Notes under the pieces: generated by a model
Databases searched by the model: none
Seen by the model: only the letters and a program-made list of their open reading frames with translations
What the model was told of the DNA's origin: nothing
Origin: Bacillota bacterium
Lineage (GTDB): Bacteria; Bacillota_I; Bacilli_A; RFN20; CAG-288
Length of the DNA stretch: 64,000 bases
Direction of reading: 5' to 3'
NCBI GenBank assembly: GCA_023459795.1
Contig: JAEWSP010000018.1
Span: 30,946-94,945, forward strand
Shown here: one piece after another, positions 1 through 64,000 of the stretch
Layout: each line of letters begins with the position of its first letter
Numbering within the stretch: position 1 is the stretch's first letter
Made by a program: the position numbers and the translations under genes

Positions 1-334
1 TATTTTTTCAAACAGTTAAAAGCCAAAACTATTTTTAATATTTATTTCTATATATATATACTTTGAAAACTAAATACGTCAATGGCTAAATTAAAATTAT
101 ACAGTATTTAAAAAAGCTACTCTGACATGCCTTTTTCTCTTCCCCTTTTTGCCACTTGTTTTCTTCCTATATCCAAGCAGTGTATAAGAAAGCAACACGT
201 TAGCCGTTCTTTGACGTTTTCTAACTAAAATGGCGGTTATTTTCTTGATTCTTTTCCCCTTTGTTGTAGAATAACCACAATGAGAGAAACTTTTCGTTCT
301 CCTCATCAATTCCAAAAGGAGGAATTCGATTTCT

Positions 335-850
335 ATGAAAAAGTCTATCAAGATTGTATCTTTATTTGCAGCTTCTACTCTTCTTCTTGCAGGATGCAAG
401 AAGGCTATGACCCCGGAGCAGGCCAAAGACTATGCCAACAAGAACTACAGCCAGGACACCGTTGATGAGAAGTACAGCGGCTGCTCCTTCACCATGACCA
501 CCAAGGTCAACAAGGCTACCGGTCTATTCGAAGGTCTTGTAAAGGATGACACGGGTTCTGCTCAGACTGGAAACCTTCTTGTCTTAAGTGCCTCTATCAT
601 CACCGACTATACCGATGAAACCGGCATCCAGTTTGCTATCAAGGGAAGCAACATGCTCGTCGATTATACCTACACTGCTACCCTTGGTTCCGCTACTGTC
701 AACTACACCATGGAAGTCACCTACAGCAAGGAAGGTCTTCTTTCCAAGACCGTTTCCAACGGCAAGGCCGAAATCAAGGACAACAAGGTCCTGAAGGATG
801 GAGTCCTCGACATCACCTATACGACCGATTACACCTACACCACCAAGTAG
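335..850 (+). CDS. putative lipoprotein, function unknown
   Basis: 171-aa ORF. N-terminal signal peptide ends in lipobox LLAGC. AAGGAGG lies about 12 nt upstream of the ATG. A hairpin terminator follows. Confidence 0.7.
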   Translation: MKKSIKIVSLFAASTLLLAGCKKAMTPEQAKDYANKNYSQDTVDEKYSGCSFTMTTKVNKATGLFEGLVKDDTGSAQTGNLLVLSASIITDYTDETGIQFAIKGSNMLVDYTYTATLGSATVNYTMEVTYSKEGLLSKTVSNGKAEIKDNKVLKDGVLDITYTTDYTYTTK

Positions 851-868
851 CTGTTTCTTAGAACACTG

Positions 869-894
869 GCCGCTGAGAAATCAGCGGCTTTTTT
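869..894 (+). terminator. intrinsic terminator
   Basis: GCCGCTGA-gaaa-TCAGCGGC stem-loop followed by TTTTTT. Confidence 0.75.
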
Positions 895-952
895 GTTTCG
901 GAGATAGGTTTTCGGTTAGAATAAAGAGAACGAGAAAAGGAGAAGACGGAAA

Positions 953-2593
953 ATGGAAACAGATATTCTTAGAAGCCATGCTGTCTATCAGATCTACCCG
1001 ATTTCCTTCTGCGATTCGAACAAAGACGGAAAAGGAGACTTGAAAGGCATCATCAGCAAGCTGGACTATCTTCAGAAGATAGGCATCCATCTTCTGTGGC
1101 TTTCTCCTATCTACGAATCCCCGATGGCCGATATGGGATACGACATCAGCGACTACAGGAAGATCAACCCGATGTTCGGAACCATGGAGGATTTCGATAC
1201 CCTTCTAGCCGAAGCAAAGAAGCGAGATATCCGGATCATCATGGATCTGGTCGTAAACCATACCTCGAACCAGCACCGCTGGTTCAAGGAGGCTTTAGCA
1301 GATCCGAATTCCAAATACCGGGATTACTACTATTTCCGGAAAGGCAAGGAAGGAAAGCTTCCGAACAACTGGATGTCGACCTTCCAAGGCCCGGCATGGG
1401 AAAAGGTCAACGGAGAAGACGACACCTACTATCTCCATATCTTCACGAAGGAACAGCCGGATCTGAACTGGCATAGCGAAGACCTCATCAAGGATGTGGA
1501 GAGCATCCTCTCCTTCTGGCTGGACAAAGGCGTATTCGGTTTCCGCTGCGATGTCATCTCCGGAATCTACAAGGAGAGCCTGGAAGACGGAAAGAAGACC
1601 AAGCACGGACAGAACCAGGGAAGCGAACACTATATCGCCACCCCGGGATGCCATAAGATCCTGCAGAGGCTGAGAAAGGAAGTCATCGATCCCCATCACG
1701 GAATCCTCATCGGAGAATGCATGGGAGCGACCTTGGAGAACATCCCTCCGTTTATCGCTACCCAGGAACTGGATACCTTCTTCTCCTTCGACCATGTTAA
1801 TCTAGGCTCCTCCTCTCTCAAGGAGCTATGCGACGTCAAGAAGTTCAAGAAGATCGTAATGGATTGGCAGACGAAGGTCGAGAACAACGGCGTCTACCTG
1901 GAGAACCATGACCAGCACCGTTCCGTCAACAAGCTTATAGAACCCGGATACGAGAAGGCCGGAAGCAAGATGCTTCTGACGATGATCTATACCCTGAAAG
2001 GCATGCCTTTCATCTACCAGGGGCAGGAACTCGGGGCGATGAACTACCCTGCCGGCTACTTTACGATGGAGGAAACAAACGACGTCGTCGTCCGCAACGT
2101 CTACAAGATGATGATGGGGCTTCACGTTCCGGAAGGATATGCGAAGAAATTCGCCCTCAAGTGCGGAAGAGACGATGCCCGTGCTCCGATGGCCTTCAAC
2201 GGAAGCAAGGGATACGGATTCTCGGATCCCTCTGTCACCCCGTGGCAGAAGTACAACCCGCTTTGCTCCTCCCTCAATGTCGAGGACGAGGAAAAGGATC
2301 CGGATTCCACCCTCTCCTACTTCGAGAAGATCAATCCTCTGAGAGAGAACAATCCGGTCCTCTGCTTCGGGGATATCCAGTTCCTGAAGACCAAGGGAAA
2401 GCTGATGGCTTATACCAGGACCTACAACGGGAAATCCATCCTCGTTCTTCTGAACCTTTCCAAGAAGCAGATGAAGCTGAAGAGAAGCATCAAGGAGTAC
2501 GGACGCCTTACTCCTCTTATCGACAACTACTCCAGTCTTCCTACCGCTGATATCCTTCGTCCGTATGAAGCCAGAGTCCTGGAAATCAATTAG
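953..2593 (+). CDS. GH13 alpha-glucosidase / oligo-1,6-glucosidase family protein
   Basis: 546 aa. The N-terminus (YQIYPISF...DGKGDLKGI..KLDYL..LGI..LWLSPIY.SP..D.GYDISDY) and the DLVVNHTS and GFRCDV motifs are typical of GH13 subfamily alpha-glucosidases. Confidence 0.85.
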   Translation: METDILRSHAVYQIYPISFCDSNKDGKGDLKGIISKLDYLQKIGIHLLWLSPIYESPMADMGYDISDYRKINPMFGTMEDFDTLLAEAKKRDIRIIMDLVVNHTSNQHRWFKEALADPNSKYRDYYYFRKGKEGKLPNNWMSTFQGPAWEKVNGEDDTYYLHIFTKEQPDLNWHSEDLIKDVESILSFWLDKGVFGFRCDVISGIYKESLEDGKKTKHGQNQGSEHYIATPGCHKILQRLRKEVIDPHHGILIGECMGATLENIPPFIATQELDTFFSFDHVNLGSSSLKELCDVKKFKKIVMDWQTKVENNGVYLENHDQHRSVNKLIEPGYEKAGSKMLLTMIYTLKGMPFIYQGQELGAMNYPAGYFTMEETNDVVVRNVYKMMMGLHVPEGYAKKFALKCGRDDARAPMAFNGSKGYGFSDPSVTPWQKYNPLCSSLNVEDEEKDPDSTLSYFEKINPLRENNPVLCFGDIQFLKTKGKLMAYTRTYNGKSILVLLNLSKKQMKLKRSIKEYGRLTPLIDNYSSLPTADILRPYEARVLEIN

Positions 2594-2625
2594 CCAACCC
2601 GTTGCATAAATAAGAAATTGTTATT

Positions 2626-2661
2626 GAAAAAGAACCAAAGCATAAGGCTTTGGTTCTTTTA
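2626..2661. terminator. bidirectional intrinsic terminator between convergent genes
   Basis: GAACCAAAGC / GCTTTGGTTC stem with an A-run on the 5' side and a T-run on the 3' side. Confidence 0.7.
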
Positions 2662-2663
2662 TT

Positions 2664-4568
2664 CTACTTCTTGTTTTTATTCAGCTTTCCAAGCATGAAC
2701 AGGGCCATGGAACGGAGGACGAGAAGGAAGGTAAGGCCGGTGTCTCCAAGGACCGAGATCCAGAGAGGAAGAGACGGGATGACCAGGTTCAGGATCATGA
2801 TCGTCACCTTCACTAGGATTGCAACAACGACGTTGGAGATTGCCATATTCTTCGTCTTCCCGGAAATCCGGATAAGCTTCTCCAGCTTGCCGGGGTTGTC
2901 ATCCAGGATGACAACATCGGCATTCTCGACAGCCAGGTCGCTTCCAAGCCCTCCCATAGCAATGCCGACATCGGCAAGGGACAAAGAGGCTGCATCGTTT
3001 ACCCCGTCTCCGAGATATGCCATCGTTCCTCCCTTCTTCTCCTTCTCGATCACGTCCGTCTTCTCCTTCGGGAGAAGACCGGAGTAGACAGCATCAATAG
3101 ACAGAGCAGAAGCCAAGGCCTCGGCATTCTGTTTCCTGTCTCCGGAGATAAGGACAGTCCGGATACCTTCCTTCCGTAAAGAAGAGATCAAAGCAGGGAC
3201 TTCTTCCCGCATCGTATCCGAAAGGAGCGCATATCCGGAGTACTCCCCGTCTACGGAAAGATAGAGAGCCGTCCCCTCTCCTTCGCTTTCTTCGATGCTC
3301 TCATCCTCGAGGAAGGATTTCTTTCCTACCTTGAGCTTGTGTCCTTTGTAGGTGCACTTGACTCCCTTCCCTTCGACTTCTTCGTAGTCCGATACAAGGG
3401 AAGGGTTCCCTTGCCTTGCCTTTTCTACCGCAATAGCAATCGGATGGCTGCTTTCCGACTCGGCAGCGGAGAGGTAATCCATAAACGTATCTTCATCAAT
3501 ACCGCGCGGCTTGACCAGGGCTAAAGACATCTTCCCTGTCGTCAAAGTACCGGTCTTGTCGAATCCGACTGTCTTAAGGGAGGCAAGCCTATCGAAGTAG
3601 GTGGCACCCTTAACCAGGATTCCGTACTTCGAAGCCAGGCCTATCCCGGATACATAGCTTAAAGGCACAGAGATAACAACGGCGCAGGGGCAGGAGACGA
3701 CTAGGAAGGATAGGGAGGTATAGATCCATCTCGACCAGATATCCTTGTTTCCGGCACCCTGGATAAGAGGAGGAAGAACCATGACAACGAGGGCAAGAAG
3801 CATAACGATAGGGGTATAGATCTTCGAGAACCTGGTGATGAACCTGTCCGCCTTGGACTTCTTCCCCTTGGCTTCTTCGACTAGCCGGCTCATCTTAAAG
3901 ACGGCAGAATCGGCATATGCTTTTTCTACCCTTGCCTTTGCCTCTCCGTGGGTAAGGATGGTTCCGGATACGATCGGATCCCCTTCCTTCTTTTCCACCG
4001 GGATCGGTTCGCCGGTAAGGGAGCTTTCATCGAACAGACCGTTTCCGGATAGTATCGTAGAATCGCAGAGAACCTTGTTTCCGGCACAGAGAGCAAACAC
4101 ATCTCCGACCTTCATCTCTTCCGGACCGACTTCTGTATAGGTTCCGTCCTTGCCAAGGACCTTTGCCTTCTCCTTCTTTAGATCAAGGGCAGAGGTTACG
4201 GCGTTCCTGGATTTCTCTTCCGCCATCTCGCTGAAGAACTCTCCGACCTGGTAAAGGATCATGACGAGTACCGCTTCGAGGTACTCGTTATGATCCTTTC
4301 CGAAAGCACGAAGAAGGAATGCACCAATGGAGGCAATAGTCATCAAGGAATACTCGTTGAAAGGCTTTCTTTCGGCAAAGGTTTCTTTTAAGGCATTCCA
4401 TACTACATCGTAGGAGATGATAACCCAGGAGGAGAGCATTACAATCAGGTTCACATAGAACGGGAAGTTCTCTTCGTTAAGAAGAAGACTCCCCAAAAGA
4501 GCAAGAGCTAAGGAAGCTGCAATCCTAAGGCAGAGAAGGAAGAGTTCCCTCTTGGTTTCCCCGGCCAT
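2664..4568 (-). CDS. heavy-metal-translocating P1B-type ATPase (Cd/Zn/Co-type), no N-terminal HMA domain
   Basis: 634 aa. It has the CPC transmembrane metal motif (SCPCAVV), the DKTGTLT phosphorylation site and the GDGVNDA hinge. No GMxCxxC domain is visible at the N-terminus. It lies immediately downstream of an ArsR-family gene. Confidence 0.85.
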   Translation of the reverse strand: MAGETKRELFLLCLRIAASLALALLGSLLLNEENFPFYVNLIVMLSSWVIISYDVVWNALKETFAERKPFNEYSLMTIASIGAFLLRAFGKDHNEYLEAVLVMILYQVGEFFSEMAEEKSRNAVTSALDLKKEKAKVLGKDGTYTEVGPEEMKVGDVFALCAGNKVLCDSTILSGNGLFDESSLTGEPIPVEKKEGDPIVSGTILTHGEAKARVEKAYADSAVFKMSRLVEEAKGKKSKADRFITRFSKIYTPIVMLLALVVMVLPPLIQGAGNKDIWSRWIYTSLSFLVVSCPCAVVISVPLSYVSGIGLASKYGILVKGATYFDRLASLKTVGFDKTGTLTTGKMSLALVKPRGIDEDTFMDYLSAAESESSHPIAIAVEKARQGNPSLVSDYEEVEGKGVKCTYKGHKLKVGKKSFLEDESIEESEGEGTALYLSVDGEYSGYALLSDTMREEVPALISSLRKEGIRTVLISGDRKQNAEALASALSIDAVYSGLLPKEKTDVIEKEKKGGTMAYLGDGVNDAASLSLADVGIAMGGLGSDLAVENADVVILDDNPGKLEKLIRISGKTKNMAISNVVVAILVKVTIMILNLVIPSLPLWISVLGDTGLTFLLVLRSMALFMLGKLNKNKK

Positions 4569-4571
4569 AAC

Positions 4572-4868
4572 CTACTTCGCCTCCGTGGCGTGGGCATAGA
4601 CGACAGAGAGCAGGGAGCTGACATGGTCATCGGCAAGAAGGTAGAACACCTTTGTTCCGTCCTTCCTGGTAGAGACAAGGTGTGCTTTCCTAAGCACCTG
4701 GAGCTGATGGGAGATCAGGGACTGGCTGGCTCCTACTTCTTCTACCAGCTGGGAGACGTTCTTCTCCTGGCCGATCAGGCAATAAAGGATCTTGAATCTT
4801 GTGGAATCGCTGGCGACGCTTAGAAGCGTCTCCATCCGATCCAATGTTTCTTCATCCGGTAGATTCAT
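4572..4868 (-). CDS. ArsR/SmtB-family metalloregulator
   Basis: 98 aa. Winged-HTH pattern RFKILYCL...VSQL...GASQSLISHQLQVLRKAHLV. It forms an operon with the P1B-ATPase, separated by a 3-nt gap. Confidence 0.8.
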   Translation of the reverse strand: MNLPDEETLDRMETLLSVASDSTRFKILYCLIGQEKNVSQLVEEVGASQSLISHQLQVLRKAHLVSTRKDGTKVFYLLADDHVSSLLSVVYAHATEAK

Positions 4869-4882
4869 ATATCTGCCTCCTT

Positions 4883-4936
4883 TATGAATGGTGATTCATA
4901 TTTACGCTATTAGTATATATGAATCGTCTTTCATAT
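4883..4936 (-). promoter_or_regulatory. promoter plus two TGAA/TTCA inverted repeats (candidate ArsR operators)
   Basis: On the minus strand: -35 TTGAAA (4936-4941), an 18-nt spacer, and -10 TATACT (4912-4917). IR1 ATATGAA-n6-TTCATAT (4917-4936) fills the spacer. IR2 TATGAAT-n4-ATTCATA (4883-4900) sits just upstream of the RBS. Confidence 0.55.
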
Positions 4937-5012
4937 TTCAAGATATTTCTTTCTTTTTTTGAAAAACCCGAGGTATTGCCCTCGGGCCTTTTCTCCTATG
5001 TCTTTTCTGCTT

Positions 5013-5510
5013 CTACTTTCTAAACAATGTCTTCTCGGTGTCCCCGTCCGTCTTGATCCTAGCAAAAGCGAATAGAACCAGGAAGAGAAGAGACAGACCG
5101 ATATAGACATAGCTTCCCCAGGAAGCTTCGATGTTCGTATTGGCCTGGCTTAGGAAGATCGGGAAGGCGACAAGGCATCCTAGATGGGCCACGTAGAAGA
5201 TATAGAGAATGACAGCCATCCTCTTTTCATACTTCAGCTCCCTCTGGAAAAGGAAGGAGAGCGGGAACAGAAGGAGAAGAAGGGCAAGACCGAAGGCAGT
5301 ATAAAGAAGATTCGTGGCAATCGTCAGATTGCCTCCCGCTTCCGAAAAGCGGTAGACAGTAAATCCGGCAAGGAAAGTCTTGCCTTCTTTCGTGAAGGTA
5401 TCCATAAGGGGAGCAAACATCCAAAGCATCAGAAGAACAGAGAACAGAAGGGAGAGGTAAAAAGGCAGTCTTCTTCTTTCCCTGAGATAGCTGAAATCTT
5501 TCTTTTCCAT
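5013..5510 (-). CDS. hypothetical polytopic membrane protein
   Basis: 165 aa with 4-5 hydrophobic segments; no recognisable motif. Confidence 0.5.
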   Translation of the reverse strand: MEKKDFSYLRERRRLPFYLSLLFSVLLMLWMFAPLMDTFTKEGKTFLAGFTVYRFSEAGGNLTIATNLLYTAFGLALLLLLFPLSFLFQRELKYEKRMAVILYIFYVAHLGCLVAFPIFLSQANTNIEASWGSYVYIGLSLLFLVLFAFARIKTDGDTEKTLFRK

Positions 5511-5574
5511 ACGGTCTCCTCCTTAGGGTGGTATCTACGATATAATAGTATATCGTAAGAAAGGCCACTATCTT

Positions 5575-6591
5575 ATGGAAGAAAAGCAGAAGAATGACTC
5601 GGTGTTCATTAACCTTTTCAAGGGAGCTCTCTCCGGGCTTCTTTCGATGGTTCCCTTCCTGGACAGCAAAAGAGCAAGAGAAGACGTCTTAGTCACCTAC
5701 AGTTCCCGTACCTGGTCCTATATCCTCGGGTTTGCCATTGCTTTCTTTGTCTTCTCCCTCCTTCCCATCTCCGTCATGGAGAAGAACTTCTCCTATACGG
5801 TAAGGCTATTGGAAGCCGGATTCCTGTTTGGATCTCTGGTCGTGCTTCTTCTTCTGGTCTTTTTGGACAAGAAGGAGAAGATCGATCTTCTCCCATTTCT
5901 TCTCTCCCTCATAGGCGGAATAGGGATTGCTCTTATTTTCTATTTTGCCTTTACTCCGGCAAAGCTCTTAAGAGATGAAGAGCCGATTGCAGGAGCAGGA
6001 TTCTACAGCGTAATTATTGCCGTTGGTGGATTTTTATGCGGATACGCCGGGATCTCCATCGGATCCCTTCTAGCCGTCTCCGGTTCCTATGTAGGGCTTA
6101 TCGGAGTGATGTATCCGGCCGTCAGCTTTACGAACACGGATAAGAAGTCCGGAATCCTGATTATGGGAATCCTGTTCCTGGCTCTGTTCTCGGGACTGTT
6201 CCTCGGCCTTTATGCCGAAGGCAAAGACAGCAGAAAGAAGAACAAGGAAGCGATGCAGATCGGTTTCCTTCTTCCGATGCTTGTTATCCTGATAGTCTAC
6301 TTCGCCAAGAACAAGCCCCAAGCTATGGCTGACTCCGTCATGGTCCGGAAGCTGGTGAATTCCTGCTCCCTTATCTTCTTCTTCCTGATTGCCTTGATCC
6401 TTGGCTTATCTTCCCTTCTTCCATTATGGAAGGAACATCCTGCCTTCAAGATTTGGAAAAGGAAGAAGGATCTGGTAGACGGGCTTCTTGTGAAGAATGT
6501 AAAAGAAGAGAAGAAAGAAGATGAAAAAGAAAATGCCAAGGCCTTGGATGTCGATAAGCTGAAGAAGGCTTTGGAAGAAGAGGATAAATAG
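5575..6591 (+). CDS. hypothetical polytopic membrane protein with Lys/Glu-rich C-terminal tail
   Basis: 338 aa with many TM segments. The C-terminus is KKEDEKENAKALDVDKLKKALEEEDK. Confidence 0.55.
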   Translation: MEEKQKNDSVFINLFKGALSGLLSMVPFLDSKRAREDVLVTYSSRTWSYILGFAIAFFVFSLLPISVMEKNFSYTVRLLEAGFLFGSLVVLLLLVFLDKKEKIDLLPFLLSLIGGIGIALIFYFAFTPAKLLRDEEPIAGAGFYSVIIAVGGFLCGYAGISIGSLLAVSGSYVGLIGVMYPAVSFTNTDKKSGILIMGILFLALFSGLFLGLYAEGKDSRKKNKEAMQIGFLLPMLVILIVYFAKNKPQAMADSVMVRKLVNSCSLIFFFLIALILGLSSLLPLWKEHPAFKIWKRKKDLVDGLLVKNVKEEKKEDEKENAKALDVDKLKKALEEEDK

Positions 6592-7314
6592 ATGAGGTTA
6601 GATCGGTTTCTGGCAATCCACGGCTTCGGTTCCAGGAAGTCGGCAAAGAAGATGGTCCATAACGGGCATGTCATGGTAAACGGAGAGAAGACGCTCCTTA
6701 ACGACATGCAGATTTCCGGTACCGATAAGATCACGGTCGACGGAAAGGACGTCGAGAACGTTCCTTTCGTCTGCCTGGTCCTGAACAAGCCCCAGAACTA
6801 TGTCTGTTCCATGCTGGACGACCACTACCCGTCCTGCATGAAGCTGATTCCGGACGAATACCAGAAAAGGGTCCGGATGGTGGGAAGGCTTGATGCCGAC
6901 ACGACAGGACTCTTGATCTTCACGGACAACGGAGTCCTCAACTCCCGGCTTGCCAACCCGAAGTTCAAGGTCACCAAGACGTATGCCGTCGAAGTGAACC
7001 ATATCCTGAAGCCGGAGATGGTGGAAGAATTCCAGAAAGGAAATCTCGATATCGGCCAGGGAGACATCGCCGATTCTGCCGTTCTTGTGATCCAGGACGA
7101 ATACCATGCCGAAGTAACCGTCCACGAAGGCAAGTACCACGAGATAAAAAGACTGTTCGGCAAGTTCGGATACGATGTCATCAAACTGAAACGTCTCTCT
7201 CTAGGGCCGGTGAAGCTCGGGGATGTCGAAGAAGGGAAGTTTAGAAAGGTGAGCGAAGAGGAATACGAATCCCTGTTAGAAGCTACCCACCTTATCAAGG
7301 AGGATCAATTATGA
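6592..7314 (+). CDS. rRNA pseudouridine synthase, RsuA/RluB family
   Basis: 240 aa. N-terminal S4 domain (MRLDRFLA..G.GSRK.A..V..G.V.VNG) and catalytic motif GRLDADTTGLLIFTDNG. Confidence 0.85.
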   Translation: MRLDRFLAIHGFGSRKSAKKMVHNGHVMVNGEKTLLNDMQISGTDKITVDGKDVENVPFVCLVLNKPQNYVCSMLDDHYPSCMKLIPDEYQKRVRMVGRLDADTTGLLIFTDNGVLNSRLANPKFKVTKTYAVEVNHILKPEMVEEFQKGNLDIGQGDIADSAVLVIQDEYHAEVTVHEGKYHEIKRLFGKFGYDVIKLKRLSLGPVKLGDVEEGKFRKVSEEEYESLLEATHLIKEDQL

Positions 7315-7829
7315 ATACTCTCTGCCCGAAATGCGGAAAGGACAATACTTCCACCTTTGTGGATACGAAGCTGAAGACACATGGTTTCTTCTGCGAAGAC
7401 TGCAAGAAGGATTTCGGTGTCGATGACGGCACTGCTTTGAAGAAGAAGGAAGAAGACCTTCTTTCTTTCACATATGACCGGTCCCATGACGGAGAGAAGA
7501 AGACTTTCCGCCTAGTAAGGGATGCAGGCAAGGCAACCCTAACTATCGAAACGGAGAAGGACAAGAAGCGGGACGTATATGAACCTATCGACTTCACTCC
7601 TTATGTCGATTCCTTCCTCTCCCTGCTCTTCGAGAAGCTCTTTGTTTTGGACTGGCCTGAGACAACCAACGGTTTCCTTGTCGGGAAGGATCCCGATACC
7701 TGCACTCTTACCCTCCTATTCAAGGATAAAAGCAGCGTCAGGAAGTCCGGTTTCGTCCGCCTTCCTGTCTACAGCAAGGCACTGGACGAGATCCTCGATT
7801 CCCTTCTCTCCAGCACGAAGGAGGAGTAG
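7311..7829 (+). CDS. hypothetical protein with N-terminal zinc ribbon
   Basis: 172 aa with CPKCG...CEDC. Its ATGA start overlaps the upstream stop, suggesting translational coupling. Confidence 0.55.
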   Translation: MNTLCPKCGKDNTSTFVDTKLKTHGFFCEDCKKDFGVDDGTALKKKEEDLLSFTYDRSHDGEKKTFRLVRDAGKATLTIETEKDKKRDVYEPIDFTPYVDSFLSLLFEKLFVLDWPETTNGFLVGKDPDTCTLTLLFKDKSSVRKSGFVRLPVYSKALDEILDSLLSSTKEE

Positions 7830-8207
7830 ATGAGAACCGACTTCACGAAGATCTCCTTCTGGAAAAGGAATCCGGACAATGTTGCGGATATCCTGAGGCT
7901 GGAGATCGAATGCCTCGTCGACAAGACTTACCTTCTGAACGTAAACGGAAAAGACCGTTCCCTTCCCAAAGAGGAAGGAGACAAGCTTATAGAAGGTCTT
8001 ATTGCTCTGAAGCTGGGCGAGACGAAGAAGGAAGAGAAAGCCTACCTATACGAAGACAGGCCTCAGGACTACCGGATCAAGTTCTTCCTGGTCTTCTCCT
8101 ATCCGGAAGCCACTTATCTAGCCGTAAAGGGAATCGATCCCTTCGGCCAGAAGAACTACAAGGAGATCCAGGCTCTCTTTGCTCCGCTGTTCAAGAAACA
8201 AGACTGA
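7830..8207 (+). CDS. hypothetical protein
   Basis: 125 aa. The ATG directly abuts the upstream TAG. A strong terminator follows. Confidence 0.5.
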   Translation: MRTDFTKISFWKRNPDNVADILRLEIECLVDKTYLLNVNGKDRSLPKEEGDKLIEGLIALKLGETKKEEKAYLYEDRPQDYRIKFFLVFSYPEATYLAVKGIDPFGQKNYKEIQALFAPLFKKQD

Positions 8208-8240
8208 AAGAGGAAGCCCCCAGAAGGCTTCCTCTTTTTC
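8208..8240 (+). terminator. intrinsic terminator of the rsuA-like operon
   Basis: GAGGAAGCC-cccagaa-GGCTTCCTC followed by TTTTT. Confidence 0.8.
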
Positions 8241-8248
8241 AAGGCATT

Positions 8249-8289
8249 AAAAAGAGCCCGGTTACTTGATTCAACAATCAAGGCCGGGC
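8249..8289 (-). terminator. intrinsic terminator for a minus-strand transcript
   Basis: Minus strand reads GCCCGG-cc-TTGATTG-ttg-AATCAAG-taa-CCGGGC then UCUUUUU. It stands back-to-back with the plus-strand terminator. Confidence 0.75.
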
Positions 8290-8351
8290 CCTAACGTATC
8301 TGACCCATGGGTTGTTCCATATCTTGCCGCCCCTTCACCGCGGTTTCCGAA

Positions 8352-8572
8352 TCATCCCGGATCGTATCGCGGTCCCTTCTCGTATCGCCATATTTGCTCA
8401 TATCTCAGTCCCGAACCGTATCGCCGTATCTTAACGAATCGCCTTACCTGATCGTACCTCCGTATCGAATCATATCGCCGTACCTTATCGAATCGCCTCG
8501 TAGAATCTAACCGTATCGCCATCCCTTAACGTATCGCCGTATCGAATCGTACCTCCGTCTCTGCTCATATCG
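8352..8572 (-). repeat. 12 degenerate tandem copies of an 18-nt unit (minus strand consensus CGATAYGAT-NNG-ATA-CGG)
   Basis: Units were read directly: 8572-8555, 8554-8537, 8536-8519, 8518-8501, then a 5-nt insert CGAGG, then eight more units down to 8352. The pentamer TATCG occurs 10 times on the plus strand in this span. Confidence 0.85.
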
Positions 8573-9059
8573 TTGACTCGGCTAGTAACGGAACGTTGTC
8601 TCAAACCGTTTCGTACCGCCGTACCTTCTTGGCGAAACACCTTGCGTCCCGGACTTCGAGAAACTAAGACTCACTCATTGACTCGTCTTGCCTCGAAGCG
8701 ACGTAGCTCGTTCCGTCTTTCCGGTTCCACTCATCCGGAACCTTTCCGTATCTAAACAGTGCACTGGCTACTCGAAGACTGACCGGCTCGTCTTGCCTCC
8801 CGGATTTGTATCTCTGACCTTCTTCCCGTATTGCAGAGAAGACCTAAACCAGAGTGGGGATAACGCCTTTAGTCCCAGGAGAGCCGAAACAGCTAGCCTT
8901 CCCTTACCTGCTCGGATGGGTACCCGACGAAATAACATAGTCTCGAAGCGACTATATCATGGCCAATGATATACATATTGAGAGTATCCGACAAAAGGAG
9001 GAGATTATTGCATCCCTTCTAGAAATTTATAGATATTTGACTTCTAATAGGTTAACGAA

Positions 9060-9326
9060 TTAGAAGCTGTACTCAGAAGCTAACTTCTTGAAGCCGGCAA
9101 CTGCCAGATCTTCATCTGCTCCGTCGCAAACAATCTTGAGGGATTCCCCCTGGCTGATCGTCGAGATGGCGAAGACATTCATGATAGACTTGAGATCGCA
9201 CTCGTCACCATTCTCAAGAACCATCTTGATGTTGCACTTATGATGATTTGCTTCCTCTACCAGCTCTGCACTAGAGCGAGAAGAGAGACCATTCATGGCA
9301 TTCACTTTGATTTCGAATGTTTTCAT
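9060..9326 (-). CDS. HPr-family protein lacking the active-site His (Crh-like paralog)
   Basis: 88 aa with the HPr fold pattern. The canonical G-[IL]-H-A-R-P is replaced by G-L-S-S-R-S, while the regulatory serine motif K-S-I-M is retained. Confidence 0.75.
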   Translation of the reverse strand: MKTFEIKVNAMNGLSSRSSAELVEEANHHKCNIKMVLENGDECDLKSIMNVFAISTISQGESLKIVCDGADEDLAVAGFKKLASEYSF

Positions 9327-9350
9327 AGGTTTATATCTTTCTGCACCTTT

Positions 9351-9379
9351 ATTATAGAGAATTTGGTAAGCGTTTACAA
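9351..9379 (-). promoter_or_regulatory. sigma-A-type promoter of the HPr-like gene
   Basis: On the minus strand: TTGTAA (9374-9379), a 17-nt spacer, and TATAAT (9351-9356). Confidence 0.6.
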
Positions 9380-9763
9380 GTGAGGCGGGAAATTTAAGGT
9401 TTTTCTGTGCGTCTTAGCGTAACTGAAGGGTGGCTAACTTCAGGAAGCGCCCATCCAGTCTTTTGGCTTAGAGAGCTCTTCTTAGCTATTATAAGCTATT
9501 AATTACTTTTTGCGGTCATTTCTTTTTCTTTTTTTGCGTATTCTGACATTTTCTTTTTCTTATCGGTTCGTTCCTCATCTTTCCCCTTTCATTCTTAGGT
9601 CGTTTCTGCATGCCTTTTATATCCCCTTTCTTCTTCTTTTTGGTTGCAAATCCAATCAAAAGCCGTCATTTTCGCTGCTTCTATTTTCGTAGCGGATTAA
9701 TGCCTGTCGAAACAAAGCCTAAAGAGTTATCATATAAAGGCAAACGAAGGAGCTATTCCCCCA

Positions 9764-10948
9764 ATGGATGAAACAGCGAATAAGCCGGAAGAGAAGAAAC
9801 AGATAGTAATGAACGCAATGCGTCCGACAGGAAAGCTCCATATCGGGCACTATGTCAGTGCATTAAGACTTACCCTGGAACTCCAGAATTCCGGAAAATA
9901 CGACGAAATCTATGAGATGATTGCCGATACCCAGGCCTTGACAGATAACTTCGGCGTTCCCCAGAAAGTCCGGGACAACGTAATCGAAGTCGCCCTCGAC
10001 TATCTTTCCGCCGGTCTTGATCCGAACAAGACCACCATCTTCATCCAGTCCCAGGTCCCGGAACTTACGGAACTTACCTGCTACTATCTCGATCTGGTCA
10101 CTCTTTCCCGTCTGGAGAGGAATCCGACCGTCAAGTCGGAACTTGCCCAGAAGGATTTCGGTGATACCATCCCGGCCGGATTCCTCTGCTACCCGGTCAG
10201 CCAGGCTGCAGATATCACGGCATTCGATACGGATCTGGTTCCGGTCGGAGAAGACCAGGCTCCGATGATCGAACAGGCGAATGAAATCGTCCATAAGTTC
10301 AATTCCCTTTACGGAAAAGGAAAAGAAATCCTTCATCCCTGCAAGATCCTTCTACCGGAGAACAAGGCTTCCTTACGCCTTCCCGGCACGGACGGAAAGG
10401 CTAAGATGAGCAAATCCATCGGGAACTGCATCTATCTTAGCGATGACAAAAGAACCGTTGACAAGAAGGTCTCCACCATGTTCACGGATCCTACCCATCT
10501 CAACATCACCGACCCCGGCCATACGGAGAACAACCCGGTCTTCATTTATCTCTCCGCTTTTGCTACCGATGAATCCTTTAAGAAATACTGGCCGGAATAT
10601 AAGAACCTGGACGAACTCAAGAAAGCCTATGAGAAGGGCGGACTCGGAGATGTACCGGTCAAGAAGTTCCTGGCCTCGGTACTTAACGAAGTCCTGGATC
10701 CGATCCGGGAGAAGAGAAAGTACTACGAAGCCCACATCGAGGATGTCTACAAGATCCTGGAAGTCGGTTCCAAGAAAGCAGAGGAGAAGGCTCTTGCTAC
10801 GGTCTACCGCGTCCGGAGAGCACTCGGCGTCAACTTCTTCCATGATCCGAAGCTGATCGAAAAGCAGTCGAAAGCCTATCGCAAGAAGCTTGCCGACGAT
10901 GCGGCAAGAGAAGAATACCTTGCCAAGCAGAAAGCCGGCCAGAAGTAG
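9764..10948 (+). CDS. trpS: tryptophan--tRNA ligase
   Basis: 394 aa. Class I signatures GKLHIGHY and KMSKS, plus YPVSQAADI. The C-terminal tail is basic. Confidence 0.8.
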   Translation: MDETANKPEEKKQIVMNAMRPTGKLHIGHYVSALRLTLELQNSGKYDEIYEMIADTQALTDNFGVPQKVRDNVIEVALDYLSAGLDPNKTTIFIQSQVPELTELTCYYLDLVTLSRLERNPTVKSELAQKDFGDTIPAGFLCYPVSQAADITAFDTDLVPVGEDQAPMIEQANEIVHKFNSLYGKGKEILHPCKILLPENKASLRLPGTDGKAKMSKSIGNCIYLSDDKRTVDKKVSTMFTDPTHLNITDPGHTENNPVFIYLSAFATDESFKKYWPEYKNLDELKKAYEKGGLGDVPVKKFLASVLNEVLDPIREKRKYYEAHIEDVYKILEVGSKKAEEKALATVYRVRRALGVNFFHDPKLIEKQSKAYRKKLADDAAREEYLAKQKAGQK

Positions 10949-10974
10949 AGAGAAGATCAGGGAAGAACAGCACC

Positions 10975-11006
10975 GGCCTTTTCCTATCCTGGGAAAAGGC
11001 CTTTTT
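10975..11006 (+). terminator. intrinsic terminator after trpS
   Basis: GGCCTTTTCC-tatcctg-GGAAAAGGCC followed by TTTTT. Confidence 0.8.
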
Positions 11007-11119
11007 CGTGTGTTCCGCTTTACTATCTTCCTCTCTTCCGTTATCCTTGAAGCAAAGCGGGCAAGGCTATTTTCTTCTTAATCCAGAAATAGGTTTTCTG
11101 CCGGAAGAAGGACCAAGCT

Positions 11120-12830
11120 ATGAACAAGAACAACGGGCGCCGTCTAATGGCCTTCCTCAACGACCATCTTGCCAAAGTAGGGAAAAAGTATCTCTCCGTC
11201 TTCGATGCCTTCGGAAAAGAGCCGGAGAGAATCAGCGAGAAGACGCTTCTTTCCATCGTGAAGAAGAACAGGAATACGGAATTCGGAAGGAAGCACCATC
11301 TCGACCAGATCCATTCCCTTTCCGACTACCGGAAGGAAGTCCCTGTTTCGGACTACGAAGACTATAGGGAAGCAATCCTTAGGATGCAGGACGGGGGAAA
11401 GGATGTCCTCTTCCAGGGAAAACCGGTCTACTATACGGATACTTCCGGATCGACGGGGAAGAGCAAACGGATTCCTATCTCTGCTACCCAGCAGAAGGCA
11501 ATGAAGAAGAAGAAAGGAAATCCTCAGATCATCCCCTATCTGGAGAAGAAGAACGGATGCTATGACAGGAACCACCGGAAGATCCTCGCCCTGATGGCGA
11601 ATGCCGACATCACCTATACGAAGGACCAAACCCCGATCGGGGATGTCGTCTCCCTGATGCTTTCCAAGGTCAGCGGATTGATGGGGCTCTTCTTTACCAC
11701 CCTTTGGCAAGCCTCACCTCGAACGAGATCCATGACCGCCTCTATGTCCACCTTCTCTTCGCGCTTCCGGAAACGGACATCTATCTCATCATGAGTGCCT
11801 ATCTCAGCGAAACCTGCGGAATGGTGAACTATCTCTTCCAGAACCAGGAACTCTGCTCCATGATCTTGCAGAAGGGAAAATATCGGACTGCGTAAAGCTT
11901 TCCCCCGCCCTAAAGAAGGAACTTGAAAAGAAGCTTGTCCCGCACCCGGAAAGGGCTGAGGAACTAAAAGAAATCCTGGCTTCCGGAAGAGACGGGATCC
12001 TGACCAGGATCTGGCCTAGCCTCACCGTCGTAAGCGGGGTCGGCAGTACAGAGAACAGGCTGCGCCCGTATACGCTTCTTGTAAAAAGGTATCTAGGAAG
12101 CAAAGGACATATTTATTATGCCGCCTATAATTCCTCGGAATCCTTGATGGGGCTGGCAACGGACTACGACACCTTCCTCTATGCACCGGTCCTGGATATG
12201 GCTTATCTGGAATTCCTTCCCCTCGATGAGAAGGAACAGCCGATCCCGGGGAAGATCCTTTCCGTATCCGAGCTTACGGACGGGGCAAAGTACGAGACTG
12301 TCCTGACCAGCCTCTCCGGTCTCTATCGTTATAGGATGGCAGACATCGTCAAGGTCAGCGGACGGAAAGGAAGGCTTCCTCTATTCGAAATCCTAGGACG
12401 GAACAAGGTCCTCCTCGATGTCATGGGAGAGAAATGCACCTTCCATCAGGCAGATGACGCGATTGCCCTCCTAGGAGAAAAGATCGGGGAGAAGGAACAT
12501 CCCATCTATGCCTACTGTGCCACGGAAGGGAATAAGGAAAACCGGTATACCTTCTTCCTGGAAATCAAGGATTCCTCTTCCCTGGATCCGAAGAAGACTT
12601 CTCTCCTTCTGAAGGATTCCCTAGCCCTTGCTTCCCCGGATATCCGGTATGCTTTCGAGGAGGAAGGGCTCCTTCCTCCCGAAGTCTTCTTCGTGAAGGA
12701 AGGGACTTTCCAAAAATACCTCCACAATGAGAACCGGGAAGGAGAAGAAACAAAGCACTCCATCAAGGAGATCAAAGTCCTGAGGACCGAAGAGCAGAAG
12801 AAGTTCTTCAGGGATCATATCGAAGGATAG
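11120..12830 (+). pseudogene. GH3-family (acyl-acid amido synthetase-like) gene interrupted by two -1 frameshifts
   Basis: The N-terminal part (11120-~11700) carries FGRKH...YRKEVPVSDYEDY...YTDTSGSTGKSKRIP. The GH3-like sequence continues in a second frame (~11700-11880) and a third frame (11880-12830). The three pieces together span about 570 codons. Confidence 0.7.
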
Positions 12831-12891
12831 GAAAAGAGGCGTCCCCTAGAGGATGCCTTTTTCTTGCCAATAAACAGTCTTCTCTTTTTTG

Positions 12892-13929
12892 TCAGTCTCT
12901 ATCCGGCAGTTTTCCCGGCGCTTTGGATATGCCTTCCAGATACGAGTCGAAGGACTCCTTCCTGAAAGCATCGATTGCAGCTTCCACTTCCGGGTCCAGA
13001 TCCTTTATCCGGCCTCTGCCGATTACAAGAGGATCGATATACCTCCTCTTGGAATAGACCTTGATCGTATGCTCCTTCTCCGTCTTTTGTTCTTTGACTT
13101 CGGTTAGGTTTGTGAACCATTCCCAGTTATTCTTTGTCTCTTGGTTACCTAGAATTTTCTTGATAACAACCTCTTCCGTAGAATAAAGGTCGTTTTCCGA
13201 AAGAACGGACAAGGAGAAAGCTCTCCTAATTCCTCTGGCCAGGGCCTCCATCCCGTACCTGTCTTCTGGAGTCACATATACTTTGGAGTTCTGTATGGTT
13301 GCAAGAGCAAACTTCCTGGCAAGCTCCTTAGAAGAAAAAGCAAGCTCTTCGACTCCGTCTTCGTTTACCGTAACGGAAAGATCCCGGTACATTGCTTCTA
13401 CTTCTTCTCTAGAGGCATGGGAATAGTTCAGGAAATTGGAGAGGGTGTATTCCAGCCTGTCGGCAGAAAGCCTGGGAGAATCGTTGTCTGCAATCGGATA
13501 GAGATGGTAGTTATCGACATCCTTGGTAGATAGTCCAAGCTTCATAAGCTCTTTCTGGATTACGGGATCTTCTTCGATGATGCAGGTTGTCCTCTCCTCC
13601 GTTGCTTCCTGGGTAAGGTAATCCCCTTTTACGAAGTCGACGACGTGGGCAAAGGCCGGGGTTGCTATATCATGGAACAGACCGGAAAGGCTCTCCTTCT
13701 GATTCTTCCGGAAGTGATAGACGATTAGAGCAACTCCTAGAGAGTGGACGAACCTGGAATAAGGTTCGAAATCCTTATAGAACGGGAAGGAGGTATATTC
13801 CATTCCGCAGTGCATCCCGACATGCTTTATCCGTTCCAGGGAAGGAGCAGGAAGGAAGCCTTCCAGAAAGGAAGGGATATCCTTGCTGTAAAGAGAAAAC
13901 AGGAACTGCTCTTTTTCTATGTGGGACAT
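12892..13929 (-). CDS. HD-domain phosphohydrolase family protein
   Basis: 345 aa with H...HD pattern (HSLGVALIV...LFHDIATPAFAH). Confidence 0.65.
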   Translation of the reverse strand: MSHIEKEQFLFSLYSKDIPSFLEGFLPAPSLERIKHVGMHCGMEYTSFPFYKDFEPYSRFVHSLGVALIVYHFRKNQKESLSGLFHDIATPAFAHVVDFVKGDYLTQEATEERTTCIIEEDPVIQKELMKLGLSTKDVDNYHLYPIADNDSPRLSADRLEYTLSNFLNYSHASREEVEAMYRDLSVTVNEDGVEELAFSSKELARKFALATIQNSKVYVTPEDRYGMEALARGIRRAFSLSVLSENDLYSTEEVVIKKILGNQETKNNWEWFTNLTEVKEQKTEKEHTIKVYSKRRYIDPLVIGRGRIKDLDPEVEAAIDAFRKESFDSYLEGISKAPGKLPDRD

Positions 13930-14017
13930 GTTTTTTCCTCTGTTAAAAGACCATTATAGCAAAGAAGAGCAACGGAAATGAGGTTGCCCTTGCCCCTCCC
14001 TTTTTGTATAATAGATT

Positions 14018-14100
14018 CACCATCGCGGTGTATACCGTCGAACTTGGTCAGGACCGGAAGGTAGCAGCCATAAGATCGGTGTCCACGTGCGGTGGCTTTT
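14018..14100 (+). ncRNA. ffs: small (4.5S-type) signal recognition particle RNA
   Basis: Conserved domain IV core GGTCAGGACCGGAAGGTAGCAGCC. The closing helix pairs CCATCGCG with CGTGCGGTGG. TATAAT lies at 14007-14012 and a T-run at 14097-14102. Confidence 0.8.
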
Positions 14101-14111
14101 TTATTAAAAGA

Positions 14112-14558
14112 ATGAATAAAGAAGACCTAGCTATAGCTTTATCGGAACTAGAGAAGGAGTCCTCTCTCCTGTTGCAGAAAGGAGAGGTTCCTGTTTCCGC
14201 AGTCCTTGTTCTTGAAGACGGGACAAGGATCGTTACCGGAAACAAAGTCGAAGAAAAGAACAACCCTTTTCTGCATGCCGAAATAGTTGCGCTCGAAGAA
14301 GGAATGAAGAAAACCGGGTCGAGGTATCTGAAGGGTGCCACCCTTCTTGTCTCTCTGGAACCCTGTCTTCTCTGCATGGGAGCAATCCTGAAAGCAGGGA
14401 TAGAGGATCTTTATTACTGCCAGGACGACAAGAAGAAAGGCGCTCTTTCCTACTACCATGTCTTTGTCGATGACGTACTCCGTGTCCACACCATAAAAGA
14501 CAGGGTCCTGGAAGACAACCTTAAAGCTGCTTTTGCATCGCTACGTAAGGACCAATAG
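14112..14558 (+). CDS. tadA: tRNA-specific adenosine deaminase
   Basis: CDA-fold zinc motifs HAE and PCLLC. The start is moved to Met37 of the listed ORF because the upstream part overlaps the SRP RNA. No clear SD sequence. Confidence 0.75.
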   Translation: MNKEDLAIALSELEKESSLLLQKGEVPVSAVLVLEDGTRIVTGNKVEEKNNPFLHAEIVALEEGMKKTGSRYLKGATLLVSLEPCLLCMGAILKAGIEDLYYCQDDKKKGALSYYHVFVDDVLRVHTIKDRVLEDNLKAAFASLRKDQ

Positions 14559-14575
14559 TCTTTTTCTATAAGTTT

Positions 14576-15262
14576 CTATTTCGTCTCGTCTTTCTTCTCT
14601 TCTTTTGTTTCTTTGATCTTTTTCAATGAATCTTCTGCTTTTCCTTCCGGGAAGATTGCCTTGAAGGCGAAGAAGAAGACAATAGTCGTGATTCCGGAGG
14701 TAGCAAAGGTCTGGCAGACCTGATAGAGAGTTCTGGACATGACTTCCGATGCCGGTTTCAGCCAGAGGGAGTTCAAGGCATTGGAAAGCAGCGTTACCAG
14801 GATATTGGCAAGCGTATAAAGCAGAACCTGGGGAAGAACCTTGCGGCGGGATTTATAGGTGATATTTCTTTGCAGAGGGAAATTGATTGCCTGGGTCGTG
14901 AAGTAGGTGATAAGCCAGCTGAAGAAATACCCTAAGCCTCCTCCGTAGATTACGTTTCCGGACTGATCCCTAAGGACATCATATCCGAGGATTGCCCAGA
15001 CAAAGCGTCCGTTTCCGTAGGGAAGCGTAATTCCGGGCCAAAGCCATTCCGTTCCGGCAAGCCGCATACCGAAAGCAAGCGGCAGGAAAGTATAGCCAAG
15101 ATACTGGAAAACAGTCAGGACCCATCCGATAAGGCCGAACTTGATGAACTGCCAGATTGTCTTGTTTAGATTCGGGTGGTGGAACGAGAAATGCTTCCAC
15201 CATTTTGGCGGAAGAAGCTTCTTTCGTTTTTCCGTCGGGTTGCTGTTCTCTTCCATAAGCAA
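14576..15262 (-). CDS. GtrA-like membrane protein
   Basis: 228 aa. Pattern FIKFGLIGWVLTV with about 4 TM segments. The C-terminal tail is Lys/Glu-rich. Confidence 0.5.
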   Translation of the reverse strand: MLMEENSNPTEKRKKLLPPKWWKHFSFHHPNLNKTIWQFIKFGLIGWVLTVFQYLGYTFLPLAFGMRLAGTEWLWPGITLPYGNGRFVWAILGYDVLRDQSGNVIYGGGLGYFFSWLITYFTTQAINFPLQRNITYKSRRKVLPQVLLYTLANILVTLLSNALNSLWLKPASEVMSRTLYQVCQTFATSGITTIVFFFAFKAIFPEGKAEDSLKKIKETKEEKKDETK

Positions 15263-15448
15263 GAAACATTATATAGTTTTTCCCTAGGTTTTGTAGGGAA
15301 AAGAAGATCCTTTGTGATAAACTTAATCCCGATATGAGAAAAATTTTTATTTCCTTCCTGTCATCGCATTCCTTTTCCGGCCTCTAGCGGGCTTTTTTGC
15401 TATAGACGGAAGATACGATCCATAAAACAGTAAAGGATAAACATTAAA

Positions 15449-16558
15449 ATGCCAGAAGATTATATGATGGCCCGTTTGAAGGCCATGAAGAAGAGACTAA
15501 CCGATATCGACGACCTCTTAAGCGGTGGTTCGATGGATGTTCCTACGATGACGAAGCTTAGCAAGGAACGTTCCGGCCTGGAAAAGCCGGTCGAGCTTTA
15601 TGACGAAGTAATGAAGATGGAGTCCGACAAAGCGGATGCCGAGGAGATGATGAAGGATCCGGATCCGGAGATCAAGGATCTGGGCAAATCCACTTTCGAT
15701 GAGATGGCCAAGAAGATCGATGCCATGGGAGAAGAGATCAAGCTCTCCCTGATTCCTAAGGATGCCAATGACGACAAGAACATCATCATGGAAATCCGCG
15801 GTGCAGCCGGAGGAGATGAAGCGAATATCTTCGCCGGAGATCTTTTCCGTATGTATTCCCATTATGCAGACAGGGAAGGCTGGAAGATCCAGCTTCTCGA
15901 CAGCGAGCCTACTCCGCTTGGCGGATTCTCCCTCGTTTCCTTCCGTATCAAGGGAAAGGGCGTCTACTCGAAGCTGAAGTTTGAAAGCGGCGCACACCGT
16001 GTCCAGCGTGTTCCGGTCACGGAAGCAAACGGCAGGATCCAGACATCGACGGCTACCGTCCTTGTCATGCCGGAAATCGAGCATGTCGACATCAAGATTA
16101 ACCCTGCCGATCTCCGTATCGATACCTACCATTCCTCGGGCGCCGGAGGACAGAACGTCAACAAGACGGAGTCTGCCGTCCGTATCACCCATATCCCGAC
16201 GAACATCGTTGTCTCCTGCCAGATCGAGCGGGATCAGCTTGCCAACAAGGAAACATGCATGCTGATGCTGAAGGCTAAACTCCAGGCTCAGCATGATGCC
16301 GAGATTGAAGAGAAGGTCGGAGGCGAAAGAAGACTGAAGATGGGAACCGGCGAGAGGAACGAAAGAATCCGCACCTACAACTATCCGCAGAACCGTGTAA
16401 CGGATCACCGGATCGGCTGGAGCACCCTGAATCTTCCCAAGTTCATGAACGGGGAACTGGATGACTGCATCTTTGCTTTAAACGAAGCCAACCAGAAGGA
16501 TCTTCTGGAAGAAGAGACGAAGAAGCTGAAGGCAGAGATGGAGCAGCAGGAAAAGTAG
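15449..16558 (+). CDS. prfA: peptide chain release factor 1
   Basis: GGQ motif (SGAGGQNVNKTESAVRITHIPT) and PxT-type tripeptide (PVT). Confidence 0.9.
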   Translation: MPEDYMMARLKAMKKRLTDIDDLLSGGSMDVPTMTKLSKERSGLEKPVELYDEVMKMESDKADAEEMMKDPDPEIKDLGKSTFDEMAKKIDAMGEEIKLSLIPKDANDDKNIIMEIRGAAGGDEANIFAGDLFRMYSHYADREGWKIQLLDSEPTPLGGFSLVSFRIKGKGVYSKLKFESGAHRVQRVPVTEANGRIQTSTATVLVMPEIEHVDIKINPADLRIDTYHSSGAGGQNVNKTESAVRITHIPTNIVVSCQIERDQLANKETCMLMLKAKLQAQHDAEIEEKVGGERRLKMGTGERNERIRTYNYPQNRVTDHRIGWSTLNLPKFMNGELDDCIFALNEANQKDLLEEETKKLKAEMEQQEK

Positions 16559-16602
16559 GAATCAGGCGGAATGGAAAACCATTCCGCCTTTTATCCAAAC
16601 AA

Positions 16603-17409
16603 ATGACAGCCGCCGAGGTCGCAGAACAATTATCGGAAGAGAACATTCCGCTTGCCGATATCCGGACTATCCTTTCCGGTGTCTTCTCTTTTCCTTTCGA
16701 CAGGCTCGGAATAGACGGGGACAAGGACATTGCCACCAAAGAGGAATACAAGCTTGTCCTTGCTAAGCTTAAGGGCGGCGTACCTCCCGTCTATCTTGCC
16801 GGATACGACATCATCCGGGGACTGAAGATCTACCTATCGGAAGATGTCCTTATCCCGAGGACGGAGACGATTTCTTTTCTATACGGAGATATCCAAGGGA
16901 ATTACGATTTTTCCAACAAGAAAGTCCTGGATCTATGCACAGGGAGCGGCATTATCGCCTTGTCGGTAAAAAAGCTTTTCCCTGCCAGTATTGTCACTGC
17001 AAGCGATATTTCTGATAAAGCATTAGCTCTTGCAAAGAAATCCGCAGAAGAGAACTCTCTTTTTATAGTTTTTAAGAAAAGCAACTTCTTAGAAGATATC
17101 CAGGATAGGTTTGATGTAATCCTCTCCAATCCTCCTTATATCGAAGAAAGAAGCAAGGATGTTATAGCCCCTTATGAGCCTCCTCTTGCTCTCTATAGCG
17201 GCAAGGACGGAATGGATAGCTACAGAGCTATCTTCTCCCTTCTGGACTCTAGGCTTCTTAAAAAAGGCATTGCTTTCTTCGAACTGGAAGCAAGCAATGC
17301 CGACAAGGTAAAAGACCTGTTCCTCTCCTTCTATCCGGAAGGATATGACTGTTCCTTTATCCTCGATATGGAGAACAAGAAAAGGTATCTTGTAGCCAAG
17401 AAGAGATAG
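16603..17409 (+). CDS. prmC: release factor glutamine N5-methyltransferase
   Basis: 268 aa. It has an NPPY motif and SAM-binding DLCTGSG, and lies directly downstream of prfA. Confidence 0.85.
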   Translation: MTAAEVAEQLSEENIPLADIRTILSGVFSFPFDRLGIDGDKDIATKEEYKLVLAKLKGGVPPVYLAGYDIIRGLKIYLSEDVLIPRTETISFLYGDIQGNYDFSNKKVLDLCTGSGIIALSVKKLFPASIVTASDISDKALALAKKSAEENSLFIVFKKSNFLEDIQDRFDVILSNPPYIEERSKDVIAPYEPPLALYSGKDGMDSYRAIFSLLDSRLLKKGIAFFELEASNADKVKDLFLSFYPEGYDCSFILDMENKKRYLVAKKR

Positions 17410-17410
17410 C

Positions 17411-18346
17411 TTATTTGCTGTCCGGCTTTGCTCCCATCCAGGTTCTCCCTTCCGTGATGAGCGTCGTCATCAAGGCGACGACATCAAAGAAGAGAAGCAG
17501 GATCAGGGCAACCGGTGTGATTTTCAGTTCCGAAGTGCAGAGCAAAGAGGTGAAGGTGAAGAAGATCAGATTGAAGTAATACAGGTATTTGTAGTCCCCC
17601 GGATAGAAGATGCTGAGGATTCCGCTGATGGTAATGAAGATCATTCCCATTAGCAGCGGGAAGTACATGGCCGTCGAGGAGACCGGATTGTATTTGGCTC
17701 CCAGATTCAGAAGATAGATGGCGGCGGTAACGAGATAGAAGACGAAGGAAAGAATACGGCAGATCCGGGAAAGCTTGATCCCGGATATGATCTTCATCCT
17801 CTTGTCTCCGCTTTCCTCGCTGATCTTCTCTACCCTCTTTTCGACGTCCTCGTTGATCTCCATGCCGTTCGTGACATTGAAGACCGTGTTTCCGTTTCCC
17901 TGCTCATCGAAGGCCGTCCTTCCCTTCTGGAACCTCTGGTAGTAGAGAAGAAAGAAAACCAGGTTCAGGGCAAAGCCGAAAAGGCAGAGGGAGAACTCCG
18001 TCCAGTAGATAGCCCCTAGATCCAAGGTACTGTCCAACGAGGAGATAGGTGTAACCAGGAAGTCTTCCCTGTAGAAGAGAAGGGCAAGAAGAGTTTCCAG
18101 GAAATAGAAGACGGCTGTCTTTATCGGTTTGTAGAGGGTAAAGAGCCCTGTCCCGATGACGATACCCAGGATCATCAGGCTAGGCATGACATTCTTCATC
18201 GTCGAATAGTCGTGGGTGTTATAGAGGATCAAAGACGGAACCACGACAAAGAAGACCTGGGAGAGGAAGACCATAATCCGGTTGTAGATATCGACCCTGG
18301 AAAGAAAGGATGCCAGAGTCTTGAAACGGGCTCGGATTTGTTTCAT
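17411..18346 (-). CDS. hypothetical polytopic membrane protein
   Basis: 311 aa with 8 or more hydrophobic segments; no motif recognised. Confidence 0.5.
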   Translation of the reverse strand: MKQIRARFKTLASFLSRVDIYNRIMVFLSQVFFVVVPSLILYNTHDYSTMKNVMPSLMILGIVIGTGLFTLYKPIKTAVFYFLETLLALLFYREDFLVTPISSLDSTLDLGAIYWTEFSLCLFGFALNLVFFLLYYQRFQKGRTAFDEQGNGNTVFNVTNGMEINEDVEKRVEKISEESGDKRMKIISGIKLSRICRILSFVFYLVTAAIYLLNLGAKYNPVSSTAMYFPLLMGMIFITISGILSIFYPGDYKYLYYFNLIFFTFTSLLCTSELKITPVALILLLFFDVVALMTTLITEGRTWMGAKPDSK

Positions 18347-18437
18347 GCTTCAATTATACCAATACCGGAGAAGAGAATCCCCATAAGCCGAAAAAAGAGA
18401 AACCCCGGAAAGAGAAAGCAAGGCTCCCTGTGGTAGA

Positions 18438-20132
18438 ATGATAAGGAGGAATAAAGAATTGGCTTATCAAGCTTATTACAACAAATACCGCCCTCAGACC
18501 TTCGATGAAGTCGTAGGCCAGAAGGCTATCGTCTCCACCCTTAAGAATGCCCTCCGCGAAGGAAAGATTGCCCACGCGTACCTTTTCTGTGGTCCGAGAG
18601 GAACAGGAAAGACGACCATGGCAAGACTCCTTGCCAAAGCCCTCAACTGCAAAGAAGGAATCGGAAGGCAGTGCAACAAATGCGACGACTGCACGAAGAT
18701 CAGCAAGGGCGAGCATCCGGATGTCATCGAGATCGATGCCGCTTCAAATTCCACCGTCGACTCCGTCAGGGCACTGATCGACAACGTCTCCTACCAGCCG
18801 ATCATGGGCCGCTACAAGGTCTATATCATCGACGAAGTCCACAACATGTCCAACTCCGCATTCAACGCCCTTCTGAAGACTTTGGAGGAGCCGCCGTCGT
18901 TTGTCGTCTTCATTTTGGCAACAACCGAACCCCAGAAGATTATTCCGACCATTCTCTCCCGTGTCCAGCGCTTTGATTTCTCCAAGGTCACGGACACGGA
19001 TCTGATCGAGAACATGGAGCATATCCTGAAGAGCGAGAATATCTCCTACGAAGAGGAAGCCCTGAAGCTGGTCGCATCCCTTAGCGACGGCGGAGTAAGA
19101 GACTCTCTTTCTCTGCTCGATCAGCTCGTCTCCTATTCCGGAGACAAGGTTACCGCGGAAGATGCCAACAATCTTTTCGGACTCTTATCTACCGGCGAGG
19201 AACTGAAGCTAGTCGAAGCAATCGAGAAGAAGGATTCCGATACTCTGATCAAATCCGTTCGGGAACGTTACCAGAAGGGAGCCGATATCCCCCGTCTCCA
19301 TAACGACCTGATCGCTATCTACAAGGACCTTCTGATCTACACCGCTACCAAAGACAAGACCCTTCTAGAAAAGCTTAGCGAAGAAGAAGCAAAAAGCTTC
19401 TCCATCCCCGCTTCCAACTTGGAAGTTTCTTTGCGCTGTTTAATCGATGCTGCAAGGGATTACCGGACTTCGGACAATGTCCTTTCCCACTTCGAGCTTT
19501 CCCTTATGAAGCTCCTATATGCCCCTGTAGATACCCATATCGTCGTCTCTTCCAGAAAACCGGCTGCTAGTTCTTCCCCGGTTTCTGTTGCTCCTTCCGA
19601 AAAGGTCCTAGCAACCAAACCTATTGCCGTAGCCTCCAAGAAGAGCGGAGAAGTCTTCAAGCCCAAGGATGATCCCAAGGCATCCGGGAAGATCGGATAT
19701 ACGATCAACGATCTGGCCAACCTCATGAACCTTGCCGTCACCAAGGAGAATGTGGTCTTCCGGAAGAACATCGATACCGCCTGGGAACAGATCAAGCTCT
19801 TCTTCCAGGGCGATGACGACTTCTTTGCTGTTCCTCTCTACGGAAGCAAGGCAAGGTTATATGCCAACAATATCCTTGTCTGCACGAATCCGGTTCCGAT
19901 AGAGCTCGACAAGCTGAACGACAAGAAAGCAGAAGCCTCTCTGATGAAGATCGCCTTAGGCGCCTTCAAAGAAAACATCCATGTCCTTGTCGTCTCCGTA
20001 CCGGACTTCAAGGAAGCCTATGACTGCTTCCGGAACAAGAAGTTTGTGGAAGGGCCTGTCAACATCGACTTCGGCGAATCCAAGGCAAAAGAAAACTCTA
20101 CGGATTTCTTCAACGATCTGATGAAGAAATAG
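18438..20132 (+). CDS. dnaX: DNA polymerase III subunit gamma/tau
   Basis: Walker A GPRGTGKTT, zinc module CNKCDDC, box VII SRVQRF. Confidence 0.9.
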   Translation: MIRRNKELAYQAYYNKYRPQTFDEVVGQKAIVSTLKNALREGKIAHAYLFCGPRGTGKTTMARLLAKALNCKEGIGRQCNKCDDCTKISKGEHPDVIEIDAASNSTVDSVRALIDNVSYQPIMGRYKVYIIDEVHNMSNSAFNALLKTLEEPPSFVVFILATTEPQKIIPTILSRVQRFDFSKVTDTDLIENMEHILKSENISYEEEALKLVASLSDGGVRDSLSLLDQLVSYSGDKVTAEDANNLFGLLSTGEELKLVEAIEKKDSDTLIKSVRERYQKGADIPRLHNDLIAIYKDLLIYTATKDKTLLEKLSEEEAKSFSIPASNLEVSLRCLIDAARDYRTSDNVLSHFELSLMKLLYAPVDTHIVVSSRKPAASSSPVSVAPSEKVLATKPIAVASKKSGEVFKPKDDPKASGKIGYTINDLANLMNLAVTKENVVFRKNIDTAWEQIKLFFQGDDDFFAVPLYGSKARLYANNILVCTNPVPIELDKLNDKKAEASLMKIALGAFKENIHVLVVSVPDFKEAYDCFRNKKFVEGPVNIDFGESKAKENSTDFFNDLMKK

Positions 20133-20146
20133 AAAGGACCAGAAGC

Positions 20147-20494
20147 ATGGACAACAACAGCGACGATCCCAATCTCAACAAGGCCAAGACAGCAGCCGAT
20201 ATGGCAGTCCTTCAGAGCCAGATCGGGGAATACAAGAAGAAACTTGCCGACCTGCAGTCCAAGGTCTACACGGGAAGATACAAGGGAGTGACGATCCAGA
20301 TGCGGGGAGACTATACCGTTGTGGATGTGTCTCTTGACCAGGCTGTATATGAGACAGCCTCCAAATCCATGATGGAGCAGAGCATCCTCATCTGCCTTTC
20401 CAATCTCCATCTGGCGGCCGTCAACGAATCCAAGACCCTTACGGACGAACTCCAGAAGATGCTTCAGAACTACCAGATCCCCGGGCTTTCCTAA
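20147..20494 (+). CDS. ybaB: YbaB/EbfC nucleoid-associated protein
   Basis: 115 aa located between dnaX and recR. The C-terminus IPGLS is typical of the family. Confidence 0.8.
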   Translation: MDNNSDDPNLNKAKTAADMAVLQSQIGEYKKKLADLQSKVYTGRYKGVTIQMRGDYTVVDVSLDQAVYETASKSMMEQSILICLSNLHLAAVNESKTLTDELQKMLQNYQIPGLS

Positions 20495-21115
20495 ATGGAA
20501 GAACTCAAGACCATCTCGGCTTTGATCCTCTGCTACAAGAAGCTCCCCGGAATCGGAGAGAAGACAGCAGAGAGGCTTGCCTACGGCACGCTATCCCTTA
20601 CTCCGGAAGACAGGGAGGAATTCATCCAGGCCTTAAGCGACAGCTCCCTGAAGGTCCGGCCCTGCCCGGACTGCGGGCTTTTCTGTGAAGACGGGAACTG
20701 CCCGATCTGCAAAGACCCTGCAAGGAACCATAAGGAGATGATGATCGTCAGCAACCCGAAAGACATCTACACAATCGAGAAGACGAAAGGGTATGACGGC
20801 ATCTACTTCACGCTTTCGGGAACTCTCTCCCCGCTTAGGAACAGAACCCCGGAAAGGATCGGTATTCCGAAACTCAGGGAGAAGGTCGAGAAAGAAGGGA
20901 TCGAAGAACTGATCCTCGCTCTTCCGACAGACCTCGACGGGGAAACGACATCCCTGTACCTAGCCAACCTGTTCAAAGGAACGAAGACGAAGGTTACAAG
21001 GCTTGCATACGGAATCCCGATCGGAACAAACCTGGAATACCTCGACAATATGACCATCTCCCAGTCCATCCGCGGAAGAGTCGATATGGAGAGCAGTGAA
21101 AAGAAGGAGAAATAA
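20495..21115 (+). CDS. recR: recombination protein RecR
   Basis: HhH motif LPGIGEKTAERLA, a C4 zinc finger, and a Toprim region. Confidence 0.9.
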   Translation: MEELKTISALILCYKKLPGIGEKTAERLAYGTLSLTPEDREEFIQALSDSSLKVRPCPDCGLFCEDGNCPICKDPARNHKEMMIVSNPKDIYTIEKTKGYDGIYFTLSGTLSPLRNRTPERIGIPKLREKVEKEGIEELILALPTDLDGETTSLYLANLFKGTKTKVTRLAYGIPIGTNLEYLDNMTISQSIRGRVDMESSEKKEK

Positions 21116-21117
21116 TC

Positions 21118-21768
21118 ATGAATCCAGAATATCCCGGACTGTTCGTCTCTGTCGAAGGCTGCGACGGATGCGGAAAGACGACCGTCATCGCCTTATTGAA
21201 GAAAGCCCTCGAAGAGAAGGGAGTCACTCCTCTTGTCACCCGGGAGCCGGGAGGAGGAAGGATTGCGGAAAGCATCCGTGCCATCATCCTCGACAAGGAG
21301 AATACGAACGAAGACAAGAGGACGGAAGCCCTCCTTTATGCTGCCAGCAGAAGGCAGCATCTGGTCGATGTCGTGATTCCTGCCCTCCAGAAGGGGACAT
21401 TGGTTATCTCCGACCGGTATCTGGACTCCTCTCTGGCTTATCAGGGATATGCCAGAGGCATCGGCATCGAGGAAGTTTATTCGATCAACGCTTTTGCTAT
21501 CGACGGCTATATGCCGGAGATTACTTTCTACCTGGATCTTCCTCCTAAGGAAGGTCTTGCCAGAATCGCTGCCCATCGTTCCGATAAGGTGGACCGCCTG
21601 GATGTAGAGAAGCTCAGCTTCCATGAGAAGGTCTACGAAGGATACAAGATTGTCAACGAGAAGTACAAGGACAGGATCGTCAGGATCGACGCCCATAAGA
21701 CTCCGGAAGAGGAAGTACAGGAGATCCTTCCGATCCTCCTTCTGAAATACCAGGAGAAGAAGCAGTAG
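21118..21768 (+). CDS. tmk: thymidylate kinase
   Basis: P-loop EGCDGCGKTT and DRY motif. Confidence 0.9.
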   Translation: MNPEYPGLFVSVEGCDGCGKTTVIALLKKALEEKGVTPLVTREPGGGRIAESIRAIILDKENTNEDKRTEALLYAASRRQHLVDVVIPALQKGTLVISDRYLDSSLAYQGYARGIGIEEVYSINAFAIDGYMPEITFYLDLPPKEGLARIAAHRSDKVDRLDVEKLSFHEKVYEGYKIVNEKYKDRIVRIDAHKTPEEEVQEILPILLLKYQEKKQ

Positions 21769-21771
21769 TCC

Positions 21772-22758
21772 ATGGATGAGAAGACCCTTGAAGAGAAGGA
21801 GGGAAGAGCTTATAAGCTCTTCCTCAATTCCAGGAAGAAGAACCGCCTAGCAAACAGCTATCTCCTTGCCGGGGAAGAGAATTCCCCGCTTAAGGAGGTA
21901 GCCTTGTATCTTGCCATGTCCCTCAACTGCGAGACTTCTCTTTTCGGTTGCGGGCATTGCCCTAGCTGCCTTAGGTTTCAAGCCGGGGTAAGACCGGACT
22001 TCGTGCTTATTGACGGAAGCACGGAGCCTATCAAGAAGGAACAGATCCAGGATCTGGAGAAGAAGTTCTCCCTCTCCGCTCTGGAGAAGAACCACCGCCT
22101 TTCGTATGTCATCCACCATGTCGAGAACATCACCGAGGAAGCTGCAAACTCCCTCCTGAAGTTCCTGGAGGAACCGAAGGCAGGGCAGATTGCTTTCCTG
22201 ACGACGACTTCCCCGGCCCGTGTCCTCAATACGATCAAGAGCCGCTCCATCCAGGTTCCGATCGATCCTTACGGGACCAAGGAACTGGAAGAGGAACTAA
22301 GCAAGACGGAATTTCCTGTCGGGAAGAAGAAAACCCTTCTTCCGGCCGGGGAATGCTATATCCTCTCCCACCTTACTCCGTCCAAGGAAGAGGCGTTCTC
22401 CCTTTTCGGAGAAGACAGTTTCTTCCACCAGGGATACCAGATGGCGGAAGCCGTCCTATCCGATTACCTGGTCTCCGACCTATGTATGTCGAACAGCCTT
22501 CTTCTGCAAACCAGCCGGTCCAAATCGAGTCTATGCTATAATTGGATGATTCAAATTCTCCTCTTCGTTCTGGAAGAAAGCCTGAAGAAAGAAGAAACAG
22601 ATTCTTCTTTTGCCGATATCGAGAAGAAGCTAAGCCAGGATCCGGAAAGGACTCTTAGGGGCGTGGAACTCTTAAGGGACATCCTTTCGAACAGGAACCT
22701 AAACTACAATCCCGCCCTCTCCTCTGCCCGGCTTCTTCGTGCCTTGAGGAAGGAGTAA
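21772..22758 (+). CDS. holB: DNA polymerase III delta' subunit
   Basis: 328 aa. AAA+-like with a C-x2-C...C-x2-C module and SRS motif. It follows tmk, the conserved position. Confidence 0.75.
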   Translation: MDEKTLEEKEGRAYKLFLNSRKKNRLANSYLLAGEENSPLKEVALYLAMSLNCETSLFGCGHCPSCLRFQAGVRPDFVLIDGSTEPIKKEQIQDLEKKFSLSALEKNHRLSYVIHHVENITEEAANSLLKFLEEPKAGQIAFLTTTSPARVLNTIKSRSIQVPIDPYGTKELEEELSKTEFPVGKKKTLLPAGECYILSHLTPSKEEAFSLFGEDSFFHQGYQMAEAVLSDYLVSDLCMSNSLLLQTSRSKSSLCYNWMIQILLFVLEESLKKEETDSSFADIEKKLSQDPERTLRGVELLRDILSNRNLNYNPALSSARLLRALRKE

Positions 22759-22764
22759 ACAAAG

Positions 22765-24162
22765 ATGGCAACTACTTTATTAGGAATCCCTTTTGATTTC
22801 AGCGGAATGAACTACTATCAGACCAACAGGGATGTTTCTCTCGGTTCCGAGGTTGTAGTCACAACCCCTCACGGGACCTTTTTAGGGACGGTCAAGAAGA
22901 TCCGTCTGGCAACGGAAGAAGAACTGAAGAAGCCGGATTTCAGCCGTCTTTTCCCTCGGATCGATAGGATTGCTACTTTCCAGGATGTCCAGTTTGCTAC
23001 AGACAACCAGGCAAAAGCCAAGGACATCGTCCATAAGTCCCAGGCCCAGGCCAACTCCCTGAAGCTGGATATGAAGATCCTGAATGCCTACTTCGACCTC
23101 GACGAATCGAAGGTGCTGATCACCTTCGCTGCCGATGCAAGAGTCGACTTCCGGGAACTGGTCCATATCCTCAACGGAATGTTCCATTCCAAGGTCGAGT
23201 TCCGTCAGATCGGAACCCGCGACCAGGCAAGAGTCATCGGCGGTATCGGCCCCTGCGGATTACCCCTCTGCTGTGCTTCTTTCCTGACCAAGTTTGATGT
23301 CATCAGCATCTCCATGGCGAAGAACCAGCTTCTCTCCCTCAATATCCCGAAGATCTCCGGACAGTGCGGAAAGCTTATGTGCTGCCTGAAGTATGAAGAC
23401 AAGGCCTATAGCGAGATACGTCCCCTCTATCCTAAGATGGGAACCAAGTTCGCTTACCAGGGAAGCACGTATTCCGTCTCCGGATTGAATCTGCTTACGG
23501 ATACGATCACGGCCTATAACGGGGACAACTACGAATCCTTCTCCAGGGAAGAGTTCAACAGAGTAAAGCAAGGCTTAACTAAGTGTGACCCGACTGCTGT
23601 ACCTGTCCTTAAGGATATCAACTCCGGTGTCGATCTTTCCGGAAAAGGCATCTCCGAAACCAACAGAAGAATTGCAGCTATCAAGGAGAGCGAAGAAACC
23701 CACAAGGAAGAGATCCGGAGAACCAGCGACCACTACGGAAGGAACAGGAACGGACAGCATCAGAACAGTTTCCACAGCCAGCATCAAAGCCACGGAAACC
23801 CGAATCCGTATTCTCCTTCTGCTGCTGCGCCTTCTACCGCAAAGCCGTCTACTCCGGAAATGGATATGCCGACTACTGCCTGTTCCTTCTCCCAGTCGAA
23901 TCCGAATAACCAGAATCATTCCTACCACGGACAGAACAACAACCATGGAGGAAGTTTCCACGGCTCCAACAACAGCTACCATTCCCATAACGGCAACAAC
24001 CATCAGAGAAGCTACGGAAATCCTTTCCATGCCTCTCCGAAGCCTTCTACCTCCGCCCCTGCTACCAAGAAGGAGTCCGGATATATCTCCGTCAGTTCGA
24101 TTGCCGACCGTTCGGTCCTCGATGTAAAGCCAGGCAGCAAGAAGAGCAATGATAAGAAATAG
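22765..24162 (+). CDS. ricT: PSP1-domain protein RicT (YaaT) with long His/Asn/Ser/Pro-rich C-terminal extension
   Basis: Conserved PSP1 core with cysteine clusters GLPLCCASFL and CGKLMCCLKYE. The last ~170 aa are low-complexity. Confidence 0.8.
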   Translation: MATTLLGIPFDFSGMNYYQTNRDVSLGSEVVVTTPHGTFLGTVKKIRLATEEELKKPDFSRLFPRIDRIATFQDVQFATDNQAKAKDIVHKSQAQANSLKLDMKILNAYFDLDESKVLITFAADARVDFRELVHILNGMFHSKVEFRQIGTRDQARVIGGIGPCGLPLCCASFLTKFDVISISMAKNQLLSLNIPKISGQCGKLMCCLKYEDKAYSEIRPLYPKMGTKFAYQGSTYSVSGLNLLTDTITAYNGDNYESFSREEFNRVKQGLTKCDPTAVPVLKDINSGVDLSGKGISETNRRIAAIKESEETHKEEIRRTSDHYGRNRNGQHQNSFHSQHQSHGNPNPYSPSAAAPSTAKPSTPEMDMPTTACSFSQSNPNNQNHSYHGQNNNHGGSFHGSNNSYHSHNGNNHQRSYGNPFHASPKPSTSAPATKKESGYISVSSIADRSVLDVKPGSKKSNDKK

Positions 24163-25015
24163 TCCCTACGATCATCCGGAAGGTCCGCTTGTCTCCTTGG
24201 TGGCAACACCGATCGGGAACATCAAGGACATCACTCTCCGGGCATTGGATGCCTTCAAGGAAGCCGATGTCATCGCCTGCGAGGATACCAGGAATACTGG
24301 TCTCCTTCTTTCCCGTCTCGGGATAAAGCCTAAGAAGCTTGTCTCCCTCTATGCCCAGACGGAAGCCAAGAACGCAAAGCTTCTTGTCGAGGAAGCCAAG
24401 AAGAAGAACTGGAAGGTCTGCTACTGCAGCGATGCCGGAATGCCCGGAATCAGCGATCCCGGTGCTCTCCTGGTCCAGGCCTGCCAGGAACAGGGCGTAC
24501 CCTCTACCATCCTTCCCGGGCCAAGCGCATCCCTTTCCGCTTTGGTTTTAAGCGGAATCGACAGTGCCGACTTCTCCTTCTACGGTTTCCTTCCGACCAA
24601 GGCCGGACAGGAGAAGACGATGCTAAGTAAGCTAGTAGACCGGGAAGAAACCCTGATCTTCTATGAATCCCCGAAGAGAGTCTACAAGACTCTTGCCGTC
24701 ATGGAGGAAGTCTTCGGACCGAAGAGGGAAGTTGCCCTTGTAAGAGAGCTTTCCAAGATCCATGAGGAAGTCGTCCATGGGACTATGGAAGAGCTTGTGA
24801 AGAACATCACGGAAGAAGTGAAAGGGGAATGCGTCATCCTCGTGAAAGGTTCCTCTTTGAAAGAGGAGCAGGCCCCTGAAGAAGACGTTCTCTCCCTTCT
24901 GAAGAAGGGAATGAAGGAGAAGATTCCTCTTACCCAGCTAGCCAAGGACGTCAGCAAGAAGACCGGCAGAAAGAAAAGCGACGTTTATTCGCTTGCACTA
25001 ACGCTGAAGAAGTAA
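24149..25015 (+). CDS. rsmI: 16S rRNA (cytidine1402-2'-O)-methyltransferase
   Basis: Tetrapyrrole-methylase fold N-terminus LVATPIGN..DIT.RAL......DVIACEDTR. Confidence 0.85.
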   Translation: MIRNSPYDHPEGPLVSLVATPIGNIKDITLRALDAFKEADVIACEDTRNTGLLLSRLGIKPKKLVSLYAQTEAKNAKLLVEEAKKKNWKVCYCSDAGMPGISDPGALLVQACQEQGVPSTILPGPSASLSALVLSGIDSADFSFYGFLPTKAGQEKTMLSKLVDREETLIFYESPKRVYKTLAVMEEVFGPKREVALVRELSKIHEEVVHGTMEELVKNITEEVKGECVILVKGSSLKEEQAPEEDVLSLLKKGMKEKIPLTQLAKDVSKKTGRKKSDVYSLALTLKK

Positions 25016-25020
25016 AAAAG

Positions 25021-25049
25021 ATGCCGGAGCCCTGTGCTCCGGCATTTTG
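25021..25049. terminator. bidirectional intrinsic terminator
   Basis: ATGCCGGAGC-cctgt-GCTCCGGCAT flanked by an A-run and a T-run, between convergent genes. Confidence 0.7.
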
Positions 25050-25050
25050 C

Positions 25051-25914
25051 TTACATCTCTTCTTCCTGAGTCTTGCGGATATCGGCAAGCGAATCGCAGA
25101 TCGCCATCTTCTTGATTTCGTTCTTGATGATCTTATCGAAGGAACCTTTCTCCCGGTAATCGGCAGGAGTCAGGAAGTCGACTCTTCCGTCCTGGAAGAG
25201 CTGTTTGGCAACCGGCTTCTTCCCCTTGCCGTAGACGGCGATAGAGACACCGCCCTTTTCCCGGACAAGCTTCATGCAGGGAACATCCGTAAGACCATCG
25301 GCGATATAGACCATATCCCGGAAAGGAATCGGCTTCTCGCTGTCCGGAACGGACTCGTTCAGTCTCCGGCTGTCCGAGATATCGAGCTCTCCCTTGCAGA
25401 CACGAAAGAGGAACTGGGTCTTGGTCGTATAGTTGACAGCAGACTTCGGCCAGACGGCTTCTCCGTTCTGGTCATAGAGGAATTCGCAGGCAAAGATCGC
25501 CTTGAAATACTTGGCAATCGAAGAACCTTCGATGATCTCCTTGTTTCCGGAACTGATGACGTAATGCTGGATCTCGACTCCGTTCTGAAGTCCGAACGCA
25601 TTGATCCTAGGGAACCACTCTTCGACGCCGGGGAAGAAACGGATTCCTTTCCCCATGGCAACGAAGGCATCCCTGGTAATAGGAAGATTCTTCCTCCTCG
25701 ACATCTGCAGCATCAGATACATATAGGCAAGCTGCCCGTCCATCCCGTTGTCATGGGCCAGTTTGTTCGTTTCATTCCAGAATTCATCCGGTTTGATCTT
25801 CAGGGAAGGGATGAAGCTGTAGTTCTGCATATCCGTAGTGCAGAGAGTTCGGTCGAAGTCGTATAGGAGAGCGATGATCGGTTTTCTTTCTATGGCATTC
25901 ATCCTTGCCTCCAA
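25051..25914 (-). CDS. HAD-superfamily hydrolase-like protein
   Basis: 287 aa with motif I DFDRT and a later DG.TD motif. Confidence 0.55.
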   Translation of the reverse strand: MEARMNAIERKPIIALLYDFDRTLCTTDMQNYSFIPSLKIKPDEFWNETNKLAHDNGMDGQLAYMYLMLQMSRRKNLPITRDAFVAMGKGIRFFPGVEEWFPRINAFGLQNGVEIQHYVISSGNKEIIEGSSIAKYFKAIFACEFLYDQNGEAVWPKSAVNYTTKTQFLFRVCKGELDISDSRRLNESVPDSEKPIPFRDMVYIADGLTDVPCMKLVREKGGVSIAVYGKGKKPVAKQLFQDGRVDFLTPADYREKGSFDKIIKNEIKKMAICDSLADIRKTQEEEM

Positions 25915-26052
25915 TCCAGAAACCTATGTTTCCAATTATTTCTTGCCTTTATTCTAATGTTTCCCAATAGGCAATGCTAGATTGGGAGGCCTAAAGAAGA
26001 GAAGAAATGCCCTTCCTCTCCACCGGAAAAGAAAAAGCACTATAATAGCGGT

Positions 26053-26334
26053 ATGAAAAAATGTCCACATTGCGGGAAAGAAATCCCGGAAGAAGACTGG
26101 CTCTGTCCGTTCTGCCATTCCCCGGTTCCGGTCACCGGAAAAGGAACCGGCCATAGCCGGAGCGACAATTATAAAGAAGAATACGAGAAGGAGCCTATAA
26201 GCGGAGAAGACAAGGAGATGCTACTGGACAGCAACACAGCTTCTTCTTCCGATGATGACGGGGTTGCACCGGCAAGTCCGTATCCGGACAGCGATACTGC
26301 CTACAGCGATCTGACAAAGCATTTTGACCAATAG
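26053..26334 (+). CDS. zinc-ribbon protein with acidic tail
   Basis: 93 aa with CPHCG...CPFC. Confidence 0.5.
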   Translation: MKKCPHCGKEIPEEDWLCPFCHSPVPVTGKGTGHSRSDNYKEEYEKEPISGEDKEMLLDSNTASSSDDDGVAPASPYPDSDTAYSDLTKHFDQ

Positions 26335-26442
26335 AGTGACCTCTGTTGGTCTTTTTTATAGAGCTTTGCTGCTTTTCCTGTGGAAAAGAAAAACGGCAGT
26401 CTTATAAGAAACTGCCGTATCCGAATCTATCCGTTTCAAGGA

Positions 26443-26847
26443 CTAGGCTTTTTGCTGGGATCTATTCTTTGCTTCCTTGGCTCTTTTCCAGAAGGGAACA
26501 GTCATTCCGATCAGAAGGAAGAGGAAAAGAAGAACGATCCAGAATCCGTAATACCGGATATCCCAACTCGAGGAATCAAAAAGAAAGCAAAACAAGCCTA
26601 GATAAATCGCCTGGCTCACGACAGCAAGACCAGGAAATAGTTTTGTAGGAGATCCTTTCTTCCACTCCAGAAGGAAGACCAGAACCAATAAGACAAGACC
26701 TAGAACCAGCGGCAGGACTCCGGCTATCAGAATGCCCGAAGCCGTGAGGGAATAGTCTTTCATGAAAACATCCGGGTAGGAGCCGATCAGAAGGAAGAAG
26801 GAAGCTACAGAAAACAAGACGAAATCAACCAAAGAAATTCTTTTCAT
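26443..26847 (-). CDS. hypothetical membrane protein
   Basis: 134 aa with 4 hydrophobic segments. Confidence 0.45.
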   Translation of the reverse strand: MKRISLVDFVLFSVASFFLLIGSYPDVFMKDYSLTASGILIAGVLPLVLGLVLLVLVFLLEWKKGSPTKLFPGLAVVSQAIYLGLFCFLFDSSSWDIRYYGFWIVLLFLFLLIGMTVPFWKRAKEAKNRSQQKA

Positions 26848-27161
26848 GCTTTTACAGGTCTCCGGCCTTCGGTTTCTGCTTTTTCTAAATAGTCTAGCTC
26901 CATATAAGGATACATATCCGTTTGTCTAATTCTATAAGATTTTATACCCACCCCAATAAGAATGCAAACAATTGCAGCTTTTGGGCTTTCTGTTTATCGG
27001 CTGTTTGTTTTTTTGCAGGCATCATATTTTAACGTTTAGTATTATCTCCTTGTCCATAACCTACATAAGGCTCTTGGAGCAGAGGGCAAAAAGAAGCCAA
27101 CAAAAAGGCCTTCCCTGCAATCGCAGGGAAGGCTGTTTTCTTCTCTTCTAGGAAGGATGGA

Positions 27162-28799
<1,638 letters not shown>

Positions 28800-28812
28800 T
28801 TACCTCTTTCGT

Positions 28813-29094
28813 TTAGTCGACAACGGCCAGGATATCCTTATCCTGGATCAGCATGTACTTCTTGCCGTTCTGATCAACGTCCGTTGTCGAATACTTCTTA
28901 TAGATAACCTTCTCGCCGGCTGCAGCCTGAACAGTAATCTTATGGCCTTCCGAATCTGTATAGCCAGGTCCGACAGCGACGACGGTAGCGACAGCGGAAT
29001 CATTCTCGTGAGTGCTGGCAATGATGATGGAACCAACCTTCTTCTCTTCCGGAAGCTTCTCTAAAACGACATAATCGCGTAATGGCTTGATCAT
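28813..29094 (-). CDS. groES: co-chaperonin GroES
   Basis: The start is set at MIKPLRDYVVLE, 93 aa, because GGAGG lies 8 nt upstream. The longer listed ORF adds non-homologous residues. Confidence 0.93.
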   Translation of the reverse strand: MIKPLRDYVVLEKLPEEKKVGSIIIASTHENDSAVATVVAVGPGYTDSEGHKITVQAAAGEKVIYKKYSTTDVDQNGKKYMLIQDKDILAVVD

Positions 29095-29151
29095 AAATAA
29101 CCTCCATTTTTCTTTGTGAAGTCGAACAGCAATGTTATTATAACCCGACAA

Positions 29152-29178
29152 TTAGCAATTTCAAGGGCCAAGTGCTAA
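29152..29178 (-). promoter_or_regulatory. CIRCE-like operator (HrcA site) overlapping the groES promoter
   Basis: Minus strand reads TTAGCACTT-n9-AATTGCTAA, against the consensus TTAGCACTC-n9-GAGTGCTAA. TTGAAA lies inside the spacer and TATAAT lies 16-17 nt downstream. Confidence 0.75.
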
Positions 29179-29280
29179 CTTTTCTTTTTAAGTGCCGAAA
29201 AGTGCCTTTGTTATCGCAATAAATAAAAACGCATCCAACCCAATTTGAGGCTGGCTGCGTTCTTTTTTGACTCTATTTGA

Positions 29281-30270
29281 CTACTTGTCGAGGGAGAACC
29301 TATAGGTTGCAAAATGTTTGTATTCCTGCCCTGCCTTCAAGAGCAGCCCCTCGAGCGGGAAATTGCACTTCTCCGGTTCGATGGCAAGAGCTCTTCTCTT
29401 CATAAGGCCAAGCCGGTTGTTGAACTCGATTCTCTTCATAGACTGGTCGCAGTAGCAGTTCACGCCTTCATAGTCGGTCAGGATATCCATCTTGAAGCCG
29501 TTGCCGGAGAAGGTAACCTGCGGAACACGGGGATCCATAATATCGAAGGCAAGGAAATGATCGAAGTTGTGGACAAGCGGAATTTCTTTTTCCGTGGCAT
29601 CCATTCTTTCTCCCATTCTCGGGTTGTCATGGAAATCCAGGGCTTTGCAGACCGGAACAATACCGTTTGGAAGTTCCGTTCCTTCCTTGAAGCTGGCCAT
29701 ATTGGAAGCATCGATATGGAGATGATAGTCATTGATATCCAAGGATCCGGCGAAGTTGAAATACATATGGTTGGAGAGATTGACGACGGTATCCTTGTCG
29801 GAAAGAGCACGGAAGGTGATTGTCATCTCTTCCCGGTCCACCGGGAAGAAATAGGAGATCTCTACTTTCAGGTTGCCCGGGAAGCCGTTTTCTCCGTCCT
29901 TCGACTCCTTCATGAAAAAGACAGTCGTACCCTTGCTGTTGGAAACAACCTCGGAATGGAATTTCTGGTAGGTAAGGGAAGTATCGCATCCGCCATGGAG
30001 GCAGATTCCGGGGGCTTCTTCCTTAAGATGGACATCTTCTTCCCCAAGACGGAAAGAGGAAGGGATTCTTCCGGCAACTCTTCCCATAGTCTTTCCGAAG
30101 CACATCGGGCAGGAGAGGTACTCCTCTCTGTCTGCAAGCTCCAGGATCATCGGAACTCCCTTGTAATGAAGGGAATAGACTCCGGCTCCAAGAGTAGAAA
30201 GAGTGGCTTCGACTCCGTCCTTACGGCCGATGGTCAAGAACTCCGACTCCAGCTTGTTTTCCTGTTTCAT
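29281..30270 (-). CDS. aldose 1-epimerase (galactose mutarotase) family protein
   Basis: 329 aa with the LHGG motif and typical mutarotase beta-sandwich length and pattern. Confidence 0.7.
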   Translation of the reverse strand: MKQENKLESEFLTIGRKDGVEATLSTLGAGVYSLHYKGVPMILELADREEYLSCPMCFGKTMGRVAGRIPSSFRLGEEDVHLKEEAPGICLHGGCDTSLTYQKFHSEVVSNSKGTTVFFMKESKDGENGFPGNLKVEISYFFPVDREEMTITFRALSDKDTVVNLSNHMYFNFAGSLDINDYHLHIDASNMASFKEGTELPNGIVPVCKALDFHDNPRMGERMDATEKEIPLVHNFDHFLAFDIMDPRVPQVTFSGNGFKMDILTDYEGVNCYCDQSMKRIEFNNRLGLMKRRALAIEPEKCNFPLEGLLLKAGQEYKHFATYRFSLDK

Positions 30271-30330
30271 ATTGTTTTCCCTTTGAAAAACAAGCGACCC
30301 TTCGGCCGCTTGTTTTGCTGTCTTTCGTTT

Positions 30331-31332
30331 CTACTTGGCTTCCGGAGCAGCCGGTGCAGCAGCCGGAACGGCTGCCTTGAGTTTTCCAGACTTGTAAGCG
30401 GCATAACGGAAGTCCAGATCATCAGCAAAGAAGCTGACGACATGCTTCTGGAATTCTTCCGGCTTTTCACGCATCAGTTTCTGAACGTTTCCGACTTCCT
30501 TGGTCTGTTCAGGAGTCCAGGAAGGAGAAAGGAGAAGCTTGTTGTTGTCGAAGAGATCATCGACAAGGATAATTCCCTGCTTCGGATCCTTGGAGTTGGC
30601 AAAGAAGGCATAACGGGTCTGGTCGACCGGATCATCGTAGCAGAACGTGGAATCGAACTCATCCACCTGACCTTCCTTGTTCTTGAGCTGGATATGGGCC
30701 TTCACCTTGCCGCCAAGAAGCTGGCCGGCAGCGGAGATGGTCTGATAAGACGGAAGGAGACGGGCCTGGAGAAGCTCGTTGATCATATTGATACGGTTGT
30801 GGATTTCCTGGTTGTTTCCGAGGATAAGACGGATATGCTTGCTATCCGGAGTGACGGAGAAGAGATACTGTCCGCCAAAGGAAGTTCCGATGCAGGAAAC
30901 AAAGAAGATCTTGGTGACATAGTCGAAATAACGATAGATTTCGACCATTGTGACAGAACGTCCGATGGAAGAACGAAGCTTGACTTCGACACCGCCGTTC
31001 TCAAGATGGTTCTCGACGAGAACTTCGTACTCGGTTCCTTCTTCGATCGACGGAGGAACAAGCTTGAGGGAAGGCTTGATAGACTTGTTGAATTCAGCAG
31101 TCTTTTCAATAGCCTTGCGAACATCTCCGTCTTCCTTGAACTTTCCATCAAGTCCTAAGTTGAATATACGGAAAACAAGCAGCGGCATATCGGATCCGAG
31201 GACATAGTAGTCAGTAGTTCCATCCTCGAGGGCCTTCTGATAGATAATCTCCATCTTGGCCGGACGGATGAAATTCTTGGCATTGGCATCAGCAACAGCC
31301 TGAATTTGCACTAAGGCTTCTTTGTCTTCCAT
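30331..31332 (-). CDS. hypothetical protein with Ala/Pro-rich C-terminus
   Basis: The start is set at MEDKEALV because AAGGAG lies 9 nt upstream. 333 aa; no motif recognised. Confidence 0.5.
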   Translation of the reverse strand: MEDKEALVQIQAVADANAKNFIRPAKMEIIYQKALEDGTTDYYVLGSDMPLLVFRIFNLGLDGKFKEDGDVRKAIEKTAEFNKSIKPSLKLVPPSIEEGTEYEVLVENHLENGGVEVKLRSSIGRSVTMVEIYRYFDYVTKIFFVSCIGTSFGGQYLFSVTPDSKHIRLILGNNQEIHNRINMINELLQARLLPSYQTISAAGQLLGGKVKAHIQLKNKEGQVDEFDSTFCYDDPVDQTRYAFFANSKDPKQGIILVDDLFDNNKLLLSPSWTPEQTKEVGNVQKLMREKPEEFQKHVVSFFADDLDFRYAAYKSGKLKAAVPAAAPAAPEAK

Positions 31333-31422
31333 AAAATTGTTCTCCTTGATTTGAACGCTAGCACACATTAGCAAAGATTATTATACCGAATTTCGTTCCT
31401 TAAAGCGACAACGTTTTTGGTT

Positions 31423-32127
31423 TCAGCGACTATCTTTGATCTGCCACTGGATCGGATCGAGCTTATTATCGGAAAGGAATTGGTTTGCTCTTTTGAAGCA
31501 ATCGGAGCAGAAGAAGCCCCGATAAGCGCTTAACGGAGAGGGGTGAGCAGTCTTGATTATGCAGGCTTTCTTGCTATGGATCAGAGCTTCCTTCTTCTGA
31601 GCATAAGCACCCCAGAGGAGATAAACGACGGGCTGATCCAGCTTGTCGATAGCCTGAATCACATCATCCGTGAAGTTGGCCCAGCCAAGTTCCGCATGGG
31701 AATTAGGTTCCAATGCCTTTACCGTCAGGGAAGCATTGAGAAGCAGGACTCCCTGCTTTGCCCAAGGCTCCAGGTTGCCGGTCTTCGGAATCGGATATCC
31801 GTATTCATAGAAGAGTTCTTTGTAGATATTCTGCAAAGATTTCGGAAGAGCGACATTGTCGTTGACGGAGAAGGAAAGTCCGTTCGCCTGCCCTTCGTTG
31901 TAATAAGGATCCTGGCCGAGGATTACGGCACGGACATTCTTAGGGGAAGTCTCGCTAAGGGCGTGGAACACAAGATTGTAGGGAGGATAGACCGTCTCTT
32001 TGAGATAACGGTCAGAAACCATATCCACCAGTTTCTGGTAATAGTCCTTGTTCTTCTCGTCTTCAAGAAGCAATTCCCATTCGCCTGGGAAAGTGGTAAG
32101 CGCCTTAACAAGTTCTTCTTTAGTCAT
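31423..32127 (-). CDS. ung: uracil-DNA glycosylase
   Basis: GQDPY water-activating loop and HPSPLS motif. Confidence 0.9.
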   Translation of the reverse strand: MTKEELVKALTTFPGEWELLLEDEKNKDYYQKLVDMVSDRYLKETVYPPYNLVFHALSETSPKNVRAVILGQDPYYNEGQANGLSFSVNDNVALPKSLQNIYKELFYEYGYPIPKTGNLEPWAKQGVLLLNASLTVKALEPNSHAELGWANFTDDVIQAIDKLDQPVVYLLWGAYAQKKEALIHSKKACIIKTAHPSPLSAYRGFFCSDCFKRANQFLSDNKLDPIQWQIKDSR

Positions 32128-32377
32128 GATTATTCTTCCCGGACTCTTTATCCTTCTTCTCCTGCTTCTTGGTCAGGAACATGGAAACACAAAAGAAAAC
32201 CAAGGCAGCGGCAGAAATGCCGATAGCCGCAAAGCAGGCCGGATGCCACTTCGTGATAGCGCCGATACCGATAGAGATGCCAAGCATTACAAGCGCCATT
32301 CCGATCATGATCTTCAAAGTTCTAACATTATTCGACATAGGGATATCCTCCTTGGAAAAGAAAGGAGGCGGAGCCAT
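32120..32377 (-). CDS. small membrane protein
   Basis: 85 aa with 2 TM segments; overlaps the ung start by 8 nt. Confidence 0.45.
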   Translation of the reverse strand: MAPPPFFSKEDIPMSNNVRTLKIMIGMALVMLGISIGIGAITKWHPACFAAIGISAAALVFFCVSMFLTKKQEKKDKESGKNNHD

Positions 32378-32412
32378 CGCTCCGCCTCTTGGACTCAGGA
32401 CTAGAGAGAAGA

Positions 32413-32661
32413 CTACTTCTTATCGTCTTCTTTGTGACTGAACCACTTGGACTGGATGAAATCCAGAGTATCGTCAAGGTTCTCTTCTTCCATAGCCGCA
32501 ATAGCAAACATATAAGACGGCATCGGAAGAGAATCATCAGAATCAAACGTAACCGTATCTCCGTCTTCGGCATTGCCTTTGGTGATGTAATACTTGTTGT
32601 CCGATAAAAGAAGAAGTCTTCCTTCCTTTACCATCAGAACTGTTCCTTTAATCTGTGCCAT
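32413..32661 (-). CDS. hypothetical small acidic protein
   Basis: 82-aa ORF in the same orientation as the downstream genes. Confidence 0.4.
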   Translation of the reverse strand: MAQIKGTVLMVKEGRLLLLSDNKYYITKGNAEDGDTVTFDSDDSLPMPSYMFAIAAMEEENLDDTLDFIQSKWFSHKEDDKK

Positions 32662-32813
32662 AAAACGATCTCCTTTCTGGCTTCGATACCCATATTATAA
32701 TAAATTTAAAGCTAAATGAAAGAGGAACAACATTGGAATGAGTTGGAAATATATAAGGAATGACGTAAAATAAGAACGCATTCTTTAGTTCAGTTTTTTA
32801 ATGGAGATAATTA

Positions 32814-33395
32814 ATGAAATTACTTGCAATTGTTTTCCCAGGCCGACGCTACAGCAGTGATCGTTCGCTGCTCTATTTTCCTTCCAAGGTCATGGAAGCA
32901 AAAGGCTTTGAAATGAAGTATCTCCACTACAACTTCGAAAAAGAGGTGGAGGACAACAGGCCCATCGACCAGGCCATAGAAGAATCCGATGCCTATGCCC
33001 AGAAAGCATTGGCAGGAATCGACTTCAAAAGCTATGACCATATCGTGTTCCTCGGAAAATCCATCGGAACTGCCGTCAGCGGCAGAATTCGGAAAGAACT
33101 GGCCATCGACAACGTCATCGAAATCTACATCACTCCTCTTCCCCAGACCGTCCCGTATTTCCAGCGCCAGGATCTGATCATCGTCGGAGACCAGGATCCT
33201 TATTTCCCGGATCCGAACCCGATCCTCACGAACTATCCGAACAACTACGTCTTCCCGTCCAGCACCCATTCCCTGGAAAACAAGAAAAATTACCACCGTT
33301 CCATCCGCGTCATCGATGATGTCACTTCCATCGTCGACAGATACCTTACCGTCACCCTCAAGCTTCCGGAGGAAGCAGACATCCAAACAAAGTAA
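32814..33395 (+). CDS. alpha/beta-hydrolase-like protein
   Basis: 193 aa with nucleophile-elbow-like GKSIG. Confidence 0.45.
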   Translation: MKLLAIVFPGRRYSSDRSLLYFPSKVMEAKGFEMKYLHYNFEKEVEDNRPIDQAIEESDAYAQKALAGIDFKSYDHIVFLGKSIGTAVSGRIRKELAIDNVIEIYITPLPQTVPYFQRQDLIIVGDQDPYFPDPNPILTNYPNNYVFPSSTHSLENKKNYHRSIRVIDDVTSIVDRYLTVTLKLPEEADIQTK

Positions 33396-33401
33396 ATCAA
33401 A

Positions 33402-34121
33402 ATGGCAGAAAAACAAAAGAAAAAGCCTGCAGTTCCGGTTGCGGAGACCCAGTCCACGCTGGAGATCCAGAAGATCCAGGCTACCGTCAATAGGGACTAC
33501 TATTTCCGCAAGAAGCCGGTTTTCGGCTTCTTCAAACGTTTTTTCGATATCCTGAATTCCTTTATCGCCATCGTGCTTCTTTCCCCGCTCCTCCTTGTTC
33601 TCTCCCTCCTGGTGAAGCTGACCTCCAAAGGCCCTGTCTTCTACAAGCACAGGCGTGTCGGAAAGAACGGAAAGATCTTCGGGATGCTGAAATTCCGTTC
33701 CATGAAGTGGGATCCCCGTCCGATCGAGCAGCAGCTCAATCCGGAACAGCTGAAGCAGTACTACACGGAATTCAAGGTCGACAACGATCCCCGTATCACC
33801 AAGATCGGAAAGTTCCTGAGGAAGACTTCCCTCGACGAGCTTCCGCAGCTCTTTGATATCTTCGCCGGGAAGATGTCCTTCGTCGGTCCCCGTCCGGTCA
33901 CGGAGATCGAGACGGAGAAGTACGGCCTTACCAGGGATATCCTTCTGTCCGTACGTCCCGGACTTACCTCCTACTGGGCAAGTCACGGAAGAAGCAATGT
34001 GGACTACCAGGAACGTGTCAACATGGAGCTTTACTACATCAAGCACCGCTCCCTCTGGATGGATTTCAAGATCATCTGCAAAACTGCCGTCGGCGTATTC
34101 AAAAGAGAAGGCGCCGAATAA
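33402..34121 (+). CDS. polyprenyl-phosphate sugar phosphotransferase (bacterial sugar transferase family)
   Basis: One N-terminal TM segment, then KGPVFYKHRRVGKNGKIF.MLKFRSM and PGLTSYW motifs. Confidence 0.8.
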   Translation: MAEKQKKKPAVPVAETQSTLEIQKIQATVNRDYYFRKKPVFGFFKRFFDILNSFIAIVLLSPLLLVLSLLVKLTSKGPVFYKHRRVGKNGKIFGMLKFRSMKWDPRPIEQQLNPEQLKQYYTEFKVDNDPRITKIGKFLRKTSLDELPQLFDIFAGKMSFVGPRPVTEIETEKYGLTRDILLSVRPGLTSYWASHGRSNVDYQERVNMELYYIKHRSLWMDFKIICKTAVGVFKREGAE

Positions 34122-34133
34122 AGGAGATTATTT

Positions 34134-35627
34134 ATGGAAGAAAACAAAAAAGACGGATCGAAGATCATCGTTATTCAGGACGGAAACGCCAAAGAACTGG
34201 GCCAGGGTCTTACTTTACCCCGTTACGGAAGAGGATTGAAGAAGTATTGGCCGTGGTGGGCAGGCGCCACCGTTCTTATGGGCCTTGTCGGATTCCTCGT
34301 CACGAAACTTGCCATCAATCCGAAAAAGGAGAAGCTTACCGCAACTTTTTCATACGATATTCCGACCATTGCCGAGAAGTCCGATAACGCCAAGGTCTTC
34401 TACTTTGACGGAACTCCTTTTGATTATAGGGATATCATCAGCGCTTCCTCTATCAACGGATTCCTTGCCAAAGATAAGGGGGGAGCGAAGAAGTACACAA
34501 ACCTTTCCACGGATATCATCCTCAAGGACAACACTTTTGCTATCTCCCAGAGTGTGGATGCAAACGGAGCTGCAGTCGTTCCGGCAACTTATACCATCAA
34601 TGCTGGTGTTGCTCCTTTCTCTTCCACGGAACAGGCTTCCTCTTTCACAAGAGATCTTATCGACTACACGGCAGAACTTGCCAAGGCCAAGGTAGAGTCT
34701 TATAAGATTTCGGATTCCACTGGTTCTATCGATTCCAGCACGTCTTTCAAGAAGTCCACTTCCATTCTTTCCACCCAGTACCAGAGAGTCTCCGATGCCT
34801 ATACCTTCCTTCTCTCCAATTTTTCCGAAAGCGCAGCTGTCTCCGACAGCGGGACTACCTTGCAGGAATACCACGATCTGTTCCTCTCGAATTTCAGCAA
34901 CGGATCCGAGAACGAATTTACGAAGCTGAGCCGTGAACTGCTTTCCAAGCATTATGTCAACTTCACGGATTCCACTCTGGATAGCAATCTGGAAGAACTG
35001 AAGAGCCAAGGCAAGACGGATCTTGTCGGCCTTACCCAGATCAACGGAACCATCACCAACCTGAAGACCGTCATCGGTACTTCCGATCGCCCGGACTCTG
35101 CTTCCTATGCAACTTATCTGGAGCAACTGAATACTGCTCTGGAAAGCCAGGAAACCCTGAAGACGGATCTTCTCCAGTTAGGATATGTCTACACCGGGGA
35201 TGCTTCCGACCCGAAGAACTACACGCTTCTGGAGACCACCCAGGAGAATTACGACAAGGGAGTCTTCGGACAGATCCAGCACCTGGAGTGGTACAAAGGC
35301 CACAAGGATACGGACAGCTGGGGCAAGGAAGTGGCAGGTTTCCGGGATGAGATCAGCTCGATGACTGCACAGCTTACCAGTTGGACTTCCTTTACCGCCG
35401 AAAAGACAAAGTATCTCTACCGCAATTCTACAAACGGCGTCCACTACTCCACCTCGAGCGGAATCCTCTCCTCCGGCCATGTCTCTTCCGTCTTGGTTCT
35501 TTTCCTTTCTGCTATCCTAGGTTTTGCCGTTTCTTCCCTCATCACGGGAGAAATCGTTGTTGTTGCTGACAGAAAAGCTAAAAACGAAGAAACGAAGAAA
35601 GAAGATAAACCGGTTTCAGTCCAATAA
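34134..35627 (+). CDS. bitopic envelope protein with PCP/Wzz-like topology
   Basis: 497 aa. One TM segment sits near each end, flanking a Ser/Thr-rich helical ectodomain. It is adjacent to the priming transferase. The assignment rests on topology only. Confidence 0.35.
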   Translation: MEENKKDGSKIIVIQDGNAKELGQGLTLPRYGRGLKKYWPWWAGATVLMGLVGFLVTKLAINPKKEKLTATFSYDIPTIAEKSDNAKVFYFDGTPFDYRDIISASSINGFLAKDKGGAKKYTNLSTDIILKDNTFAISQSVDANGAAVVPATYTINAGVAPFSSTEQASSFTRDLIDYTAELAKAKVESYKISDSTGSIDSSTSFKKSTSILSTQYQRVSDAYTFLLSNFSESAAVSDSGTTLQEYHDLFLSNFSNGSENEFTKLSRELLSKHYVNFTDSTLDSNLEELKSQGKTDLVGLTQINGTITNLKTVIGTSDRPDSASYATYLEQLNTALESQETLKTDLLQLGYVYTGDASDPKNYTLLETTQENYDKGVFGQIQHLEWYKGHKDTDSWGKEVAGFRDEISSMTAQLTSWTSFTAEKTKYLYRNSTNGVHYSTSSGILSSGHVSSVLVLFLSAILGFAVSSLITGEIVVVADRKAKNEETKKEDKPVSVQ

Positions 35628-35740
35628 ACCGCTACTCTTACTAGCCGGGAAGAATGAAAACAATTTACAAGGCCCAAACGGGCCTTGTTTCTTTTATAAT
35701 GTTAGCCGTCAGTAAAAAGCGGATGGAAAGGACAGCATCT

Positions 35741-36340
35741 ATGTATCAAGAACTCCAGAAGGGTTGGATCGAAGTCATTACGGGACCGATGTTTGCAGGC
35801 AAGACGGAAGAACTGATCCGTCGCCTGAAGACTCTCTCCTATACGAAAGACAAGATCCAGGCTTTCAAGCCCGCCATCGACAACCGGTACGACAAGAGCG
35901 ATATTGCTTCCCACAACGGAAACAAGTTCACCTCTTATCCGGTGAAGGATGTCAAGGACCTGGCTTCCAAGATCCTACCGGATACGGAAGTCATCGCTAT
36001 CGACGAGGTACAGTTCTTCGACAACTCCATCGTCGGTCTCTGTGACGAACTTGCTGACAAGGGAATAAGAGTGATTGTCGCCGGACTCGACACGGATTTC
36101 CGTGACGAGCCTTTCGGCCCGATGCCGACGCTTCTGGCAAAGGCCGAGATGGTGACGAAGCTTACGGCTGTCTGCACGATCTGCGGATGCGCAGCAACTA
36201 AGACCCAGCGTATGATCAATGGGAAACCGGCGGATTATTCCGGCAAGGTCGTTCTTGTCGGCGCCAAGGAGTCTTATGAAGCCCGCTGCCGGAAGCACCA
36301 CATCGTTCCCGGAAAGCCTCAGAAAGAATATCTGAAGTAA
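35741..36340 (+). CDS. tdk: thymidine kinase
   Basis: P-loop GPMFAGKTEEL and a C-terminal zinc cluster. The start is set at MYQELQ, downstream of a hairpin terminator at about 35664-35695. Confidence 0.88.
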   Translation: MYQELQKGWIEVITGPMFAGKTEELIRRLKTLSYTKDKIQAFKPAIDNRYDKSDIASHNGNKFTSYPVKDVKDLASKILPDTEVIAIDEVQFFDNSIVGLCDELADKGIRVIVAGLDTDFRDEPFGPMPTLLAKAEMVTKLTAVCTICGCAATKTQRMINGKPADYSGKVVLVGAKESYEARCRKHHIVPGKPQKEYLK

Positions 36341-36352
36341 AGAACCGAATTC

Positions 36353-39307
36353 ATGTTCCGAAAGAAAAAGCAAAACAAAGCAGAAACCATTGAAAAGGCT
36401 CCTGCAGAAGAAGAAAAAAAGACGGAAAAGGTCCTGGCTGCAAAGCCGGAGACTACTGTTTTCCGCAAGAAGGATAAAGGCGAGGAAGTACCGGACTTCG
36501 ATGCCGAAGCCCAGGAACTCCCGCAGCGGAATACGACCGAAGAAAAGAAAATCTCCCTGGATGAAACCCAGGAGATCAAGATGACCTCCAAGGCCACTGA
36601 TTTCCTGAAGAGCGTCGATGAGAAGGAAATGAGGAAGAGGCAGAGAAAGGAATGGTGGCAGTCTGTTTTTGCTGTCTTTACCGGCAGGAAGAACAAGAAG
36701 CCGGCGGAGTCGAAAACCATTCCGGATGATACCATCCGTTTCAACCCCAGTGTCACGGAAGGTCTTTCGGATGACCAGGTCGCCCAGAACGTTGCCTTAG
36801 GCTTAGTCAACCATACGGAAGATACGACCGGAAGAACGTTCCGCCAGATCATCATGGAGAACATCTTCAGCTACTTCAACCTTGTCACAACGGCGATAGC
36901 CGTCATCCTTTTCATCTTCAAGCGTTATACCGAAGCTCTCTTTATGTGGGCGGTCATCGCCAACGTCATCATCGGTATCGTCCAAGGCGTCAAGGCCAAG
37001 AATACCATCGACAAGCTGAAGCTCGTCACTGCCCAGAACGTCAAAGTAGTAAGGTCCGGGAAAACCAAGATCATCCCTGCCGACAAACTGGTCCTGGATG
37101 ATATCTATGTCCTCAACAACGGAGACCAGATTCCGACCGACAGCTTGGTTGAGAACGGCAGCATGGAAGTCAATGAGTCTTTGCTAACAGGCGAATCCCG
37201 CCCGGTCAAGAAGGGCATCTGTGATACCCTCTATGCCGGAAGCTTCGTTGTCTCAGGGTCCGCAATCGTACGGGCATCCTTAGTCGGTCGGTACAACTAT
37301 GCCATGGGCATCCAGGCCCGTGCCAAGGAGTTCAAGAAGCCGCAGTCCGAAATCGTAACCTCCCTAAACAAGATCATCAAAGTCATCGGTATTGCCATTG
37401 TTCCGATAGGCCTTGCCCTTTTCCTGACTCAGTTCTACCTTTCCGGAAGCAACATCAACGGCCTTTCCACAATCGAAAGAGCCTCCAATGCTATCTCCTA
37501 TACGGCAGGATCCGTTGTCGGCATGATTCCGACTGGCATGTATCTTCTTACTTCCGTCGCTCTTTGCACCGGTGTCATTGCCCTCGGCAAGAAGAACACG
37601 CTCGTTCAAGACCTCTACTGCATCGAAATGCTGGCAAGAGTCAATACGCTGTGCCTGGATAAGACCGGCACATTGACGGACGGCACGATGAAGTGCACGG
37701 AAGTGCTCCGTATCGACAAGTCTGCCGACCTTAGCAAGATCGTCGGTTCCTATCTTTCTTCCTTCCGTGACACCAACCAGACCAGTATCGCTTTATCCAA
37801 AGCCTACCCGTTAAGAAGCGATTATCAGGCCCGGGATACGATTCCTTTCTCCTCCCAGAGAAAATACTCCGTGGTTACCTTCTATGATGTCGGCACCTAT
37901 CTCCTCGGCGCTCCGGAATATATCTACAAAGCAAAGGACAGAACCCTTGCGAAATACATCGCCGACAAGCAGACAAGCGGCATGCGTGTCGTCATGCTTG
38001 CCAGAAGCGATACACCGATCGCCAACAATGAAATCACCGGAAAGATTACTCCGGTCGCTATCTTCGTTCTGCAGGACCACGTAAGACCTCAGGCTCCTGA
38101 AACAATTCGCTGGTTTGTCAATAACGGCGTACAGATTAAGATTATTTCCGGAGACAATCCTCTTACTGCAAGCGAGATTGCAAAGAAATGCGGAGTTCCT
38201 CATGCCGAAAAGGCAATCTCCTTGGAAGGACTATCCATCCCGGAAGTCTCGGAACTCGTGAGTCAGTACAGCGTCTTCGGAAGAGTCTCTCCGGAGCAGA
38301 AGGCTGCTATCGTCAAAGAGCTGAAGAAGGAAGGAAGAACGGTCGGAATGACCGGAGACGGAGTTAACGACATCCTTGCCATGAAGAACGCCGATTGTTC
38401 CATTGCTATGGCAAACGGTGCCTCCTCTGCTAGAAACGTCGCCCACCTCGTGCTTCTGGATTCGAACTTCTCCCATATGCCGGATGTCGTCGGCGAAGGC
38501 AGAAGAGTCATCAACAACATCCAGCGAAGCTCGGCAATGTTCCTGATGAAGACTATCTTCACAATCGCCTTCACCATCATTGTTCTTCTTACCTACCTCG
38601 GTCCGGGACACCACGGAATGACTTATCCTTTCCGTACGAACAACATCGCAATCATGGAGATCTGCGGTATCGGAATTCCTTCGACGCTTCTAGCCTTGCA
38701 GAAAAACGATTCCGAGATCAAAGGCCACTTTACGGCAAATATGTTCTCCCGGGCAATCCCTGGTGCCATCTGCCTCCTTCTTGCCATCGGCATCGACTAT
38801 ATCCTCAAAGGCTTCAATGTCCTGGATCTGGATTCCATAGCGTCTCTTGGAGTCTTCAACGGAGCCTCCCTTTCCGGAGAAGCCCTCCTTGCCGCTCAGC
38901 AGGAAAGCTTCACGACTCTCTGTGCACTCAGCATGGCTGTCGTCTCCCTTACCATGGTCTTCAACTGCTGCGTACCGTTCAATTCCTACCGCCTATGCCT
39001 ATACGGAGCCTGCATCGTCCTGGCTTTGATTCTCATCTTTGCTCTTCCCTTCATCCCTGCCATGAGCGATAAGCCGACAAGCCTTTCAGACTCCATCGCC
39101 TGGAATATGTCCATCCAGTTTACAGGCATCGACTTCCGGTATCTGAACAAGACGGGGCTTCTGCTACTAACAATCTATATCGTCGGAGGAGCCGGGCTTC
39201 TCAACTTCCTTATCGATTCCTTCTCCTTCATGCGCGGCGAGAAGCCGAAGAATTCCCTCTATGCTTCTCTCCACGAACTTCCGCAGCATCATCTGAAAGC
39301 CAAGTAG
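36353..39307 (+). CDS. cation-transporting P-type ATPase (P2/P3-like) with ~150-aa Lys/Glu-rich N-terminal extension
   Basis: 984 aa with TGES, DKTGTLT and TGDGVNDILAMKNADCSIAM motifs and 10 predicted TM segments. Confidence 0.85.
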   Translation: MFRKKKQNKAETIEKAPAEEEKKTEKVLAAKPETTVFRKKDKGEEVPDFDAEAQELPQRNTTEEKKISLDETQEIKMTSKATDFLKSVDEKEMRKRQRKEWWQSVFAVFTGRKNKKPAESKTIPDDTIRFNPSVTEGLSDDQVAQNVALGLVNHTEDTTGRTFRQIIMENIFSYFNLVTTAIAVILFIFKRYTEALFMWAVIANVIIGIVQGVKAKNTIDKLKLVTAQNVKVVRSGKTKIIPADKLVLDDIYVLNNGDQIPTDSLVENGSMEVNESLLTGESRPVKKGICDTLYAGSFVVSGSAIVRASLVGRYNYAMGIQARAKEFKKPQSEIVTSLNKIIKVIGIAIVPIGLALFLTQFYLSGSNINGLSTIERASNAISYTAGSVVGMIPTGMYLLTSVALCTGVIALGKKNTLVQDLYCIEMLARVNTLCLDKTGTLTDGTMKCTEVLRIDKSADLSKIVGSYLSSFRDTNQTSIALSKAYPLRSDYQARDTIPFSSQRKYSVVTFYDVGTYLLGAPEYIYKAKDRTLAKYIADKQTSGMRVVMLARSDTPIANNEITGKITPVAIFVLQDHVRPQAPETIRWFVNNGVQIKIISGDNPLTASEIAKKCGVPHAEKAISLEGLSIPEVSELVSQYSVFGRVSPEQKAAIVKELKKEGRTVGMTGDGVNDILAMKNADCSIAMANGASSARNVAHLVLLDSNFSHMPDVVGEGRRVINNIQRSSAMFLMKTIFTIAFTIIVLLTYLGPGHHGMTYPFRTNNIAIMEICGIGIPSTLLALQKNDSEIKGHFTANMFSRAIPGAICLLLAIGIDYILKGFNVLDLDSIASLGVFNGASLSGEALLAAQQESFTTLCALSMAVVSLTMVFNCCVPFNSYRLCLYGACIVLALILIFALPFIPAMSDKPTSLSDSIAWNMSIQFTGIDFRYLNKTGLLLLTIYIVGGAGLLNFLIDSFSFMRGEKPKNSLYASLHELPQHHLKAK

Positions 39308-39430
39308 AAAAAGAATGGAAGCCCTCCGGAGGACTTCCATTTTTCTTTTGCCTGTTTTCATAGAAGAAAAGAATCGGACAGGAATTCCGCATCAGGATGC
39401 TATATCTACTCTTTAATTTTTTTATTTCTA

Positions 39431-39459
39431 TTGCAAACAATTTTTTCAAGTAATATAAT
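39431..39459 (+). promoter_or_regulatory. sigma-A-type promoter of the tRNA gene
   Basis: TTGCAA (39431-39436), a 17-nt spacer, and TATAAT (39454-39459). Confidence 0.6.
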
Positions 39460-39483
39460 TAACAAGCTACAAGTTAGCGAGCT

Positions 39484-39559
39484 GGATCTTTAGCTCAGTT
39501 GGTAGAGCAACTGACCCTTAATCAGTGGGCCAAGGGTTCGAGTCCCTTAAGATCCACCA
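39484..39559 (+). tRNA. tRNA-Lys (anticodon CTT) with encoded CCA
   Basis: Hand-folded cloverleaf. Acceptor GGATCTT/AAGATCC, D arm GCTC/GAGC, anticodon stem ACTGA/TCAGT with loop CCCTTAA, T arm AAGGG-TTCGAGT-CCCTT, discriminator A. Confidence 0.85.
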
Positions 39560-39569
39560 GTGGAAACAG

Positions 39570-39595
39570 AGAGCTCCCGGAAGGGAGCTCTTTTT
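39570..39595 (+). terminator. intrinsic terminator after the tRNA
   Basis: AGAGCTCCC-ggaa-GGGAGCTCT followed by TTTT. Confidence 0.75.
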
Positions 39596-39676
39596 GCTGC
39601 TGTCTATAGAATGCTTAGACTCTTCCAAAAAACGATTTTGAAGGGTAAGGTCTTTGGAATAAGGTATAATTTCAGT

Positions 39677-41035
39677 ATGCTAGTTTTTGATACCATTGCA
39701 GCCCTTGCTACAGCAAATACCAAGGCTGCCTTAAGCATTGTCCGATTGTCCGGAGAGGAATCCCTCCGGATTCTTTCCCATCTGGTAACAAGAGATCCCA
39801 AGACCATCGAACCAAACCATATGTACTACGGCATCCTTTACAGGGATGCAGAAACGAAGGAAGAGATGATCGACGAGGCCGAATATGTTTATTACAAAGC
39901 GCCCCGGTCCTATACCGGTTTTGATGGCGTTGAATTCTTCCTGCACGGAAATCCCCTGATTTCGGAGTCCCTCCTTTCCGCTCTCGTCTTCTGGGGTGCC
40001 AGAAGAGCAGAGCGAGGAGAATTCTCGGCCCAGGCTTATTTCAACGGAAAGATGGATCTCCTCAAGGCGGAAGGAATCAACGACCTTATCAATGCCACCA
40101 GCAAGAGGGCAGTCGATATTGCAAGCAACACTCTTTCCGGCAAGAACTCGGAAGCGATGTCCGGTCTCAAGGCGAGGCTTCTGGAGTCTCTCTCCCAGCT
40201 CGAGTATTACGTCGAGAACCAGTACGAAGACGATGACAGCGATCATTTCCATACGGAGCTGGATAAGGTTGATCTGCAGCTTCAGAAAGAAACAAAGTCC
40301 CTTTTGGAGACTATCCGGAAGACGAAGCAGTCCAACCGGGAATACCAGGGCTTCAAGGTGGCAATCGTCGGAGAGCCCAACGTCGGTAAGTCTACGCTCC
40401 TGAACAAGATCGTCGGAGAAGACAGGGCTATCGTCTCGCCGATTCCGGGAACGACAAGGGATGTCGTAACGGGAGAGAGGGAGATCGACGGAATCCGTTT
40501 CTCTTTCGAAGATACAGCCGGAATAAGGAAAACCAAAGATGTCGTTGAGAACCTGGGGATCGAAAGATCCTACAATACGATCCGGAATGCAGACCTGGTG
40601 CTTCTTTTAAGCGAGTCCGGATTCAAAGAGTTCGAATCCCTTCCGGAAATCCAGGATGCCATCCAAGGCAAACCGGTATTAAGGATTGCCACCAAGAAGG
40701 ATCTCCATGGAGAAAACAAGGAAGCAGACCTGACGGTCTCCGACAAGGAAGACGACATGGCTTCCCTTATTTCCCTGTTCCAGAAGAAGCTAAGCCTGGA
40801 GAACAAGGAAGCTTCCTCCTTCCTCGGAGAAAGGGAAGAGGATCTCCTTATCGAGATCGAAGAACAGCTGGAGAAGACAAGGACTGCTATCCAGGAGACC
40901 CATTCCATCGATGTGGTATCGGATAGCCTGAGAGAAGCGGTCCATACGATCAACTCCCTGATGGGGAAGGACGAGAATGCGACTATGGAAGACATCTATC
41001 AGACTCTCTTCTCCCATTTCTGCCTAGGAAAATAA
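39677..41035 (+). CDS. mnmE: tRNA modification GTPase MnmE
   Basis: The start is set at MLVFDTIAALAT. G-domain GEPNVGKSTLLN and DTAG motifs, and a C-terminal C-x-GK motif (CLGK). Confidence 0.88.
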   Translation: MLVFDTIAALATANTKAALSIVRLSGEESLRILSHLVTRDPKTIEPNHMYYGILYRDAETKEEMIDEAEYVYYKAPRSYTGFDGVEFFLHGNPLISESLLSALVFWGARRAERGEFSAQAYFNGKMDLLKAEGINDLINATSKRAVDIASNTLSGKNSEAMSGLKARLLESLSQLEYYVENQYEDDDSDHFHTELDKVDLQLQKETKSLLETIRKTKQSNREYQGFKVAIVGEPNVGKSTLLNKIVGEDRAIVSPIPGTTRDVVTGEREIDGIRFSFEDTAGIRKTKDVVENLGIERSYNTIRNADLVLLLSESGFKEFESLPEIQDAIQGKPVLRIATKKDLHGENKEADLTVSDKEDDMASLISLFQKKLSLENKEASSFLGEREEDLLIEIEEQLEKTRTAIQETHSIDVVSDSLREAVHTINSLMGKDENATMEDIYQTLFSHFCLGK

Positions 41036-41036
41036 T

Positions 41037-41816
41037 ATGGAATACATCGATACCCACTGCCATCTGAACGACGACCAGCTCTATCCCGATAGAGAAGGAG
41101 CTGTAGAGCGGGCCAAGAAGAATGGCTGCCTGGCTTTTTTCAATGCCGCAGATTCCTTTTCCTCCTTCGGAAGGATCTTTTCCCTAGCCAAGGAATTCCC
41201 TGGCTTCTGCTATCCGGTTATCGGCATCCATCCGGAATATGCTTCCCTGCCAGAAGAAGAATTCGAAAAAGCTCTTCAGGCAATCGAAGAAAACAAGAAG
41301 AACATCAAGGCTATCGGAGAAATAGGACTGGATTACCATTATTCCAAGGACCCGGAAATAAAAGAGAAGCAGAAGGATAGGTTCATAAGGCAGATCCGGC
41401 TTGCCAAGAAGTTGTCCTTGCCGATAGTCATCCATTCCAGGGATGCCGATCAGGACTGCTATGACATCCTGAAGGAAGAACTACCGGACAAAGCCGATAT
41501 CCACTGCTACGGACAGAGCTATGAGATGCTTAAAAACTATCTCCGGCTTCCGATCCAGCTGAAGATCGGAATCGGAGGCGTTGTCACCTTCAAGAACAGC
41601 CGGGTGCTTAAGGAAGTCGTAGAGAAAGCACCTCTTTCTGTCCTGCTGACGGAAACAGACAGCCCGTATCTTTCTCCTGTTCCGAACAGAGGAAAAAGAA
41701 ACGAACCTTCCTATATTCCTTTTGTGCTTAAGGAGATTGCTCTCCTTCGCAAGGAAGAGGAAGAAGAGACTGCCAAAGCAATCCTGAAGAACGGAGAAGA
41801 TTTCTATGGATTATGA
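41037..41816 (+). CDS. TatD-family metal-dependent hydrolase
   Basis: DTHCHL N-terminal motif; 259 aa. Confidence 0.85.
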   Translation: MEYIDTHCHLNDDQLYPDREGAVERAKKNGCLAFFNAADSFSSFGRIFSLAKEFPGFCYPVIGIHPEYASLPEEEFEKALQAIEENKKNIKAIGEIGLDYHYSKDPEIKEKQKDRFIRQIRLAKKLSLPIVIHSRDADQDCYDILKEELPDKADIHCYGQSYEMLKNYLRLPIQLKIGIGGVVTFKNSRVLKEVVEKAPLSVLLTETDSPYLSPVPNRGKRNEPSYIPFVLKEIALLRKEEEEETAKAILKNGEDFYGL

Positions 41817-42348
41817 GAAGAAGTACTGCTATGTCTGCGAAGGCAAGACAGACGAAGACAGGCTGAAGAAAGCCGGTTGTCTGTTTGTCGTTGTCTCCGG
41901 CGGAAAATTCATCCGCCCGGAGATTTTGTCCTTCCTGTCTCTGGTCTCCAAGAAGCGGAATATAGTTCTTGTCACGGATCCGGATACACCCGGAGATATG
42001 ATCCGGAAGAAGATTGAATCCGTTGTCGGCCCATGCATTAATCTTCACGGGAAGAAGGAACAGGCAACTTATAACGGAAAGCTTGGGATTGCAGAGATGA
42101 GGCAGACCTCTGTAGATGCTCTCCTTGCTTCTTGCATAGAGCATGACAAAGCCATTGAGGAAGAGAGCGGATTCAGCCATGACGACTACCTGGATATGGG
42201 ACTAGAAGGTCTGGGAAGCAAGGAGAGAAGAGAAAGACTTATCAAGAAGTACAGCCTACCTCTTGCTTCCGGTAAGAGCGTCGAAGAAGAATGCCATATC
42301 CTTTCCTTGACCAAGGAAGAGATAAAGGAGGCAATTGCACATGAGTGA
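41806..42348 (+). CDS. rnmV: ribonuclease M5
   Basis: Toprim pattern VCEGKTD...VTDPDTPGDMIRKKI. Its position between tatD and rsmA matches Bacillus. Confidence 0.8.
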   Translation: MDYEKKYCYVCEGKTDEDRLKKAGCLFVVVSGGKFIRPEILSFLSLVSKKRNIVLVTDPDTPGDMIRKKIESVVGPCINLHGKKEQATYNGKLGIAEMRQTSVDALLASCIEHDKAIEEESGFSHDDYLDMGLEGLGSKERRERLIKKYSLPLASGKSVEEECHILSLTKEEIKEAIAHE

Positions 42349-43159
42349 GCAGGATAGAATCCAAGGACTGTTGAAGGAATACGGCTATATCGCCAAGAAG
42401 TCCTTCGGACAGAATTTCCTTATCAACGAAGGAATCATAAGAAGAATCGTCGACCAGATGAAGCCGGAGACTTTCGAGACCGTAATCGAGATCGGTCCTG
42501 GCCTTGGAGCACTGACTCTTCCTCTTTCCCAGAAGAGCAAAAAGCTTTATGCCGTCGATGCAGACAGGGATATGATCACTATCCTCCATGAGATCTTCGA
42601 TTCCAAGAAGAATGTCACCTTGGTCCAGTCCGATTTCCTCCGCTTCGATCCGGACTCTGTCTCCCGGAAGGAAGATAGGCTGCTCATTGGGAACCTTCCT
42701 TACAACATCACTTCCGAGCTTTTTGAATATATGCTTGAAAAAGGGTTTGCTTCTGCCGGTGCCATGGTCCAGAAGGAAGTCTATGAGAAGCTAAGCTATA
42801 CCCCGGGGAAGTCAACCAACACTGCTCTAGGAGCTTTTATCGAAAGCATGGGAAAGCTCTCCCTGCTGACACTTGTCGACCACTCCTCCTTCGATCCTTC
42901 CCCGAAGGTGGAGTCCGCCTTCGTAAGGATTGATACGGATCCGAAGAAGTCGATTTCCTTCTCCCTCTATCCTGTCTATAAGGCACTCTTCCGGAATCCG
43001 AACAAGACCATCCACAACTGCCTCAAGGAGGTGCCGGAATATAGGGACTCCCTTCCTACGCTAAGCCAGGAAAAGCCGGAGCTTCTTTCTTCCAGGGCAC
43101 GGCAACTGGACGTGAAGACACTGCAAAAACTAGCCGAAGAAATCCAGAAGCTTTCCTAG
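42335..43159 (+). CDS. rsmA: 16S rRNA (adenine1518/1519-N6)-dimethyltransferase
   Basis: KKSFGQNFL motif, SAM-binding EIGPGLGALT, and NLPYNI. Confidence 0.9.
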   Translation: MHMSEQDRIQGLLKEYGYIAKKSFGQNFLINEGIIRRIVDQMKPETFETVIEIGPGLGALTLPLSQKSKKLYAVDADRDMITILHEIFDSKKNVTLVQSDFLRFDPDSVSRKEDRLLIGNLPYNITSELFEYMLEKGFASAGAMVQKEVYEKLSYTPGKSTNTALGAFIESMGKLSLLTLVDHSSFDPSPKVESAFVRIDTDPKKSISFSLYPVYKALFRNPNKTIHNCLKEVPEYRDSLPTLSQEKPELLSSRARQLDVKTLQKLAEEIQKLS

Positions 43160-43364
43160 AACTGTTTTTAGGCGCCAAAGGGAATTAATTTTACCGAAAA
43201 AACCAGTTTCAAAACATTTCCTAACCCTTGGGGATGGTTACTACAGCAAAACAGGGTTGCCTTTGTCGGGAATGACTCTACCCAGTTCGCTTTAAATAAG
43301 CTTGAGTAGCCCATTCCATCTTCGGAAATATGTAGATGATTATACTACTCACCTACCAAGAAAA

Positions 43365-44255
43365 CTAATTAAGGAACTTTTCGCAGTTAAATATATTTTC
43401 TTCATAACTTTGTGTTAACCGGTCTTTCATCTCACCCTCTGTAACTTTTCCGTATTTTCTTTCATAAAGAGAAATTATAGAGGTCATTATTGGAGCGGAG
43501 AAACTTGTCCCACTCTTTTCATTAATAACGATTCCATTCTCACATTCGTCTAAACAGATTATATCTAAGCAGGGTAAAAGAAAACAAGAGGAGTTAAAGT
43601 TTGCTTTTTTCCAAACGTTACATTCCTTATCTATTCCTGAAACAGCAATGACATTTCCATACGCGGCCGGGTACAACAAACTATCTGTTCCGGAATTTCC
43701 GGAACTGGCAACAACAATAATTCCTTTGCTTATGCATCTATCGATGGCAGCCCTAATCAAGCCGGAATCGTTCTTTATTCCTAAAGAAATATTGACTATA
43801 TCAATGCCATATTCACAACAACAATACAATGCGGATTCAACTTCTTGAATAGAGGCAATATTATCTTTACCCTCAACATCAAAAATGTAGATATCAGAAC
43901 AACAAGCCAAACCCAAATTATTGTATTCGGAGCAACCAATTATTGAAAATGTACTTAATCCGTGACTGGAATGTTGCTTACGCTCAACAGTGTTGTTAAA
44001 AACAATGTTTTGATTATGATAAACCGAGTTTTGAATTCCGGAATCTAGGACAGCAATTTTCGGAAAATACACAGCTTTTTCGTTACCTTTGGATAAGTTT
44101 ATTTCTTGCAAATAGTAGGCATTGTAGGGGATACTATTACGGTTTTTTGTTAAGCAGAAAAAGAAAGTACAAAAAACAAGCAGACCGGTTACAAGCTTAT
44201 GCCTTCGCATCTTTTTGATTTTCCGGACCCTGCTTTGCCTTATACGCTTGGACAA
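43365..44255 (-). CDS. membrane-anchored subtilisin-like serine protease (peptidase S8), Cys-rich
   Basis: Catalytic triad contexts AVLDSG (Asp), HGLSTFS (His) and SGTSFSAP (Ser). It has an N-terminal basic stretch plus a TM anchor. Local GC is low. Confidence 0.75.
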   Translation of the reverse strand: MSKRIRQSRVRKIKKMRRHKLVTGLLVFCTFFFCLTKNRNSIPYNAYYLQEINLSKGNEKAVYFPKIAVLDSGIQNSVYHNQNIVFNNTVERKQHSSHGLSTFSIIGCSEYNNLGLACCSDIYIFDVEGKDNIASIQEVESALYCCCEYGIDIVNISLGIKNDSGLIRAAIDRCISKGIIVVASSGNSGTDSLLYPAAYGNVIAVSGIDKECNVWKKANFNSSCFLLPCLDIICLDECENGIVINEKSGTSFSAPIMTSIISLYERKYGKVTEGEMKDRLTQSYEENIFNCEKFLN

Positions 44256-44697
44256 ACTTCTTCTTTTTCCGGTATTCGAAAAGAAGAATGATAAAGATAG
44301 CTAATACCGATACGATTTCGACGATATAGCCGGTAACGGAAGAAACGAAGAAGTAGACAAGAGTAAAACTAATCCCTGCCACTACAAAGAAAAAACTGAA
44401 AAGAACGAATCCGTTATTAAAAAGATTCGGATAAGAAAAACTCAGATGGGCATCCTTATTGGATATTTCTTTTGTCGGATACTTTTCTTCTTCTGGCTTC
44501 CCTTTGGAAAAGAAACCAAGTTCAAAGAAGAAGTCTTCATAGCCATAACCAAGAAAGGCAGGAAGGCATAGAATCAGGCTTTTTCCAAAGTACTCCAAAG
44601 ATAAGAACTTTGTGTTTTCCAAGGTAAAACCGTAAACGAGGATTGCCAGGACTACGAATATAGGAGTACAAATCAAACGAAGTTGCCATTTTTTCAT
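44197..44697 (-). CDS. hypothetical 4-TM membrane protein
   Basis: The start is probably MKKWQLRL. It overlaps both neighbouring genes, suggesting coupled translation. Low GC. Confidence 0.5.
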   Translation of the reverse strand: MKKWQLRLICTPIFVVLAILVYGFTLENTKFLSLEYFGKSLILCLPAFLGYGYEDFFFELGFFSKGKPEEEKYPTKEISNKDAHLSFSYPNLFNNGFVLFSFFFVVAGISFTLVYFFVSSVTGYIVEIVSVLAIFIILLFEYRKKKKFVQAYKAKQGPENQKDAKA

Positions 44698-44699
44698 TT

Positions 44700-45530
44700 T
44701 TATTGAAGTCCAAACGCAAACTGACGTTCCCACGAAAATGAGATTGAAATACCATCTTTAATAAAATGAGAATAGATATAGTCGAAAAGCTCAGATAAAC
44801 AAACAGAGACAAAAAAATTCACAACAAACCTTACTAATGCATGTTCGGATAAAACAGAGATAGCAGAAACGACAGCCAAAATGACAGGATTACCAGTAAC
44901 AGCTCCAAAAAGAGCTAAACTAGCCGCCATAACAATAGGCGTTCTGGTTGCCATAAACAATGCCGTAATTCCTTCAACAATAAACCCTGTCCCATAAGAG
45001 AGAATTTTTCTACAGGTGGAGGCATCAATCTTGAAAACAAATTGATCCGGAACATAAATTCCCCACCAAAGTTTTTTCCAAGTTAAATTGAAGGAATTTT
45101 CCCCTTCGCTTTCTTCTTCAAAACCAGAATACTTAATTAGTGCCGATTCATAGGCATCGATGATTGTGTTTTCTCCAACAAGTTCTGCTTCTTCAGCAGA
45201 AAGCCGGTTTTCCAAAGAAGCAATAACGTTTCTAGAAACATCCAAGAAATAGTTGGATCCTTTTTCATCACATTCAGCAAAGACATTATCCAAACTATTC
45301 TTTGCCTTGGAAATGTTAGATAAGATTTCCTTTCTTGACGCAGGTACTTCAATATCACTAATAGAAAGGTTGGAATAGCAGTCTTCAATTTTATCAAGTT
45401 GGTCCTGAACCTCTTCTTCTTTGGCTGAATTTATTCCAACATTAGTTGGACCTTTGGAATTCTTTCCAAAACATAAAAAACTACTCAATACAGTTATGAT
45501 AGTCAATGCTTTTTTTAATGGCACTTGCAT
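44700..45530 (-). CDS. hypothetical secreted/membrane protein: signal peptide, helical acidic ectodomain, Gly/Ala-rich C-terminal TM helices
   Basis: The start is probably MQVPLKKALTIITVL. The C-terminus reads GITALFMATRTPIVMAASLALFGAVTGNPVILAVVSAISVL. Low GC. Confidence 0.5.
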   Translation of the reverse strand: MQVPLKKALTIITVLSSFLCFGKNSKGPTNVGINSAKEEEVQDQLDKIEDCYSNLSISDIEVPASRKEILSNISKAKNSLDNVFAECDEKGSNYFLDVSRNVIASLENRLSAEEAELVGENTIIDAYESALIKYSGFEEESEGENSFNLTWKKLWWGIYVPDQFVFKIDASTCRKILSYGTGFIVEGITALFMATRTPIVMAASLALFGAVTGNPVILAVVSAISVLSEHALVRFVVNFFVSVCLSELFDYIYSHFIKDGISISFSWERQFAFGLQ

Positions 45531-45979
45531 ATTTTTTGCCTCGTTGATAATCATAGTGTGTAGATAACTTAAAGTCAATATCGTGTTTTTTGATTACACC
45601 ACTTTTTTGTTCTTGTTATAAATTGTTTTCTAACACAACTGTTTTTTTATAAGAATCGTCTTTGCTTTGTGTTGCACCATGAGAGCAATTGTAAAGCTCC
45701 TCTTTTGGCTTCAAATGCTTTTCTGAGTTTTGCCCCCAAGAAATTTTGCGGTCTGAAAAGAAGCATATGCTGAACATTTTTCGTCAAAAGCTCTAGACAA
45801 AAACAGATTTGCTTTGGAAAGGGCATTCCGCGAACCATTTTCAAAAAGCAACGTCAATTCCAAAACTTAGATGCCAAAAACTTTCTAAGCTCGTCTTCTA
45901 ATTGCTTCTAATTCATTTGAACGCTTTTGCAACCGCCCCTTCATAAACAACCATTTCCGCTCTTTCCAGTAGCTGCGGC

Positions 45980-46885
45980 TTATTCTTCTTTCTTGTTGTT
46001 CTTCTCTGTTTCTTTTTCTTCTTTCTTCTCCTGCTTATGCTTCTGATGCTCTTTGTAGAAATCCTGATCGATCCAGAGGATCCGTTCCGAGAACTCCGGA
46101 TATTTCTTGAATACGAAATAGCTGGAGAGGATGCCGAGAAGCGCACCGCAGGCATCGGCAATGATGTCTCCGTCCGTATCCGTAACAGCATACCTATAGC
46201 CTGTAAATGTCTTGTAGTAATTCGTCATATCCGTCTCGCTGAGGTGGCAGTTCCCCGTATTCCACATCTCTCCGTTTGCTCCCCCGAGAATCCCCGTATC
46301 CTGATCGATGCAGGCATAAAGATCGTCCGGAATATATTTCTGCATGTTCGTATGGAAGATCAGGTCTGCTCCGCCTTCATACAGTTCCCACAAGGCTTCG
46401 ACGGCAACTCCGAAGAAGAAGCCGAAGAGAAGGCATAAGCCGGTCGCTTGTCTTCCTGTATATCCGTTCTTCTTCATGAGAAGCTTCATCAAGACAAAGC
46501 CTGCCAGGGCAAGCTGTGCCGTTCCTATCGTATGGAGGAATTTATCGAATCCGTAATCCCCGAGGTTGTAGTAGACCTGGCAGGCTTCTCCGAGGAAGAC
46601 GGAGACGAAGAGGTCAAAGGCGATGAACAGATCCACTGGCTTTCCGACACGGAAACCAGTCAGATGTTCGACAATCATCGGTCCCCAGATACCTAGGAAT
46701 GCGCAGGAAGACCCGACGATAACCGTCCTTGCCTGGACCGGATCCCACTGGAAAGGACGATGGGTAGCAATGCCGCCTTCCGGATAGAACGGCCTTACCT
46801 TGCAAAGGGATAGGATTGCAAAGACCATGAGCATGGAGAAAACAGAGGTTTCAATGATATACAGGGTCTTTCGGTAAGATGCCAT
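45980..46885 (-). CDS. hypothetical polytopic membrane protein with Lys/Glu-rich tail
   Basis: 301 aa with about 6 TM segments; GC is back at core level. Confidence 0.5.
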   Translation of the reverse strand: MASYRKTLYIIETSVFSMLMVFAILSLCKVRPFYPEGGIATHRPFQWDPVQARTVIVGSSCAFLGIWGPMIVEHLTGFRVGKPVDLFIAFDLFVSVFLGEACQVYYNLGDYGFDKFLHTIGTAQLALAGFVLMKLLMKKNGYTGRQATGLCLLFGFFFGVAVEALWELYEGGADLIFHTNMQKYIPDDLYACIDQDTGILGGANGEMWNTGNCHLSETDMTNYYKTFTGYRYAVTDTDGDIIADACGALLGILSSYFVFKKYPEFSERILWIDQDFYKEHQKHKQEKKEEKETEKNNKKEE

Positions 46886-47019
46886 ACGCCGCTCCTTTAA
46901 TACTTCTTATTTTAGCGAAAAAAACAGGAATTGGAACCACGATTAGCGGAAAGAGAGTAAGAAAGAAAAAGAGGAAATGAAAAAGGCCCGTTTCCGGGCC
47001 TTTGTGTTGGTTTCTAAAC

Positions 47020-47994
47020 CTACTTGACGTACTTGGAGATAATATCGGAGACAGACTTGTTGTTGCTGATGGCATCGATGCAGGCAGCAATGGTCGGAGC
47101 AAGGGAGACAACCGTGATGTTGAGATCCTTGTTCTTCTTGAACCGTTCATCCAGCGGGATGGAGTCCGTGACCCAGAGACGATCGAACGGGCAGGCGCTG
47201 AGACGGGTATAGGCAGGATCGGAAAGGACAGGGTGGACAACAGCCATCATGACCTTCTTGGCACCGAACTTCTTAAGAGCGGCACCGGCAGCAATCGCAG
47301 AACCGGCAGTATCGATCATATCGTCGACGATCAGGCAATCCTTATCCTTGACGTCTCCGACAATGTTCATGACTTCCGGCTGACGGGAGCTGTTACGTCT
47401 CTTATCGATGATGGCAATCGGAGCATCCAGGATCTCCGCAAAGTTGCGGGCGCGGACGACTCCGCCATGATCCGGCGAGACAACGACAAGGTTGGCCTTG
47501 TCGACGCTTTCGTCATGCTTGACGGTATAGCCGAGAAGCGGAACGGCAGTAATGTCATCTTCAAGGCAGGAGAAGAAAGCCTGCTCCTGGGCTGCATGAA
47601 GATTGAAGGTGAGGATACGATCGGCACCGGCAGTGACATAAAGATCAGCAACGAGCTTACTGGAAATCGGCTCACGCGGCTTGGACTTTCTATCCTGACG
47701 GGCATATCCGAAGTAAGGAATGATGACGTTGATTTCGCTGGCAGATGCTCTCTTGAGAGCATCAATGAAGACCAAAGTCTCCATAATATTTTCATTGACC
47801 GGCGGGCAGGTAGATTCGATGATAAATACCCTCTTGCCCCGGACACAGGTCTCTGGGCAGGCCATCACTTCTTTGGACGGAAATACTTCCAGATGTACCT
47901 TCCCTAATGTCGTCCCCAGCTCCTTCGCAACGGCTTCGGCCAGATCGACGTTGGCGCTTAACGCATAGAGAATGGCATCATTACCAAAATTCAT
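47020..47994 (-). CDS. prs: ribose-phosphate pyrophosphokinase
   Basis: YFGYARQDRK and PRPP-binding DCLIVDDMIDTAGS. Confidence 0.93.
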   Translation of the reverse strand: MNFGNDAILYALSANVDLAEAVAKELGTTLGKVHLEVFPSKEVMACPETCVRGKRVFIIESTCPPVNENIMETLVFIDALKRASASEINVIIPYFGYARQDRKSKPREPISSKLVADLYVTAGADRILTFNLHAAQEQAFFSCLEDDITAVPLLGYTVKHDESVDKANLVVVSPDHGGVVRARNFAEILDAPIAIIDKRRNSSRQPEVMNIVGDVKDKDCLIVDDMIDTAGSAIAAGAALKKFGAKKVMMAVVHPVLSDPAYTRLSACPFDRLWVTDSIPLDERFKKNKDLNITVVSLAPTIAACIDAISNNKSVSDIISKYVK

Positions 47995-48225
47995 ATCGAA
48001 AGGTTCCCCCTAACGGAATTATTCTAACACTCTTAGAGTTGGTTTCTAAGACTAATCCGCAAAAGGAGGGAAGCAATCGCTTTCTTTTCCCAAGGGACTT
48101 GAAAGGCAGCTTTTCAGGGAAATAGAATCCGGATCCAGGGGAAGAGAAAAAAGAGGCTTAACAGCAAGAAAATATCTGTTTTGATTTTTGAAAAACGAAA
48201 AACAGCCTCCCTTAGGAGGCTGTGC

Positions 48226-48879
48226 TTAATTCAGCTTGTTTTCTTTTTGAAGGATAGGAAGGATATCGGAAATGCCGACAAGCGGGTAATCTGTCTGATA
48301 GTAGGATGCTGCTTCTTTTACTCCGGCAGTCTTATACCCGCCTTCCTTGGCGGCTTTGATAGCAGAGAACCCATCCTCGACGACCAGGATATCCTTCGGA
48401 GAGAGGACAAGAGCCTTGGCAATCTTGTCGAAGATAACGGAATCATGTCTTGCGACATCAACGTCGTTTCCGTCGACGACCACATCGAAGACATGTTCCA
48501 TCTTGATCTTGGAAAGAATGGTTTCGCAGTTCGTAGATGCTGTTCCGATAGCTACCTTGATTCCGTTCTTCTTCAAAAGCTCAATGGTGGAACGGACTTC
48601 TTCCGGACAGTCCATCTCGGTGAGCTGGGTAAGAAAATTCTGGTAGATAGCATTCTTTTTGTCGGAAATGGCAATTTTCTCTTCTTCCGTGTAGTTCTTG
48701 TTGGCACGCTTTGCCATCAAGGCGACACAGTCCATGCGGTTGGTTCCCCGCATCTGATTATAAACGGAACGGTCAAAAGGGATTCCTTCCTCCTCGGCTA
48801 CGGATTTCCAGGAACGATAATGGTATTCGTCAGTATCGGCAATTACACCATCGATATTAAAAATAACCGCTTGGATCAT
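48226..48879 (-). CDS. beta-phosphoglucomutase-like HAD protein with Asn in place of the nucleophilic Asp
   Basis: 217 aa, alignable by eye to beta-PGM (VIF-N-I-D-GVIADT..YH..W). Motif I reads NIDG instead of DxDG. Confidence 0.65.
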   Translation of the reverse strand: MIQAVIFNIDGVIADTDEYHYRSWKSVAEEEGIPFDRSVYNQMRGTNRMDCVALMAKRANKNYTEEEKIAISDKKNAIYQNFLTQLTEMDCPEEVRSTIELLKKNGIKVAIGTASTNCETILSKIKMEHVFDVVVDGNDVDVARHDSVIFDKIAKALVLSPKDILVVEDGFSAIKAAKEGGYKTAGVKEAASYYQTDYPLVGISDILPILQKENKLN

Positions 48880-48961
48880 ACCCGATTCCTCCTTCTGAGG
48901 ACCTCAAATTGAGCGACAAATAGATATTTTATCAAGCAAATTGTTGCAACTCAACTTATGT

Positions 48962-49846
48962 TTACTTAACCCAATCCGTAGCAAACTGGGTGAGATAAGC
49001 AAGATTTCCGTCTTTGGAGAAGTTATGCAAAGCATGCTCCAGAAGCTTTTTATCCGTGCTTAAGGCAAAGCAGGCACTTCCGGACCCGGACATTCCGCAA
49101 AGGGGAAGCCCCATCTCCTTCATCTGATCCAATATTTTCTGGATGAGAGGAAGTGCTTTAATTGCCGGGATGGCAAGAACATTGACAAGGTTCTTTTCGA
49201 TAAGGGACTCGTCTCCCTTCTTCAGTCCTTCGATAAGCTGCGCGATATCCGGATGCCGGACAGTGGCAGGATCAACAAGGTCGTATGCCTGATAGACGCT
49301 CTTGGTAGAGAGTCCGTACGGAGGTTTCACGATAAGGACATAATACAGGGTCTTCACGGAAATCGGAGAAAGCACTTCTCCGACTCCTCCAACCCGGGAA
49401 GGGAGATTGCGGAAGCAGTAAGGAACGTCCGCACCGACAGAAAGAGCAAGCTTGTTGATTTCCTCCTTGCTGCTAGCAGACTTCGGGAAGGCAGGCTCAA
49501 AAGCCCGGAAGATTGCAGCCGCGTCTGCACTTCCTCCGCCAAGTCCGGCTTCCACCGGAATCTTCTTATAAATAAAAATCTTGAACCTTCCGGTGTCGCT
49601 GCAATGTTTCTTCATGACATCGAGTGCCTTGTAGGCAAGGTTCGATTCATCGCAGACAATGCTAGGATCGTCACAGTAAAGATAAGTATCCTGGGTCTCT
49701 CCCGGGATCCTGGAAATTTCAATCGAATCATGGAGCTTGAGAGGAATCGTCACCATATCGATGTTGTGGTATCCATCTTCTCTCTTGCCTAGAACGTCCA
49801 GCGCTAAGTTAATCTTTGCTAAGGCACGAATCACTAGGGTATTCAT
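48962..49846 (-). CDS. ispE: 4-diphosphocytidyl-2-C-methyl-D-erythritol kinase
   Basis: The start is set at MNTLVIRALAKINLALDV. GHMP kinase motif PVEAGLGGGSADAAA. Confidence 0.88.
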   Translation of the reverse strand: MNTLVIRALAKINLALDVLGKREDGYHNIDMVTIPLKLHDSIEISRIPGETQDTYLYCDDPSIVCDESNLAYKALDVMKKHCSDTGRFKIFIYKKIPVEAGLGGGSADAAAIFRAFEPAFPKSASSKEEINKLALSVGADVPYCFRNLPSRVGGVGEVLSPISVKTLYYVLIVKPPYGLSTKSVYQAYDLVDPATVRHPDIAQLIEGLKKGDESLIEKNLVNVLAIPAIKALPLIQKILDQMKEMGLPLCGMSGSGSACFALSTDKKLLEHALHNFSKDGNLAYLTQFATDWVK

Positions 49847-49953
49847 AGATTTATGTCCTTTTCGGGTTTTCAGCGTACCTATTATAACTTTTTTCTTTCT
49901 TGGTAAGTAGAGTACAAGAAACAAGAAAGAAAATAGTTATAATAAAAGGGACC

Positions 49954-50517
49954 ATGGAAAAGAAACTAAGCTCTTACCAGCTTCTAAGGAACCTCGTCCT
50001 TGCCGCTTCTGACCCGTTTGCAACGGATCAGAAGCTTTTCGATATCCAGCATATCCTGGAAGTCAGCGATTCTTTTCAGGGGGTAAACCATCTTCTCCTA
50101 GTCCAAGCCTATCTCAATGAAGATACCCTTCCTTTCTCCGTTACCAGAGAGAAAGCTTACGAACAGGCAAACAGAGCCCTAGAAGAAGGGAACCGGAAAG
50201 CTTGCTACTATCTCTATCTTCTTACCAAAGACGAGAACAAGCTCAAGGCAAGGCGCTACCTCAATGAAGGAGAGTTTTTTCAGGATCCTACGGCTCTTCT
50301 TGCCAAAGGGTTGGAACTCAAATACGGAGGCCTTTTTAGGAAGAACAGGAAGCAGGCAGAACAGATATTCCTGAAAATGATCTCCCTGAAATCCAGGGAA
50401 GGGTATTACCAGCTCCAGCTGATGAAGTCGGAAGACGGAGATTTCTCCTCGGCAAAGATCATCTATGAAGAAGCAAAGAAGAACGGATTCGAGCTTCCGG
50501 GGTATATCTCCGAATGA
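49954..50517 (+). CDS. hypothetical helical-repeat (Sel1/TPR-like) protein
   Basis: The start is set at MEKKLSSY; weak repeat pattern only. Confidence 0.35.
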   Translation: MEKKLSSYQLLRNLVLAASDPFATDQKLFDIQHILEVSDSFQGVNHLLLVQAYLNEDTLPFSVTREKAYEQANRALEEGNRKACYYLYLLTKDENKLKARRYLNEGEFFQDPTALLAKGLELKYGGLFRKNRKQAEQIFLKMISLKSREGYYQLQLMKSEDGDFSSAKIIYEEAKKNGFELPGYISE

Positions 50518-51173
50518 AACGGGCATGGATCTTCGGTGCTGCTCCCTTCGATTATTCCTCTTTGAACCCGAGTCTCTTTAAAGGAGACACTTCGGTAGCC
50601 GCCGATGGCGGCTACCGTTATTTCCTTTCTGCCGGGTTAGAACCGGACCTCTTTGTCGGTGACTTCGATACGCTGAAGAAAGGCGAACTGCAGAAACCGA
50701 AAAGGATTCTGCCTCTGAATCCGGTCAAGGATGACACCGATACTTTGTTCGCTATCAAAGCTTTGCTTAAAGAAGGATACGACACCTTCGTTCTGGTAGG
50801 GTGCCTTGGCGGAAGAATCGATCAAAGCATCGCCAGCATCCAGTATCTCCTGTTTCTGAAAGAAAACAAAGGGAACGGAATCCTTTTATCTGCAGACGGA
50901 AAAGAGGAGCTTAGGATCCTGAAGGACAGCTCCATCCTTCTGTCCGGAAAAAAGAAGTACCGCTATTCCCTCTTCTCCCTTAGCAAAACTTCAATAGGAG
51001 TAACGGAAAGCAACTGCTTCTATCCGCTAAAAGATAAAACACTGACGGATTCCTATCCTTTAGGAGTCAGCAATGAATGCCTGGGAGAGGGCAAGGATAT
51101 CCCTATTTCAGTAAAGAAGGGAACCCTTCTTCTGGTTCTCCCTCTGATTGCCTTAGAAGACCCTTATAAATAG
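50514..51173 (+). CDS. thiamine diphosphokinase
   Basis: ADGGYRYF....PDLFVGDFDTL pattern; 219 aa. Confidence 0.75.
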   Translation: MKRAWIFGAAPFDYSSLNPSLFKGDTSVAADGGYRYFLSAGLEPDLFVGDFDTLKKGELQKPKRILPLNPVKDDTDTLFAIKALLKEGYDTFVLVGCLGGRIDQSIASIQYLLFLKENKGNGILLSADGKEELRILKDSSILLSGKKKYRYSLFSLSKTSIGVTESNCFYPLKDKTLTDSYPLGVSNECLGEGKDIPISVKKGTLLLVLPLIALEDPYK

Positions 51174-51181
51174 AAAAGCAG

Positions 51182-51832
51182 TTATTTTTCTTTTGTTTTC
51201 AGTTCATCAGGAATCGGAACGGATGTCGTCCCCACTTCATCGATTGACCAGCGAGTTTCCCAATTAAAATAATCATTTTTGCTCGTCGAACTCCATAGGA
51301 TTTCTTTAATTTCCCCGTCCTCGGCATAATAAGAATACGTCTGCGAGTAATCCTTCCCTTCAAAATAGATTCCGGTATAACACTTGTTCTTGCTGTTGTA
51401 GGAAAGCTTGGAATAATCCAAGAACCAATCCATCTTTGCTCCATTGTAAGGCATACTCACAATACACCAGCCATATCCATTTTTTGAGCAGTAATACACA
51501 CGAGAACCTTGGACCTGAGAATTAGGTTCTTCATTCGGATTTGGCAGCCAAGATATGCAGGAACATGCCTCAGGATTATCCGGTTCTACATCATTCGTAT
51601 AGGAATAATACTGGTTTACGTAATCATATTGGTACAATTCCGGGAATTCAGGATTCGGAGTACGGACTCCATCTTCCACTCCGATATTGTCAGCAAACAC
51701 CCTGCTTAAGGTAAAAGAGGATTTGGTCAGCTCTCCAACAGAGGAATCATATTCCTCTTTGCTAAGCTTTGTAGAGTTCTTTGAACAGCCCGGAAGAAAG
51801 GAAGCACAAAAGGTAAGAAAGAGAATCTGCAT
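51182..51832 (-). CDS. putative lipoprotein, function unknown
   Basis: Signal peptide with lipobox FLPGC; Tyr/Trp-rich. Confidence 0.55.
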   Translation of the reverse strand: MQILFLTFCASFLPGCSKNSTKLSKEEYDSSVGELTKSSFTLSRVFADNIGVEDGVRTPNPEFPELYQYDYVNQYYSYTNDVEPDNPEACSCISWLPNPNEEPNSQVQGSRVYYCSKNGYGWCIVSMPYNGAKMDWFLDYSKLSYNSKNKCYTGIYFEGKDYSQTYSYYAEDGEIKEILWSSTSKNDYFNWETRWSIDEVGTTSVPIPDELKTKEK

Positions 51833-52098
51833 TACTGTTTTTTTTCATGTTTTCCATCATTTTCTCCCTTTTGGTAATTCACCCATTGTAGGAGCGGGAC
51901 CGTAACTTTTAAATGCCGGCCTGCCCTCCCGATTAACTCTTCGTTAGCGTATTCTGCCTCATCAAAAACTGGCCGGGGTTCCTTATTTATTGGTCTTATC
52001 CCGGCATCAAAAAAACAAAACCTGGAAATTGTTCCTTCTTATCTAAAAACCAAGCCTTAATTCCTTTACCAGACACAAAAGATAAACGCTTAAAAAGC

Positions 52099-53799
52099 TT
52101 ATTTCTTTTCCGTAATCTTCCCGTTTTTAACCAGGAGAACCTTGTTGAAGCCAAGCTGATCGCTAAGCCTGTGGGAAATCGATAGAACGGTTCTGCTGCT
52201 GCTTGCAGCAGAAAGGGCCCGGATGACTTCCTGCTCCGTTTCGGAGTCGAGGTTAGCGGAAATCTCGTCCAGCAAAAGAATAGAAGGAGAATTCACAAGG
52301 GCACGGGCAAGGCCTAATAGCTGCAACTGTCCTCTTGAGAAATCGGTCTCCTTGAAGGGGGCATGATAACCACCTTTTATCCTGGTAGAGACATAATCAT
52401 CCAGGAAGGCTTCCTTCATCGCCTTATGGACTGCATCCAAAGAAATCGACTCATCCCCTAAGGTAACCTGATCCAGAACCGTACCGGGAACAGGGGAGAA
52501 CCCCTGTTCGACGTATCCGAAGATCTTCTTCTTTTCCTCGTCCGGAATCTGGATGGTACTGACTCCGTTCACAAGGATTGCTCCCTCGGTTGGAGGAAGA
52601 AGCCCGAGGATCAGCTTGAAGAGGGTGGTCTTTCCGATTCCGGTTCTCCCGGTCAGGGATGCCTGGTCCAAGGAAGAGAGGGAGAAAGAAGCATGGTCAA
52701 AGATATATTCCGTTCCGTCTTCGTAGCGGAAAGAGAGATTGTCAAATTGGAGAATTGGTTTATTTGGCCTAGATAATACATAGGAAGCAGTAAAGGTCTG
52801 GTCTTTTCCGTTTATTTCTTCTTCGTTGAGGAATTCCTCTACCCGGATGACACCAGAGAAGCCTTCCTGCAGGGACTGGAAGTCCTGCCCGAGTTCTTTC
52901 ACCGGAGAGAAAAGATCCTGGATCAGGTTCAGGGAAGCAGCAAAGGAGCCGACGGTAAGACCGACAATCTGGGAAGAGGAATCCAGATTCATCGTCTTGA
53001 CGACAGCAAAGGTAACCAAGGCGATGACGAGGGACTGAAGCAGATCAATAAGGGGCGGATAGAAGGAATCGAACAATGCCGTTCTGTTCTGTGCCTTGTC
53101 GCCATCGATCAGCTTCTCGTTGAATTTGCCTTCCCGATACCCTCTCTTCCCGAGGTTATGGACAGTAACCGCCGTATCGATGGATTCGGAGAGCATATTG
53201 CTTTCCTTGTTTAAGGCAGTCCTTACCTGAAGCTGCGCCTTCTTGCTCTTCCGGCGGAACAGTTCCGTAAGGAGAAAAATCAGCGGAACGGTAGCGAGAA
53301 GTATCAGTCCCAGCACCCAGCTGAAATAGAACACGGAGACCGTAATAGAGATAATCTTCAGGGAAGAAACAAGAATAGAAACCAGTCCGCTCTCAAACAA
53401 GGTTTCGATTGCTGTGACATCATCCATGATGTGGGATGTCATCTCGCCGGTTCCGTGCTTGGTGAAATACCCGGGTTTCATCTTATGTGTCTTCTGGATC
53501 ATCAGCCTCCTAAGGTCTGCAATCATCTCCTGGCCCATCCTATCGACAAGATAGGTCTCCAGGAAGGAGAACATTGCGGAGAGAAGATAGCTTCCGAAGT
53601 AGAGCAGGGTAATGCCTAGGAAGGAGACTCCGACTTCGGCTGCCGTATCAAAGTACTGATCGAAGATGATCTTCAGAAAGAAGGATGGGGCAAGGACAAG
53701 AGAGGATTCCATCAGTATCGAAACAGCAAGAAGGATTGTCTCCTTGATATGTTTCCGGATATATCCTTTCAGGAAGGACCGGACTGTGAATTTTTTCAT
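52099..53799 (-). CDS. ABC exporter permease/ATPase subunit (non-canonical signature FSRGQ)
   Basis: The start is set at MKKFTV, with an ATGA overlap onto the upstream stop. Walker A GRTGIGKTT and Walker B LLLDEIS. Confidence 0.85.
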   Translation of the reverse strand: MKKFTVRSFLKGYIRKHIKETILLAVSILMESSLVLAPSFFLKIIFDQYFDTAAEVGVSFLGITLLYFGSYLLSAMFSFLETYLVDRMGQEMIADLRRLMIQKTHKMKPGYFTKHGTGEMTSHIMDDVTAIETLFESGLVSILVSSLKIISITVSVFYFSWVLGLILLATVPLIFLLTELFRRKSKKAQLQVRTALNKESNMLSESIDTAVTVHNLGKRGYREGKFNEKLIDGDKAQNRTALFDSFYPPLIDLLQSLVIALVTFAVVKTMNLDSSSQIVGLTVGSFAASLNLIQDLFSPVKELGQDFQSLQEGFSGVIRVEEFLNEEEINGKDQTFTASYVLSRPNKPILQFDNLSFRYEDGTEYIFDHASFSLSSLDQASLTGRTGIGKTTLFKLILGLLPPTEGAILVNGVSTIQIPDEEKKKIFGYVEQGFSPVPGTVLDQVTLGDESISLDAVHKAMKEAFLDDYVSTRIKGGYHAPFKETDFSRGQLQLLGLARALVNSPSILLLDEISANLDSETEQEVIRALSAASSSRTVLSISHRLSDQLGFNKVLLVKNGKITEKK

Positions 53800-55580
53800 T
53801 TCCCTGCCTCCCCGCTTGTTGTCTGAAGCTCCCAAAGCCTCTTGTAGCAGGAAGACTTCTTCAGCAGTTCTTCATGGGTGCCGAAAGACCATCTGCCGTT
53901 TCCTTCCAGGACCAGGATTCCATCCAGGTCCGGGAACAGGGAAAGCCTATGGGAGACTAGAAGAATCAAGGACTCCTTCTTCCTCTCTTCCAGAACGGTC
54001 TTCCGGATTTCTCTTTCCGTTGTCACATCGATGCTGGCAAAAGGATCGTCTAAGAGGATCAGATCCTTCGGATGGGAAAGAGTTCTTGCCAAAGCAATTC
54101 TTTCCTGCTGACCTCCGGACAGCTTGACGCCTTCATTTCCAACTATTGTCTTCTCCCCTTCCGGCATACCGGAAAGATCCTTTGCAAAGGAAACAGAGGC
54201 AAGAGCTTTCCCGACATCCACATTATCTCCATATGCTACATTGTCTTTAAGAGTATCCGTCAAAAGGTCCGCCTTATGTCCCATATAGGAGATTGTTCCG
54301 ACAATCTCCGGGTCCGAATAGTCTTTAACTTCTTTTCCAAACAAGGCCATGCTTCCGGAATACGGAAGAACCTTTAGAAGCGTTTTAAGAAATACGCTTT
54401 TTCCAGAAGCAATCTCTCCTGTTATTCCGATAATCTGTCCCTTCTTTGCAGTGAAAGATAAATTTGTAATCCGGTCTTTGTTCGATAAAGTAAGGGTGTA
54501 GTCCTTCAAGACCAAGGAATCGTCCTTCTTCACTTCCTCCGGCGACTCATACGGAGCATAAGGCTTCATGAATGGCTGTATTCTCCTCCAGCTGGCAAGA
54601 CCTTTCTGGACCGTTGTGAAAAGCTTTGCCGTATGGCTCGACTTCTTGGCAAGAAGAATGAAGACCGTAAGGTAAGCTTCGAAAAGTCCGTCATCCCAGA
54701 CATCGGAAGGGAGAAGAGGATTAGGATAGAAAACAGGAGTACCATTCCGGACCATTCCGATTCCGAGGTAAAGGATAGGTATCAATCCGACAAGGGCAAG
54801 GATATCGACAACAGGCATCATGGTATCGGAAAGAACGTTGCTTTTAGTCGTATCCTTCTGATACTGGGAGAGTGCCTTGCTTGCTTTTTCTTCGATTGCC
54901 TTGTCTCTTCCGTATACCCGGTAAAGGAGAGCGTGGTCGAAGGTATCGAAGGCCAGAGAGGAGACTACGGAATAGCTCTTCCGGCTCTTTGCCTGAGAAG
55001 TATAGACCAGTTTTCTCAAGACAAAAGCAACCAGGATCGAGAAAGCAACCGGGATCAAGGCAAAGGCAGTGATCCTTGGATCAAAGAGGAAGAGATAAGC
55101 AATATAAGACAGGAACAGGATGACGGTATCGAAGATCTCGGTCGTAATCTTCCGCATGCCTTCTACGGCTGCTTTGACATCTCCCATTGCTCTGGAGAGA
55201 AGAGCACCGACATTCTCTTTCTGCAGGTCTTCCGGTTTTTCCTGGAGCAGGTTGTTGTAGACATTGAGCCGCATCGCATGGGTTGTCTGATAAGCAAACA
55301 CCCGGATTCCAAATCTCTTTCCGGAACGGAATCCTTGGACTATAAGCATTGCCAGAAGATAGTATACTAGCAATGCCAGGATAGAAGAGACATCGCTCTT
55401 TGCCGAAACAGCATTGATAAGCCTGCCCTGGAAATAAGGGTTGGCAATCATGCCGATGTTGTATCCGATTCCAGTGACCGTGATAAAAAGAAGGAGCCAG
55501 AAATGGTCCTTCCAGTAAGACGATAAATGATCTGGTTTGTCGGTCAGTTTATAACCGCCGGATTCGATAATGGCTTTCAT
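53796..55580 (-). CDS. ABC exporter permease/ATPase subunit (Walker B LILLDD, no catalytic Glu)
   Basis: Walker A GEIASGKSV and canonical signature LSGGQ. Walker B is followed by Asp, not Glu. Confidence 0.85.
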   Translation of the reverse strand: MKAIIESGGYKLTDKPDHLSSYWKDHFWLLLFITVTGIGYNIGMIANPYFQGRLINAVSAKSDVSSILALLVYYLLAMLIVQGFRSGKRFGIRVFAYQTTHAMRLNVYNNLLQEKPEDLQKENVGALLSRAMGDVKAAVEGMRKITTEIFDTVILFLSYIAYLFLFDPRITAFALIPVAFSILVAFVLRKLVYTSQAKSRKSYSVVSSLAFDTFDHALLYRVYGRDKAIEEKASKALSQYQKDTTKSNVLSDTMMPVVDILALVGLIPILYLGIGMVRNGTPVFYPNPLLPSDVWDDGLFEAYLTVFILLAKKSSHTAKLFTTVQKGLASWRRIQPFMKPYAPYESPEEVKKDDSLVLKDYTLTLSNKDRITNLSFTAKKGQIIGITGEIASGKSVFLKTLLKVLPYSGSMALFGKEVKDYSDPEIVGTISYMGHKADLLTDTLKDNVAYGDNVDVGKALASVSFAKDLSGMPEGEKTIVGNEGVKLSGGQQERIALARTLSHPKDLILLDDPFASIDVTTEREIRKTVLEERKKESLILLVSHRLSLFPDLDGILVLEGNGRWSFGTHEELLKKSSCYKRLWELQTTSGEAGK

Positions 55581-55814
55581 CTAGGTTATTATAACGTAAA
55601 AAAGGATTCCTTTTCTCTTTTCCCAAGAAAAAGGAAAGCACTTCCTAATTGTTTCTTTTTTCTTCCTAAAAATAATCCTCTTCCTTTTCCCTTTGTTTTT
55701 TCCTGTTTTCTTCTTGAAAAGGGACTTATCATATTGGATCTATAAGTTAAATATTTGCTCTTTGCCTTAATAACCCATAAAATAGAACCGCCTTTTCCCA
55801 AATGGAGGCTTCAT

Positions 55815-58115
55815 ATGAGTAATAGAAAACGTACCGCCTTTGCCGGGCTTCTCTTTTCTGGTTTGCTTTTGATGACATCCTGCTCCTTAAACGCTTCCCG
55901 AGGCTCTACCTCTTCTTCTACCTCCTCTACTTCTGGCGCCCCTTCTACTTCCAGTAAAAAAGCTTCTGCAATCCAGATCGTTCCACCGGATAAGAAAGAA
56001 TACCGTAGAGGAGATGCCTTTGACATTTCCGGTCTTTCTGTTTCTTTGGTTTACGAAGATGGGACCAAAGAAGCAGCAAGCGACTATACCCTAACTTTTT
56101 CCGAAACGGGAGAAGAGATTGCTAACGGCGATATCCTGGATTACGAGGATGGAACCCATACGATCACAGTAGCCGTTACAGGAGTCGGATTTGCCAGCTT
56201 TGACATCTCGACCTGGACAGCAACTCCAAAGAGCAGATACCTGGATCTTACTTCTCTTCCGACAAAGACCATCTATATTGTCAAAAACCAGGAAGCTTTC
56301 TCTTCGGAAGGCCTGGGCGCTATTTATACCGTAATTTTCCAGGGATACCTGAACGGAGTCAAGAAAACGGAACAAAAGGATACGACTGTTACCGATCTTG
56401 TTACCTTCAGCATAGATGGAAAGACTCTTTCCGAAGGAGATGTTTTCACCGTAGATGATTACGGAACGAAAGCCGTAACCGTTACTTATTCAGAAGACGG
56501 AAAGACGGTCACAGCAGTTTTCTATATCACAATCGTAAGCGGAGACACGGCTCCGAAAAAATATACGGATACAACAAATCCCATCGTCACCGGTTCGAAT
56601 ACGATCAAGCTGACCATCACCAATCCCAACTCCGCTCATACGACCGGAACCAACAACTACATCGCTCCCGATGATGTAGATGCAACGAAGTACAGCATCC
56701 CTAACTACTATGCCAAGAAGAATTATGAAAACTGGCGTTACCTTCCGACAACCGGAAAGGTTCCGCTTTTGATTGTTCCGGTATTCTTCACGGATCAGAC
56801 TCAGTATGATACAACGGCAAACAGGGATCTGATGAAGAAGTGCTTCTTCGGAAAGAGCACGGACCTGAATTTCGAATCCCTGCATTCGTATTACTACAAA
56901 TCCAGTTACGGAAAACTGGATTTCACCGGCTCCATTGCTCCTTCTTTCTATCCTCAGGTCAGTATTCCTGCCCTGCAATCCACTTCTACGGAGTCTTTCA
57001 GCGAGGCATCCATGTTAACTATGCTGACCGCTCTTCCGGATTACCTGAAGACCCTTGGATATGATCTCACTCAATATGATTCCGATTCTGACGGATATTT
57101 GGATAGCGTCTGGATGATATACGGACACAGCACGGAAGCAAGCTCCACCTCCAACTGGTGGGCTTATTCCTCGACCCTTTCTGTGATCCCCGCAAGCGTA
57201 GCTTCTCCGACCGTCAACAACTTCGGATGGACTTCCTTTGATTTCCTCAATGATGACTTTAGCGGAGGTTCCTCTATTGCAAATGCCGGAGGAGATGCCC
57301 ACGTCCTGATCCATGAAACCGGACATCTTCTCGGCCTCTCGGATTATTATTCCTACTATTCCTCGACCTACGATCCTCTTGGCGGATACGATATGATGGC
57401 CTATAACGTCGGAGATCATAATCCTTATTCCAAACTCCTTTATGGTTGGGTGGATCCTTACCTCGTATACGGAAACAGCACCATCACCCTCAGCCTCAAT
57501 ACCAAAAACAATCACCAGGTCGTCCTGATTCCATATGATTCCAAAGACTACAGCGATACAAAGTATCAGGAAACCATCCAAAACGCAGACGGAACAACCT
57601 CAACGAAGACCTGGGTGAATCCCTATGATGAATATATGATTCTGGATTTCTACACGAACGCCAACATGGACAGCCAGTCCTATGACTGCTATGGGTCTGC
57701 TCCGATTAATGGAACCGGCGTTAGGATATACCACGCCGATCACCGCCTTTTCAAAGCCTCCGGTATTATCACCACCGTAACCGAATACTCAAATCCGGAT
57801 GCTCCTCTTTCCACAACGGATCTAGTAAATGCAGCAATCAATAATTCGGAAGGCGGCGATAGAGCCGAATCCGGTTTCGGGCTTCCTACCAGCTACGATG
57901 CCTTTGATGAACTCCGTTTGATAGCTAAGGACAAGTCTATCTTGGACCTGAATGCAACACAGAAAACCTATAAGGGTGATTCCACTGCTCCTTCCGTCCT
58001 CTTCAAAGCCGGCAGTTCCTTCTCTCTTTCTTCCTACTCTGCTTCCTTCCCGAAGACAACGACATTCAACAACGGCAAATCCTTCAGCTACAATATCTCC
58101 TTCTCCAACAACTAA
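55815..58115 (+). CDS. surface lipoprotein with Ig-like repeats and an HExxH zinc-metalloprotease domain (M6/InhA-like)
   Basis: The start is set at MSNRKRTAF, with lipobox LMTSC. Two or three Ig-like repeats (IQIVPPDKKEYRRGDAFDISGLSV...). Motif HETGHLLGLSDYY. Confidence 0.6.
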   Translation: MSNRKRTAFAGLLFSGLLLMTSCSLNASRGSTSSSTSSTSGAPSTSSKKASAIQIVPPDKKEYRRGDAFDISGLSVSLVYEDGTKEAASDYTLTFSETGEEIANGDILDYEDGTHTITVAVTGVGFASFDISTWTATPKSRYLDLTSLPTKTIYIVKNQEAFSSEGLGAIYTVIFQGYLNGVKKTEQKDTTVTDLVTFSIDGKTLSEGDVFTVDDYGTKAVTVTYSEDGKTVTAVFYITIVSGDTAPKKYTDTTNPIVTGSNTIKLTITNPNSAHTTGTNNYIAPDDVDATKYSIPNYYAKKNYENWRYLPTTGKVPLLIVPVFFTDQTQYDTTANRDLMKKCFFGKSTDLNFESLHSYYYKSSYGKLDFTGSIAPSFYPQVSIPALQSTSTESFSEASMLTMLTALPDYLKTLGYDLTQYDSDSDGYLDSVWMIYGHSTEASSTSNWWAYSSTLSVIPASVASPTVNNFGWTSFDFLNDDFSGGSSIANAGGDAHVLIHETGHLLGLSDYYSYYSSTYDPLGGYDMMAYNVGDHNPYSKLLYGWVDPYLVYGNSTITLSLNTKNNHQVVLIPYDSKDYSDTKYQETIQNADGTTSTKTWVNPYDEYMILDFYTNANMDSQSYDCYGSAPINGTGVRIYHADHRLFKASGIITTVTEYSNPDAPLSTTDLVNAAINNSEGGDRAESGFGLPTSYDAFDELRLIAKDKSILDLNATQKTYKGDSTAPSVLFKAGSSFSLSSYSASFPKTTTFNNGKSFSYNISFSNN

Positions 58116-58140
58116 AAAGCAAATCATCCTGACCGGCTGG

Positions 58141-59175
58141 TCAGGATGATTTTTGTTTGTCTTTTTTGTCTCCTAGCTTCACCAGAAGCACAGAGATAAT
58201 TATTCCAAGAGCAAGGAACGGAATTCCAAGAGCGGCATCTACGATTTCTCCCCGGGTAAGTGCACCTGTATCCTGAATCTGGAAATACCATTTCATATAG
58301 GCATCGATGAAGACTTCCCTGGAACAGAACATCATCAGGATAGAACCTAAAGACAGACCGACGATGGCTTCATTGGTAAGCTGCCTGTGCTTGCTGAAGC
58401 AATGATCCACCAGAACATTCGTAAAGAAGAATCCAAGAGCAAAGCCGACACCTAGAAGAGCATATATTACAAAGATAAGAGGATGAATAACCCAGTACCC
58501 AATATGTACTGTGTCTAGAATTCCGGAATAGATTCCGATCATCATGCAGAAGGCACTTCCGCTAAGGCCAGGAACAACCTGGGTAAGACCGATTACCATA
58601 CCGATTGGAGCAATCAATAGATATAGGGAAACAGGATAGGTAGTTCCAAATGCCTGGTCCGCTTTTTCATAAAGGGTAGATGAGGAATCAATGACTGGAC
58701 GCTGGAAGATCTCGCTGCGAGTAAAATACAAAGTCAGGAAACAGATAAGAGCAGGAATCAGGAGTCCTAAAACCATCATCAACCAATCCTTGGATTGTTT
58801 CTTATAACCTTTAATATTCCTCTGCAAAACGGGGAAGGAACCAATCATCAATCCGGCAAAGAGAAGTATGGTCGAAAATGGCAGTACCTTAAGCAGGGCT
58901 TGCAACCCAAAAAGACCGGCCAGAAATCCAATCGCGTTTCCAATATAAGTGGGAAGAAGGAAAAGGAAGCAGCGTTTGAAATCTTTAAAAATATGAGCAT
59001 TGGCATAAACGATCTTGTCGTACAAGCCAAAGACCATCATCAAAGCAGGAGAACTGACTCCCGGAATAATTGCAAATAGCCCCATAGCGACTCCCAAAAG
59101 CATGGCGTGGAAGAAACCTTTCCGATCATATTTGACAAAGTCGAATGTGTTAGAGTTTTCTTGTGGTTTTTCCAT
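58141..59175 (-). CDS. DUF368-family membrane protein (polyprenyl-phosphate transporter family)
   Basis: Duplicated motif IIPGVSSPALMMVFG and VVPGLSGSAFCMMIG; about 10 TM segments. Confidence 0.7.
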   Translation of the reverse strand: MEKPQENSNTFDFVKYDRKGFFHAMLLGVAMGLFAIIPGVSSPALMMVFGLYDKIVYANAHIFKDFKRCFLFLLPTYIGNAIGFLAGLFGLQALLKVLPFSTILLFAGLMIGSFPVLQRNIKGYKKQSKDWLMMVLGLLIPALICFLTLYFTRSEIFQRPVIDSSSTLYEKADQAFGTTYPVSLYLLIAPIGMVIGLTQVVPGLSGSAFCMMIGIYSGILDTVHIGYWVIHPLIFVIYALLGVGFALGFFFTNVLVDHCFSKHRQLTNEAIVGLSLGSILMMFCSREVFIDAYMKWYFQIQDTGALTRGEIVDAALGIPFLALGIIISVLLVKLGDKKDKQKSS

Positions 59176-59277
59176 TACTTTATCTTCCTTTTTTCGATAG
59201 AACTTATTATACATAATAATTCCTTTATTACCACCATTTCAAACTGTGTTTTTGGCAAAAAAACCTTGTCAATAAAG

Positions 59278-59674
59278 TTTTCCACAATTTATAAAAATAG
59301 AAAAGAAGTATACAAACAGTGTTTTCGAATCGATTTACCACCATTTCTATAGTGGTGGAGAACAGAGGTGGATAACAAAGTAGTAAAGTGGATAACTTTG
59401 GCATGTTATCCACCACTTGTCCACCAAAAATAGAGTTATCAACCGGTTGTTTGTAACCCATAATTATTATGGTGGATAAGTGCAAAAAGCCTTTATATAT
59501 AGCAAAGATTTTGTTGTTGATAACTTTCCTTTTGTGGATAACTTATCAACTTATCCACCGTGAAGTTATCCACACCCCGTTTAACCACCGTATATCCACT
59601 ATACACCACGGTGGATAAGTGGTTTTAATATTTTTTATACTTAACGATTTCTTCTCATATAAGTTGGTGGATAA
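59278..59674. promoter_or_regulatory. oriC part 1: DnaA-box cluster upstream of dnaA
   Basis: At least 12 matches to TTATCCACA with 2 or fewer mismatches on both strands. Perfect copies lie at 59533-59541 (minus) and 59566-59574 (plus). TTATCCACC/GGTGGATAA copies start at 59367, 59406, 59471, 59551, 59610 and 59666. Confidence 0.85.
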
Positions 59675-59743
59675 CTTTTTTCTTTCTTCTATCCAGAACG
59701 AATTAGGGTATAATCAAGAGGCTTTGAGTAGGAGGGGTGGAGA

Positions 59744-61135
59744 ATGAAAGAAACAACAATCAACCGGCAGACAGAAAGAATCTTCCTGCTCGTCCTGGAA
59801 AATCTGAAAGAAAAGGTTCCGCAGAATATCTACGACAATGTTTTCGGTGACGGATCTTTTGGCCTGAAATCATTGGATGGCGGAAAGGCTGTTTTTGTTT
59901 CCGATAGTGAGTCTTCTGCTCAGCTTATCAAAGCTCTTTATCTCACTCCTCTTACCAATATTCTTCACGATGTAACATCGGATGAATATGAGGTGGAAGT
60001 GACAGATAGAGCCAGTTATTCCAGAAGAAAAATAGCGGTTGAGGATGCCTCTGCGCGTTTCTTCCAGAACAGCCACCTATCTCCCGCCTTCCAATTCGAT
60101 AATTTTGTAGTAGGATCCAATAATAAAGCTGCTTATCAGGCCGGGTTATTCGCTGTTGCAAAACCAGGCGTCAGCAATCCTATCTTCCTTTATTCCAAAT
60201 CCGGCATGGGAAAGACTCATTTACTGCAGGCAATCGGTAATGCCTACAAGGAGCAGCATCCGGACAGCAACGTCCTTTATATTACATCGGATGATTTTAT
60301 TGAAGAATTCGTTAAATATAGCAAAGGACTCAAAGATAGCGAGAATCTGAAAGACTTTTTCTCTACTATCGATATGCTTCTTGTAGATGATATTCAATTC
60401 CTTGCCGACAAAGACAAAACTCAGACAATGTTCTTCAATGTGTTCAATCTTCTTGTTGGACAGGGAAAACAAATTGTCTTAACCTCTGATAAGTCCCCGA
60501 TGCAGCTCTCGGAAATGGGAGATGAACACCTTCAGGACAGACTCGTCAGTCGTTTCAGCGGAGGACTTTCTATCTCCATCACGACTCCGGCCAGAGAAAC
60601 GATGATCGAGATTTTGAAGATGAAGATACGGAATAACGGATTAGATCTTTCTCTATTTGCTCCGGAAGTCCTGGAATACCTCGCCAACAACTACAGTACT
60701 AATGTCCGTGTTCTGGAAGGAGCCTTCACAAAAGTCCTCTTCGAAATGACGATTGAGAAACCCCAGGGAAAGATTACTCTTCCCTTCGTGAAGTCCATCT
60801 TCGAAGATGATGAATCCCATCGCAAGATGAAAGGCAAGGTCAGCGTAGAAGAGATTATCTCTATCGTATCCGACTACTACTCTTTGACTTCTTCCCAGCT
60901 GAAAAGCAAAGTCCGGACGAGTCAGATTGCCTTAGCCAGACAGATTGCTATGTACCTAAGCAGAAACGTCCTCTCTCTCCCTTATCAGGAGATTGGAAAA
61001 GCCTTCGGCAAGGACCATACGACCGTTCTTGCAAACGTTCAGAAGATTGAATCCATGAAGGGGAAGGATACGAGAGTCGAAACAGCACTTCTAGAGCTGA
61101 AAAAGACGATCAGTAAGGAGAGCAGCCAAGCATAA
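59744..61135 (+). CDS. dnaA: chromosomal replication initiator DnaA
   Basis: 463 aa. Walker A SKSGMGKTHLL, box VII, and C-terminal DNA-binding helix GKAFGKDHTTVL. Confidence 0.95.
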   Translation: MKETTINRQTERIFLLVLENLKEKVPQNIYDNVFGDGSFGLKSLDGGKAVFVSDSESSAQLIKALYLTPLTNILHDVTSDEYEVEVTDRASYSRRKIAVEDASARFFQNSHLSPAFQFDNFVVGSNNKAAYQAGLFAVAKPGVSNPIFLYSKSGMGKTHLLQAIGNAYKEQHPDSNVLYITSDDFIEEFVKYSKGLKDSENLKDFFSTIDMLLVDDIQFLADKDKTQTMFFNVFNLLVGQGKQIVLTSDKSPMQLSEMGDEHLQDRLVSRFSGGLSISITTPARETMIEILKMKIRNNGLDLSLFAPEVLEYLANNYSTNVRVLEGAFTKVLFEMTIEKPQGKITLPFVKSIFEDDESHRKMKGKVSVEEIISIVSDYYSLTSSQLKSKVRTSQIALARQIAMYLSRNVLSLPYQEIGKAFGKDHTTVLANVQKIESMKGKDTRVETALLELKKTISKESSQA

Positions 61136-61138
61136 GAC

Positions 61139-61170
61139 AACAGGCTTTCGGGAAACCGAAGCCTGTTTTT
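61139..61170 (+). terminator. intrinsic terminator after dnaA
   Basis: CAGGCTTTCGG-gaaa-CCGAAGCCTG followed by TTTTT. Confidence 0.75.
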
Positions 61171-61180
61171 CTTTCTTCTT

Positions 61181-61500
61181 GGTGGATTGAGTGGAAAACG
61201 GTACTTTTATCCACAGAAATCTGGGGATAAAAGAGCATATAATTTCATTAGTTTCGCTTAGCTTTTCGATATAAATAAAGGAAATTTTATTAAATTGCTG
61301 TTCAGTCTAAAAAGTTATCCACATTTCCACCGCCCTTATTAATATCCTTATTTCGTATTTGAAGAATGACATTCTATAGCCGGCAAAGCCGGCCCCTTCT
61401 CGGAAAACGGATAACAAAACAAATTTCGGCACGAAAAAGACCAGTTTATCGATTTACCTATAGCACCTACAAATATATATATTTATAATATATATATCGC
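61181..61500. promoter_or_regulatory. oriC part 2: DnaA boxes plus AT-rich candidate unwinding element between dnaA and dnaN
   Basis: Perfect TTATCCACA at 61207-61215 and 61315-61323, and TGGGGATAA at 61222-61230. An almost pure A/T run, largely alternating TA, spans 61469-61497. Confidence 0.75.
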
Positions 61501-61522
61501 TAATAAAGGGAGATCTAAAATC

Positions 61523-62677
61523 ATGAAATTGACAATAAAGAGAACGGAACTTCTACGCCTTCTGACATACGCTATCCAGGCTATTCCGGCAAAGTCTGCC
61601 GAAGCCCAGTATATGAATTTTCTGATCGACTGCGAAGAGGACCATGTCGATATCATTGCCTCGGATGGCAATGTCTCGACCAAGATCAATCAGCCGATGA
61701 AGGATCCCAAAGGCAATGACGTCATTCTCAACATCGAAAAGGGATTGATCCAAACTCCCGCCAGAATGCTTTTAGATATCGTTGCTAAGATGGGCGGAGA
61801 TGTCGTCACCTTAGCATTAGTGGATTCCAATTTCCTGAATATCTCGGATGACACCACGGATTTCAATCTCGTTACCAAAGACGGAAAAGAATACCCGGAT
61901 GTCAATCTTACGGTTCCGGAAGGCAAGAAAGGTTTCGCTGTCTCCCTCAAGGATATGAAATCCCTCTTTGATACTACTAGCTATGCCGTTGCTACCCGTG
62001 GACCGAAGGAACTCTTCTACGGCATCAACGTCAAGGCTCATGGTGGCAAGCTTTATTTCATGGCTACCGATAGTTATAGAATGGCTCAGAATGCTGTTTC
62101 CGAACCGGATACCGAAGCAGAATTCTCCTTCACCTGCCCGATCCATGCTCTCAGCATGGTGACCGGCATCGGACAGACCGGAAACTGCCAGATCTTCATC
62201 GATGATCAGTCTGCTCTCTTCGTCACGGATGGCATTGCTCTTTCTACCAGACTTCTTAGAGGAGACTTCCCGTCTGTTGATCGTCTTATTCCGCCGGAAT
62301 TCCCGTATCAGGTAACGGTCAAGACAAGCGAATTCCTTTCTGCTGCAGACCGTGTAAAGATCATCTCCAGCGTCGAAGACAGGAACTCCCAGGTACGTTT
62401 CACTATCAGCCGCGAGAACGGCGTGACGATTTCCGCCCGTTCCACGAATTTCGGTACCTCCCAGGAAGTACTGAAGAATGCTACTTTCCAGATCAAAGAA
62501 GGAGAAGACGTCTTTGAGATCGGCTTCAATGTCGACTTCGCCATTGCTGCTGTCAAAGCCTTGGCAACGGATTCCTTCACCTTCGTCTTTGCTTCTGCTA
62601 CCCGTATGTTTATGGTAAAGAACGATAACCCTGAGAACATTCAGATTATTACTCCGATCCGTATGTCTTCCTTCTAG
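61523..62677 (+). CDS. dnaN: DNA polymerase III beta sliding clamp
   Basis: 384 aa with an N-terminus typical of beta clamps; directly downstream of dnaA. Confidence 0.92.
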   Translation: MKLTIKRTELLRLLTYAIQAIPAKSAEAQYMNFLIDCEEDHVDIIASDGNVSTKINQPMKDPKGNDVILNIEKGLIQTPARMLLDIVAKMGGDVVTLALVDSNFLNISDDTTDFNLVTKDGKEYPDVNLTVPEGKKGFAVSLKDMKSLFDTTSYAVATRGPKELFYGINVKAHGGKLYFMATDSYRMAQNAVSEPDTEAEFSFTCPIHALSMVTGIGQTGNCQIFIDDQSALFVTDGIALSTRLLRGDFPSVDRLIPPEFPYQVTVKTSEFLSAADRVKIISSVEDRNSQVRFTISRENGVTISARSTNFGTSQEVLKNATFQIKEGEDVFEIGFNVDFAIAAVKALATDSFTFVFASATRMFMVKNDNPENIQIITPIRMSSF

Positions 62678-62802
62678 CTCTCGACAGAAAACCAAGGAGA
62701 GCGGCAAGCTCTCCTTTTTCTTCTTTTTCCTTGCCGGTTTGGTTTCTTTCTTCGGGATGGGGAGAATATAATTAAGGCAACAGCGAAAGAGGAGGGACAG
62801 GT

Positions 62803-64000
62803 ATGGATAAAAACGAAGCAAATGAGTTCTGGGAGAAAATCTTCGGAACTGCAGAGGAAGCATATGACTATGCTTCCAGAAAAATGAAGAAGGAAGATTT
62901 CCAAAATCCTACTTCTCCTTACGGCTGGGATGTAGAACCTGTCCGTCCTTTAAGCCTAGGCGGAAGCGAGAATCAGGACAACCTGATTCCGGCTACTCTC
63001 TATGCCATTGCAAAAAGAGACGGCAAGACTTCTTTCAGCATCGGAAACCTTCATTTCGAAATGCGGAAAGGCAAAGCTTATAAAAATTTCGATCTTTATG
63101 ATGTAACGGATCATGATGCTCCGTTATCCTTGAATCCTTATGATTTATCCCAGGATAAGGATTTCCATCAGAACCGCAGGAATATTGCTTTAGGCCATCC
63201 GGAACAGGAAGAGCGGCTTCAGGCTGCTTCTTTCTCTTCTCTTCCGAATAAGGATTTCTCGACTCCGATTATCAACGATATGAATGAAACCACGAGCTTT
63301 GCCGCTCCTAAGGAAGTGACCTTGGAAGAAATACAAAAGGAACAGGAAGAAGGAGAAGAGACAACAAAAGAAACGGAAGCAGCAGAAACAGAAGAACCTG
63401 CCGAAGAAACAGAAGCGACTACGGAAGAGAACACCGAAGATAATACGGAAGAGACTACGGAAGAAAATACGGAAGCAACTACAGAAGAAACTGCCGAGAC
63501 TGTAGAAGAAACTAACGAAGAGACTGTAGAAGCAGAGCCGGAGACAGAAGCAGTGTCTCAAGAGAATTCAGAAGAGACTACGGAAGCAGAACCAGAGGCA
63601 GAAGAAGCTTCCGAAGAAACAAAAGAAGAAACAACAGAAGCCCCGGAAGAAGAAAAAATCGAAACGGAGACGGAAGAAGCAACCGAGCCTACGGAAGATA
63701 CTGCTGTCGTAGAAGAAACAAACGAAGAAAAACCGGAAGAAGAACAGCGAGAAGCTTCTTCTCCTGTTTTCTTTGCTGTCAATACTCCAACCGATTCCCT
63801 TCCGGACAACCCTAAGCCGGAAACGGATGATTCTTCTGAAAATGCAGAAACCGGGGAAGAAAAAGAAACAGAAGAAAAGACAGGAGAAGTAGCGGAAGAA
63901 GCAACAGAAGCTGTAGATGCCGCCCAGGGAGAAGACAATACGGAGCCTGCTGTAGAAGCAGAAGAAAAAACAGAAGAAGCGGAAGATAATCAGCAAGAAG
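62803..64000 (+). CDS. partial CDS (3' end outside window): degenerate HNH-like N-terminal domain plus very long Glu/Thr-rich acidic tail
   Basis: Not in the supplied track because it has no stop in the window. ATG at 62803 lies 7 nt after GAGGAGGG. I translated 399 codons by hand and found no stop. The minus-strand ORFs at 63190-63996 are shadows of its GAA-rich repeats. Confidence 0.7.
   Translation, partial: MDKNEANEFWEKIFGTAEEAYDYASRKMKKEDFQNPTSPYGWDVEPVRPLSLGGSENQDNLIPATLYAIAKRDGKTSFSIGNLHFEMRKGKAYKNFDLYDVTDHDAPLSLNPYDLSQDKDFHQNRRNIALGHPEQEERLQAASFSSLPNKDFSTPIINDMNETTSFAAPKEVTLEEIQKEQEEGEETTKETEAAETEEPAEETEATTEENTEDNTEETTEENTEATTEETAETVEETNEETVEAEPETEAVSQENSEETTEAEPEAEEASEETKEETTEAPEEEKIETETEEATEPTEDTAVVEETNEEKPEEEQREASSPVFFAVNTPTDSLPDNPKPETDDSSENAETGEEKETEEKTGEVAEEATEAVDAAQGEDNTEPAVEAEEKTEEAEDNQQE

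Follow-up and report, generated by a model that had tools for sequence, protein, structure and literature searches.

A candidate non-coding RNA element with a hexamer array downstream of a Crh-like HPr gene in uncultured Bacilli

Large non-coding RNA families of bacteria are, to our knowledge, few, and each of them opened new biology. Among RNAs with repeated motifs, CsrB and RsmZ (CsrA) and CrcZ (Hfq/Crc) carry many same-strand copies of one short motif, and CrcZ is tied to catabolite control. TRAP-regulated leaders, e.g. the Bacillus trp leaders, contain 9-11 (G/U)AG triplets with a spacing of 2-3 nt beside a terminator/antiterminator pair. In type III toxin-antitoxin systems (e.g. ToxI-ToxN), near-identical tandem repeats of 34-36 nt are followed by a terminator and then by the toxin gene. 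S. aureus RsaC is released from the mntABC transcript, and its length varies between isolates through repeats.

In this study, we describe an element found in a 64-kb stretch of DNA, which we call the window. Positions 8249-9059 of its minus strand are the window's copy of a conserved element of about 0.8 kb with no conserved open reading frame (ORF) and with a terminator at its end. At about 40 species-level loci in uncultured Bacilli, a poorly known lineage from the gut and from anaerobic digesters, it directly follows a gene for a His15-less (Crh-like) HPr in the same orientation. Its architecture is unusual, with conserved 'handles' flanking a fast-evolving array of a 5-6-nt motif, the whole being fixed to one gene. 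The first-pass annotation of the window had read the region as a non-coding minus-strand RNA, either independent or a long 3' UTR. The conserved locus, the compensatory helices and the absence of a conserved ORF support this reading, and judged from sequence the element very probably represents a new family of conserved non-coding RNAs. The best explanation overall, which we hold with moderate confidence, would be an undescribed conserved non-coding RNA located downstream in the Crh-like HPr unit, with the hexamer array as decoy or scaffold. Literature searches found no RNA of this kind.

The element, its relatives and known RNA families

Full-length matches to the element were detected by nhmmer directly behind HPr in relatives. 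A search for relatives, as proposed in the first-pass annotation, yielded about 40 loci, and 10 of 13 terminator pairs show compensatory changes. Position, strand and end structures of the element are kept across the species-level loci. Conserved modules are the hairpin P0, which lies across the stop codon of HPr, the CCUCC box, the hairpin P1 with AGUCG behind it, and the terminator, which is two-tiered and has UGUUGA as its loop (Table 1). The body between them changes fast: its length ranges from 180 to 970 nt across relatives, and it is unalignable even between the closest species. A metagenome scan with the P1 core returned 90 matches, about 15 of which carried the other features of the family, all with HPr directly upstream; the remaining matches (about 75) were chance matches. 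The relatives L050, L061 and L063-L068 retain this His15-less HPr and lack the RNA. The P1 and terminator modules are usable as the seed of a covariance model for annotation.

Concerning known families, Rfam 15 at gathering thresholds gave only a tRNA and the SRP RNA in the whole window, both outside the element, and at E<=10 the element region of the window gave only noise. The element likewise had no match at gathering thresholds when 18 related loci were searched. In eight loci searched at E<=1, only ctRNA_p42d was hit within the element; it lay on the terminator and scored 24-26 bits, its gathering score being 50. The element shares with OLE, ROOL and GOLLD a length of 0.2-1 kb, the non-coding character, the Bacillota host and hairpins with conserved loops. 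It differs from them in lacking a covariance-model match and an excess of predicted structure, in its unconserved body, and in its fixed context, which is neither phage- nor tRNA-associated. A divergent member of OLE, ROOL, GOLLD, HEARO/IscB omega-RNA or raiA would agree with the size class and the Bacillota host, and with nothing else; given the Rfam results, the sub-threshold and terminator-like nature of the ctRNA_p42d matches and the absence of a phage or plasmid association, we consider this reading extremely improbable. The first-pass annotation had likewise been unable to assign the region to a known large RNA, and the Rfam searches, with ROOL, GOLLD, OLE, HEARO and raiA included, bear this out. 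Its comparison with the 'ornate' large RNAs holds for size; the body is a fast-evolving repeat array, not a conserved intricate fold, and extensive conserved structure along most of the length is absent. It is speculation that self-complementary loops or tips (UGGCCA, CCAUGG) could allow RNA-RNA contacts. In phage and plasmid collections, blastn found no match to the element. A viral scan for the P1 core produced two chance matches, both without the AGUCG extension.

Conserved ends and the HPr-like gene

Table 1. Features of the window at and around the element (coordinates are positions in the window)
Feature	Position	Strand	Remarks
Convergent-operon terminator, not part of the RNA	8207-8241	+	Arms 8207-8218/8226-8237, 100% complementary, then T-run
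Two-tier intrinsic terminator, UGUUGA loop, U5 tail	8249-8291	-	Loop invariant in the family
Array of G-R-K-A-Y-G hexamers, mostly GAUACG/GGUACG	8295-8650	-	Spacing 8 + 10 nt, 18-nt period
Palindromic hairpin ACCCAUGGGU	8303-8312	-	Palindrome scan
Nested hairpin, window-specific	8654-8698	-	70% complementary; in minimum-energy fold
Hairpin GGUUCC-GGAUGAGU-GGAACC	8723-8742	-	
GGGUACCCAUCCGAG, putative divergent counterpart of the family's CCCUUUCU box	8911-8925	-	Position relative to P1
P1 hairpin UAUAUCAU-UGGCC-AUGAUAUA + AGUCG	8949-8973	-	Most conserved block of the family
CCUCC (anti-Shine-Dalgarno-like) pyrimidine box	8997-9003	-	Read by eye
P0 hairpin GCUUCUAAU...AUUAGAAGU across the HPr stop codon, then conserved GAAGUC	9040-9067	-	
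HPr-like (Crh-like) gene, 88 aa	9060-9326	-	His15 -> Ser; Ser46 motif LKSIMNV retained
Sigma-70-type promoter TTGTAA-17-TATAAT of the HPr/RNA unit	9351-9379	-	10/12 consensus matches
cre-type operator TTGTAAACGCTTACC at the HPr promoter (overlaps its -35)	9365-9379	-	1 mismatch to WTGNAANCGNWNNCW

At the 5' end, a hairpin equivalent to P0 is present in at least 12 relatives; its outer arm is made of the last HPr codons and its inner stem differs. Processing may occur at P0, or P0 may form a stabilising end. In many relatives, a CCUCC-type box can be read by eye 10-25 nt ahead of P1. The P1 block occurs once in the window and is identical or near-identical in more than 30 loci; most loci have the P1 core. 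One pair of its stem varies (U-A, U.G, C-G), and three relatives (L054-L056) place another stem (UUCCAU/GUGGAA) around the unchanged GGCC loop. From its position relative to P1, we infer that GGGUACCCAUCCGAG corresponds to the CCCUUUC box of the relatives. A long-range pairing between this box and the A-rich/GGG stretch that precedes the terminator, both sides of which are conserved, was set aside, as the stretch is better read as the A-tract of a bidirectional terminator.

Read on the minus strand from 8291 to 8249, the 3' end consists of GGGCCCGG-CC-UUGAU-UGUUGA-AUCAA-GUAA-CCGGGCUC-U5. It has the G+C-rich hairpin, the U-run and the covarying stems expected of a Rho-independent terminator. 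In relatives, its 13 pairs are 95.5% paired, a degree of pairing and compensatory change that was matched by 0 of 500 shuffles. A covariance model built from 19 relatives found positions 8248-8300 (-) of the window with 62.5 bits (E 1e-15). Across loci, sense-strand scores with this model were 44-74 bits, about 40 bits above those of the corresponding antisense positions (15-29 bits). A simple terminator scan missed the structure because its hairpin is two-tiered. Both terminators proposed in the first-pass annotation, the one closing the plus-strand operon and the one with U5 on the minus strand, are thus confirmed. Hairpins at the two ends would shield the RNA or lend it specificity.

Upstream of HPr, the TATAAT is found at the same place in most relatives, and from the position of the promoter the 5' UTR should be about 20 nt long. 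The operator was compared with WTGNAANCGNWNNCW, which we take to be the cre consensus. About 43 of 48 loci (44 were scored, one of them an off-position match) have a cre-type site with at most one mismatch 45-53 nt ahead of the ATG; in 38 the site has no mismatch. Taken alone, the cre site of the window is not significant, as 31 one-mismatch matches occur within the 64 kb. Comparison of the relatives revealed no conserved promoter between HPr and the element. In the window, a TTGTCG-17-TATCAT match at P1 was discarded as a promoter since it is not kept in L125 or other members, and in L062 the HPr stop codon is only 23 nt from P1. With an HPr promoter bearing a cre-type operator and no conserved promoter in between, the RNA is probably co-transcribed with HPr under catabolite control. 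Read-through from the HPr promoter would yield the element RNA, and carbon status would set its expression through a CcpA-type regulator at the putative cre operator. In L022, a terminator-like hairpin is located between HPr and P1, and co-transcription may be partial there.

Such an arrangement invites a purely cis-acting interpretation, namely a long 3' UTR of the HPr mRNA and no trans-acting RNA, with the hairpins and the anti-Shine-Dalgarno-like boxes (CCUCC/CCCUUUCU) controlling stability or translation of the HPr message. It would account for the strict linkage of the element to HPr, for the HPr stop codon inside P0 and for the lack of a conserved internal promoter. It would also fit the complementarity between the pyrimidine boxes and the purine-rich ribosome-binding region of HPr, e.g. 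AAGAAAG in L047; this complementarity, however, is generic to any Shine-Dalgarno sequence and weak in the window. An array of up to 970 nt appears excessive beside a gene of 267 nt, and the HPr 5' region has no counterpart of the array motif. On balance, we regard a cis-acting role on its own as rather unlikely. The favoured reading, a non-coding RNA carried by the HPr unit, has a parallel in RsaC: the element likewise lies 3' of a coding sequence, probably on one transcript with it, measures hundreds of nucleotides, and differs in length between strains and between species because of its repeats. There is no sequence relationship to RsaC, repeat type and host gene differ, and processing of the element is putative.

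The hexamer array and its possible binders

The body of the element is dominated by copies of the hexamer G-R-K-A-Y-G, a feature that the first-pass annotation had overlooked. The window element contains 24 hexamers versus 3.5±1.8 in dinucleotide shuffles and none on the antisense strand. All except two (8747-8752 and 9011-9016) lie in the array, so that 22 of 24 fall within one 400-nt span; the next-best 400-nt spans of the window hold 4-6. Tandem Repeats Finder reported periods of 18 and 54 in the window array, which is degenerate. Relatives longer than about 400 nt have 5-30 hexamers as compared to about 1-4 in shuffles, with the exception of L045, which has none. In relatives, the motif follows a strict 5-nt register, G-R-K-A-Y, with in-register runs of 8-11 units, whereas the window copy is without this register (longest run 3, not above shuffles). 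Among the long members other than L045, there is thus a strand-specific excess of one short motif, the pattern expected for multivalent binding. A test of predicted unpaired probabilities showed no difference between the hexamers and the remainder of the RNA.

Coding of a protein was considered as a source of the repeats. A decayed protein gene (e.g. for a hexapeptide-repeat protein, 18 nt being six codons) or small proteins would suit the period of the window, a multiple of 3, as well as minus-strand ORFs of 56 and 51 aa with RRYDxI-like repeats and a 36-aa ORF that stops at the base of the terminator. Nevertheless, the strict 5-nt register of the relatives rules out coding, and one of the indels between strains measures 113 nt, which is not a multiple of 3. 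No ORF is kept in frame across members, and the ORF clusters found among them mix frames and strands. Gene callers called nothing in the gap in ten same-species contigs. The largest minus-strand ORFs between 8250 and 9000 have 56, 56 and 51 aa; the earlier statement that none reaches 60 aa is correct. We therefore hold a coding origin to be highly improbable. A possible short peptide, which at the 3' end would close with ..SSIG* (L060/L062) or ..GQIR* (window), was dismissed as it is not kept across subgroups.

The array is unstable. Comparison of strains showed indels of 18, 108 and 113 nt in it, and it breaks short-read assemblies at the locus; short public contigs, examined as candidate transcripts, are genomic fragments ending inside the array. 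This instability and the unalignable body would also be compatible with a feature acting at the DNA level, i.e. a degenerate minisatellite or protein-binding repeats between convergent terminators, any RNA being functionless, and repeats in the same orientation suit DNA binding as well as RNA binding. Such a feature would not explain the conserved structured ends with their G.U pairs, the large gap between sense and antisense scores, or the maintenance of the motif between species although the surrounding sequence turned over. Neither a GC-skew switch nor a replication-related signal such as dif or a replication terminus was detected at the locus. A DNA-level role is accordingly very unlikely. 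Within species, divergence is low and mosaic, too low for a strain comparison to show purifying selection.

The element bears a likeness to CsrB, RsmZ and CrcZ. As in these RNAs, many copies of one short motif lie on the same strand, their number and spacing vary, the sequence between them drifts, and end structures and terminator are conserved; as for CrcZ, there may be a link to catabolite control, the unit of the element lying behind a cre-bearing promoter. Unlike in these RNAs, the motif is G-R-K-A-Y-G and not GGA or A-rich, is not predicted to sit in hairpin loops, and is attached to a protein gene. A Csr/Rsm-type sponge RNA was rejected on the count of GGA motifs, which number 20 versus 24.9±3.2 in shuffles of the window element and are not enriched family-wide.

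With TRAP-bound arrays the relatives share a 5-nt register, into which a triplet with a 2-nt spacer would fit, runs of 8-11 units and a position upstream of a terminator. The invariant positions differ, however, being G1 and A4-Y5 and not the A-G of (G/U)AG, the arrays are longer and multiple, and the window copy has an 18-nt period in place of the 5-nt register. We know of no TRAP gene in the host lineage. A TRAP-regulated leader was therefore rejected, with a longest run of 3 in the window, G-R-K-A-Y units in the relatives and no antiterminator identified.

In 11 of 36 members, a conserved gene of 170 aa starts 25-60 nt past the terminator on the same strand. Together with the in-register pentamer runs, this raises the question whether the element is a present or former leader or attenuator, in which a repeat-bound protein would decide on terminator formation, in the manner of TRAP and the trp leader; the species of the window would have lost the regulated gene, leaving the RNA an orphan. 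Against this, the other 25 members, with the window among them, have intact conserved ends, lack a 170-aa gene in the stretch that was retrieved, and are followed by a convergent gene. No antiterminator alternative was identified, and the missing 5-nt register of the window copy is a further objection. We consider a leader function clearly unlikely. The same 11 relatives, with repeat array, terminator and an ORF of about 170 aa, are reminiscent of ToxI-ToxN. Type III toxin-antitoxin was nonetheless excluded: the repeats are short and degenerate with an 18-nt period, not identical units of about 36 nt, the next gene of the window is convergent, most members lack the ORF, and the proteins of about 170 aa have no Pfam match. 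Only two homologue clusters of the 170-aa family were found, it shows no relationship to the window proteins p125 and p172, and its AlphaFold model, with a pLDDT of 49, is not usable.

The array may thus act as a multivalent binding platform, either decoy or scaffold, for a putative protein reading a 5-6-nt motif. Based on motif counts and their conservation, this mechanism is tentative, and we treat it as possible rather than probable. The 5-nt register of the relatives suggests, by analogy to TRAP, a ring-like or helical binder. With low confidence, we further propose a catabolite-control circuit of uncultured, genome-reduced Bacilli that has not been seen before and would have the element as its RNA arm; in it, a cre/CcpA-controlled RNA would be made together with the Crh-like HPr and its arrays would wrap or titrate an oligomeric RNA-binding protein. 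The self-complementary UGGCCA loop of P1 might add RNA-RNA assembly. The element makes it possible to test whether carbon catabolite signalling is connected to a regulator made of RNA, and the array offers a defined bait for finding a new RNA-binding protein.

Further hairpins, palindromes and repeats

The first-pass annotation had described dense local structure. Individual conserved hairpins do exist; the folding energy of the whole RNA, however, does not fall below the shuffled level (z +0.74 for the sense and +0.95 for the antisense strand), and covariation is limited to the end modules and a few hairpins. The annotated hairpins at 8953-8973 and at 8723-8742 (GGTTCC/GGAACC) were both recovered. 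The GGAUGAGU loop of the latter recurs on different stems in L125, L031, L024 and L121. A further hairpin of the family, with a GCUGAG loop, has compensatory changes in seven of seven pairs, although conserved-loop hairpins were chosen by requiring a flanking stem and such covariation counts are inflated. The nested hairpin at 8654-8698 is present in the window, and no counterpart was found in relatives.

Both palindromes reported earlier, GGGTACCC (8918-8925) and ACCCATGGGT (8303-8312), were located as well. Several relatives have other palindromes at the counterpart of 8303-8312 (UGACCAUGGUCA, GACCUAGGUC, CUAGGCCUAG), followed by a CAGAAGGGAG box. Palindromes of at least 10 nt number 35 versus 21.9±4.8, a modest excess in counts that are not phylogenetically independent. 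The two exact repeats likewise lie where they had been annotated, one of 11 nt at 8692-8702 and 8942-8952 and one of 13 nt at 8682-8694 and 8787-8799; by a rough estimate, chance would provide about 0.07 and 0.004 such repeats, respectively, per 750 nt.

The gap downstream of the HPr-like gene

An 852-nt gap at window 8208-9059 separates two convergent genes, of which the minus-strand one encodes an HPr-like protein (see the table). Alignment to Mycoplasma HPr reveals GLSSRSS in place of GLHARPA, and LKSIMNV is kept; like Crh, the protein thus has no His15 but still has the Ser46 site. The first-pass annotation had proposed a leftward transcription unit in this gap, and every feature it listed was found where it had been placed. 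This includes the terminator of the plus-strand operon, the minus-strand terminator eight bases beyond it and the lack of any minus-strand ORF of at least 60 aa in the gap. The finding is real and its interpretation correct. Not seen at that stage were a hexamer array, a hairpin at the HPr stop codon, family-wide conservation and a cre-bearing promoter, which are the most informative features of the element.

Features of the HPr-linked element and its flanks in the window
Feature	Position	Strand	Remarks
125-aa hypothetical gene	7830-8207	+	final gene of operon also encoding RluB-type pseudouridine synthase
Operon terminator	8207-8241	+	perfect 12-bp hairpin and T-run
Two-tier terminator, GGGCCCGG-CC-UUGAU-UGUUGA-AUCAA-GUAA-CCGGGCUC-UUUUU	8291->8249	-	3' end of element
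ACCCAUGGGU	8303-8312	-	at the place of the palindromic hairpin of other members
GGAUGAGU-loop hairpin	8723-8742	-	also in relatives L125, L031, L024 and L121, stems differ
P1 hairpin, UAUAUCAU-UGGCC-AUGAUAUA, then AGUCG	8949-8973	-	most conserved block of the family; single occurrence in window
CCUCC pyrimidine box	8997-9003	-	3' of P0, 5' of P1
P0 (stop-codon hairpin)	9040-9067	-	outer arm, final HPr codons and stop (GCUUCUAA), paired with conserved UUAGAAG, then UC
88-aa HPr-like gene	9326-9060	-	faces 125-aa gene across gap
cre-consensus match, TTGTAAACGCTTACC	9365-9379	-	overlaps -35 of HPr promoter

Relatives of the HPr-like protein are many (50-80% identity, labelled 'Bacilli bacterium' MAGs), and synteny is kept among them: a divergent TrpRS gene, HPr, the gap, and the convergent genes for the 125-aa, 172-aa and RluB proteins. 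With the minus strand of the window as nhmmer query, nine loci gave matches of about 700 nt right behind HPr and on its strand, and a 26-nt core was 100% identical in many more. Scanning one genome per species yielded 47 loci from uncultured Bacilli, including Candidatus Enterosoma; on reading through their gaps, the element is present in about 40 of them, with lengths of about 180 to 970 nt. It was not found in the most distant loci (L050, L061, L063-L068), whose HPr also lacks His15. A metagenome scan with the P1 core gave 90 matches. Other features of the family occur in roughly 15 of these, each with HPr directly upstream, so that linkage to HPr is strict; the remaining ones, chance matches inside unrelated sequence, and two viral matches, likewise attributed to chance, were rejected. 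A covariance model of the terminator gave exactly one strong match per family locus (44-74 bits), at the 3' end of the element and on the HPr strand, versus 15-29 bits for the opposite strand of that site and nothing above about 21 bits in about 50 unrelated control loci. Very probably, what lies beside HPr is a new non-coding RNA element, and a conserved one.

Matches to the cre consensus, which we take to be WTGNAANCGNWNNCW, lie 45-53 nt before the HPr ATG in about 43 of 48 loci, 38 of them without mismatch. They overlap a TTGTAA -35 element, with TATAAT 17 nt downstream. An operator in this position suggests CcpA-type autoregulation of the Crh-like protein in the whole clade, the RNA-less loci L050, L061 and L068 included. 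No conserved promoter was found between HPr and P1 among the loci compared, the HPr-to-P1 spacer is just 23 nt in the relative L062, and P0 takes in the HPr stop codon. Given these points, the simplest reading would be one cre-controlled transcript of a short leader, HPr and then the RNA. Since a terminator-like hairpin lies between HPr and P1 in L022, some species may have only partial read-through.

Conserved ends and repeat-bearing body

The inner stem of P0 varies between species. In P1, one stem pair is U-A, replaced by U.G in more than ten loci and by C-G in L023 and L025; U.G pairs are what would be expected of an RNA helix on the HPr strand, not of a DNA palindrome. Another P1 stem surrounds the unchanged GGCC loop in L054-L056. 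Most members carry a CCCUUUCU box 30-60 nt 3' of P1, where the window has GGGUACCCAUCCGAG. At the other end, several members have a palindromic hairpin followed by CAGAAGGGAG. In the terminator alignment of 19 sequences, 95.5% of cells pair and 10 of 13 pairs are changed on both sides, which none of 500 shuffles match; in slid controls pairing falls to 17-52%. Its loop hardly varies, being UGUUGA in 17 of the 19 sequences and UGUUUA in L026 and L036.

Between these ends, the variable body carries arrays of a hexamer as well as hairpins, specific to lineages, whose loops are conserved. One such hairpin, with a GCUGAG loop, occurs in eight distinct members and not in the window; compensatory changes affect all seven of its pairs, and pairing reaches 96% of cells versus 58% in shuffles, values inflated by selecting the sequences for the stem. 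In the window, a degenerate tandem array with periods of 18 and 54 (Tandem Repeats Finder) makes up the 3' half of the region (about 8295-8650). Read on the minus strand, it repeats the hexamer G-R-K-A-Y-G (for the most part GAUACG or GGUACG), with spacing alternating between 8 and 10 nt. The element holds 24 copies versus 3.5±1.8 in dinucleotide shuffles and 0 on the opposite strand; 22 fall within one 400-nt span, the next-best spans of this size in the 64-kb window having 4-6.

In ten metagenome contigs of the same species, the HPr and 125-aa proteins are identical and the gap is shared, with no gene called in it in any of them. These contigs are near-identical save within the array, where indels of 18, 108 and 113 nt occur, one of them not divisible by three, and the array is thus unstable; divergence between strains is low and mosaic. 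Among short public contigs of related species (L161, L162, L165-L168), several stop inside or just before the array, which therefore appears to break short-read assemblies. In relatives, distances between motif copies peak at 5, 10, 15, 20, 25 and 30 nt (290, 221, 187, 152, 132 and 129 counts, versus 20-60 at other lags), and in-register pentamer runs reach 8-11 versus a maximum of 3-4 in shuffles. The window's own array shows no such register, runs being no longer than chance; its period is 18 instead.

Coding potential, RNA class and possible function

Protein coding was considered and rejected: no reading frame is compatible with the 5-nt register of relatives, the longest sense ORFs vary inconsistently from 23 to 138 aa across members, and clusters built on ORF similarity combine different frames and strands, like repeats. 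The element could not be assigned to a known RNA. Rfam 15 gave no match in the region of the window even at E<=10 and nothing in the element of 18 related loci at gathering thresholds; at E<=1, the only matches within the element in eight loci were sub-threshold and terminator-like. Phage and plasmid collections contained nothing similar, and the literature searched contained no such RNA. The suggested likeness to large ornate RNAs stands as regards size, and fails as regards an intricate fold of the OLE or GOLLD kind. The full RNA shows no folding advantage over shuffles (z +0.74), predictions leave the hexamers no more unpaired than other parts of it, and the body is not alignable even with L125, the closest species (HPr 80% identical). 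The element instead comprises conserved end modules around a fast-turnover body that keeps its motif. In all likelihood it represents a new RNA family, the kind as such being broadly known.

By architecture, the best match would be a multivalent protein-binding RNA, in which a motif of 5-6 nt recurs many times on one strand; as in such RNAs, motif number and spacing drift, and the motif itself and the ends are kept. A role as decoy or scaffold for a putative hexamer-binding protein, proposed by analogy, is the favoured but tentative reading, of rather low probability. Because its motif is not GGA, the element does not belong to the Csr/Rsm RNAs. The arrays of relatives recall TRAP sites in their 5-nt register, but differ from them in which positions are conserved, and in the window this register is missing. 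Alternatively, the element might act as leader or attenuator of a downstream gene, an explanation we retain for those species in which a 170-aa family gene starts 25-60 nt 3' of the terminator on the same strand (11 of 36 members); in the window and 24 other members, however, this gene is absent within the sequence retrieved.

Flanking genes and other features of the window

The 170-aa family (L023:4642-5154, L044:5087-5590, L051:5026-5550 and eight other loci, none in the window) shares the motif ..ITRKDEQE..GYS..Y..LE.E.F.N..R.P. Pfam gives no match for it, its homologue clusters number only 2, and it is unrelated to the 125-aa and 172-aa proteins; its AlphaFold model is unusable (pLDDT 49). 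The 172-aa protein (window 7311-7829, plus strand, convergent operon) has a zinc-ribbon-like N-terminal CxxC...CxxC segment. Its Pfam matches are all sub-threshold (DpnI, Cys_rich_KTR and Zn-ribbon families), and in hhalign its similarity to the neighbouring 125-aa protein is no more than a weak hint, short of significance (probability 11%). The sole distant homologue of the latter (L021:2390-2752, 49% identity) is followed by a DUF234/AAA ATPase gene in place of the HPr-RNA unit, and that contig ends with one copy of the 170-aa family gene.

Between TrpRS and the HPr promoter, two strains of the window's species (L003:4660-5640 and L006:4660-5640) have an additional ORF of 326 aa, without Pfam match and absent from the window and the remaining strains. 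The GH3-family gene adjoining TrpRS (window about 11120-12900; L001-L009) is a single call of 560-570 aa in some strains and two pieces in others (215+227, 258+227 or 127+372 aa), and in the window the first ORF there measures 224 aa; the gene may be frameshifted or variable. The sole Rfam matches in the 64-kb window are a small SRP RNA at 14017-14101 (+, 57 bits), also found near the HPr locus in L024, L051, L053, L060, L062 and L121, and one tRNA at 39484-39556 (+). At about 42000-46000, G+C drops to 0.40 versus about 0.48-0.51 elsewhere; this stretch could be a foreign or AT-rich island.

Follow-up and report, generated by a model that had tools for sequence, protein, structure and literature searches.

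A conserved non-coding RNA family with phased pentamer repeats downstream of a Crh-like gene in uncultured Bacilli, a possible multivalent protein-binding platform

In Proteobacteria, central regulatory roles are played by RNAs that titrate proteins, among them CsrB, RsmZ, CrcZ and 6S. Plasticity in copy number is typical of sponge RNAs. To our knowledge, few protein-titrating RNAs have been recognized in Bacillota, and we know of none in this phylum that sponges CsrA. Among Gram-positive bacteria, the first RNA sponge reported as confirmed is RosA of B. subtilis (PMC8216469). Both RosA and RsaI of S. aureus are CcpA-repressed, G-rich sponge or regulatory sRNAs, for which a role in adaptation to the carbon source has been proposed (PMC8216469; 10.1101/278127). 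Short repeats in RNA are also bound by TRAP, which targets a trp leader with 11 (G/U)AG repeats and has (GAGAU)n as its classic synthetic ligand (PMC3064811).

The window analysed here, a 64-kb stretch of DNA from a Bacillota bacterium, carries on its minus strand a conserved non-coding element of ~725 nt (8250..8974), which extends from a conserved 5′ box to the U-tail of a terminator, is poor in ORFs and has a base composition high in G (0.31) and low in C (0.20). Inside it lies an array of 12 degenerate 18-nt units interrupted by a 5-nt insert (8352..8572, minus strand). This array is the repeat domain of a conserved non-coding RNA family that is absent from Rfam 15 and from the literature searched. 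The homologous elements amount to about 19 distinct sequences of 162-881 nt from uncultured Bacilli, all of them from metagenomes or MAGs. Common to the family are the 5′ box, a G-rich, C-poor body whose G content on the Crh-like strand far exceeds its C content in every member, and the terminator, present in 16 homologues. Rfam 15 gave no match at gathering score in the 64-kb window or in the loci of 11 relatives, and nothing on the element when positions 8150-9450 were searched at E ≤ 10. Full-text literature searches for an RNA downstream of ptsH/crh, or for pentamer arrays of this kind, returned only the TRAP, RosA and RsaI precedents.

Directly upstream, on the same strand, is a gene for an 88-aa Crh-like HPr paralogue (9060..9326; Pfam PTS-HPr, E = 2.7e-15). 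Alignment to solved HPr structures shows that Ser takes the place of His15 (GLSSRS) and that KSIMNV, the Ser46 motif, is retained. Its homologues fall into 79 protein clusters, and the few with a source name are labelled as Bacilli MAGs. The promoter of this gene (9351..9379, minus strand) has a -10 TATAAT (9356-9351) and a -35 TTGTAA that lies inside a cre-like box, TGTAAACGCTTACC (9378-9365). A box of the pattern TGTAA(A/T)CGCTT(A/T)C overlapping the -35 was matched in 16 of 17 loci, the variant of L013, TGTATTCGCTTAT, being recognized by eye, and the box is also found in L094, L096, L097, L099 and L100. A link between the locus and carbon control is suggested by this cre-like box at the Crh-like promoter, together with the loss of the catalytic His and the preservation of Ser46.

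The element directly follows the orthologous Crh-like gene in L009-L017, L033, L039, L050, L051, L063, L066 and L068, and likewise in L072, L094, L096, L097 and L100. In the window it begins about 85 nt past the stop codon; across loci, the gap between stop codon and 5′ box ranges from 19 to 115 nt and in some cases contains terminator-like hairpins. Two loci, L098 and L099, keep the synteny but lack the RNA, having gaps of 63 and 40 nt with a plain terminator. The convergent neighbours (a 125-aa protein, a 172-aa Zn-ribbon protein and an RluB-like protein) were therefore rejected as partners of the RNA. In seven relatives, an ORF of 165-180 aa lies on the same strand 3-78 nt past the terminator (within 45 nt in six of them); it is unrelated to the 125-aa and 172-aa neighbours.

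Both ends of the element are marked by conserved sequences. The 5′ box (ATATCATTGGCCATGATAT; 8954..8972, minus strand) is unique in the window and near-identical in all family members. As RNA, it would fold into a hairpin with AUAUCAU and AUGAUAU arms around a UGGCC loop, and as DNA it contains an extended -10-like TGaTATAGT. Its sole common variant, A to G, preserves a U·G pair, and in L016 the length of the loop is altered with the arms retained. By eye, no conserved -35 was seen before or within the box, only the extended -10-like TGnTATAGT. Judging from its sequence, the box could be read either as an RNA hairpin, possibly for processing, or as promoter or operator DNA.

The 3′ end is a two-tier intrinsic terminator (8249..8291, minus strand), comprising an outer stem (GGGCCCGG/CCGGGCUC), an inner AUU-GUUG-AAU hairpin, a conserved 3′ GUAAC bulge and a UUUUU tract. 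Stem-loop, U-run and compensatory changes are all present: across an alignment of 12 sequences, pairing is complete (100%) at 12 pairs, with compensatory changes at 7 of these, a result that none of 500 shuffles equalled. A covariance model of this terminator (R1) gave exactly one match per locus, on the sense strand only, with 38-71 bits, and also matched 4 loci left out of model building. The strand-specific model and the covarying terminator thus mark the sense and the 3′ end of the predicted transcript, and the family can now be searched for with the 5′ box and the terminator model.

The array itself, on the minus strand from 8572 to 8352, is an exact match to the listing in the original prediction, with 12 × 18 nt, CGAGG after unit 4 and 10 occurrences of CGATA in 221 nt. 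Tandem Repeats Finder recovered the 18-nt periodicity (8417-8562, 7.8 copies, 63% matches, score 86) together with a second period of 54 nt (8355-8497, 2.6 copies, 76% matches, score 160), and a further repeat search grouped 7 copies into one family, spaced by 18, 36 and 41 nt. It had also been proposed that units 1-4 resemble units 6-9 through a higher-order duplication. A higher-order repeat is indeed seen by Tandem Repeats Finder, but with a preferred unit of 54 nt, and the proposed resemblance is weak: at offset 5 the identities are 14, 14, 14 and 13 out of 18 positions, where units in general average 11-12. CGATAYG is found 9 times on the minus strand within 8363-8572 (about 210 nt) and 35 times on both strands of the 64-kb window, compared to 8.9 ± 2.7 in shuffles, and GRKAYG is found 17 times in the array, compared to 1.0 ± 0.9.

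Pairwise identity among the units is only about 55-90%. Columns 2 (G), 4 (U) and 7 (G) of the 18-mer show no variation across the 12 units, and columns 12 (G) and 15 (A) are kept in 11 of 12. Each unit consists of a C, three G-started pentamers (e.g. GAUAC GAUUC GAUAC) and GG, and the phase-5 G of columns 2, 7 and 12 has a single mismatch in 36 cells. In the window RNA, the autocorrelation of G is 0.19 at lag 5 and likewise 0.19 at lag 18. The deeper periodicity of the array is 5 nt.

This pentamer, GRKAY, is the repeat unit of the whole family, and its chaining with a G every 5 nt yields GNNANG sites. These sites are enriched 2-2.6x in all 12 members tested, with 49 in the whole window RNA against 18.5 ± 3.9 in shuffles, and the lag-5 autocorrelation of G is positive in 14 of 14 RNAs tested (0.06-0.25). 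In L050, 21 G..A. pentamers stand in perfect register, where the shuffle maximum is 6. Most repeat periods detected in relatives by Tandem Repeats Finder are multiples of 5 (5, 10, 15, 25, 45), with a few near-multiples (9/10, 16/15, 21, 26), and the 18- and 54-nt periods are found in the window alone. The 18-nt array is a species-specific expansion of the GRKAY/GNNANG repeat domain of the family: in the species of the window, three pentamers and a 3-nt linker became an 18-nt unit, which was then amplified in tandem. GAGAU and GAGAC pentamers are common in L033 and L050. Two extra hexamer copies (GGUACG GC GGUACG; 8612..8625, minus strand) lie upstream of the array, and other single copies are scattered along the window RNA.

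Species differ widely in how many sites they carry, and the number also varies within the species of the window, where strain L006 has a 113-nt deletion in the array that removes six units and is bounded by two 13-nt direct repeats, ATACGGCGATACG. Some members of the family are short (162-183 nt) and carry only a handful of sites, so a high number of sites is not essential. We also note that slippage alone is able to make tandem repeats of both 5 and 18 nt.

Folding predictions gave the 716-nt transcript a global MFE z of -0.07 relative to shuffles, from which we conclude that the element is no ornate structured RNA. For the array, less structure is predicted than for its shuffles (MFE -47.5 vs -55.7 ± 4.4, z = +1.87). 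On average, pentamer runs are predicted to be slightly more unpaired than the remainder of the RNA in 8 of 11 members; for the window, the predicted unpairedness of repeat runs is not higher than elsewhere (0.40 vs 0.39).

Among described systems, CsrB, RsmY and RsmZ share with the element a non-coding RNA with many copies of a short motif, a number of copies that varies between species, an intrinsic terminator and presumed protein titration. However, the GGA/ANGGA that defines Csr/Rsm RNAs is not enriched: GGA occurs 6 times in the array against 7.5 ± 2.2 in shuffles and 18 times in the whole RNA against 18.7 ± 3.7, only 6 of the 49 sites are of the GGGA type, and 10 of 12 family members show no enrichment of GGA, the exceptions being L066, with a clear rise, and L100, with a marginal one. 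The sites of the element lie outside hairpin loops, and its unit is a phased pentamer. The Csr/Rsm covariance models of Rfam 15 matched neither the window, nor 8150-9450 at E ≤ 10, nor the 11 relatives.

Like the RNAs bound by TRAP, the element has a tract of short repeats with a register of ~5 nt and low predicted structure. A TRAP-type RNA was nevertheless rejected, as chains of (G/U)AG with 2-3-nt spacers reach at most 3 in the window and 1-4 across the family, no better than the 3-5 reached by shuffles. The element conserves G1 and A4 rather than A2 and G3, the window using GAUAC and GGUAC, and it has no trp biosynthesis context; the conserved neighbouring TrpRS gene is also present where the RNA is absent. 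CrcZ and CrcY, which sponge Hfq/Crc in Pseudomonas, resemble the element as multi-site sponge RNAs tied to carbon-source control, but belong to another phylum and are governed by CbrAB instead of CcpA/cre. An Hfq-binding RNA of the CrcZ type was rejected, with no A-rich AANAANAA or (ARN)n motif in the array or in the whole RNA.

RosA and RsaI, which have a cre-controlled promoter, are likewise from Bacillota and G-rich. They differ in being short, in pairing through a few G-tracts and in having no tandem phased repeats, and the cre at our locus sits at the upstream Crh-like gene. OLE, ROOL, GOLLD and raiA are, like the element, several hundred nt long and restricted to lineages of Bacillota, but they are ornate RNAs with many covarying helices, whereas the element is mostly low-structure repeats, and none of their Rfam models match it.

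We propose that the repeat array forms a multivalent, single-stranded platform or sponge for a putative RNA-binding protein, linked to carbon catabolite control, a reading to which we give roughly one chance in two. Synthesis of the RNA would depend either on read-through from the promoter of the Crh-like gene, which is cre-controlled, or on a promoter of its own within the conserved 5′ box; in both cases its abundance would track carbon catabolite control. The chained and largely unstructured GNNANG sites would then act as a multivalent single-stranded platform, binding and titrating, or organizing, many copies of a putative oligomeric RNA-binding protein. The proposed logic is that of CsrB/RsmZ, CrcZ and the trp leader bound by TRAP, with a different sequence specificity. 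Selection on the motif rather than on the sequence counts in favour of the platform, and so do the weak predicted folding of the array, the plasticity in copy number and the link to carbon control. The original prediction had offered an array of protein-binding sites, sponge-like in the manner of CsrB, as one of two readings; the array of binding sites fits all findings and is the reading we prefer, but the analogy to CsrB did not withstand the GGA counts. Against the platform stands the observation that the motif meets the site definition of no known RNA-binding protein among those compared. The short family members with few sites, the capacity of slippage to make such repeats and the modest unpairedness predicted for the repeat runs also count against it. 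A tblastn search with approximate query sequences of TRAP, CsrA and Hfq gave no matches in the 64-kb window, which is a small fraction of the genome.

More tentatively, the family may represent a new class of long bacterial non-coding RNA, coupled to a Crh-like gene and controlled by cre, in which 20-50 phased GNNANG sites would sequester or scaffold a putative oligomeric protein with a TRAP-like register and a new specificity; we consider this fuller version possible though rather doubtful. If true, carbon control in Bacillota would include a layer of protein-sponging lncRNA. The element is of interest as a conserved RNA of hundreds of nt with phased pentamers and a tie to a Crh-like gene that has a cre box. 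In combination, these features suggest that carbon catabolite control has a post-transcriptional arm that has gone unrecognised, and that there is an RNA-binding protein of new specificity.

Two alternatives retain some weight, both of them unlikely in our assessment. First, the G-rich repeats might act by base pairing, as a sponge or regulator of C/U-rich RNAs in the way of RosA and RsaI, with C-rich sRNAs of the RoxS/RsaE type, pyrimidine-rich mRNA leaders or the anti-Shine-Dalgarno as targets. The CcpA-repressed G-rich precedents (PMC8216469; 10.1101/278127) and the cre box of the upstream promoter agree with this, as do the two copies of GGAGGU in the window array and the pyrimidine boxes that family RNAs bear themselves (ACCCUUUC; CCUCC upstream of the 5′ box). 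Nonetheless, one fixed partner sequence cannot satisfy the variable R2, K3 and Y5; at position 3 this is because G and U share no pairing partner. GAUAC-type and GGGAY-type units stand side by side within one species, runs of GGA and GGGA are not enriched in most members, and the pairing model has no known partner RNA.

Second, the RNA, or a long 3′ UTR, could be real and the 18-nt array a functionless product of slippage or unequal crossover. The restriction of the 18/54-nt periodicity to the species of the window, the existence of a deletion allele, the short members that make do with few sites and the modest identity among units are what neutral expansion would predict. It accounts less well for the 5-nt G phase and GRKAY composition, which recur in relatives that cannot be aligned by sequence, or for a variability across columns that is more uneven than uniform decay predicts and spares the phase-5 G columns, U4 and A15 (P = 0.004). 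A SNP in one strain, moreover, restores GAUAC from GAUUC.

A DNA-level element, either an iteron- or centromere-like protein-binding array or curved DNA, is very improbable: the periods of 5, 10 and 15 nt do recall the helical phasing of DNA, but the strong strand asymmetry conserved in all members and the fixed position between a gene and a covarying terminator argue against it, and no replication or partition genes are adjacent.

The second reading of the original prediction was that the array is, or once was, coding, through a 56-aa Arg/Tyr-rich ORF (8352..8522, minus strand) that could encode a small protein or a multi-core precursor of R-Y-D-x-I-R peptides. The ORF is present from 8522 to 8352 with the translation given, an AAGGG directly abuts its ATG as had been noted, its stop lies ~61 nt ahead of the terminator stem (about 63 in the prediction), and it is intact in most same-species contigs, its frame yielding conservative-looking hexapeptides. 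We judge, however, that it is no gene, and regard the coding reading, present or past, as close to refuted. The ATG has become AAG in strain L003, the L006 deletion takes the start and leaves no start codon in that frame, and L008 carries a Y to C change. Mismatches among units at codon positions 1, 2 and 3 number 21, 18 and 12, the third position being the least variable, a pattern opposite to that of coding sequence, and the only SD-like sequence is the one that abuts the ATG. No Pfam match was found for the ORF, and across about 18 homologous RNAs no ORF over the repeat domain is conserved, nor do relatives have a counterpart of the 56-aa ORF. The conservative codon changes that had been taken as a hint of selection on the peptide are explained by the motif, as the Arg, Tyr and Asp codons are simply what one reading frame makes of CGAUACGAU; the case illustrates that a conservative-looking peptide repeat can be mimicked by a nucleotide motif in tandem. 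A multi-core precursor of the RiPP type was rejected on the same grounds, and the neighbouring genes in the window (HPr, TrpRS, a GH3-family protein, a pseudouridine synthase and hypothetical proteins) include no modification enzymes. For annotation, one spurious small ORF is dropped.

An antitoxin RNA of a type III toxin-antitoxin system, ToxI-like in its tandem repeats followed by a terminator and with the 165-180-aa ORF of seven relatives as a conceivable toxin gene, is scarcely credible, since that ORF has no ToxN/AbiQ or other PADLOC or Pfam match and is absent from most family members and from the window, which has no toxin gene and whose next genes are convergent, and since the units are of 5 or 18 nt, not the pseudoknot-forming repeats of about 34-45 nt.

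Self-association of the RNA through palindromes (the UGGCCA loop, CCAUGG, GGAUCC and AACGUU) was likewise rejected, the enrichment being too slight. Palindromes of 6 nt are not enriched (146 vs 139 ± 11), and those of 8 nt are mildly so (49 vs 35 ± 5), which is explicable by the tips of hairpins.

The twelve degenerate 18-nt units on the minus strand (8572-8352), with a CGAGG insert behind unit 4, proved identical to the listing on rereading, and Tandem Repeats Finder reproduced the 18-nt periodicity of the original prediction as a period-18 array (8417-8562, 7.8 copies, 63% matches) and a period-54 array (8355-8497, 76% matches). In a second repeat search seven copies formed one family, spaced by multiples of 18 nt with 5 added across the insert. 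CGATAYG, with 9 copies in ~210 nt on the minus strand of the array, has 35 matches in the entire window against 8.9 ± 2.7 in shuffles, which here as in the other scripted controls were mostly mononucleotide shuffles; the array also has 17 copies of GRKAYG, where 1.0 ± 0.9 would be expected. All 12 units agree at columns 2 (G), 4 (U) and 7 (G), and columns 12 (G) and 15 (A) are each kept in 11. The array sits in an 852-nt gap without a credible gene, high in G and low in C on the minus strand. The gap is flanked by an 88-aa PTS-HPr family gene (9326-9060, minus; Pfam E = 2.7e-15) and by a convergent hypothetical gene of 125 aa (7830-8207, plus). A hairpin and U-run, read from the sequence, close the gap (8291-8249, minus), and a second hairpin (8237-8207) terminates the convergent gene. 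Folding of the array is weaker than in shuffles (z = +1.87), that of the entire transcript equals them (z = -0.07), and an Rfam 15 search of the gap gave no match, whether with gathering thresholds or with E ≤ 10.

The 56-aa ORF described for the array is present, and the coding of an R-Y-D-x-I-R peptide had been proposed from it. Contigs of the same species, recovered from eight metagenomes, scarcely differ across the gap, yet some of their differences disrupt this ORF: its start ATG is AAG in L003, a Tyr is changed to Cys in L008, and in L006 a 113-nt deletion (6 × 18 + 5), flanked by two ATACGGCGATACG direct repeats, takes out the start and leaves the repeat frame without any start codon. 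Mismatches to the column consensus of the 12 units number 21, 18 and 12 at codon positions 1, 2 and 3, so third positions are the most conserved, the opposite of coding selection. The switch between CGA and AGG/AGA in the first codon reflects C/A and A/G variation at unit positions 1 and 3. When frame conservation was checked in relatives, no conserved ORF crossed the repeat domain of any homologous RNA from other species. The apparent peptide is the motif CGAUACGAUNNGRUACGG translated in one frame; the peptide reading was wrong, and a real RNA family lies underneath it.

Relatives, in species-representative genomes and metagenomes, carry a homologous non-coding element directly 3' of the HPr-like gene and on the same strand; in the window it spans ~725 nt (8974-8250, minus). 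Metagenome members were found through protein look-ups and through a search with the conserved DNA box ATCATTGGCCATGRTATA, in which 13 of 72 matches were true and the others were chance matches in coding DNA. The family has about 19 distinct members of 162-881 nt, whose sequences all come from metagenomes or MAGs; where annotated, they are labelled Bacilli, Firmicutes or Mollicutes. Its parts are a 5' box, (G)TATATCATTGGCCATG(A/G)TATAGTCG; a pyrimidine box, ACCCUUUC, with a few repeats on its flanks; a variable middle with hairpins specific to subfamilies; a purine-rich repeat domain; and, in 16 members, a two-tier terminator whose AUU-GUUG-AAU apex and GUAAC bulge are conserved, while L011, L012, L013 and L072 have other, simpler terminators. 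At two more distant orthologous loci (L098 and L099; HPr identity 59-64%) the gene order is the same, with a gap of just 40-63 nt and a plain terminator, and without the RNA. The 3' region of the HPr-like gene has therefore expanded into the RNA in one clade, and nothing ties the convergent neighbours to the RNA specifically. Rfam holds no family for the element, and we found no earlier description in the literature searched, where coverage of subscription journals was partial, so that absence is no proof.

Across 12 sequences, all 12 pairs of the terminator are 100% paired, with compensatory double changes at 7 pairs; 0 of 500 shuffles equal it and slid controls collapse. Its covariance model gives a single match at each locus, always on the sense strand (38-71 bits), also at four loci outside its training set, and no further match in 258 kb. 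The strand and 3' end of the RNA product are therefore fixed. A mini-ORF (8291-8320, minus; ATG...MEQPMGQIR-TAG) ends in or at the 5' stem of the terminator in the window. At L009, L014, L033 and L050 a mini-ORF of 11-12 codons in total lies just before the terminator, with a strong GGAGG 8-9 nt ahead of its TTG start, a frame that survives a 3-nt indel and a stop within GGGCCUAG; three of these four loci have an ORF directly after the terminator. Translation of the mini-ORF might modulate termination. A conserved protein of 165-180 aa is encoded on the same strand 3-78 nt past the terminator at L009, L013, L014, L015, L050, L072 and L100, and is absent after the RNA in the window; Pfam and PADLOC gave no significant match to it (best PRiA4_ORF3, E = 0.029).

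In relatives the repeat domain has no 18-nt periodicity and consists instead of tandem pentamers (GAGAU, GAGAC, GGGAU, GGGAC, GGUAC, GAUAC, GAGAA) that generalise to G-R-K-A-Y. Pentamers of the form G..A. run in perfect register for 21 copies over 125 nt in L050, 16 in L014 and 11 in L015, against at most 6 in shuffles. All 14 RNAs tested show positive autocorrelation of G at lag 5 (also 10, 15 and 20), and an isolated, comparably strong peak at lag 18 belongs to the window alone, the 0.19 of L033 falling within a broader series of peaks. For the relatives, Tandem Repeats Finder mostly reports periods of 5, 10, 15, 25 and 45, and now and then a near-multiple. The GNNANG sites made by chained pentamers are enriched 2-2.6-fold over composition-matched shuffles in 12 of 12 members tested, with 49 in the window RNA against 18.6 ± 3.7. 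The window 18-mer parses as C, three G-started pentamers and GG, hence the G at columns 2, 7, 12 and 17; the three phase-5 G columns hold 1 mismatch in 36 cells, and a SNP in one strain turns the degenerate GAUUC of unit 4 back into GAUAC. From these comparisons we conclude that a short motif is under selection family-wide, and that in the window species a three-pentamer block was amplified into the 18/54-nt tandem repeat. An anti-Shine-Dalgarno-like tract, CUCCUCC/CCUCC (8997-9003, minus), has an equivalent place in most members, 15-25 nt 5' of the 5' box in unconserved surroundings; possible pairing partners for it are the G-rich repeats or an SD sequence.

Aligned with solved HPr and Crh structures, the HPr-like protein carries Ser where the catalytic His15 would be (GLSSRS versus GLHARP) and has an intact Ser46 motif, KSIMNV. 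Judging from established HPr/Crh biology, it presumably could not act as a PTS phosphocarrier; like Crh, it could be targeted by HPr kinase and serve CcpA as co-effector. The subfamily also conserves an NHHKC motif and two more Cys (ENGDEC; I/V-x-C in the last strand), which could form a metal or redox site on the HPr fold. The -35 of the gene (TTGTAA) falls within a cre-like box, TGTAA(A/T)CGCTT(A/T)C (9365-9379, minus), which has 0-1 mismatch to the cre consensus where found and a TATAAT-like -10 at 17-18 nt past it in most loci. Of 17 loci examined, 16 show the pattern (same position in L009-L017, L033, L039, L050, L051, L063, L066, L068 and L072; the variant TGTATTCGCTTAT by eye in L013), as do most of the further loci, which suggests CcpA control, possibly autoregulatory, of a paralogue of its own co-effector. 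Between the stop codon and the 5' box lie 19-115 nt, with terminator-like hairpins at some loci (e.g. L051, L063) and no room for one in the 19 nt of L017. As RNA, the 5' box forms a perfect 7-8-bp hairpin, AUAUCAU[UGGCC]AUGAUAU; its common A-to-G variant retains a U.G pair, L016 alters the loop length and keeps both arms, and L009 has one insertion per arm. A 5' protective or processing hairpin would suit this pattern, and a dimeric operator fits it awkwardly. As DNA, the right arm reads as an extended -10, TG-n-TATAGT, with 'n' exactly the variable base, and no conserved -35 was seen for it. The box may be either an RNA hairpin or a promoter, and under both readings expression of the RNA would start in the cre-controlled unit or just behind it.

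The element amounts to a terminated non-coding transcript unit that is conserved; phased GNNANG sites make up its G-rich, low-structure body, and their copy number is plastic across evolution and even within species. By analogy with RNAs of which such a body is the hallmark, the element would bind many copies of a protein. CsrB and RsmZ bind many copies of CsrA, and CrcZ binds Hfq. Within the site, G1 and G6 hardly vary, A4 is strongly kept and degeneracy is confined to R2, K3 and Y5, so its information looks more like protein recognition than pairing with a single RNA. Because of this pattern and the multi-site architecture, we favour, at a probability of roughly one half, a multivalent docking platform or sponge for a putative, probably oligomeric RNA-binding protein, made under carbon catabolite control. 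Of the original sponge proposal, the array of binding sites on RNA remains the favoured reading and the CsrB analogy fails, the element showing no enrichment of GGA. The trp leader binds the TRAP 11-mer (PMC3064811) through (G/U)AG chains with 2-3-nt spacers, whereas chains here reach at most 4, the shuffle level. Hfq ARN/AANAANAA motifs are lacking in the element, and it differs from ToxI-like RNAs, which have long repeat units and a toxin gene, in unit length and in having no toxin gene. It would belong to the multi-site regulatory RNAs, a known kind, and its unusual part is the phased-pentamer body.

A less likely rival is a sponge that works by base pairing, as RosA and RsaI do (PMC8216469; 10.1101/278127); against it, G and U at position 3 have no common pairing partner. 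Neutral slippage is also less likely; variability in the 18-mer is spread over the columns more unevenly than uniform decay predicts (P = 0.004). Sites at the DNA level are an unlikely reading of the repeats.

Elsewhere in the window, the sole Rfam matches are an ordinary small SRP RNA (14017-14101, plus; 57 bits) and a tRNA (39484-39556, plus; 71.5 bits). A GH3-family gene (11120-12830, plus) is split into ORFs of 224 and 228 aa, the window (= L001) being one base short at ~11699/11700 and another at 11852; it is intact (560-570 aa) in L004, L005 and L008, and the split marks a pseudogene at the level of the strain or else an error of assembly. The TrpRS leader (9480-9763, plus; ~280 nt) is strongly pyrimidine-rich, with AT skew down to -0.56 and CCCCUUUC-type tracts, and neither a T-box nor another Rfam element was detected in it. 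In L003 and L007 a 326-aa gene lies between TrpRS and the HPr-like gene.

Follow-up and report, generated by a model that had tools for sequence, protein, structure and literature searches.

A His15-less HPr-family protein with a cre-type operator at its own promoter as a probable carbon-status signal in RFN20-type Bacilli

In Firmicutes, HPr is a hub that links sugar uptake to gene regulation, and the textbook example of an HPr that serves regulation only has so far been Crh, a Bacillus-specific extra copy. Crh takes no part in phosphotransfer from PEP and enzyme I (EI) and acts as a co-repressor with CcpA when it is seryl-phosphorylated (PMC11906611). HPr or NPr is also found together with HprK/P in bacteria that have no PTS permeases, such as Treponema denticola, Brucella and other alpha-proteobacteria (PMC2937029).

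The protein described here is encoded in a 64,000-nucleotide stretch of DNA from a bacterium of the GTDB order RFN20, family CAG-288 (the whole stretch is referred to below as the window). Like Crh of Bacillus subtilis, it combines the HPr fold and the absence of His15 with retention of Arg17 and of the regulatory Ser46. The Gln15 of Crh is not found, however, the family of the window protein having Thr at this position and the window protein itself Ser. Moreover, Crh occurs beside a canonical HPr and a complete PTS, whereas the clade of the window is reported in one survey to be without enzyme I and permeases; the context differs as well, the window gene being monocistronic, divergent from trpS and furnished with a cre site on its own promoter. 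Canonical HPr of Firmicutes and Mollicutes (1pch, B. subtilis HPr) provides the best matches in both sequence and structure and shares with the window protein the LKSIMNV context of Ser46, Arg17 and the order of secondary structure elements. In contrast to canonical HPr, the window protein has no His15, has Ser in place of Pro18 and a one-residue insertion before the regulatory serine, scores under the equivalog cut-offs and has no ptsI next to its gene. The treponemal and alpha-proteobacterial remnants are similar in that an HPr-family protein is kept for regulation only, without PTS sugar transport. Those bacteria, however, still have enzyme I (or EI-Ntr) as well as a His15 that can be phosphorylated, and their phosphorelay runs, whereas in the clade of the window the His is gone and enzyme I is reported absent from the order in the same survey.

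The gene and its two key codons are located as follows.

9060..9326, minus strand: coding sequence of the His15-less HPr-family protein (ORF list, Pfam and TIGR profiles, AF2 model, Foldseek, dN/dS).
9282..9284, minus strand: codon 15, TCT, encoding Ser in place of the phosphotransfer His15 (sequence and alignment to solved chains).
9186..9188, minus strand: codon 47, encoding the Ser that corresponds to the regulatory Ser46 of HPr, within CDLKSIMNVF (sequence, alignment, invariance).

The product is an 88-residue HPr-family protein that starts with MKTFEIKVNAMNGLSSRSSAELVEEANHHKCNIKMVLENGDECDLKSIMNVF; the complete translation of 9326..9060 (minus strand) is MKTFEIKVNAMNGLSSRSSAELVEEANHHKCNIKMVLENGDECDLKSIMNVFAISTISQGESLKIVCDGADEDLAVAGFKKLASEYSF. 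A preliminary description of this DNA had assigned it to the HPr family, and profile searches bear this out: Pfam PTS-HPr (PF00381) matches over the full length with E = 2.7e-15 and 56.6 bits (cut-off 23), and TIGR01003, the general model of the HPr family, gives 51.9 bits (cut-off 47.9). The equivalog level for ptsH is not reached, since the Gram-positive HPr model NF010352 gives 39.2 bits against 110 and the E. coli HPr model NF008104 gives 36 bits, far under its cut-off of 153. The score for the 85-residue model NF010354, presumably the Crh model, is 42.3 bits against a cut-off of 123, and by this measure the window protein is not a Crh orthologue. The AF2 model (pLDDT 94.6) predicts the order β-α-β-β-α-β-α of the HPr fold, with strands at residues 2–7, 32–37, 42–44 and 62–68 and helices at residues 16–27, 48–53 and 72–85. 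Foldseek superimposes this model on solved HPr structures with TM-scores of 0.84–0.88 and rmsd of 1.1–1.7 Å; the top matches are HPr chains, including ones crystallised with HprK/P and with CcpA, and the nearest matches also include HPr complexes with the non-PTS partners glycogen phosphorylase, Rsd and FruR. In HMMER comparisons with solved chains, the top match is 1pch (E = 9.5e-7), titled Mycoplasma HPr, which we take to be the M. capricolum protein; Crh chains align at E ~2.5e-5. By HMMER and Foldseek, the window protein is not nearer to Crh than to ordinary HPr.

The same HMMER alignments place residues G13-L14-S15-S16-R17-S18 of the window protein, free of gaps, on G-L-H15-A/T-R17-P of solved HPr chains. 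The loop G-[IL]-H-[AT]-R-P of a functional ptsH product accordingly reads G-L-S-S-R-S. The translation contains no His in residues 1–27, so that a His elsewhere in the active-site loop, the finding that the preliminary description had named as contradicting it, does not occur. An identical protein, Ser15 included, is encoded in another, independent JGI assembly (L048), whose DNA is 99.4% identical over 16 kb; the Ser read from the TCT codon is therefore real and not an assembly error.

The regulatory serine, numbered 47 because a one-residue insertion precedes it, aligns to Ser46 of HPr, and the K-S-I-M context that had been described around it is indeed intact. Both Arg17 and Ser47 are invariant in the family (111 of 111 sequences). 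The combination characteristic of HPr(Ser-P)/CcpA interaction, i.e., K-S-[IL]-M around the serine together with Arg17, is present, and the stretch LKSIMNV is identical to the Ser46 region of 1pch. The blocks AELVEEAN (helix 1) and CDLKSIMNVF (Ser47 and helix 2) are essentially invariant; in canonical HPr, the corresponding faces contact EI, HprK/P and CcpA. The replacement of Pro18 by Ser and the unusually acidic character of helix 1 (EE at 24–25) could signify a changed partner specificity.

Relatives were collected as 79 close clusters from a protein database, 47 loci from GTDB (one genome per species) and 38 contigs from metagenomes; 85 loci contain the ORF in full length. Named relatives include 'Bacilli bacterium', 'uncultured Mollicutes', Clostridium sp. 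CAG:568 and Candidatus Enterosoma, the last of which is placed in GTDB order RFN20, family CAG-288 (PMC8035907). The HPr-like gene is monocistronic in every locus. It is transcribed away from trpS (9764..10948 in the window) and towards a convergent operon encoding a pseudouridine synthase and two hypothetical proteins, an order that is kept around the gene in 31–37 of the 47 species; in the most distant members, the gene adjoins tdk. The rest of the window consists of housekeeping genes, with dnaA at 59744..61135 and dnaN at 61523..62677, as recognised by eye from the translated ORFs. No ptsI adjoins the HPr-like gene, and the trpS leader has no Rfam match at gathering scores or at E ≤ 1. An operon partner that might point to the function was considered and rejected, the gene being monocistronic and its neighbours being trpS, the pseudouridine synthase, the two hypothetical proteins and tdk.

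The upstream region contains the following elements.

9351..9379, minus strand: sigma-70-type promoter, TTGTAA-17 nt-TATAAT (consensus scan, 10 of 12 matches).
9365..9378, no strand assigned: cre-like (LacI/CcpA-type) palindrome TGTAAACGCTTACC over the -35 box (motif scan and conservation).

The promoter that had been ascribed to the gene is thus confirmed, and its layout is conserved upstream of the HPr-like gene in other loci. When the upstream regions of all loci are aligned, the -35 box forms the left arm of a 14-bp palindrome, TGTAA(T/A)CGCTTACA, which has the near-perfect form TGTAA-N-CG-N-TTACA and lies 44–52 nt 5′ of the ATG in orthologous loci. This palindrome corresponds to the consensus of the CcpA operator cre, TGWAANCGNTNWCA. 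Of 48 species, 30 have the consensus exactly and another 12, the window among them, have it with one mismatch, which makes 42 of 48. Sites at the HPr-like gene account for ~60 of the 63 exact strand-hits in the 1.59 Mb scanned. In the 64-kb window, no second site differs from the strict palindrome TGTAANCGNTTACA by one mismatch or less, and no other cre sites were found there. The operator is retained at the HPr-like gene even in loci with a neighbour other than trpS, and it is present in the metagenome loci too.

This cre palindrome, located at the gene's own promoter, is the new evidence contributed by the present analysis. Its position between the -35 and -10 elements implies repression, which suggests that a putative co-effector regulates its own synthesis negatively. 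The operator is also the strongest, though still indirect, indication that these organisms may have a CcpA-like partner. Many regulators of the LacI/GalR type recognise similar half-sites, and TGTAANCGNTTACA is close to a generic one; the operator could serve a regulator other than CcpA. The preliminary description had drawn a parallel with Crh. A regulatory-only, Crh-like role is still the best reading of the protein, and the operator strengthens it; what does not follow is orthology, as the score for NF010354 indicates.

The fate of the PTS in these bacteria is documented in part by a survey of 840 Tenericutes-like genomes, in whose tables enzyme I (K08483, COG1080) appears in 0 of 21 genomes of 'gut lineage 2' (RFN20) and PTS EII orthologues stand at or near zero in the same lineage (PMC7301438). 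The K02784 row of the supplementary tables (PMC7301438, PMC10868615) was disregarded, as it is zero even where HPr is known. To regard the organism of the window as PTS-less is to extrapolate from these tables, the surveyed RFN20 genomes having ~30% GC and the window ~48% GC.

A second HPr, HprK/P, enzyme I and CcpA were sought with tblastn, a Walker-motif regular expression and a purpose-built HprK HMM, the CcpA query being that of B. subtilis. None was found in the 64-kb window and 85 flanking loci (47 genomic, 38 metagenomic; ~1.3 Mb), and neither were other LacI-family genes in the same DNA; EII partners were likewise not found in the window and the 85 loci. These flanks are largely syntenic housekeeping DNA, and for this reason the absence says little about whole genomes. 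When an HprK profile built from three solved domains and the HprK domain of M. pneumoniae were searched against a large protein database, none of the best 120 matches came from contigs of the family. The kinase and the repressor are thus hypothetical for the RFN20-type clade. The gene had been called a paralog in the preliminary description, a designation that is unverified and probably wrong: because enzyme I is listed for 0 of 21 RFN20 genomes in the survey tables and the window and flanking loci show no further HPr, the window protein is probably the sole surviving HPr and not a Crh-style paralog, and a working HPr is probably not present beside it.

In our opinion, these observations are best accommodated by an HPr that has become purely regulatory, a reading to which we assign a probability of roughly 55%. 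The PEP-dependent phosphotransferase system would have been lost in the lineage comprising the order RFN20 and its neighbours. Residue 15 would then no longer have been constrained and would have drifted, becoming Thr in nearly all species and Ser in the window, while the docking helices, i.e., the start of helix 1, including Arg17, and helix 2 from Ser47 onwards, would have stayed frozen. At high glycolytic flux, a kinase of the HprK/P type would phosphorylate Ser47, and the seryl-phosphorylated protein would bind a CcpA-like repressor of the LacI family as its co-effector. The complex would occupy cre operators, including the site that overlaps the protein's own -35 box, with negative autoregulation as the outcome. 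The HPr-like protein would probably be a carbon-status signal only.

An alternative that dispenses with the kinase is that the protein is an adaptor that binds a metabolic enzyme or transporter by the conserved face of helices 1 and 2 and so modulates it. There are precedents in the association of unphosphorylated Crh with methylglyoxal synthase and of E. coli HPr with glycogen phosphorylase or Rsd. Such a role agrees with the failure to find HprK in ~1.3 Mb of flanks, although syntenic flanks tell little about whole genomes, and with the presence of HPr complexes with glycogen phosphorylase, Rsd and FruR among the closest structural matches. An adaptor, on the other hand, leaves unaccounted for the K-S-I-M-N-V motif, which is kept in all 111 sequences and matches the Ser46 region of 1pch exactly, and the cre-type operator at the gene's own promoter, which points to a CcpA-type circuit; known circuits of this type require the seryl-phosphorylated form. 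Crh does have roles outside catabolite repression (PMC11906611). On balance, we consider the adaptor role unlikely.

The DNA 3′ of the HPr-like gene bears on a different proposal. About 850 bp without a conserved ORF separate the gene from the convergent gene that ends at 8207, and this interval contains three elements.

8953..8973, minus strand: palindrome or hairpin TATATCAT-TGGCC-ATGATATA, 86 nt past the stop codon (blastn block in 19 loci).
8293..8952, minus strand: motif-rich non-coding 3′ region (copies of GAUACG, GGUACG, GGGAUG and GAGACG on the gene strand).
8248..8292, minus strand: intrinsic terminator at the end of the HPr-like transcription unit (-26.8 kcal/mol, z = -4.6, followed by a U-run).

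The palindrome is found 8–125 nt past the stop codon in 38 of 47 loci, each from a different species. Pairing holds in 85.9% of cells, two pairs show compensatory changes and the covariation score is 0.134, compared with 0.092 in shuffled alignments. One compensatory change turns ATCAT/ATGAT into TTCCA/TGGAA, and U.G variants occur as well; the ratio of G.U to A.C (13 to 7) is compatible with either an RNA hairpin or a DNA operator. A small ORF that starts at the palindrome on the opposite strand (ATGGCCAATGAT...) was examined as a candidate gene and rejected, neither its length nor its sequence being conserved between loci.

Past the palindrome, the combined motif G[AG][GT]A[ACT]G occurs in the window in 29 copies on the sense strand and one on the antisense strand. 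Across loci, it reaches 19.7 per kb over a background of 3.6 per kb (~5.5 fold), with spacings that peak at 5, 10, 15 and 20 nt. The hexamers GAGACG, GAUACG, GGGAUG and GGGAAG are individually enriched 10–13 fold, and their reverse complements are nearly absent. The length of the region is highly variable, from ~130 to >1300 nt. Rfam searches of the region gave no match, whether at gathering scores or at E ≤ 1, and its predicted folding is no more stable than that of shuffled sequence (z = +0.47).

The 75 nt directly past the stop codon contain no significant hairpin (z = -0.19), and terminators equivalent to that at 8248..8292 end the 3′ region in other loci. In L033–L037, no more than 10 nt separate the palindrome from the stop codon, which makes co-transcription the simplest reading; the 3′ stretch is thus probably transcribed together with the HPr-like gene. 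In L002 and L004, weak terminator-like hairpins can be seen between gene and element when the sequences are read by eye.

These features would fit a function in which the gene and the repeat-rich 3′ region form one module, the RNA either serving as a platform or sponge for an RNA-binding protein, and in this way setting the amount of the HPr-like protein, or being acted on by the HPr-like protein itself. Such a link is favoured by the position of the hairpin and the motif-rich region directly 3′ of the gene in 38 of 47 species, by the hairpin that starts almost at the stop codon in L033–L037, by the location of the strong terminator at the end of the region with none between it and the gene, and by the strand-specific enrichment of the hexamers with their 5-nt spacing. 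Against it stand the variable length of the region, the lack of excess folding energy, the weak intervening hairpins of loci such as L002 and L004 and the nature of the HPr fold, which is not known to bind RNA. Moreover, the region is missing in L029, L047 and the distant members, in which the same protein signature is kept; the protein is therefore not dependent on it. We regard an RNA-linked function as distinctly improbable. The preliminary description had placed the gene beside an 'unusual RNA locus'; the physical link is conserved, but the element, itself missing in some species, has the appearance of an extended, motif-rich 3′ part of the same transcript, not of an elaborately structured RNA, and perhaps serves as a protein-binding platform. 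The more specific idea that a single CcpA/cre-controlled transcript combines a carbon-status protein with a platform of dozens of G-R-K-A-N pentamer or hexamer sites for an RNA-binding protein, and would thereby couple catabolite signalling to post-transcriptional control, is in our estimate quite improbable.

Returning to the protein and its presumed loss of phosphotransfer, the distribution of residue 15 in the family is informative. Among 112 distinct sequences from uncultured RFN20-type Bacilli, 109 have Thr at this residue and one has Asn, and Ser occurs in the window protein only; the Thr codons of the relatives are ACC, ACT or ACA. The Ser15 singled out in the preliminary description is present, but as a local departure from the Thr15 that prevails in the clade. 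When 1.84 billion representatives were searched exhaustively with a profile, the proteins next in similarity, likewise from MAGs of uncultured Bacilli, also proved to be His15-less, with T, S, N, G or I in G-L-x-S-R and with [DN]LKSIMNV kept; the nearest outgroups have N, G or I. Proteins with the canonical His15 start, with few exceptions, at E of ~1e-11 to 1e-13 and dominate only below ~1e-10. This variety in the outgroups indicates a site that is relaxed and not re-specialised, and together with the clade-wide Thr15 it implies that the identity of residue 15 has no special meaning. His-less HPr homologues thus appear to be fairly common among uncultured Bacilli. In databases, they carry the generic label 'HPr family phosphocarrier protein', and our literature search found no paper on the family of the window protein. 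The residues His28/His29 and Cys31/Cys43 were considered as an alternative catalytic or metal site and rejected, as they are conserved only in the core RFN20 group; the closest outgroups have K/R, Y/F, S and A at these positions.

The same distribution speaks against the proposal that Thr or Ser at position 15 is a new phospho-acceptor of a Ser/Thr kinase that has replaced His15 signalling. A hydroxyl residue is indeed present in 110 of 112 sequences, and Arg17, which stabilises phospho-His15 in canonical HPr, is kept. However, Arg17 is also needed for the contact with CcpA in both HPr and Crh, one family member has Asn15, the closest outgroups with the same S16-R17 and LKSIMNV signature have N, G or I, and the conserved neighbourhood contains no kinase gene. 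We consider such a phospho-acceptor highly improbable.

Finally, although the catalytic His is lost and the survey tables list the PTS as absent from the order, the notion of a decaying, functionless ptsH remnant is effectively refuted by strong purifying selection (median pairwise dN/dS 0.09, with dS near saturation; ~29 positions invariant across 24 diverse members) and by the conservation of promoter, operator and full-length ORF. Judged by these measures of conservation, the His15-less gene is plainly functional.

In this case, an entire order of abundant uncultured bacteria of gut, rumen and landfill has seemingly discarded the transport half of the system and kept a His-less HPr, which is apparently connected to a CcpA-type operator at its own promoter. 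The parts most worth pursuing are the cre autoregulation and the conserved repeat-rich 3′ region. If confirmed, the arrangement would mean that Ser46 signalling can persist as a free-standing circuit after loss of the PTS. It would also offer a simple means of predicting carbon-source regulation in organisms that so far defy cultivation, and would advise caution with the automatic 'phosphocarrier protein' label that such genes receive in databases.

Directly 3′ of the stop codon of the HPr-like gene lies a hairpin together with a motif-rich stretch, an arrangement found in the window and also in L001-L039 and L041 of the GTDB-species loci that carry an HPr-like homologue. This region and the other features considered here are as follows:

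8248-8985, minus strand: palindrome/hairpin, motif-rich stretch and terminator, conserved across loci
7311-8207, plus strand: two hypothetical genes 3′ of the pseudouridine synthase gene
9380-9763: trpS leader, ~380 nt between the HPr-like promoter and trpS
11120-12830, plus strand: GH3-family (acyl-acid amido synthetase-like) gene in two ORFs
43300-45900: low-GC island with three minus-strand ORFs

The conserved palindrome, TATATCAT-TGGCC-ATGATATA, marks the 5′ side of the motif-rich stretch, and the sequence 3′ of it is crowded with strand-specific GAGACG, GAUACG, GGGAUG and GGGAAG motifs, which are spaced at multiples of 5 nt. The length of the motif-packed stretch varies between loci, and a strong terminator closes the region. 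The region has no match in Rfam, and its folding energy does not exceed expectation. In appearance it resembles a protein-binding 3′ extension or a sponge-type RNA.

Running head-on into the end of this region are the two hypothetical genes, whose order after the pseudouridine synthase gene is kept in 31-32 of the 47 species. A zinc-ribbon-like CxxC...CxxC motif lies at the N-terminus of one product (172 aa); the product of the other gene (125 aa) has no Pfam match.

In Firmicutes, trpS is usually regulated by a T-box. The trpS leader matched neither a T-box nor any other Rfam family, even at E ≤ 1. The GH3-family gene, with its N domain at 11120..11794 and its middle and C domains at 12144..12830, is split, with ~350 nt between the ORFs; a pseudogene created by a frameshift and an interrupted gene are both possible readings.

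The low-GC island (GC 0.36 versus ~0.49 elsewhere in the window) may have been horizontally acquired. Its ORFs are all hypothetical.

JGI metagenome contig Ga0172377_10001736 (locus L048) is 99.4% identical to positions 134-16254, and sister contigs (Ga0172378) share sequences with MAGs named SO_2016_CLC_T1. Judged from those isolate names, this suggests that the organism originates from landfill or leachate.

Follow-up and report, generated by a model that had tools for sequence, protein, structure and literature searches.

Gene content of the locus

The window analysed here is the whole stretch of 64,000 nucleotides from a Bacillota contig. Between rsmA and the ispE-prs block it contains an interval of low GC content, which comprises three genes and two spacers:

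42341-43159, plus strand: rsmA (ksgA), PF00398, last gene of the conserved mnmE-tatD-rnmV-rsmA block; left flank, GC3 0.63
43160-43364: spacer A, convergent intergenic region from the rsmA stop to the S8 stop; the island's low-GC edge
43365-44210, minus strand: S8 (subtilisin-family) serine peptidase, 281 aa; third gene of the predicted operon
44197-44697, minus strand: TM166, 166 aa, starting 2 nt past the ORF276 stop; second gene
44700-45530, minus strand: ORF276, called as 276 or 284 aa; first gene
45531-45979: spacer B, low-GC non-coding DNA that separates the ORF276 start from the DUF2238 stop
45550-45578, minus strand: putative promoter of sigma-70 type, TTGACT-17-TATGAT; downstream of it lie the RBS GAGG and the start codon (ATG, 45530)
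45980-49846, minus strand: DUF2238 membrane protein, prs, HAD hydrolase and ispE (Pfam labels); right flank, GC3 0.54-0.62

ORF276, TM166 and S8, in this particular order, are predicted to form a single tight minus-strand operon, with gene junctions of +2 nt (ORF276/TM166) and −14 nt (TM166/S8), the latter being the overlap of the S8 start ATG with the 3′ end of TM166. The putative promoter upstream is the best consensus match of the region (10/12); at the same position the sister lineage (L020) has retained a 9/12 match, TTTACT-17-TATTAT. Exact-sequence look-ups with the longest ORFs of ORF276 and RsmA gave no match because the real starts of both are internal; the called 284-aa and 276-aa versions matched.

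Composition and boundaries of the low-GC interval

The GC content of positions 43160-45979 is 36.3%, as compared with 48.2±2.5% in all other 2.8-kb windows (z = −4.8). At a resolution of 400 nt, it varies between 0.33 and 0.39 across 43.2-46.0 kb, against 0.47-0.53 in rsmA and DUF2238/prs, and the three 1-kb bins at 43-46 kb are the lowest-GC run of the whole 64 kb. The low GC at 43.37-45.6 kb, first noticed in a sequence-only reading from spot counts against flanking core genes, was thus borne out by sliding-window analysis. Codon usage agrees: GC3 is 0.33 in S8, 0.41 in TM166 and 0.29 in ORF276, the three lowest values among 57 long ORFs and significantly below the remaining 54 (mean 0.596, s.d. 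0.072; z = −2.6 to −4.3). Native membrane proteins (DUF2238, ABC transporters) have GC3 values of 0.53-0.61, so that amino-acid composition cannot explain the drop. By both its GC and its GC3 z-scores, the interval deviates from its host as expected of a horizontally acquired genomic island.

Spacer A has a GC content of 0.395 and 95% identity to the sister lineage. It had been described as an ORF-free spacer of about 200 nt; its length (205 nt) fits, but one trivial ORF of 48 aa lies inside. We found no terminator-like site in it, its RNA fold was no better than that of shuffled sequences (z = −0.93), and an Rfam scan of 42.9-46.3 kb, both spacers included, gave 0 matches at E ≤ 1.

Spacer B (~450 nt, GC 0.369) is non-coding DNA that evolves about neutrally, and no gene debris can be identified in it. 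The broken ORF fragments, about 400 nt in all, that had been reported at this end of the island are indeed present as short and overlapping ORFs, among them both peptides quoted at the time. Their suggested origin from a transposase or regulator found no support: the ORFs matched no IS, integrase or regulator family in Pfam, NCBIfam or PHROGs, six-frame tblastn with the TetR genes of homologous loci detected no similarity, and no frame is conserved between lineages. Compared with the sister lineage, the spacer differs by 7% substitutions and four frame-shifting indels. An 80-aa gene called there is a chimera of three frames of the window, and the T7 tract at 45642-45648 differs in length between samples (A5, A6 or A7).

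Gene order at the rsmA junction

rsmA is encoded on the plus strand; the minus strand encodes S8, TM166, ORF276, DUF2238, prs, HAD and ispE. In three distant Bacillota loci (L004-L006), rsmA→ispE→prs are codirectional. Judged by this comparison, ispE-prs is inverted relative to an ancestral codirectional order, with the strand switch at the island; the reading that first pointed this out holds. RsmA proteins of Enterosoma-like relatives are 58-64% identical and have the same upstream gene block; the junction at the 3′ end of rsmA, however, is rearranged differently in each of them. Since this junction has been rearranged so variously, coincidence at a recurrent breakpoint is as possible as a single event that would account for both insertion and inversion.

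Searches for direct or inverted repeats on either side of the island or of the inverted block, which had been suggested together with the search for IS and integrase remnants, gave chance-level matches only (≤14 nt). Neither mobility genes nor att-like repeats nor an adjacent tRNA were found at the island; the nearest tRNA (tRNA-Lys) is located 3.6 kb away, upstream of mnmE.

Age and origin of the island

The island occupies the identical site in ~20 metagenome contigs from various samples, including a ~95.5%-identical sister lineage in which all three reading frames are intact. Its identity to the sister lineage matches that of the flanks, with dS of 0.08-0.13 in the island and 0.10-0.17 in the flanks. 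The dN/dS values of its genes (ORF276, 0.34 against the sister lineage; S8, 0.25; TM166, 0.24) exceed those of core genes. Presence in the sister lineage, divergence like that of the flanks and dN/dS in this range together indicate an old acquisition that has become fixed and is maintained by selection.

Acquisition itself we infer from composition and phyletic pattern. Comparison of the rsmA-to-prs interval found the cargo downstream of rsmA in none of the relatives recovered, though at 58-64% RsmA identity these are too distant and are rearranged at this position. The homologues of ORF276 reside only in lower-GC contigs of other organisms, and the codon usage is foreign. All three observations speak for the horizontal insertion that had been proposed from the sequence alone. 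All ~20 contigs of the species and of its sister lineage carry the island, and no closer relative was obtained in which the site is empty.

Overall, the locus is probably best explained as an old, fixed, foreign three-gene operon at a broken rsmA-ispE-prs junction. In the ancestry of this uncultured species of Bacilli, which is distantly related to 'Candidatus Enterosoma', 2.8 kb of lower-GC foreign DNA would have been gained, and the acquired segment (43160-45979) would now be fixed and selectively maintained in the chromosome. It would lie where inversion of the ispE…prs-DUF2238 block broke the ancestral rsmA→ispE→prs order.

That the region is native and lineage-specific, and that relaxed selection or AT-biased mutation lowered the GC of poorly expressed accessory genes and of an exceptionally long intergenic stretch, seems to us very improbable. 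The lack of mobility signatures, the divergence equal to that of the flanks and the elevated dN/dS would all suit such an origin. However, GC3 of the island lies 0.2-0.3 below that of every other gene of the 64 kb, poorly conserved ones included; dS is not raised and thus does not point to a mutation regime peculiar to the locus; and the homologues occur in lower-GC organisms only, the genes being absent beside rsmA in the recovered relatives. There is hardly any chance that a mobile element inserted recently and that its transposase, integrase or regulator decayed into the fragments at 45.58-45.98 kb: the long low-GC non-coding stretch at one edge and its variable-length poly-A tract recall such an event, but the spacer ORFs lack any Pfam, NCBIfam or PHROG match or six-frame similarity to TetR, terminal repeats were not found, and an island equally diverged in the ~95.5%-identical sister lineage is not recent.

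With classical genomic islands and integrative elements, the island shares the sharp compositional break, accessory cargo and location at a synteny breakpoint; unlike these, it has no integrase or transposase, flanking repeats or adjacent tRNA and is invariant among the sampled strains. As a genome feature, it is an ordinary, small, old acquired islet at a rearrangement-prone junction of an uncultured Bacilli lineage. Its modest value is the cargo: ORF276 and its polytopic partner make up a conserved module without relatives in Pfam, NCBIfam, PADLOC, PHROG or PDB.

The subtilisin-family peptidase

S8, a compact protein, has a signal or anchor at its N-terminus and lacks an I9 prodomain. It matches Pfam PF00082 well above the cut-off (E = 1.3e-23; 84.1 bits versus 21.8; residues 66-284) and aligns to residues 26-250 of subtilisin BPN′ (phmmer, 3e-19). 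The motifs VLDSGI, SSHGLS, SSGNSG and SGTSFSAP align with D32, H64, N155 and S221 of BPN′ and provide the Asp-His-Ser triad and oxyanion Asn in canonical order (D56, H82 in the SSHG motif, N172 and S236), as is typical of family S8; all are conserved in the sister lineage. Relatives outside its own cluster have 25-37% identity only, the closest of them 33%. The proteins of 259 and 173 aa encoded next to the closest relative, in B. benzoevorans, were considered as kin of ORF276 and TM166 and do not belong to these families.

The compact catalytic domain is shared with QhpE, mycosin and PatA, the top NCBIfam models (1.8e-22, 1.5e-19 and 1.6e-15), yet all three scores fall far below the curated cut-offs (79.7 versus 165, 70.4 versus 278.75 and 56.9 versus 421.05, respectively). 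The neighbourhood is free of genes for quinohemoprotein amine dehydrogenase, ESX/T7SS or cyanobactins.

ORF276, TM166 and their relatives

In ORF276, a Sec-type signal peptide precedes an N-domain that is acidic and helical (residues ~23-136), and the rest of the protein (137-276) is a conserved C-domain. Signal peptides in the family are predicted from the n/h/c pattern of members with a complete predicted N-terminus. The C-domain is arranged as β-hairpin, long helix, hydrophobic helical hairpin, long helix and β-hairpin. Hydropathy and a moderate AF2 model of this domain (pLDDT 66, pTM 0.44) suggest that the hydrophobic hairpin is short and helical (residues 198-227, with the turn TGNP); the full-length model was poor (pLDDT 41.5). 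Its helices have 13-16 residues with KD values of 1.8-1.9, as compared with hydropathy peaks of 2.3-2.6 in TM166. The latter protein has an N-terminal TM helix, two to three C-terminal TM helices and a basic KKKK tail, and matched no family in Pfam, NCBIfam, PHROG or PADLOC.

ORF276 had no match in Pfam, NCBIfam, PHROG, PADLOC or PDB sequences, nor among known toxin or pore-former families by sequence or fold; fold searches with the model were uninformative and returned generic helical bundles only. A search of 5.8e9 proteins recovered its own 90% cluster alone. Exhaustive HMMER against 1.84e9 representatives added four distant relatives, and a profile search with the family yielded eight clusters, some with tens to hundreds of sequences. 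No homologues were found in plasmids and phages (tblastn) or IMG/VR (pattern scan). The relatives are very rare and all belong to lower-GC (29-45%) contigs of other organisms, many of them gut-metagenome assemblies, the module being confined to a handful of uncultured low-GC Bacilli lineages.

The pair of an ORF276-family protein and a small polytopic membrane protein is kept in all contexts (L023, L025, L026, L028 and L032-L038), and in every complete locus a polytopic protein of 125-158 aa is encoded directly downstream of the ORF276 homologue. Three of these partner proteins are detectably homologous to one another; similarity of TM166 to a profile of partners from other lineages was not significant. 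Truncated family variants of 142-189 aa recur, and the module is patchy and located in variable regions. The neighbours of the pair differ between loci, and S8 is absent from all of these other loci, hence it is not an obligatory component. In three relative lineages, mutually homologous TetR-family genes adjoin the pair; such a neighbour is seen more typically with genes for membrane or efflux stress than with bacteriocins.

Possible function of the operon

By its layout, a signal-peptide-like ORF276-family protein followed by a polytopic protein of 125-166 aa, the gene pair resembles a toxin and its immunity protein. We tentatively suggest, by analogy, that the operon may encode a secreted membrane-active toxin with its immunity protein and an activating protease. 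ORF276 would be exported by Sec. Insertion into a target membrane could follow through its C-domain, in which two long amphipathic helices presumably bury the short hydrophobic helical hairpin. TM166 would be the cognate membrane-embedded protector; no homology to known immunity families was found. S8, prodomain-less, exported or anchored and recruited in this lineage only, would cleave off the acidic N-domain of ORF276 extracellularly and so activate it. A literature search on subtilase-activated bacteriocins returned nothing specific.

ORF276 and the ~8 clusters might then form a family not described before, of bacteriocin-like toxins of low-GC Bacilli that are exported by Sec and insert into membranes, each toxin with a fast-evolving polytopic immunity protein and, here, with a dedicated prodomain-less subtilase as extracellular activator. 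Taken jointly, the new toxin family with its paired immunity proteins and the recruited subtilase are a speculative proposal. If true, a new antagonism module would become known from gut Bacilli that are hard to culture, and S8 would illustrate how a minimal subtilase can be co-opted for processing.

Known toxin systems offer partial parallels. Like the pore-forming colicins (colicin A/Cai, colicin E1/Cei), ORF276 appears to combine export, a variable N-terminal part and a conserved helical C-domain with a buried hairpin, and here too the next gene encodes a small, fast-diverging membrane protein with 3-4 TM helices. In contrast to colicins, its C-domain is much smaller (four helices and two β-hairpins), export would proceed by a Sec signal peptide in a Gram-positive-type organism, and lysis or translocation genes are absent. 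There is no sequence or fold similarity either, the Pfam search that included the colicin pore-forming domain families being empty, and a colicin-type pore-forming domain in ORF276 was rejected. As in the case of LanP/NisP of lantibiotics and CylA of the enterococcal cytolysin, S8 is predicted to be extracytoplasmic and is co-encoded with an exported toxin-like precursor and an immunity-like protein. Unlike in those systems, the island has no lanthipeptide precursor or modification enzymes, and S8 has only 281 aa, lacks a prodomain and does not accompany the family elsewhere. In the cannibalism module sdpABC-sdpRI of Bacillus subtilis, a toxin precursor exported by Sec is accompanied by a polytopic immunity protein of the membrane and an ArsR-type repressor. 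The island may parallel it in the Sec-exported precursor and polytopic protein and, in its relatives, in an adjacent small repressor; unlike in sdpABC-sdpRI, this repressor is TetR-type and is absent from the window, and there is no homology.

Alternatively, the operon may be an envelope or stress module in which the producer itself displays ORF276 at its surface or embeds it in its membrane, with TM166 as the membrane partner of ORF276 and S8 as the protease that matures it or turns it over; in the relatives, the adjacent TetR repressor would switch the pair in response to a membrane-active compound. We consider this unlikely, even though the TetR genes beside the pair in three lineages and the failure to find toxin homology fit it and ORF276 could be truly anchored in the membrane by its hydrophobic segments. 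Against it, these helices are short and moderately hydrophobic in comparison with those of TM166, and a patchy, repeatedly truncated module of variable regions is more typical of dispensable conflict genes.

An anti-phage cassette akin to defence systems that include subtilases, with the subtilase as sensor or activator and membrane-disrupting effectors that act by abortive infection, is decidedly improbable. S8 has weak PADLOC matches ('subtilase', 8e-07; IetS, 1e-05, partial), and a defence island that contains Hachiman, EcoRII R-M and Drt4 also contains one ORF276-family copy (L026). That copy, however, is a 5′-truncated remnant, Sec-type signal peptides would place the ORF276 family and S8 outside the cytoplasm, ORF276 and the partner proteins have no PADLOC match, and the phage, IMG/VR and plasmid collections contain no ORF276 homologues. 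Membership of S8 in an IetAS/IteS system was rejected, as it reaches only 11.9 with the NCBIfam IteS model, whose cut-off is 900, and no IetA-like ATPase is encoded in the operon. The reverse transcriptase beside the truncated copy in the defence island, considered as part of a group II intron, is Drt4.

A low-GC operon next to rsmA

The interval 43160–45979, located between rsmA (+ strand) and the DUF2238-prs-HAD-ispE block (− strand), is a foreign, fixed and tightly packed operon whose products are a polytopic membrane protein and two proteins predicted to be exported. In sliding windows, GC is 0.33–0.39 across ~43.2–46.0 kb and 0.47–0.53 on either side, and the three 1-kb bins at 43–46 kb form the lowest GC run of the entire 64-kb window. 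The GC of the island (43160–45980) is 0.363, compared with a mean of 0.482 (sd 0.025) for the remaining 2.8-kb windows (z = −4.8). Its genes have the three lowest GC3 values in the window (S8 0.33, TM166 0.41, ORF276 0.29), whereas 54 other long ORFs average 0.596 (sd 0.072; island genes z = −2.6 to −4.3). The low-GC island proposed by the sequence-only reading was therefore confirmed, both by sliding-window GC and by codon usage. The low GC is a codon-level signal, not an amino-acid artefact; native membrane proteins (DUF2238 and ABC transporters) have GC3 of 0.53–0.61. The island edges coincide with the stop codons of rsmA (43159) and DUF2238 (45980), and the low GC extends to both terminal spacers, A (43160–43364; 0.395) and B (45531–45979; 0.369). 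Outside the island, a 216-aa ORF lacking a Pfam match (51182–51832, − strand) also has low GC3 (0.43); gene calls give its full length in the window and in the same-species contig L008, but just 90 or 105 aa in three others (L007, L009 and L014), so the gene may be variable or decaying.

Features of the island:
45578–45550, − strand, sigma-70-like site TTGACT-17-TATGAT (consensus match), followed by GAGG and ATG at 45530
45530–44700, − strand, ORF276, exported-type protein
44697–44197, − strand, TM166, polytopic membrane protein, start 2 nt past the ORF276 stop
44210–43365, − strand, S8, subtilisin-family peptidase, 14-nt overlap with TM166

The tight packing of the genes indicates that, together with the promoter-like site, they constitute a single operon. 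ORF276 has a predicted signal peptide with n-, h- and c-type regions, an acidic helical N-domain (pI 4.4) and a C-domain with moderately hydrophobic segments (KD 1.8–1.9), whereas the helices of TM166 are strongly hydrophobic (KD 2.3–2.6) and its tail is basic. A moderate-quality AF2 model (pLDDT 66, pTM 0.44) of the ORF276 C-domain starts and ends with a β-hairpin; between the two hairpins, two long helices flank a pair of short hydrophobic helices, and the TG(N/S)P turn joining this pair is invariant. S8 matches PF00082 (84 bits) and aligns with residues 26–250 of mature subtilisin BPN′, with the catalytic Asp, His, Asn and Ser positions kept. Ahead of the catalytic domain there is just a hydrophobic N-terminus of ~25 residues, so S8 has no prodomain. 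The S8 protein (43365–44210, − strand) contains 15 cysteines (5.3%), some of them in CC and CCC runs, which is unusual in a subtilase catalytic domain; all 15 are also found in the sister-lineage sequence.

Age and fixation of the island

The same arrangement, in which ispE-HAD-prs-DUF2238 and ORF276-TM166-S8 converge on rsmA, was found in ~20 contigs from independent samples. Between the window and its ~95.5%-identical sister lineage (L020–L022), nucleotide identity is 95–97% in the island and 96–97% in the flanking core genes, with dS of 0.08–0.13 and 0.10–0.17, respectively. Given this flank-like divergence, the intactness of all three genes and their dN/dS of 0.24–0.34 (0.05–0.18 in the flanks), the island appears to predate the split of the two lineages and to be fixed under purifying but relaxed selection. 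On the evidence of the contigs sampled it is neither a recent nor a strain-variable insertion, and any recent mobile insertion implied by the sequence-only reading is unsupported. No integrase, transposase or IS remnants, flanking repeats or adjacent tRNA were found at the island. A tRNA-Lys(CTT) (39484–39559, + strand), directly upstream of mnmE, lies 3.6 kb from the island and is not its integration site. In one JGI assembly, L020, mnmE (8876–10350) is called as two pieces of 145 and 349 aa, whereas the near-identical L021 has it intact; a frameshift or assembly error is the probable cause.

Spacer B had been read as broken ORFs, possibly debris of a transposase or regulator. The peptides quoted in that reading are present; they gave no match in Pfam, NCBIfam or PHROG, and the region gave none in Rfam. 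Here 7% substitutions and four indels that shift the frame separate the window from the sister lineage, and no ORF is conserved between them; an 80-aa ‘gene’ called in the sister lineage is pieced together from three frames of the window. None of these results supports the debris claim. As its divergence is close to the synonymous rate of neighbouring genes, spacer B seems to evolve neutrally, and the promoter-like site next to ORF276 is the sole element keeping its match in both lineages. About 110 nt before the start of ORF276, a homopolymer (45642–45648; T7 when read on the + strand, A7 on that of the gene) appears as A5, A6 or A7 among otherwise identical contigs of different samples; the difference in length may be real or an artefact of assembly.

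Relatives of the island proteins

ORF276 is close to being an orphan: among 5.8e9 proteins, a word-indexed search recovered its own cluster only, exhaustive HMMER against 1.84e9 representatives added four distant relatives (31–35% identity), and a profile search raised the total to eight clusters. Plasmid, phage and IMG/VR collections yielded no homologues. Contigs with relatives have 29–45% GC, compared with 48% in the host, and several come from assemblies labelled gut metagenomes; a lower-GC donor organism would fit. In every locus having downstream sequence, a 125–158-aa polytopic membrane protein directly follows the ORF276 homologue, so that ORF276 and the small-TM gene form a conserved pair. 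Three of the partner proteins are detectably homologous to each other (E 1e-19 to 1e-6); the likeness of TM166 and two others is limited to position and architecture. The rest of the neighbourhood varies from locus to locus: three lineages have TetR-family regulators, and an HTH/LRR surface protein and an acyltransferase also occur. At L026 the homologue is 5′-truncated and lies within a defence island of Hachiman, EcoRII R-M and Drt4; at L026/L027 (5300–8900) the truncated gene is directly downstream of the Drt4 reverse transcriptase (PADLOC E 3e-215). Truncated variants of 142–189 aa recur in two family clusters.

No S8 peptidase was present at the other ORF276-family loci recovered, so S8 is probably a lineage-specific addition. 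Its closest relative, from Bacillus benzoevorans (L030, 6001–8258), is only 33% identical and also lacks a prodomain. The two genes behind it encode a 259-aa signal-peptide/TM protein and a soluble protein of 173 aa; both lack a Pfam match and are unrelated to the island's proteins. Transposition genes of the IS21/Mu type lie near this cluster, whose GC is 30% and which may represent another cassette of a protease and an exported protein, a suggestive but anecdotal case.

Possible function

Soluble proteins that go on to insert into membranes are built on the principle of shielding a hydrophobic hairpin with amphipathic helices, and a fast-evolving polytopic protein encoded alongside is the usual form of immunity. 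Because the AF2 model of ORF276 has such a shielded hairpin and the adjacent polytopic protein is fast-evolving, we tentatively propose, as a possible though doubtful reading, that ORF276 could be a secreted toxin made membrane-active by the hydrophobic hairpin of its C-domain, TM166 the immunity protein against it and S8 an extracellular protease activating it. Family, PDB and fold searches gave no homology or fold support for these roles. The TetR association of the ORF276 pair in relatives leaves room for an envelope or stress role of the module, which we consider unlikely. An anti-phage role is less likely, since ORF276 and S8 are predicted to be exported and the island proteins have no PADLOC match beyond a generic subtilase domain. 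The island is a small, anciently acquired accessory operon, an ordinary kind of feature, and the uncharacterised ORF276 family is the part of it that merits modest follow-up.

Gene order at the junction

In three distant Bacillota loci (L004–L006), the order mnmE-tatD-rnmV-rsmA→ispE→prs runs along one strand, in agreement with the Bacillus subtilis order given in the sequence-only reading. The window has ispE-HAD-prs-DUF2238 in inverted orientation, converging on rsmA, and the island occupies precisely the point where the two meet. Three Enterosoma-like relatives (L001–L003; RsmA 58–64% identical) retain the upstream block and carry other genes after rsmA (10800–17500): L001 has uvrB and an S41 peptidase there, whereas L002 and L003 encode an Ig-like surface protein and a GH2 glycosidase; the island cargo is absent from all three junctions. 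Since each of them differs after rsmA, the 3′ end of this gene is a recurrent breakpoint in this clade. Of the suggested horizontal insertion associated with an inversion, the foreign composition and the inverted ispE–prs block hold, so the reading is partly right. Two histories would give the present map equally well: a single inversion of a segment already ending in the island, or an inversion first and an insertion into the convergent junction afterwards. At the far end of the inverted block, where ispE and the orf187-TPK operon diverge, the intergenic region contains a 23-nt inverted repeat (49880–49902/49922–49944; 96% complementary, 19-nt loop), which could be an operator or a rearrangement relic.
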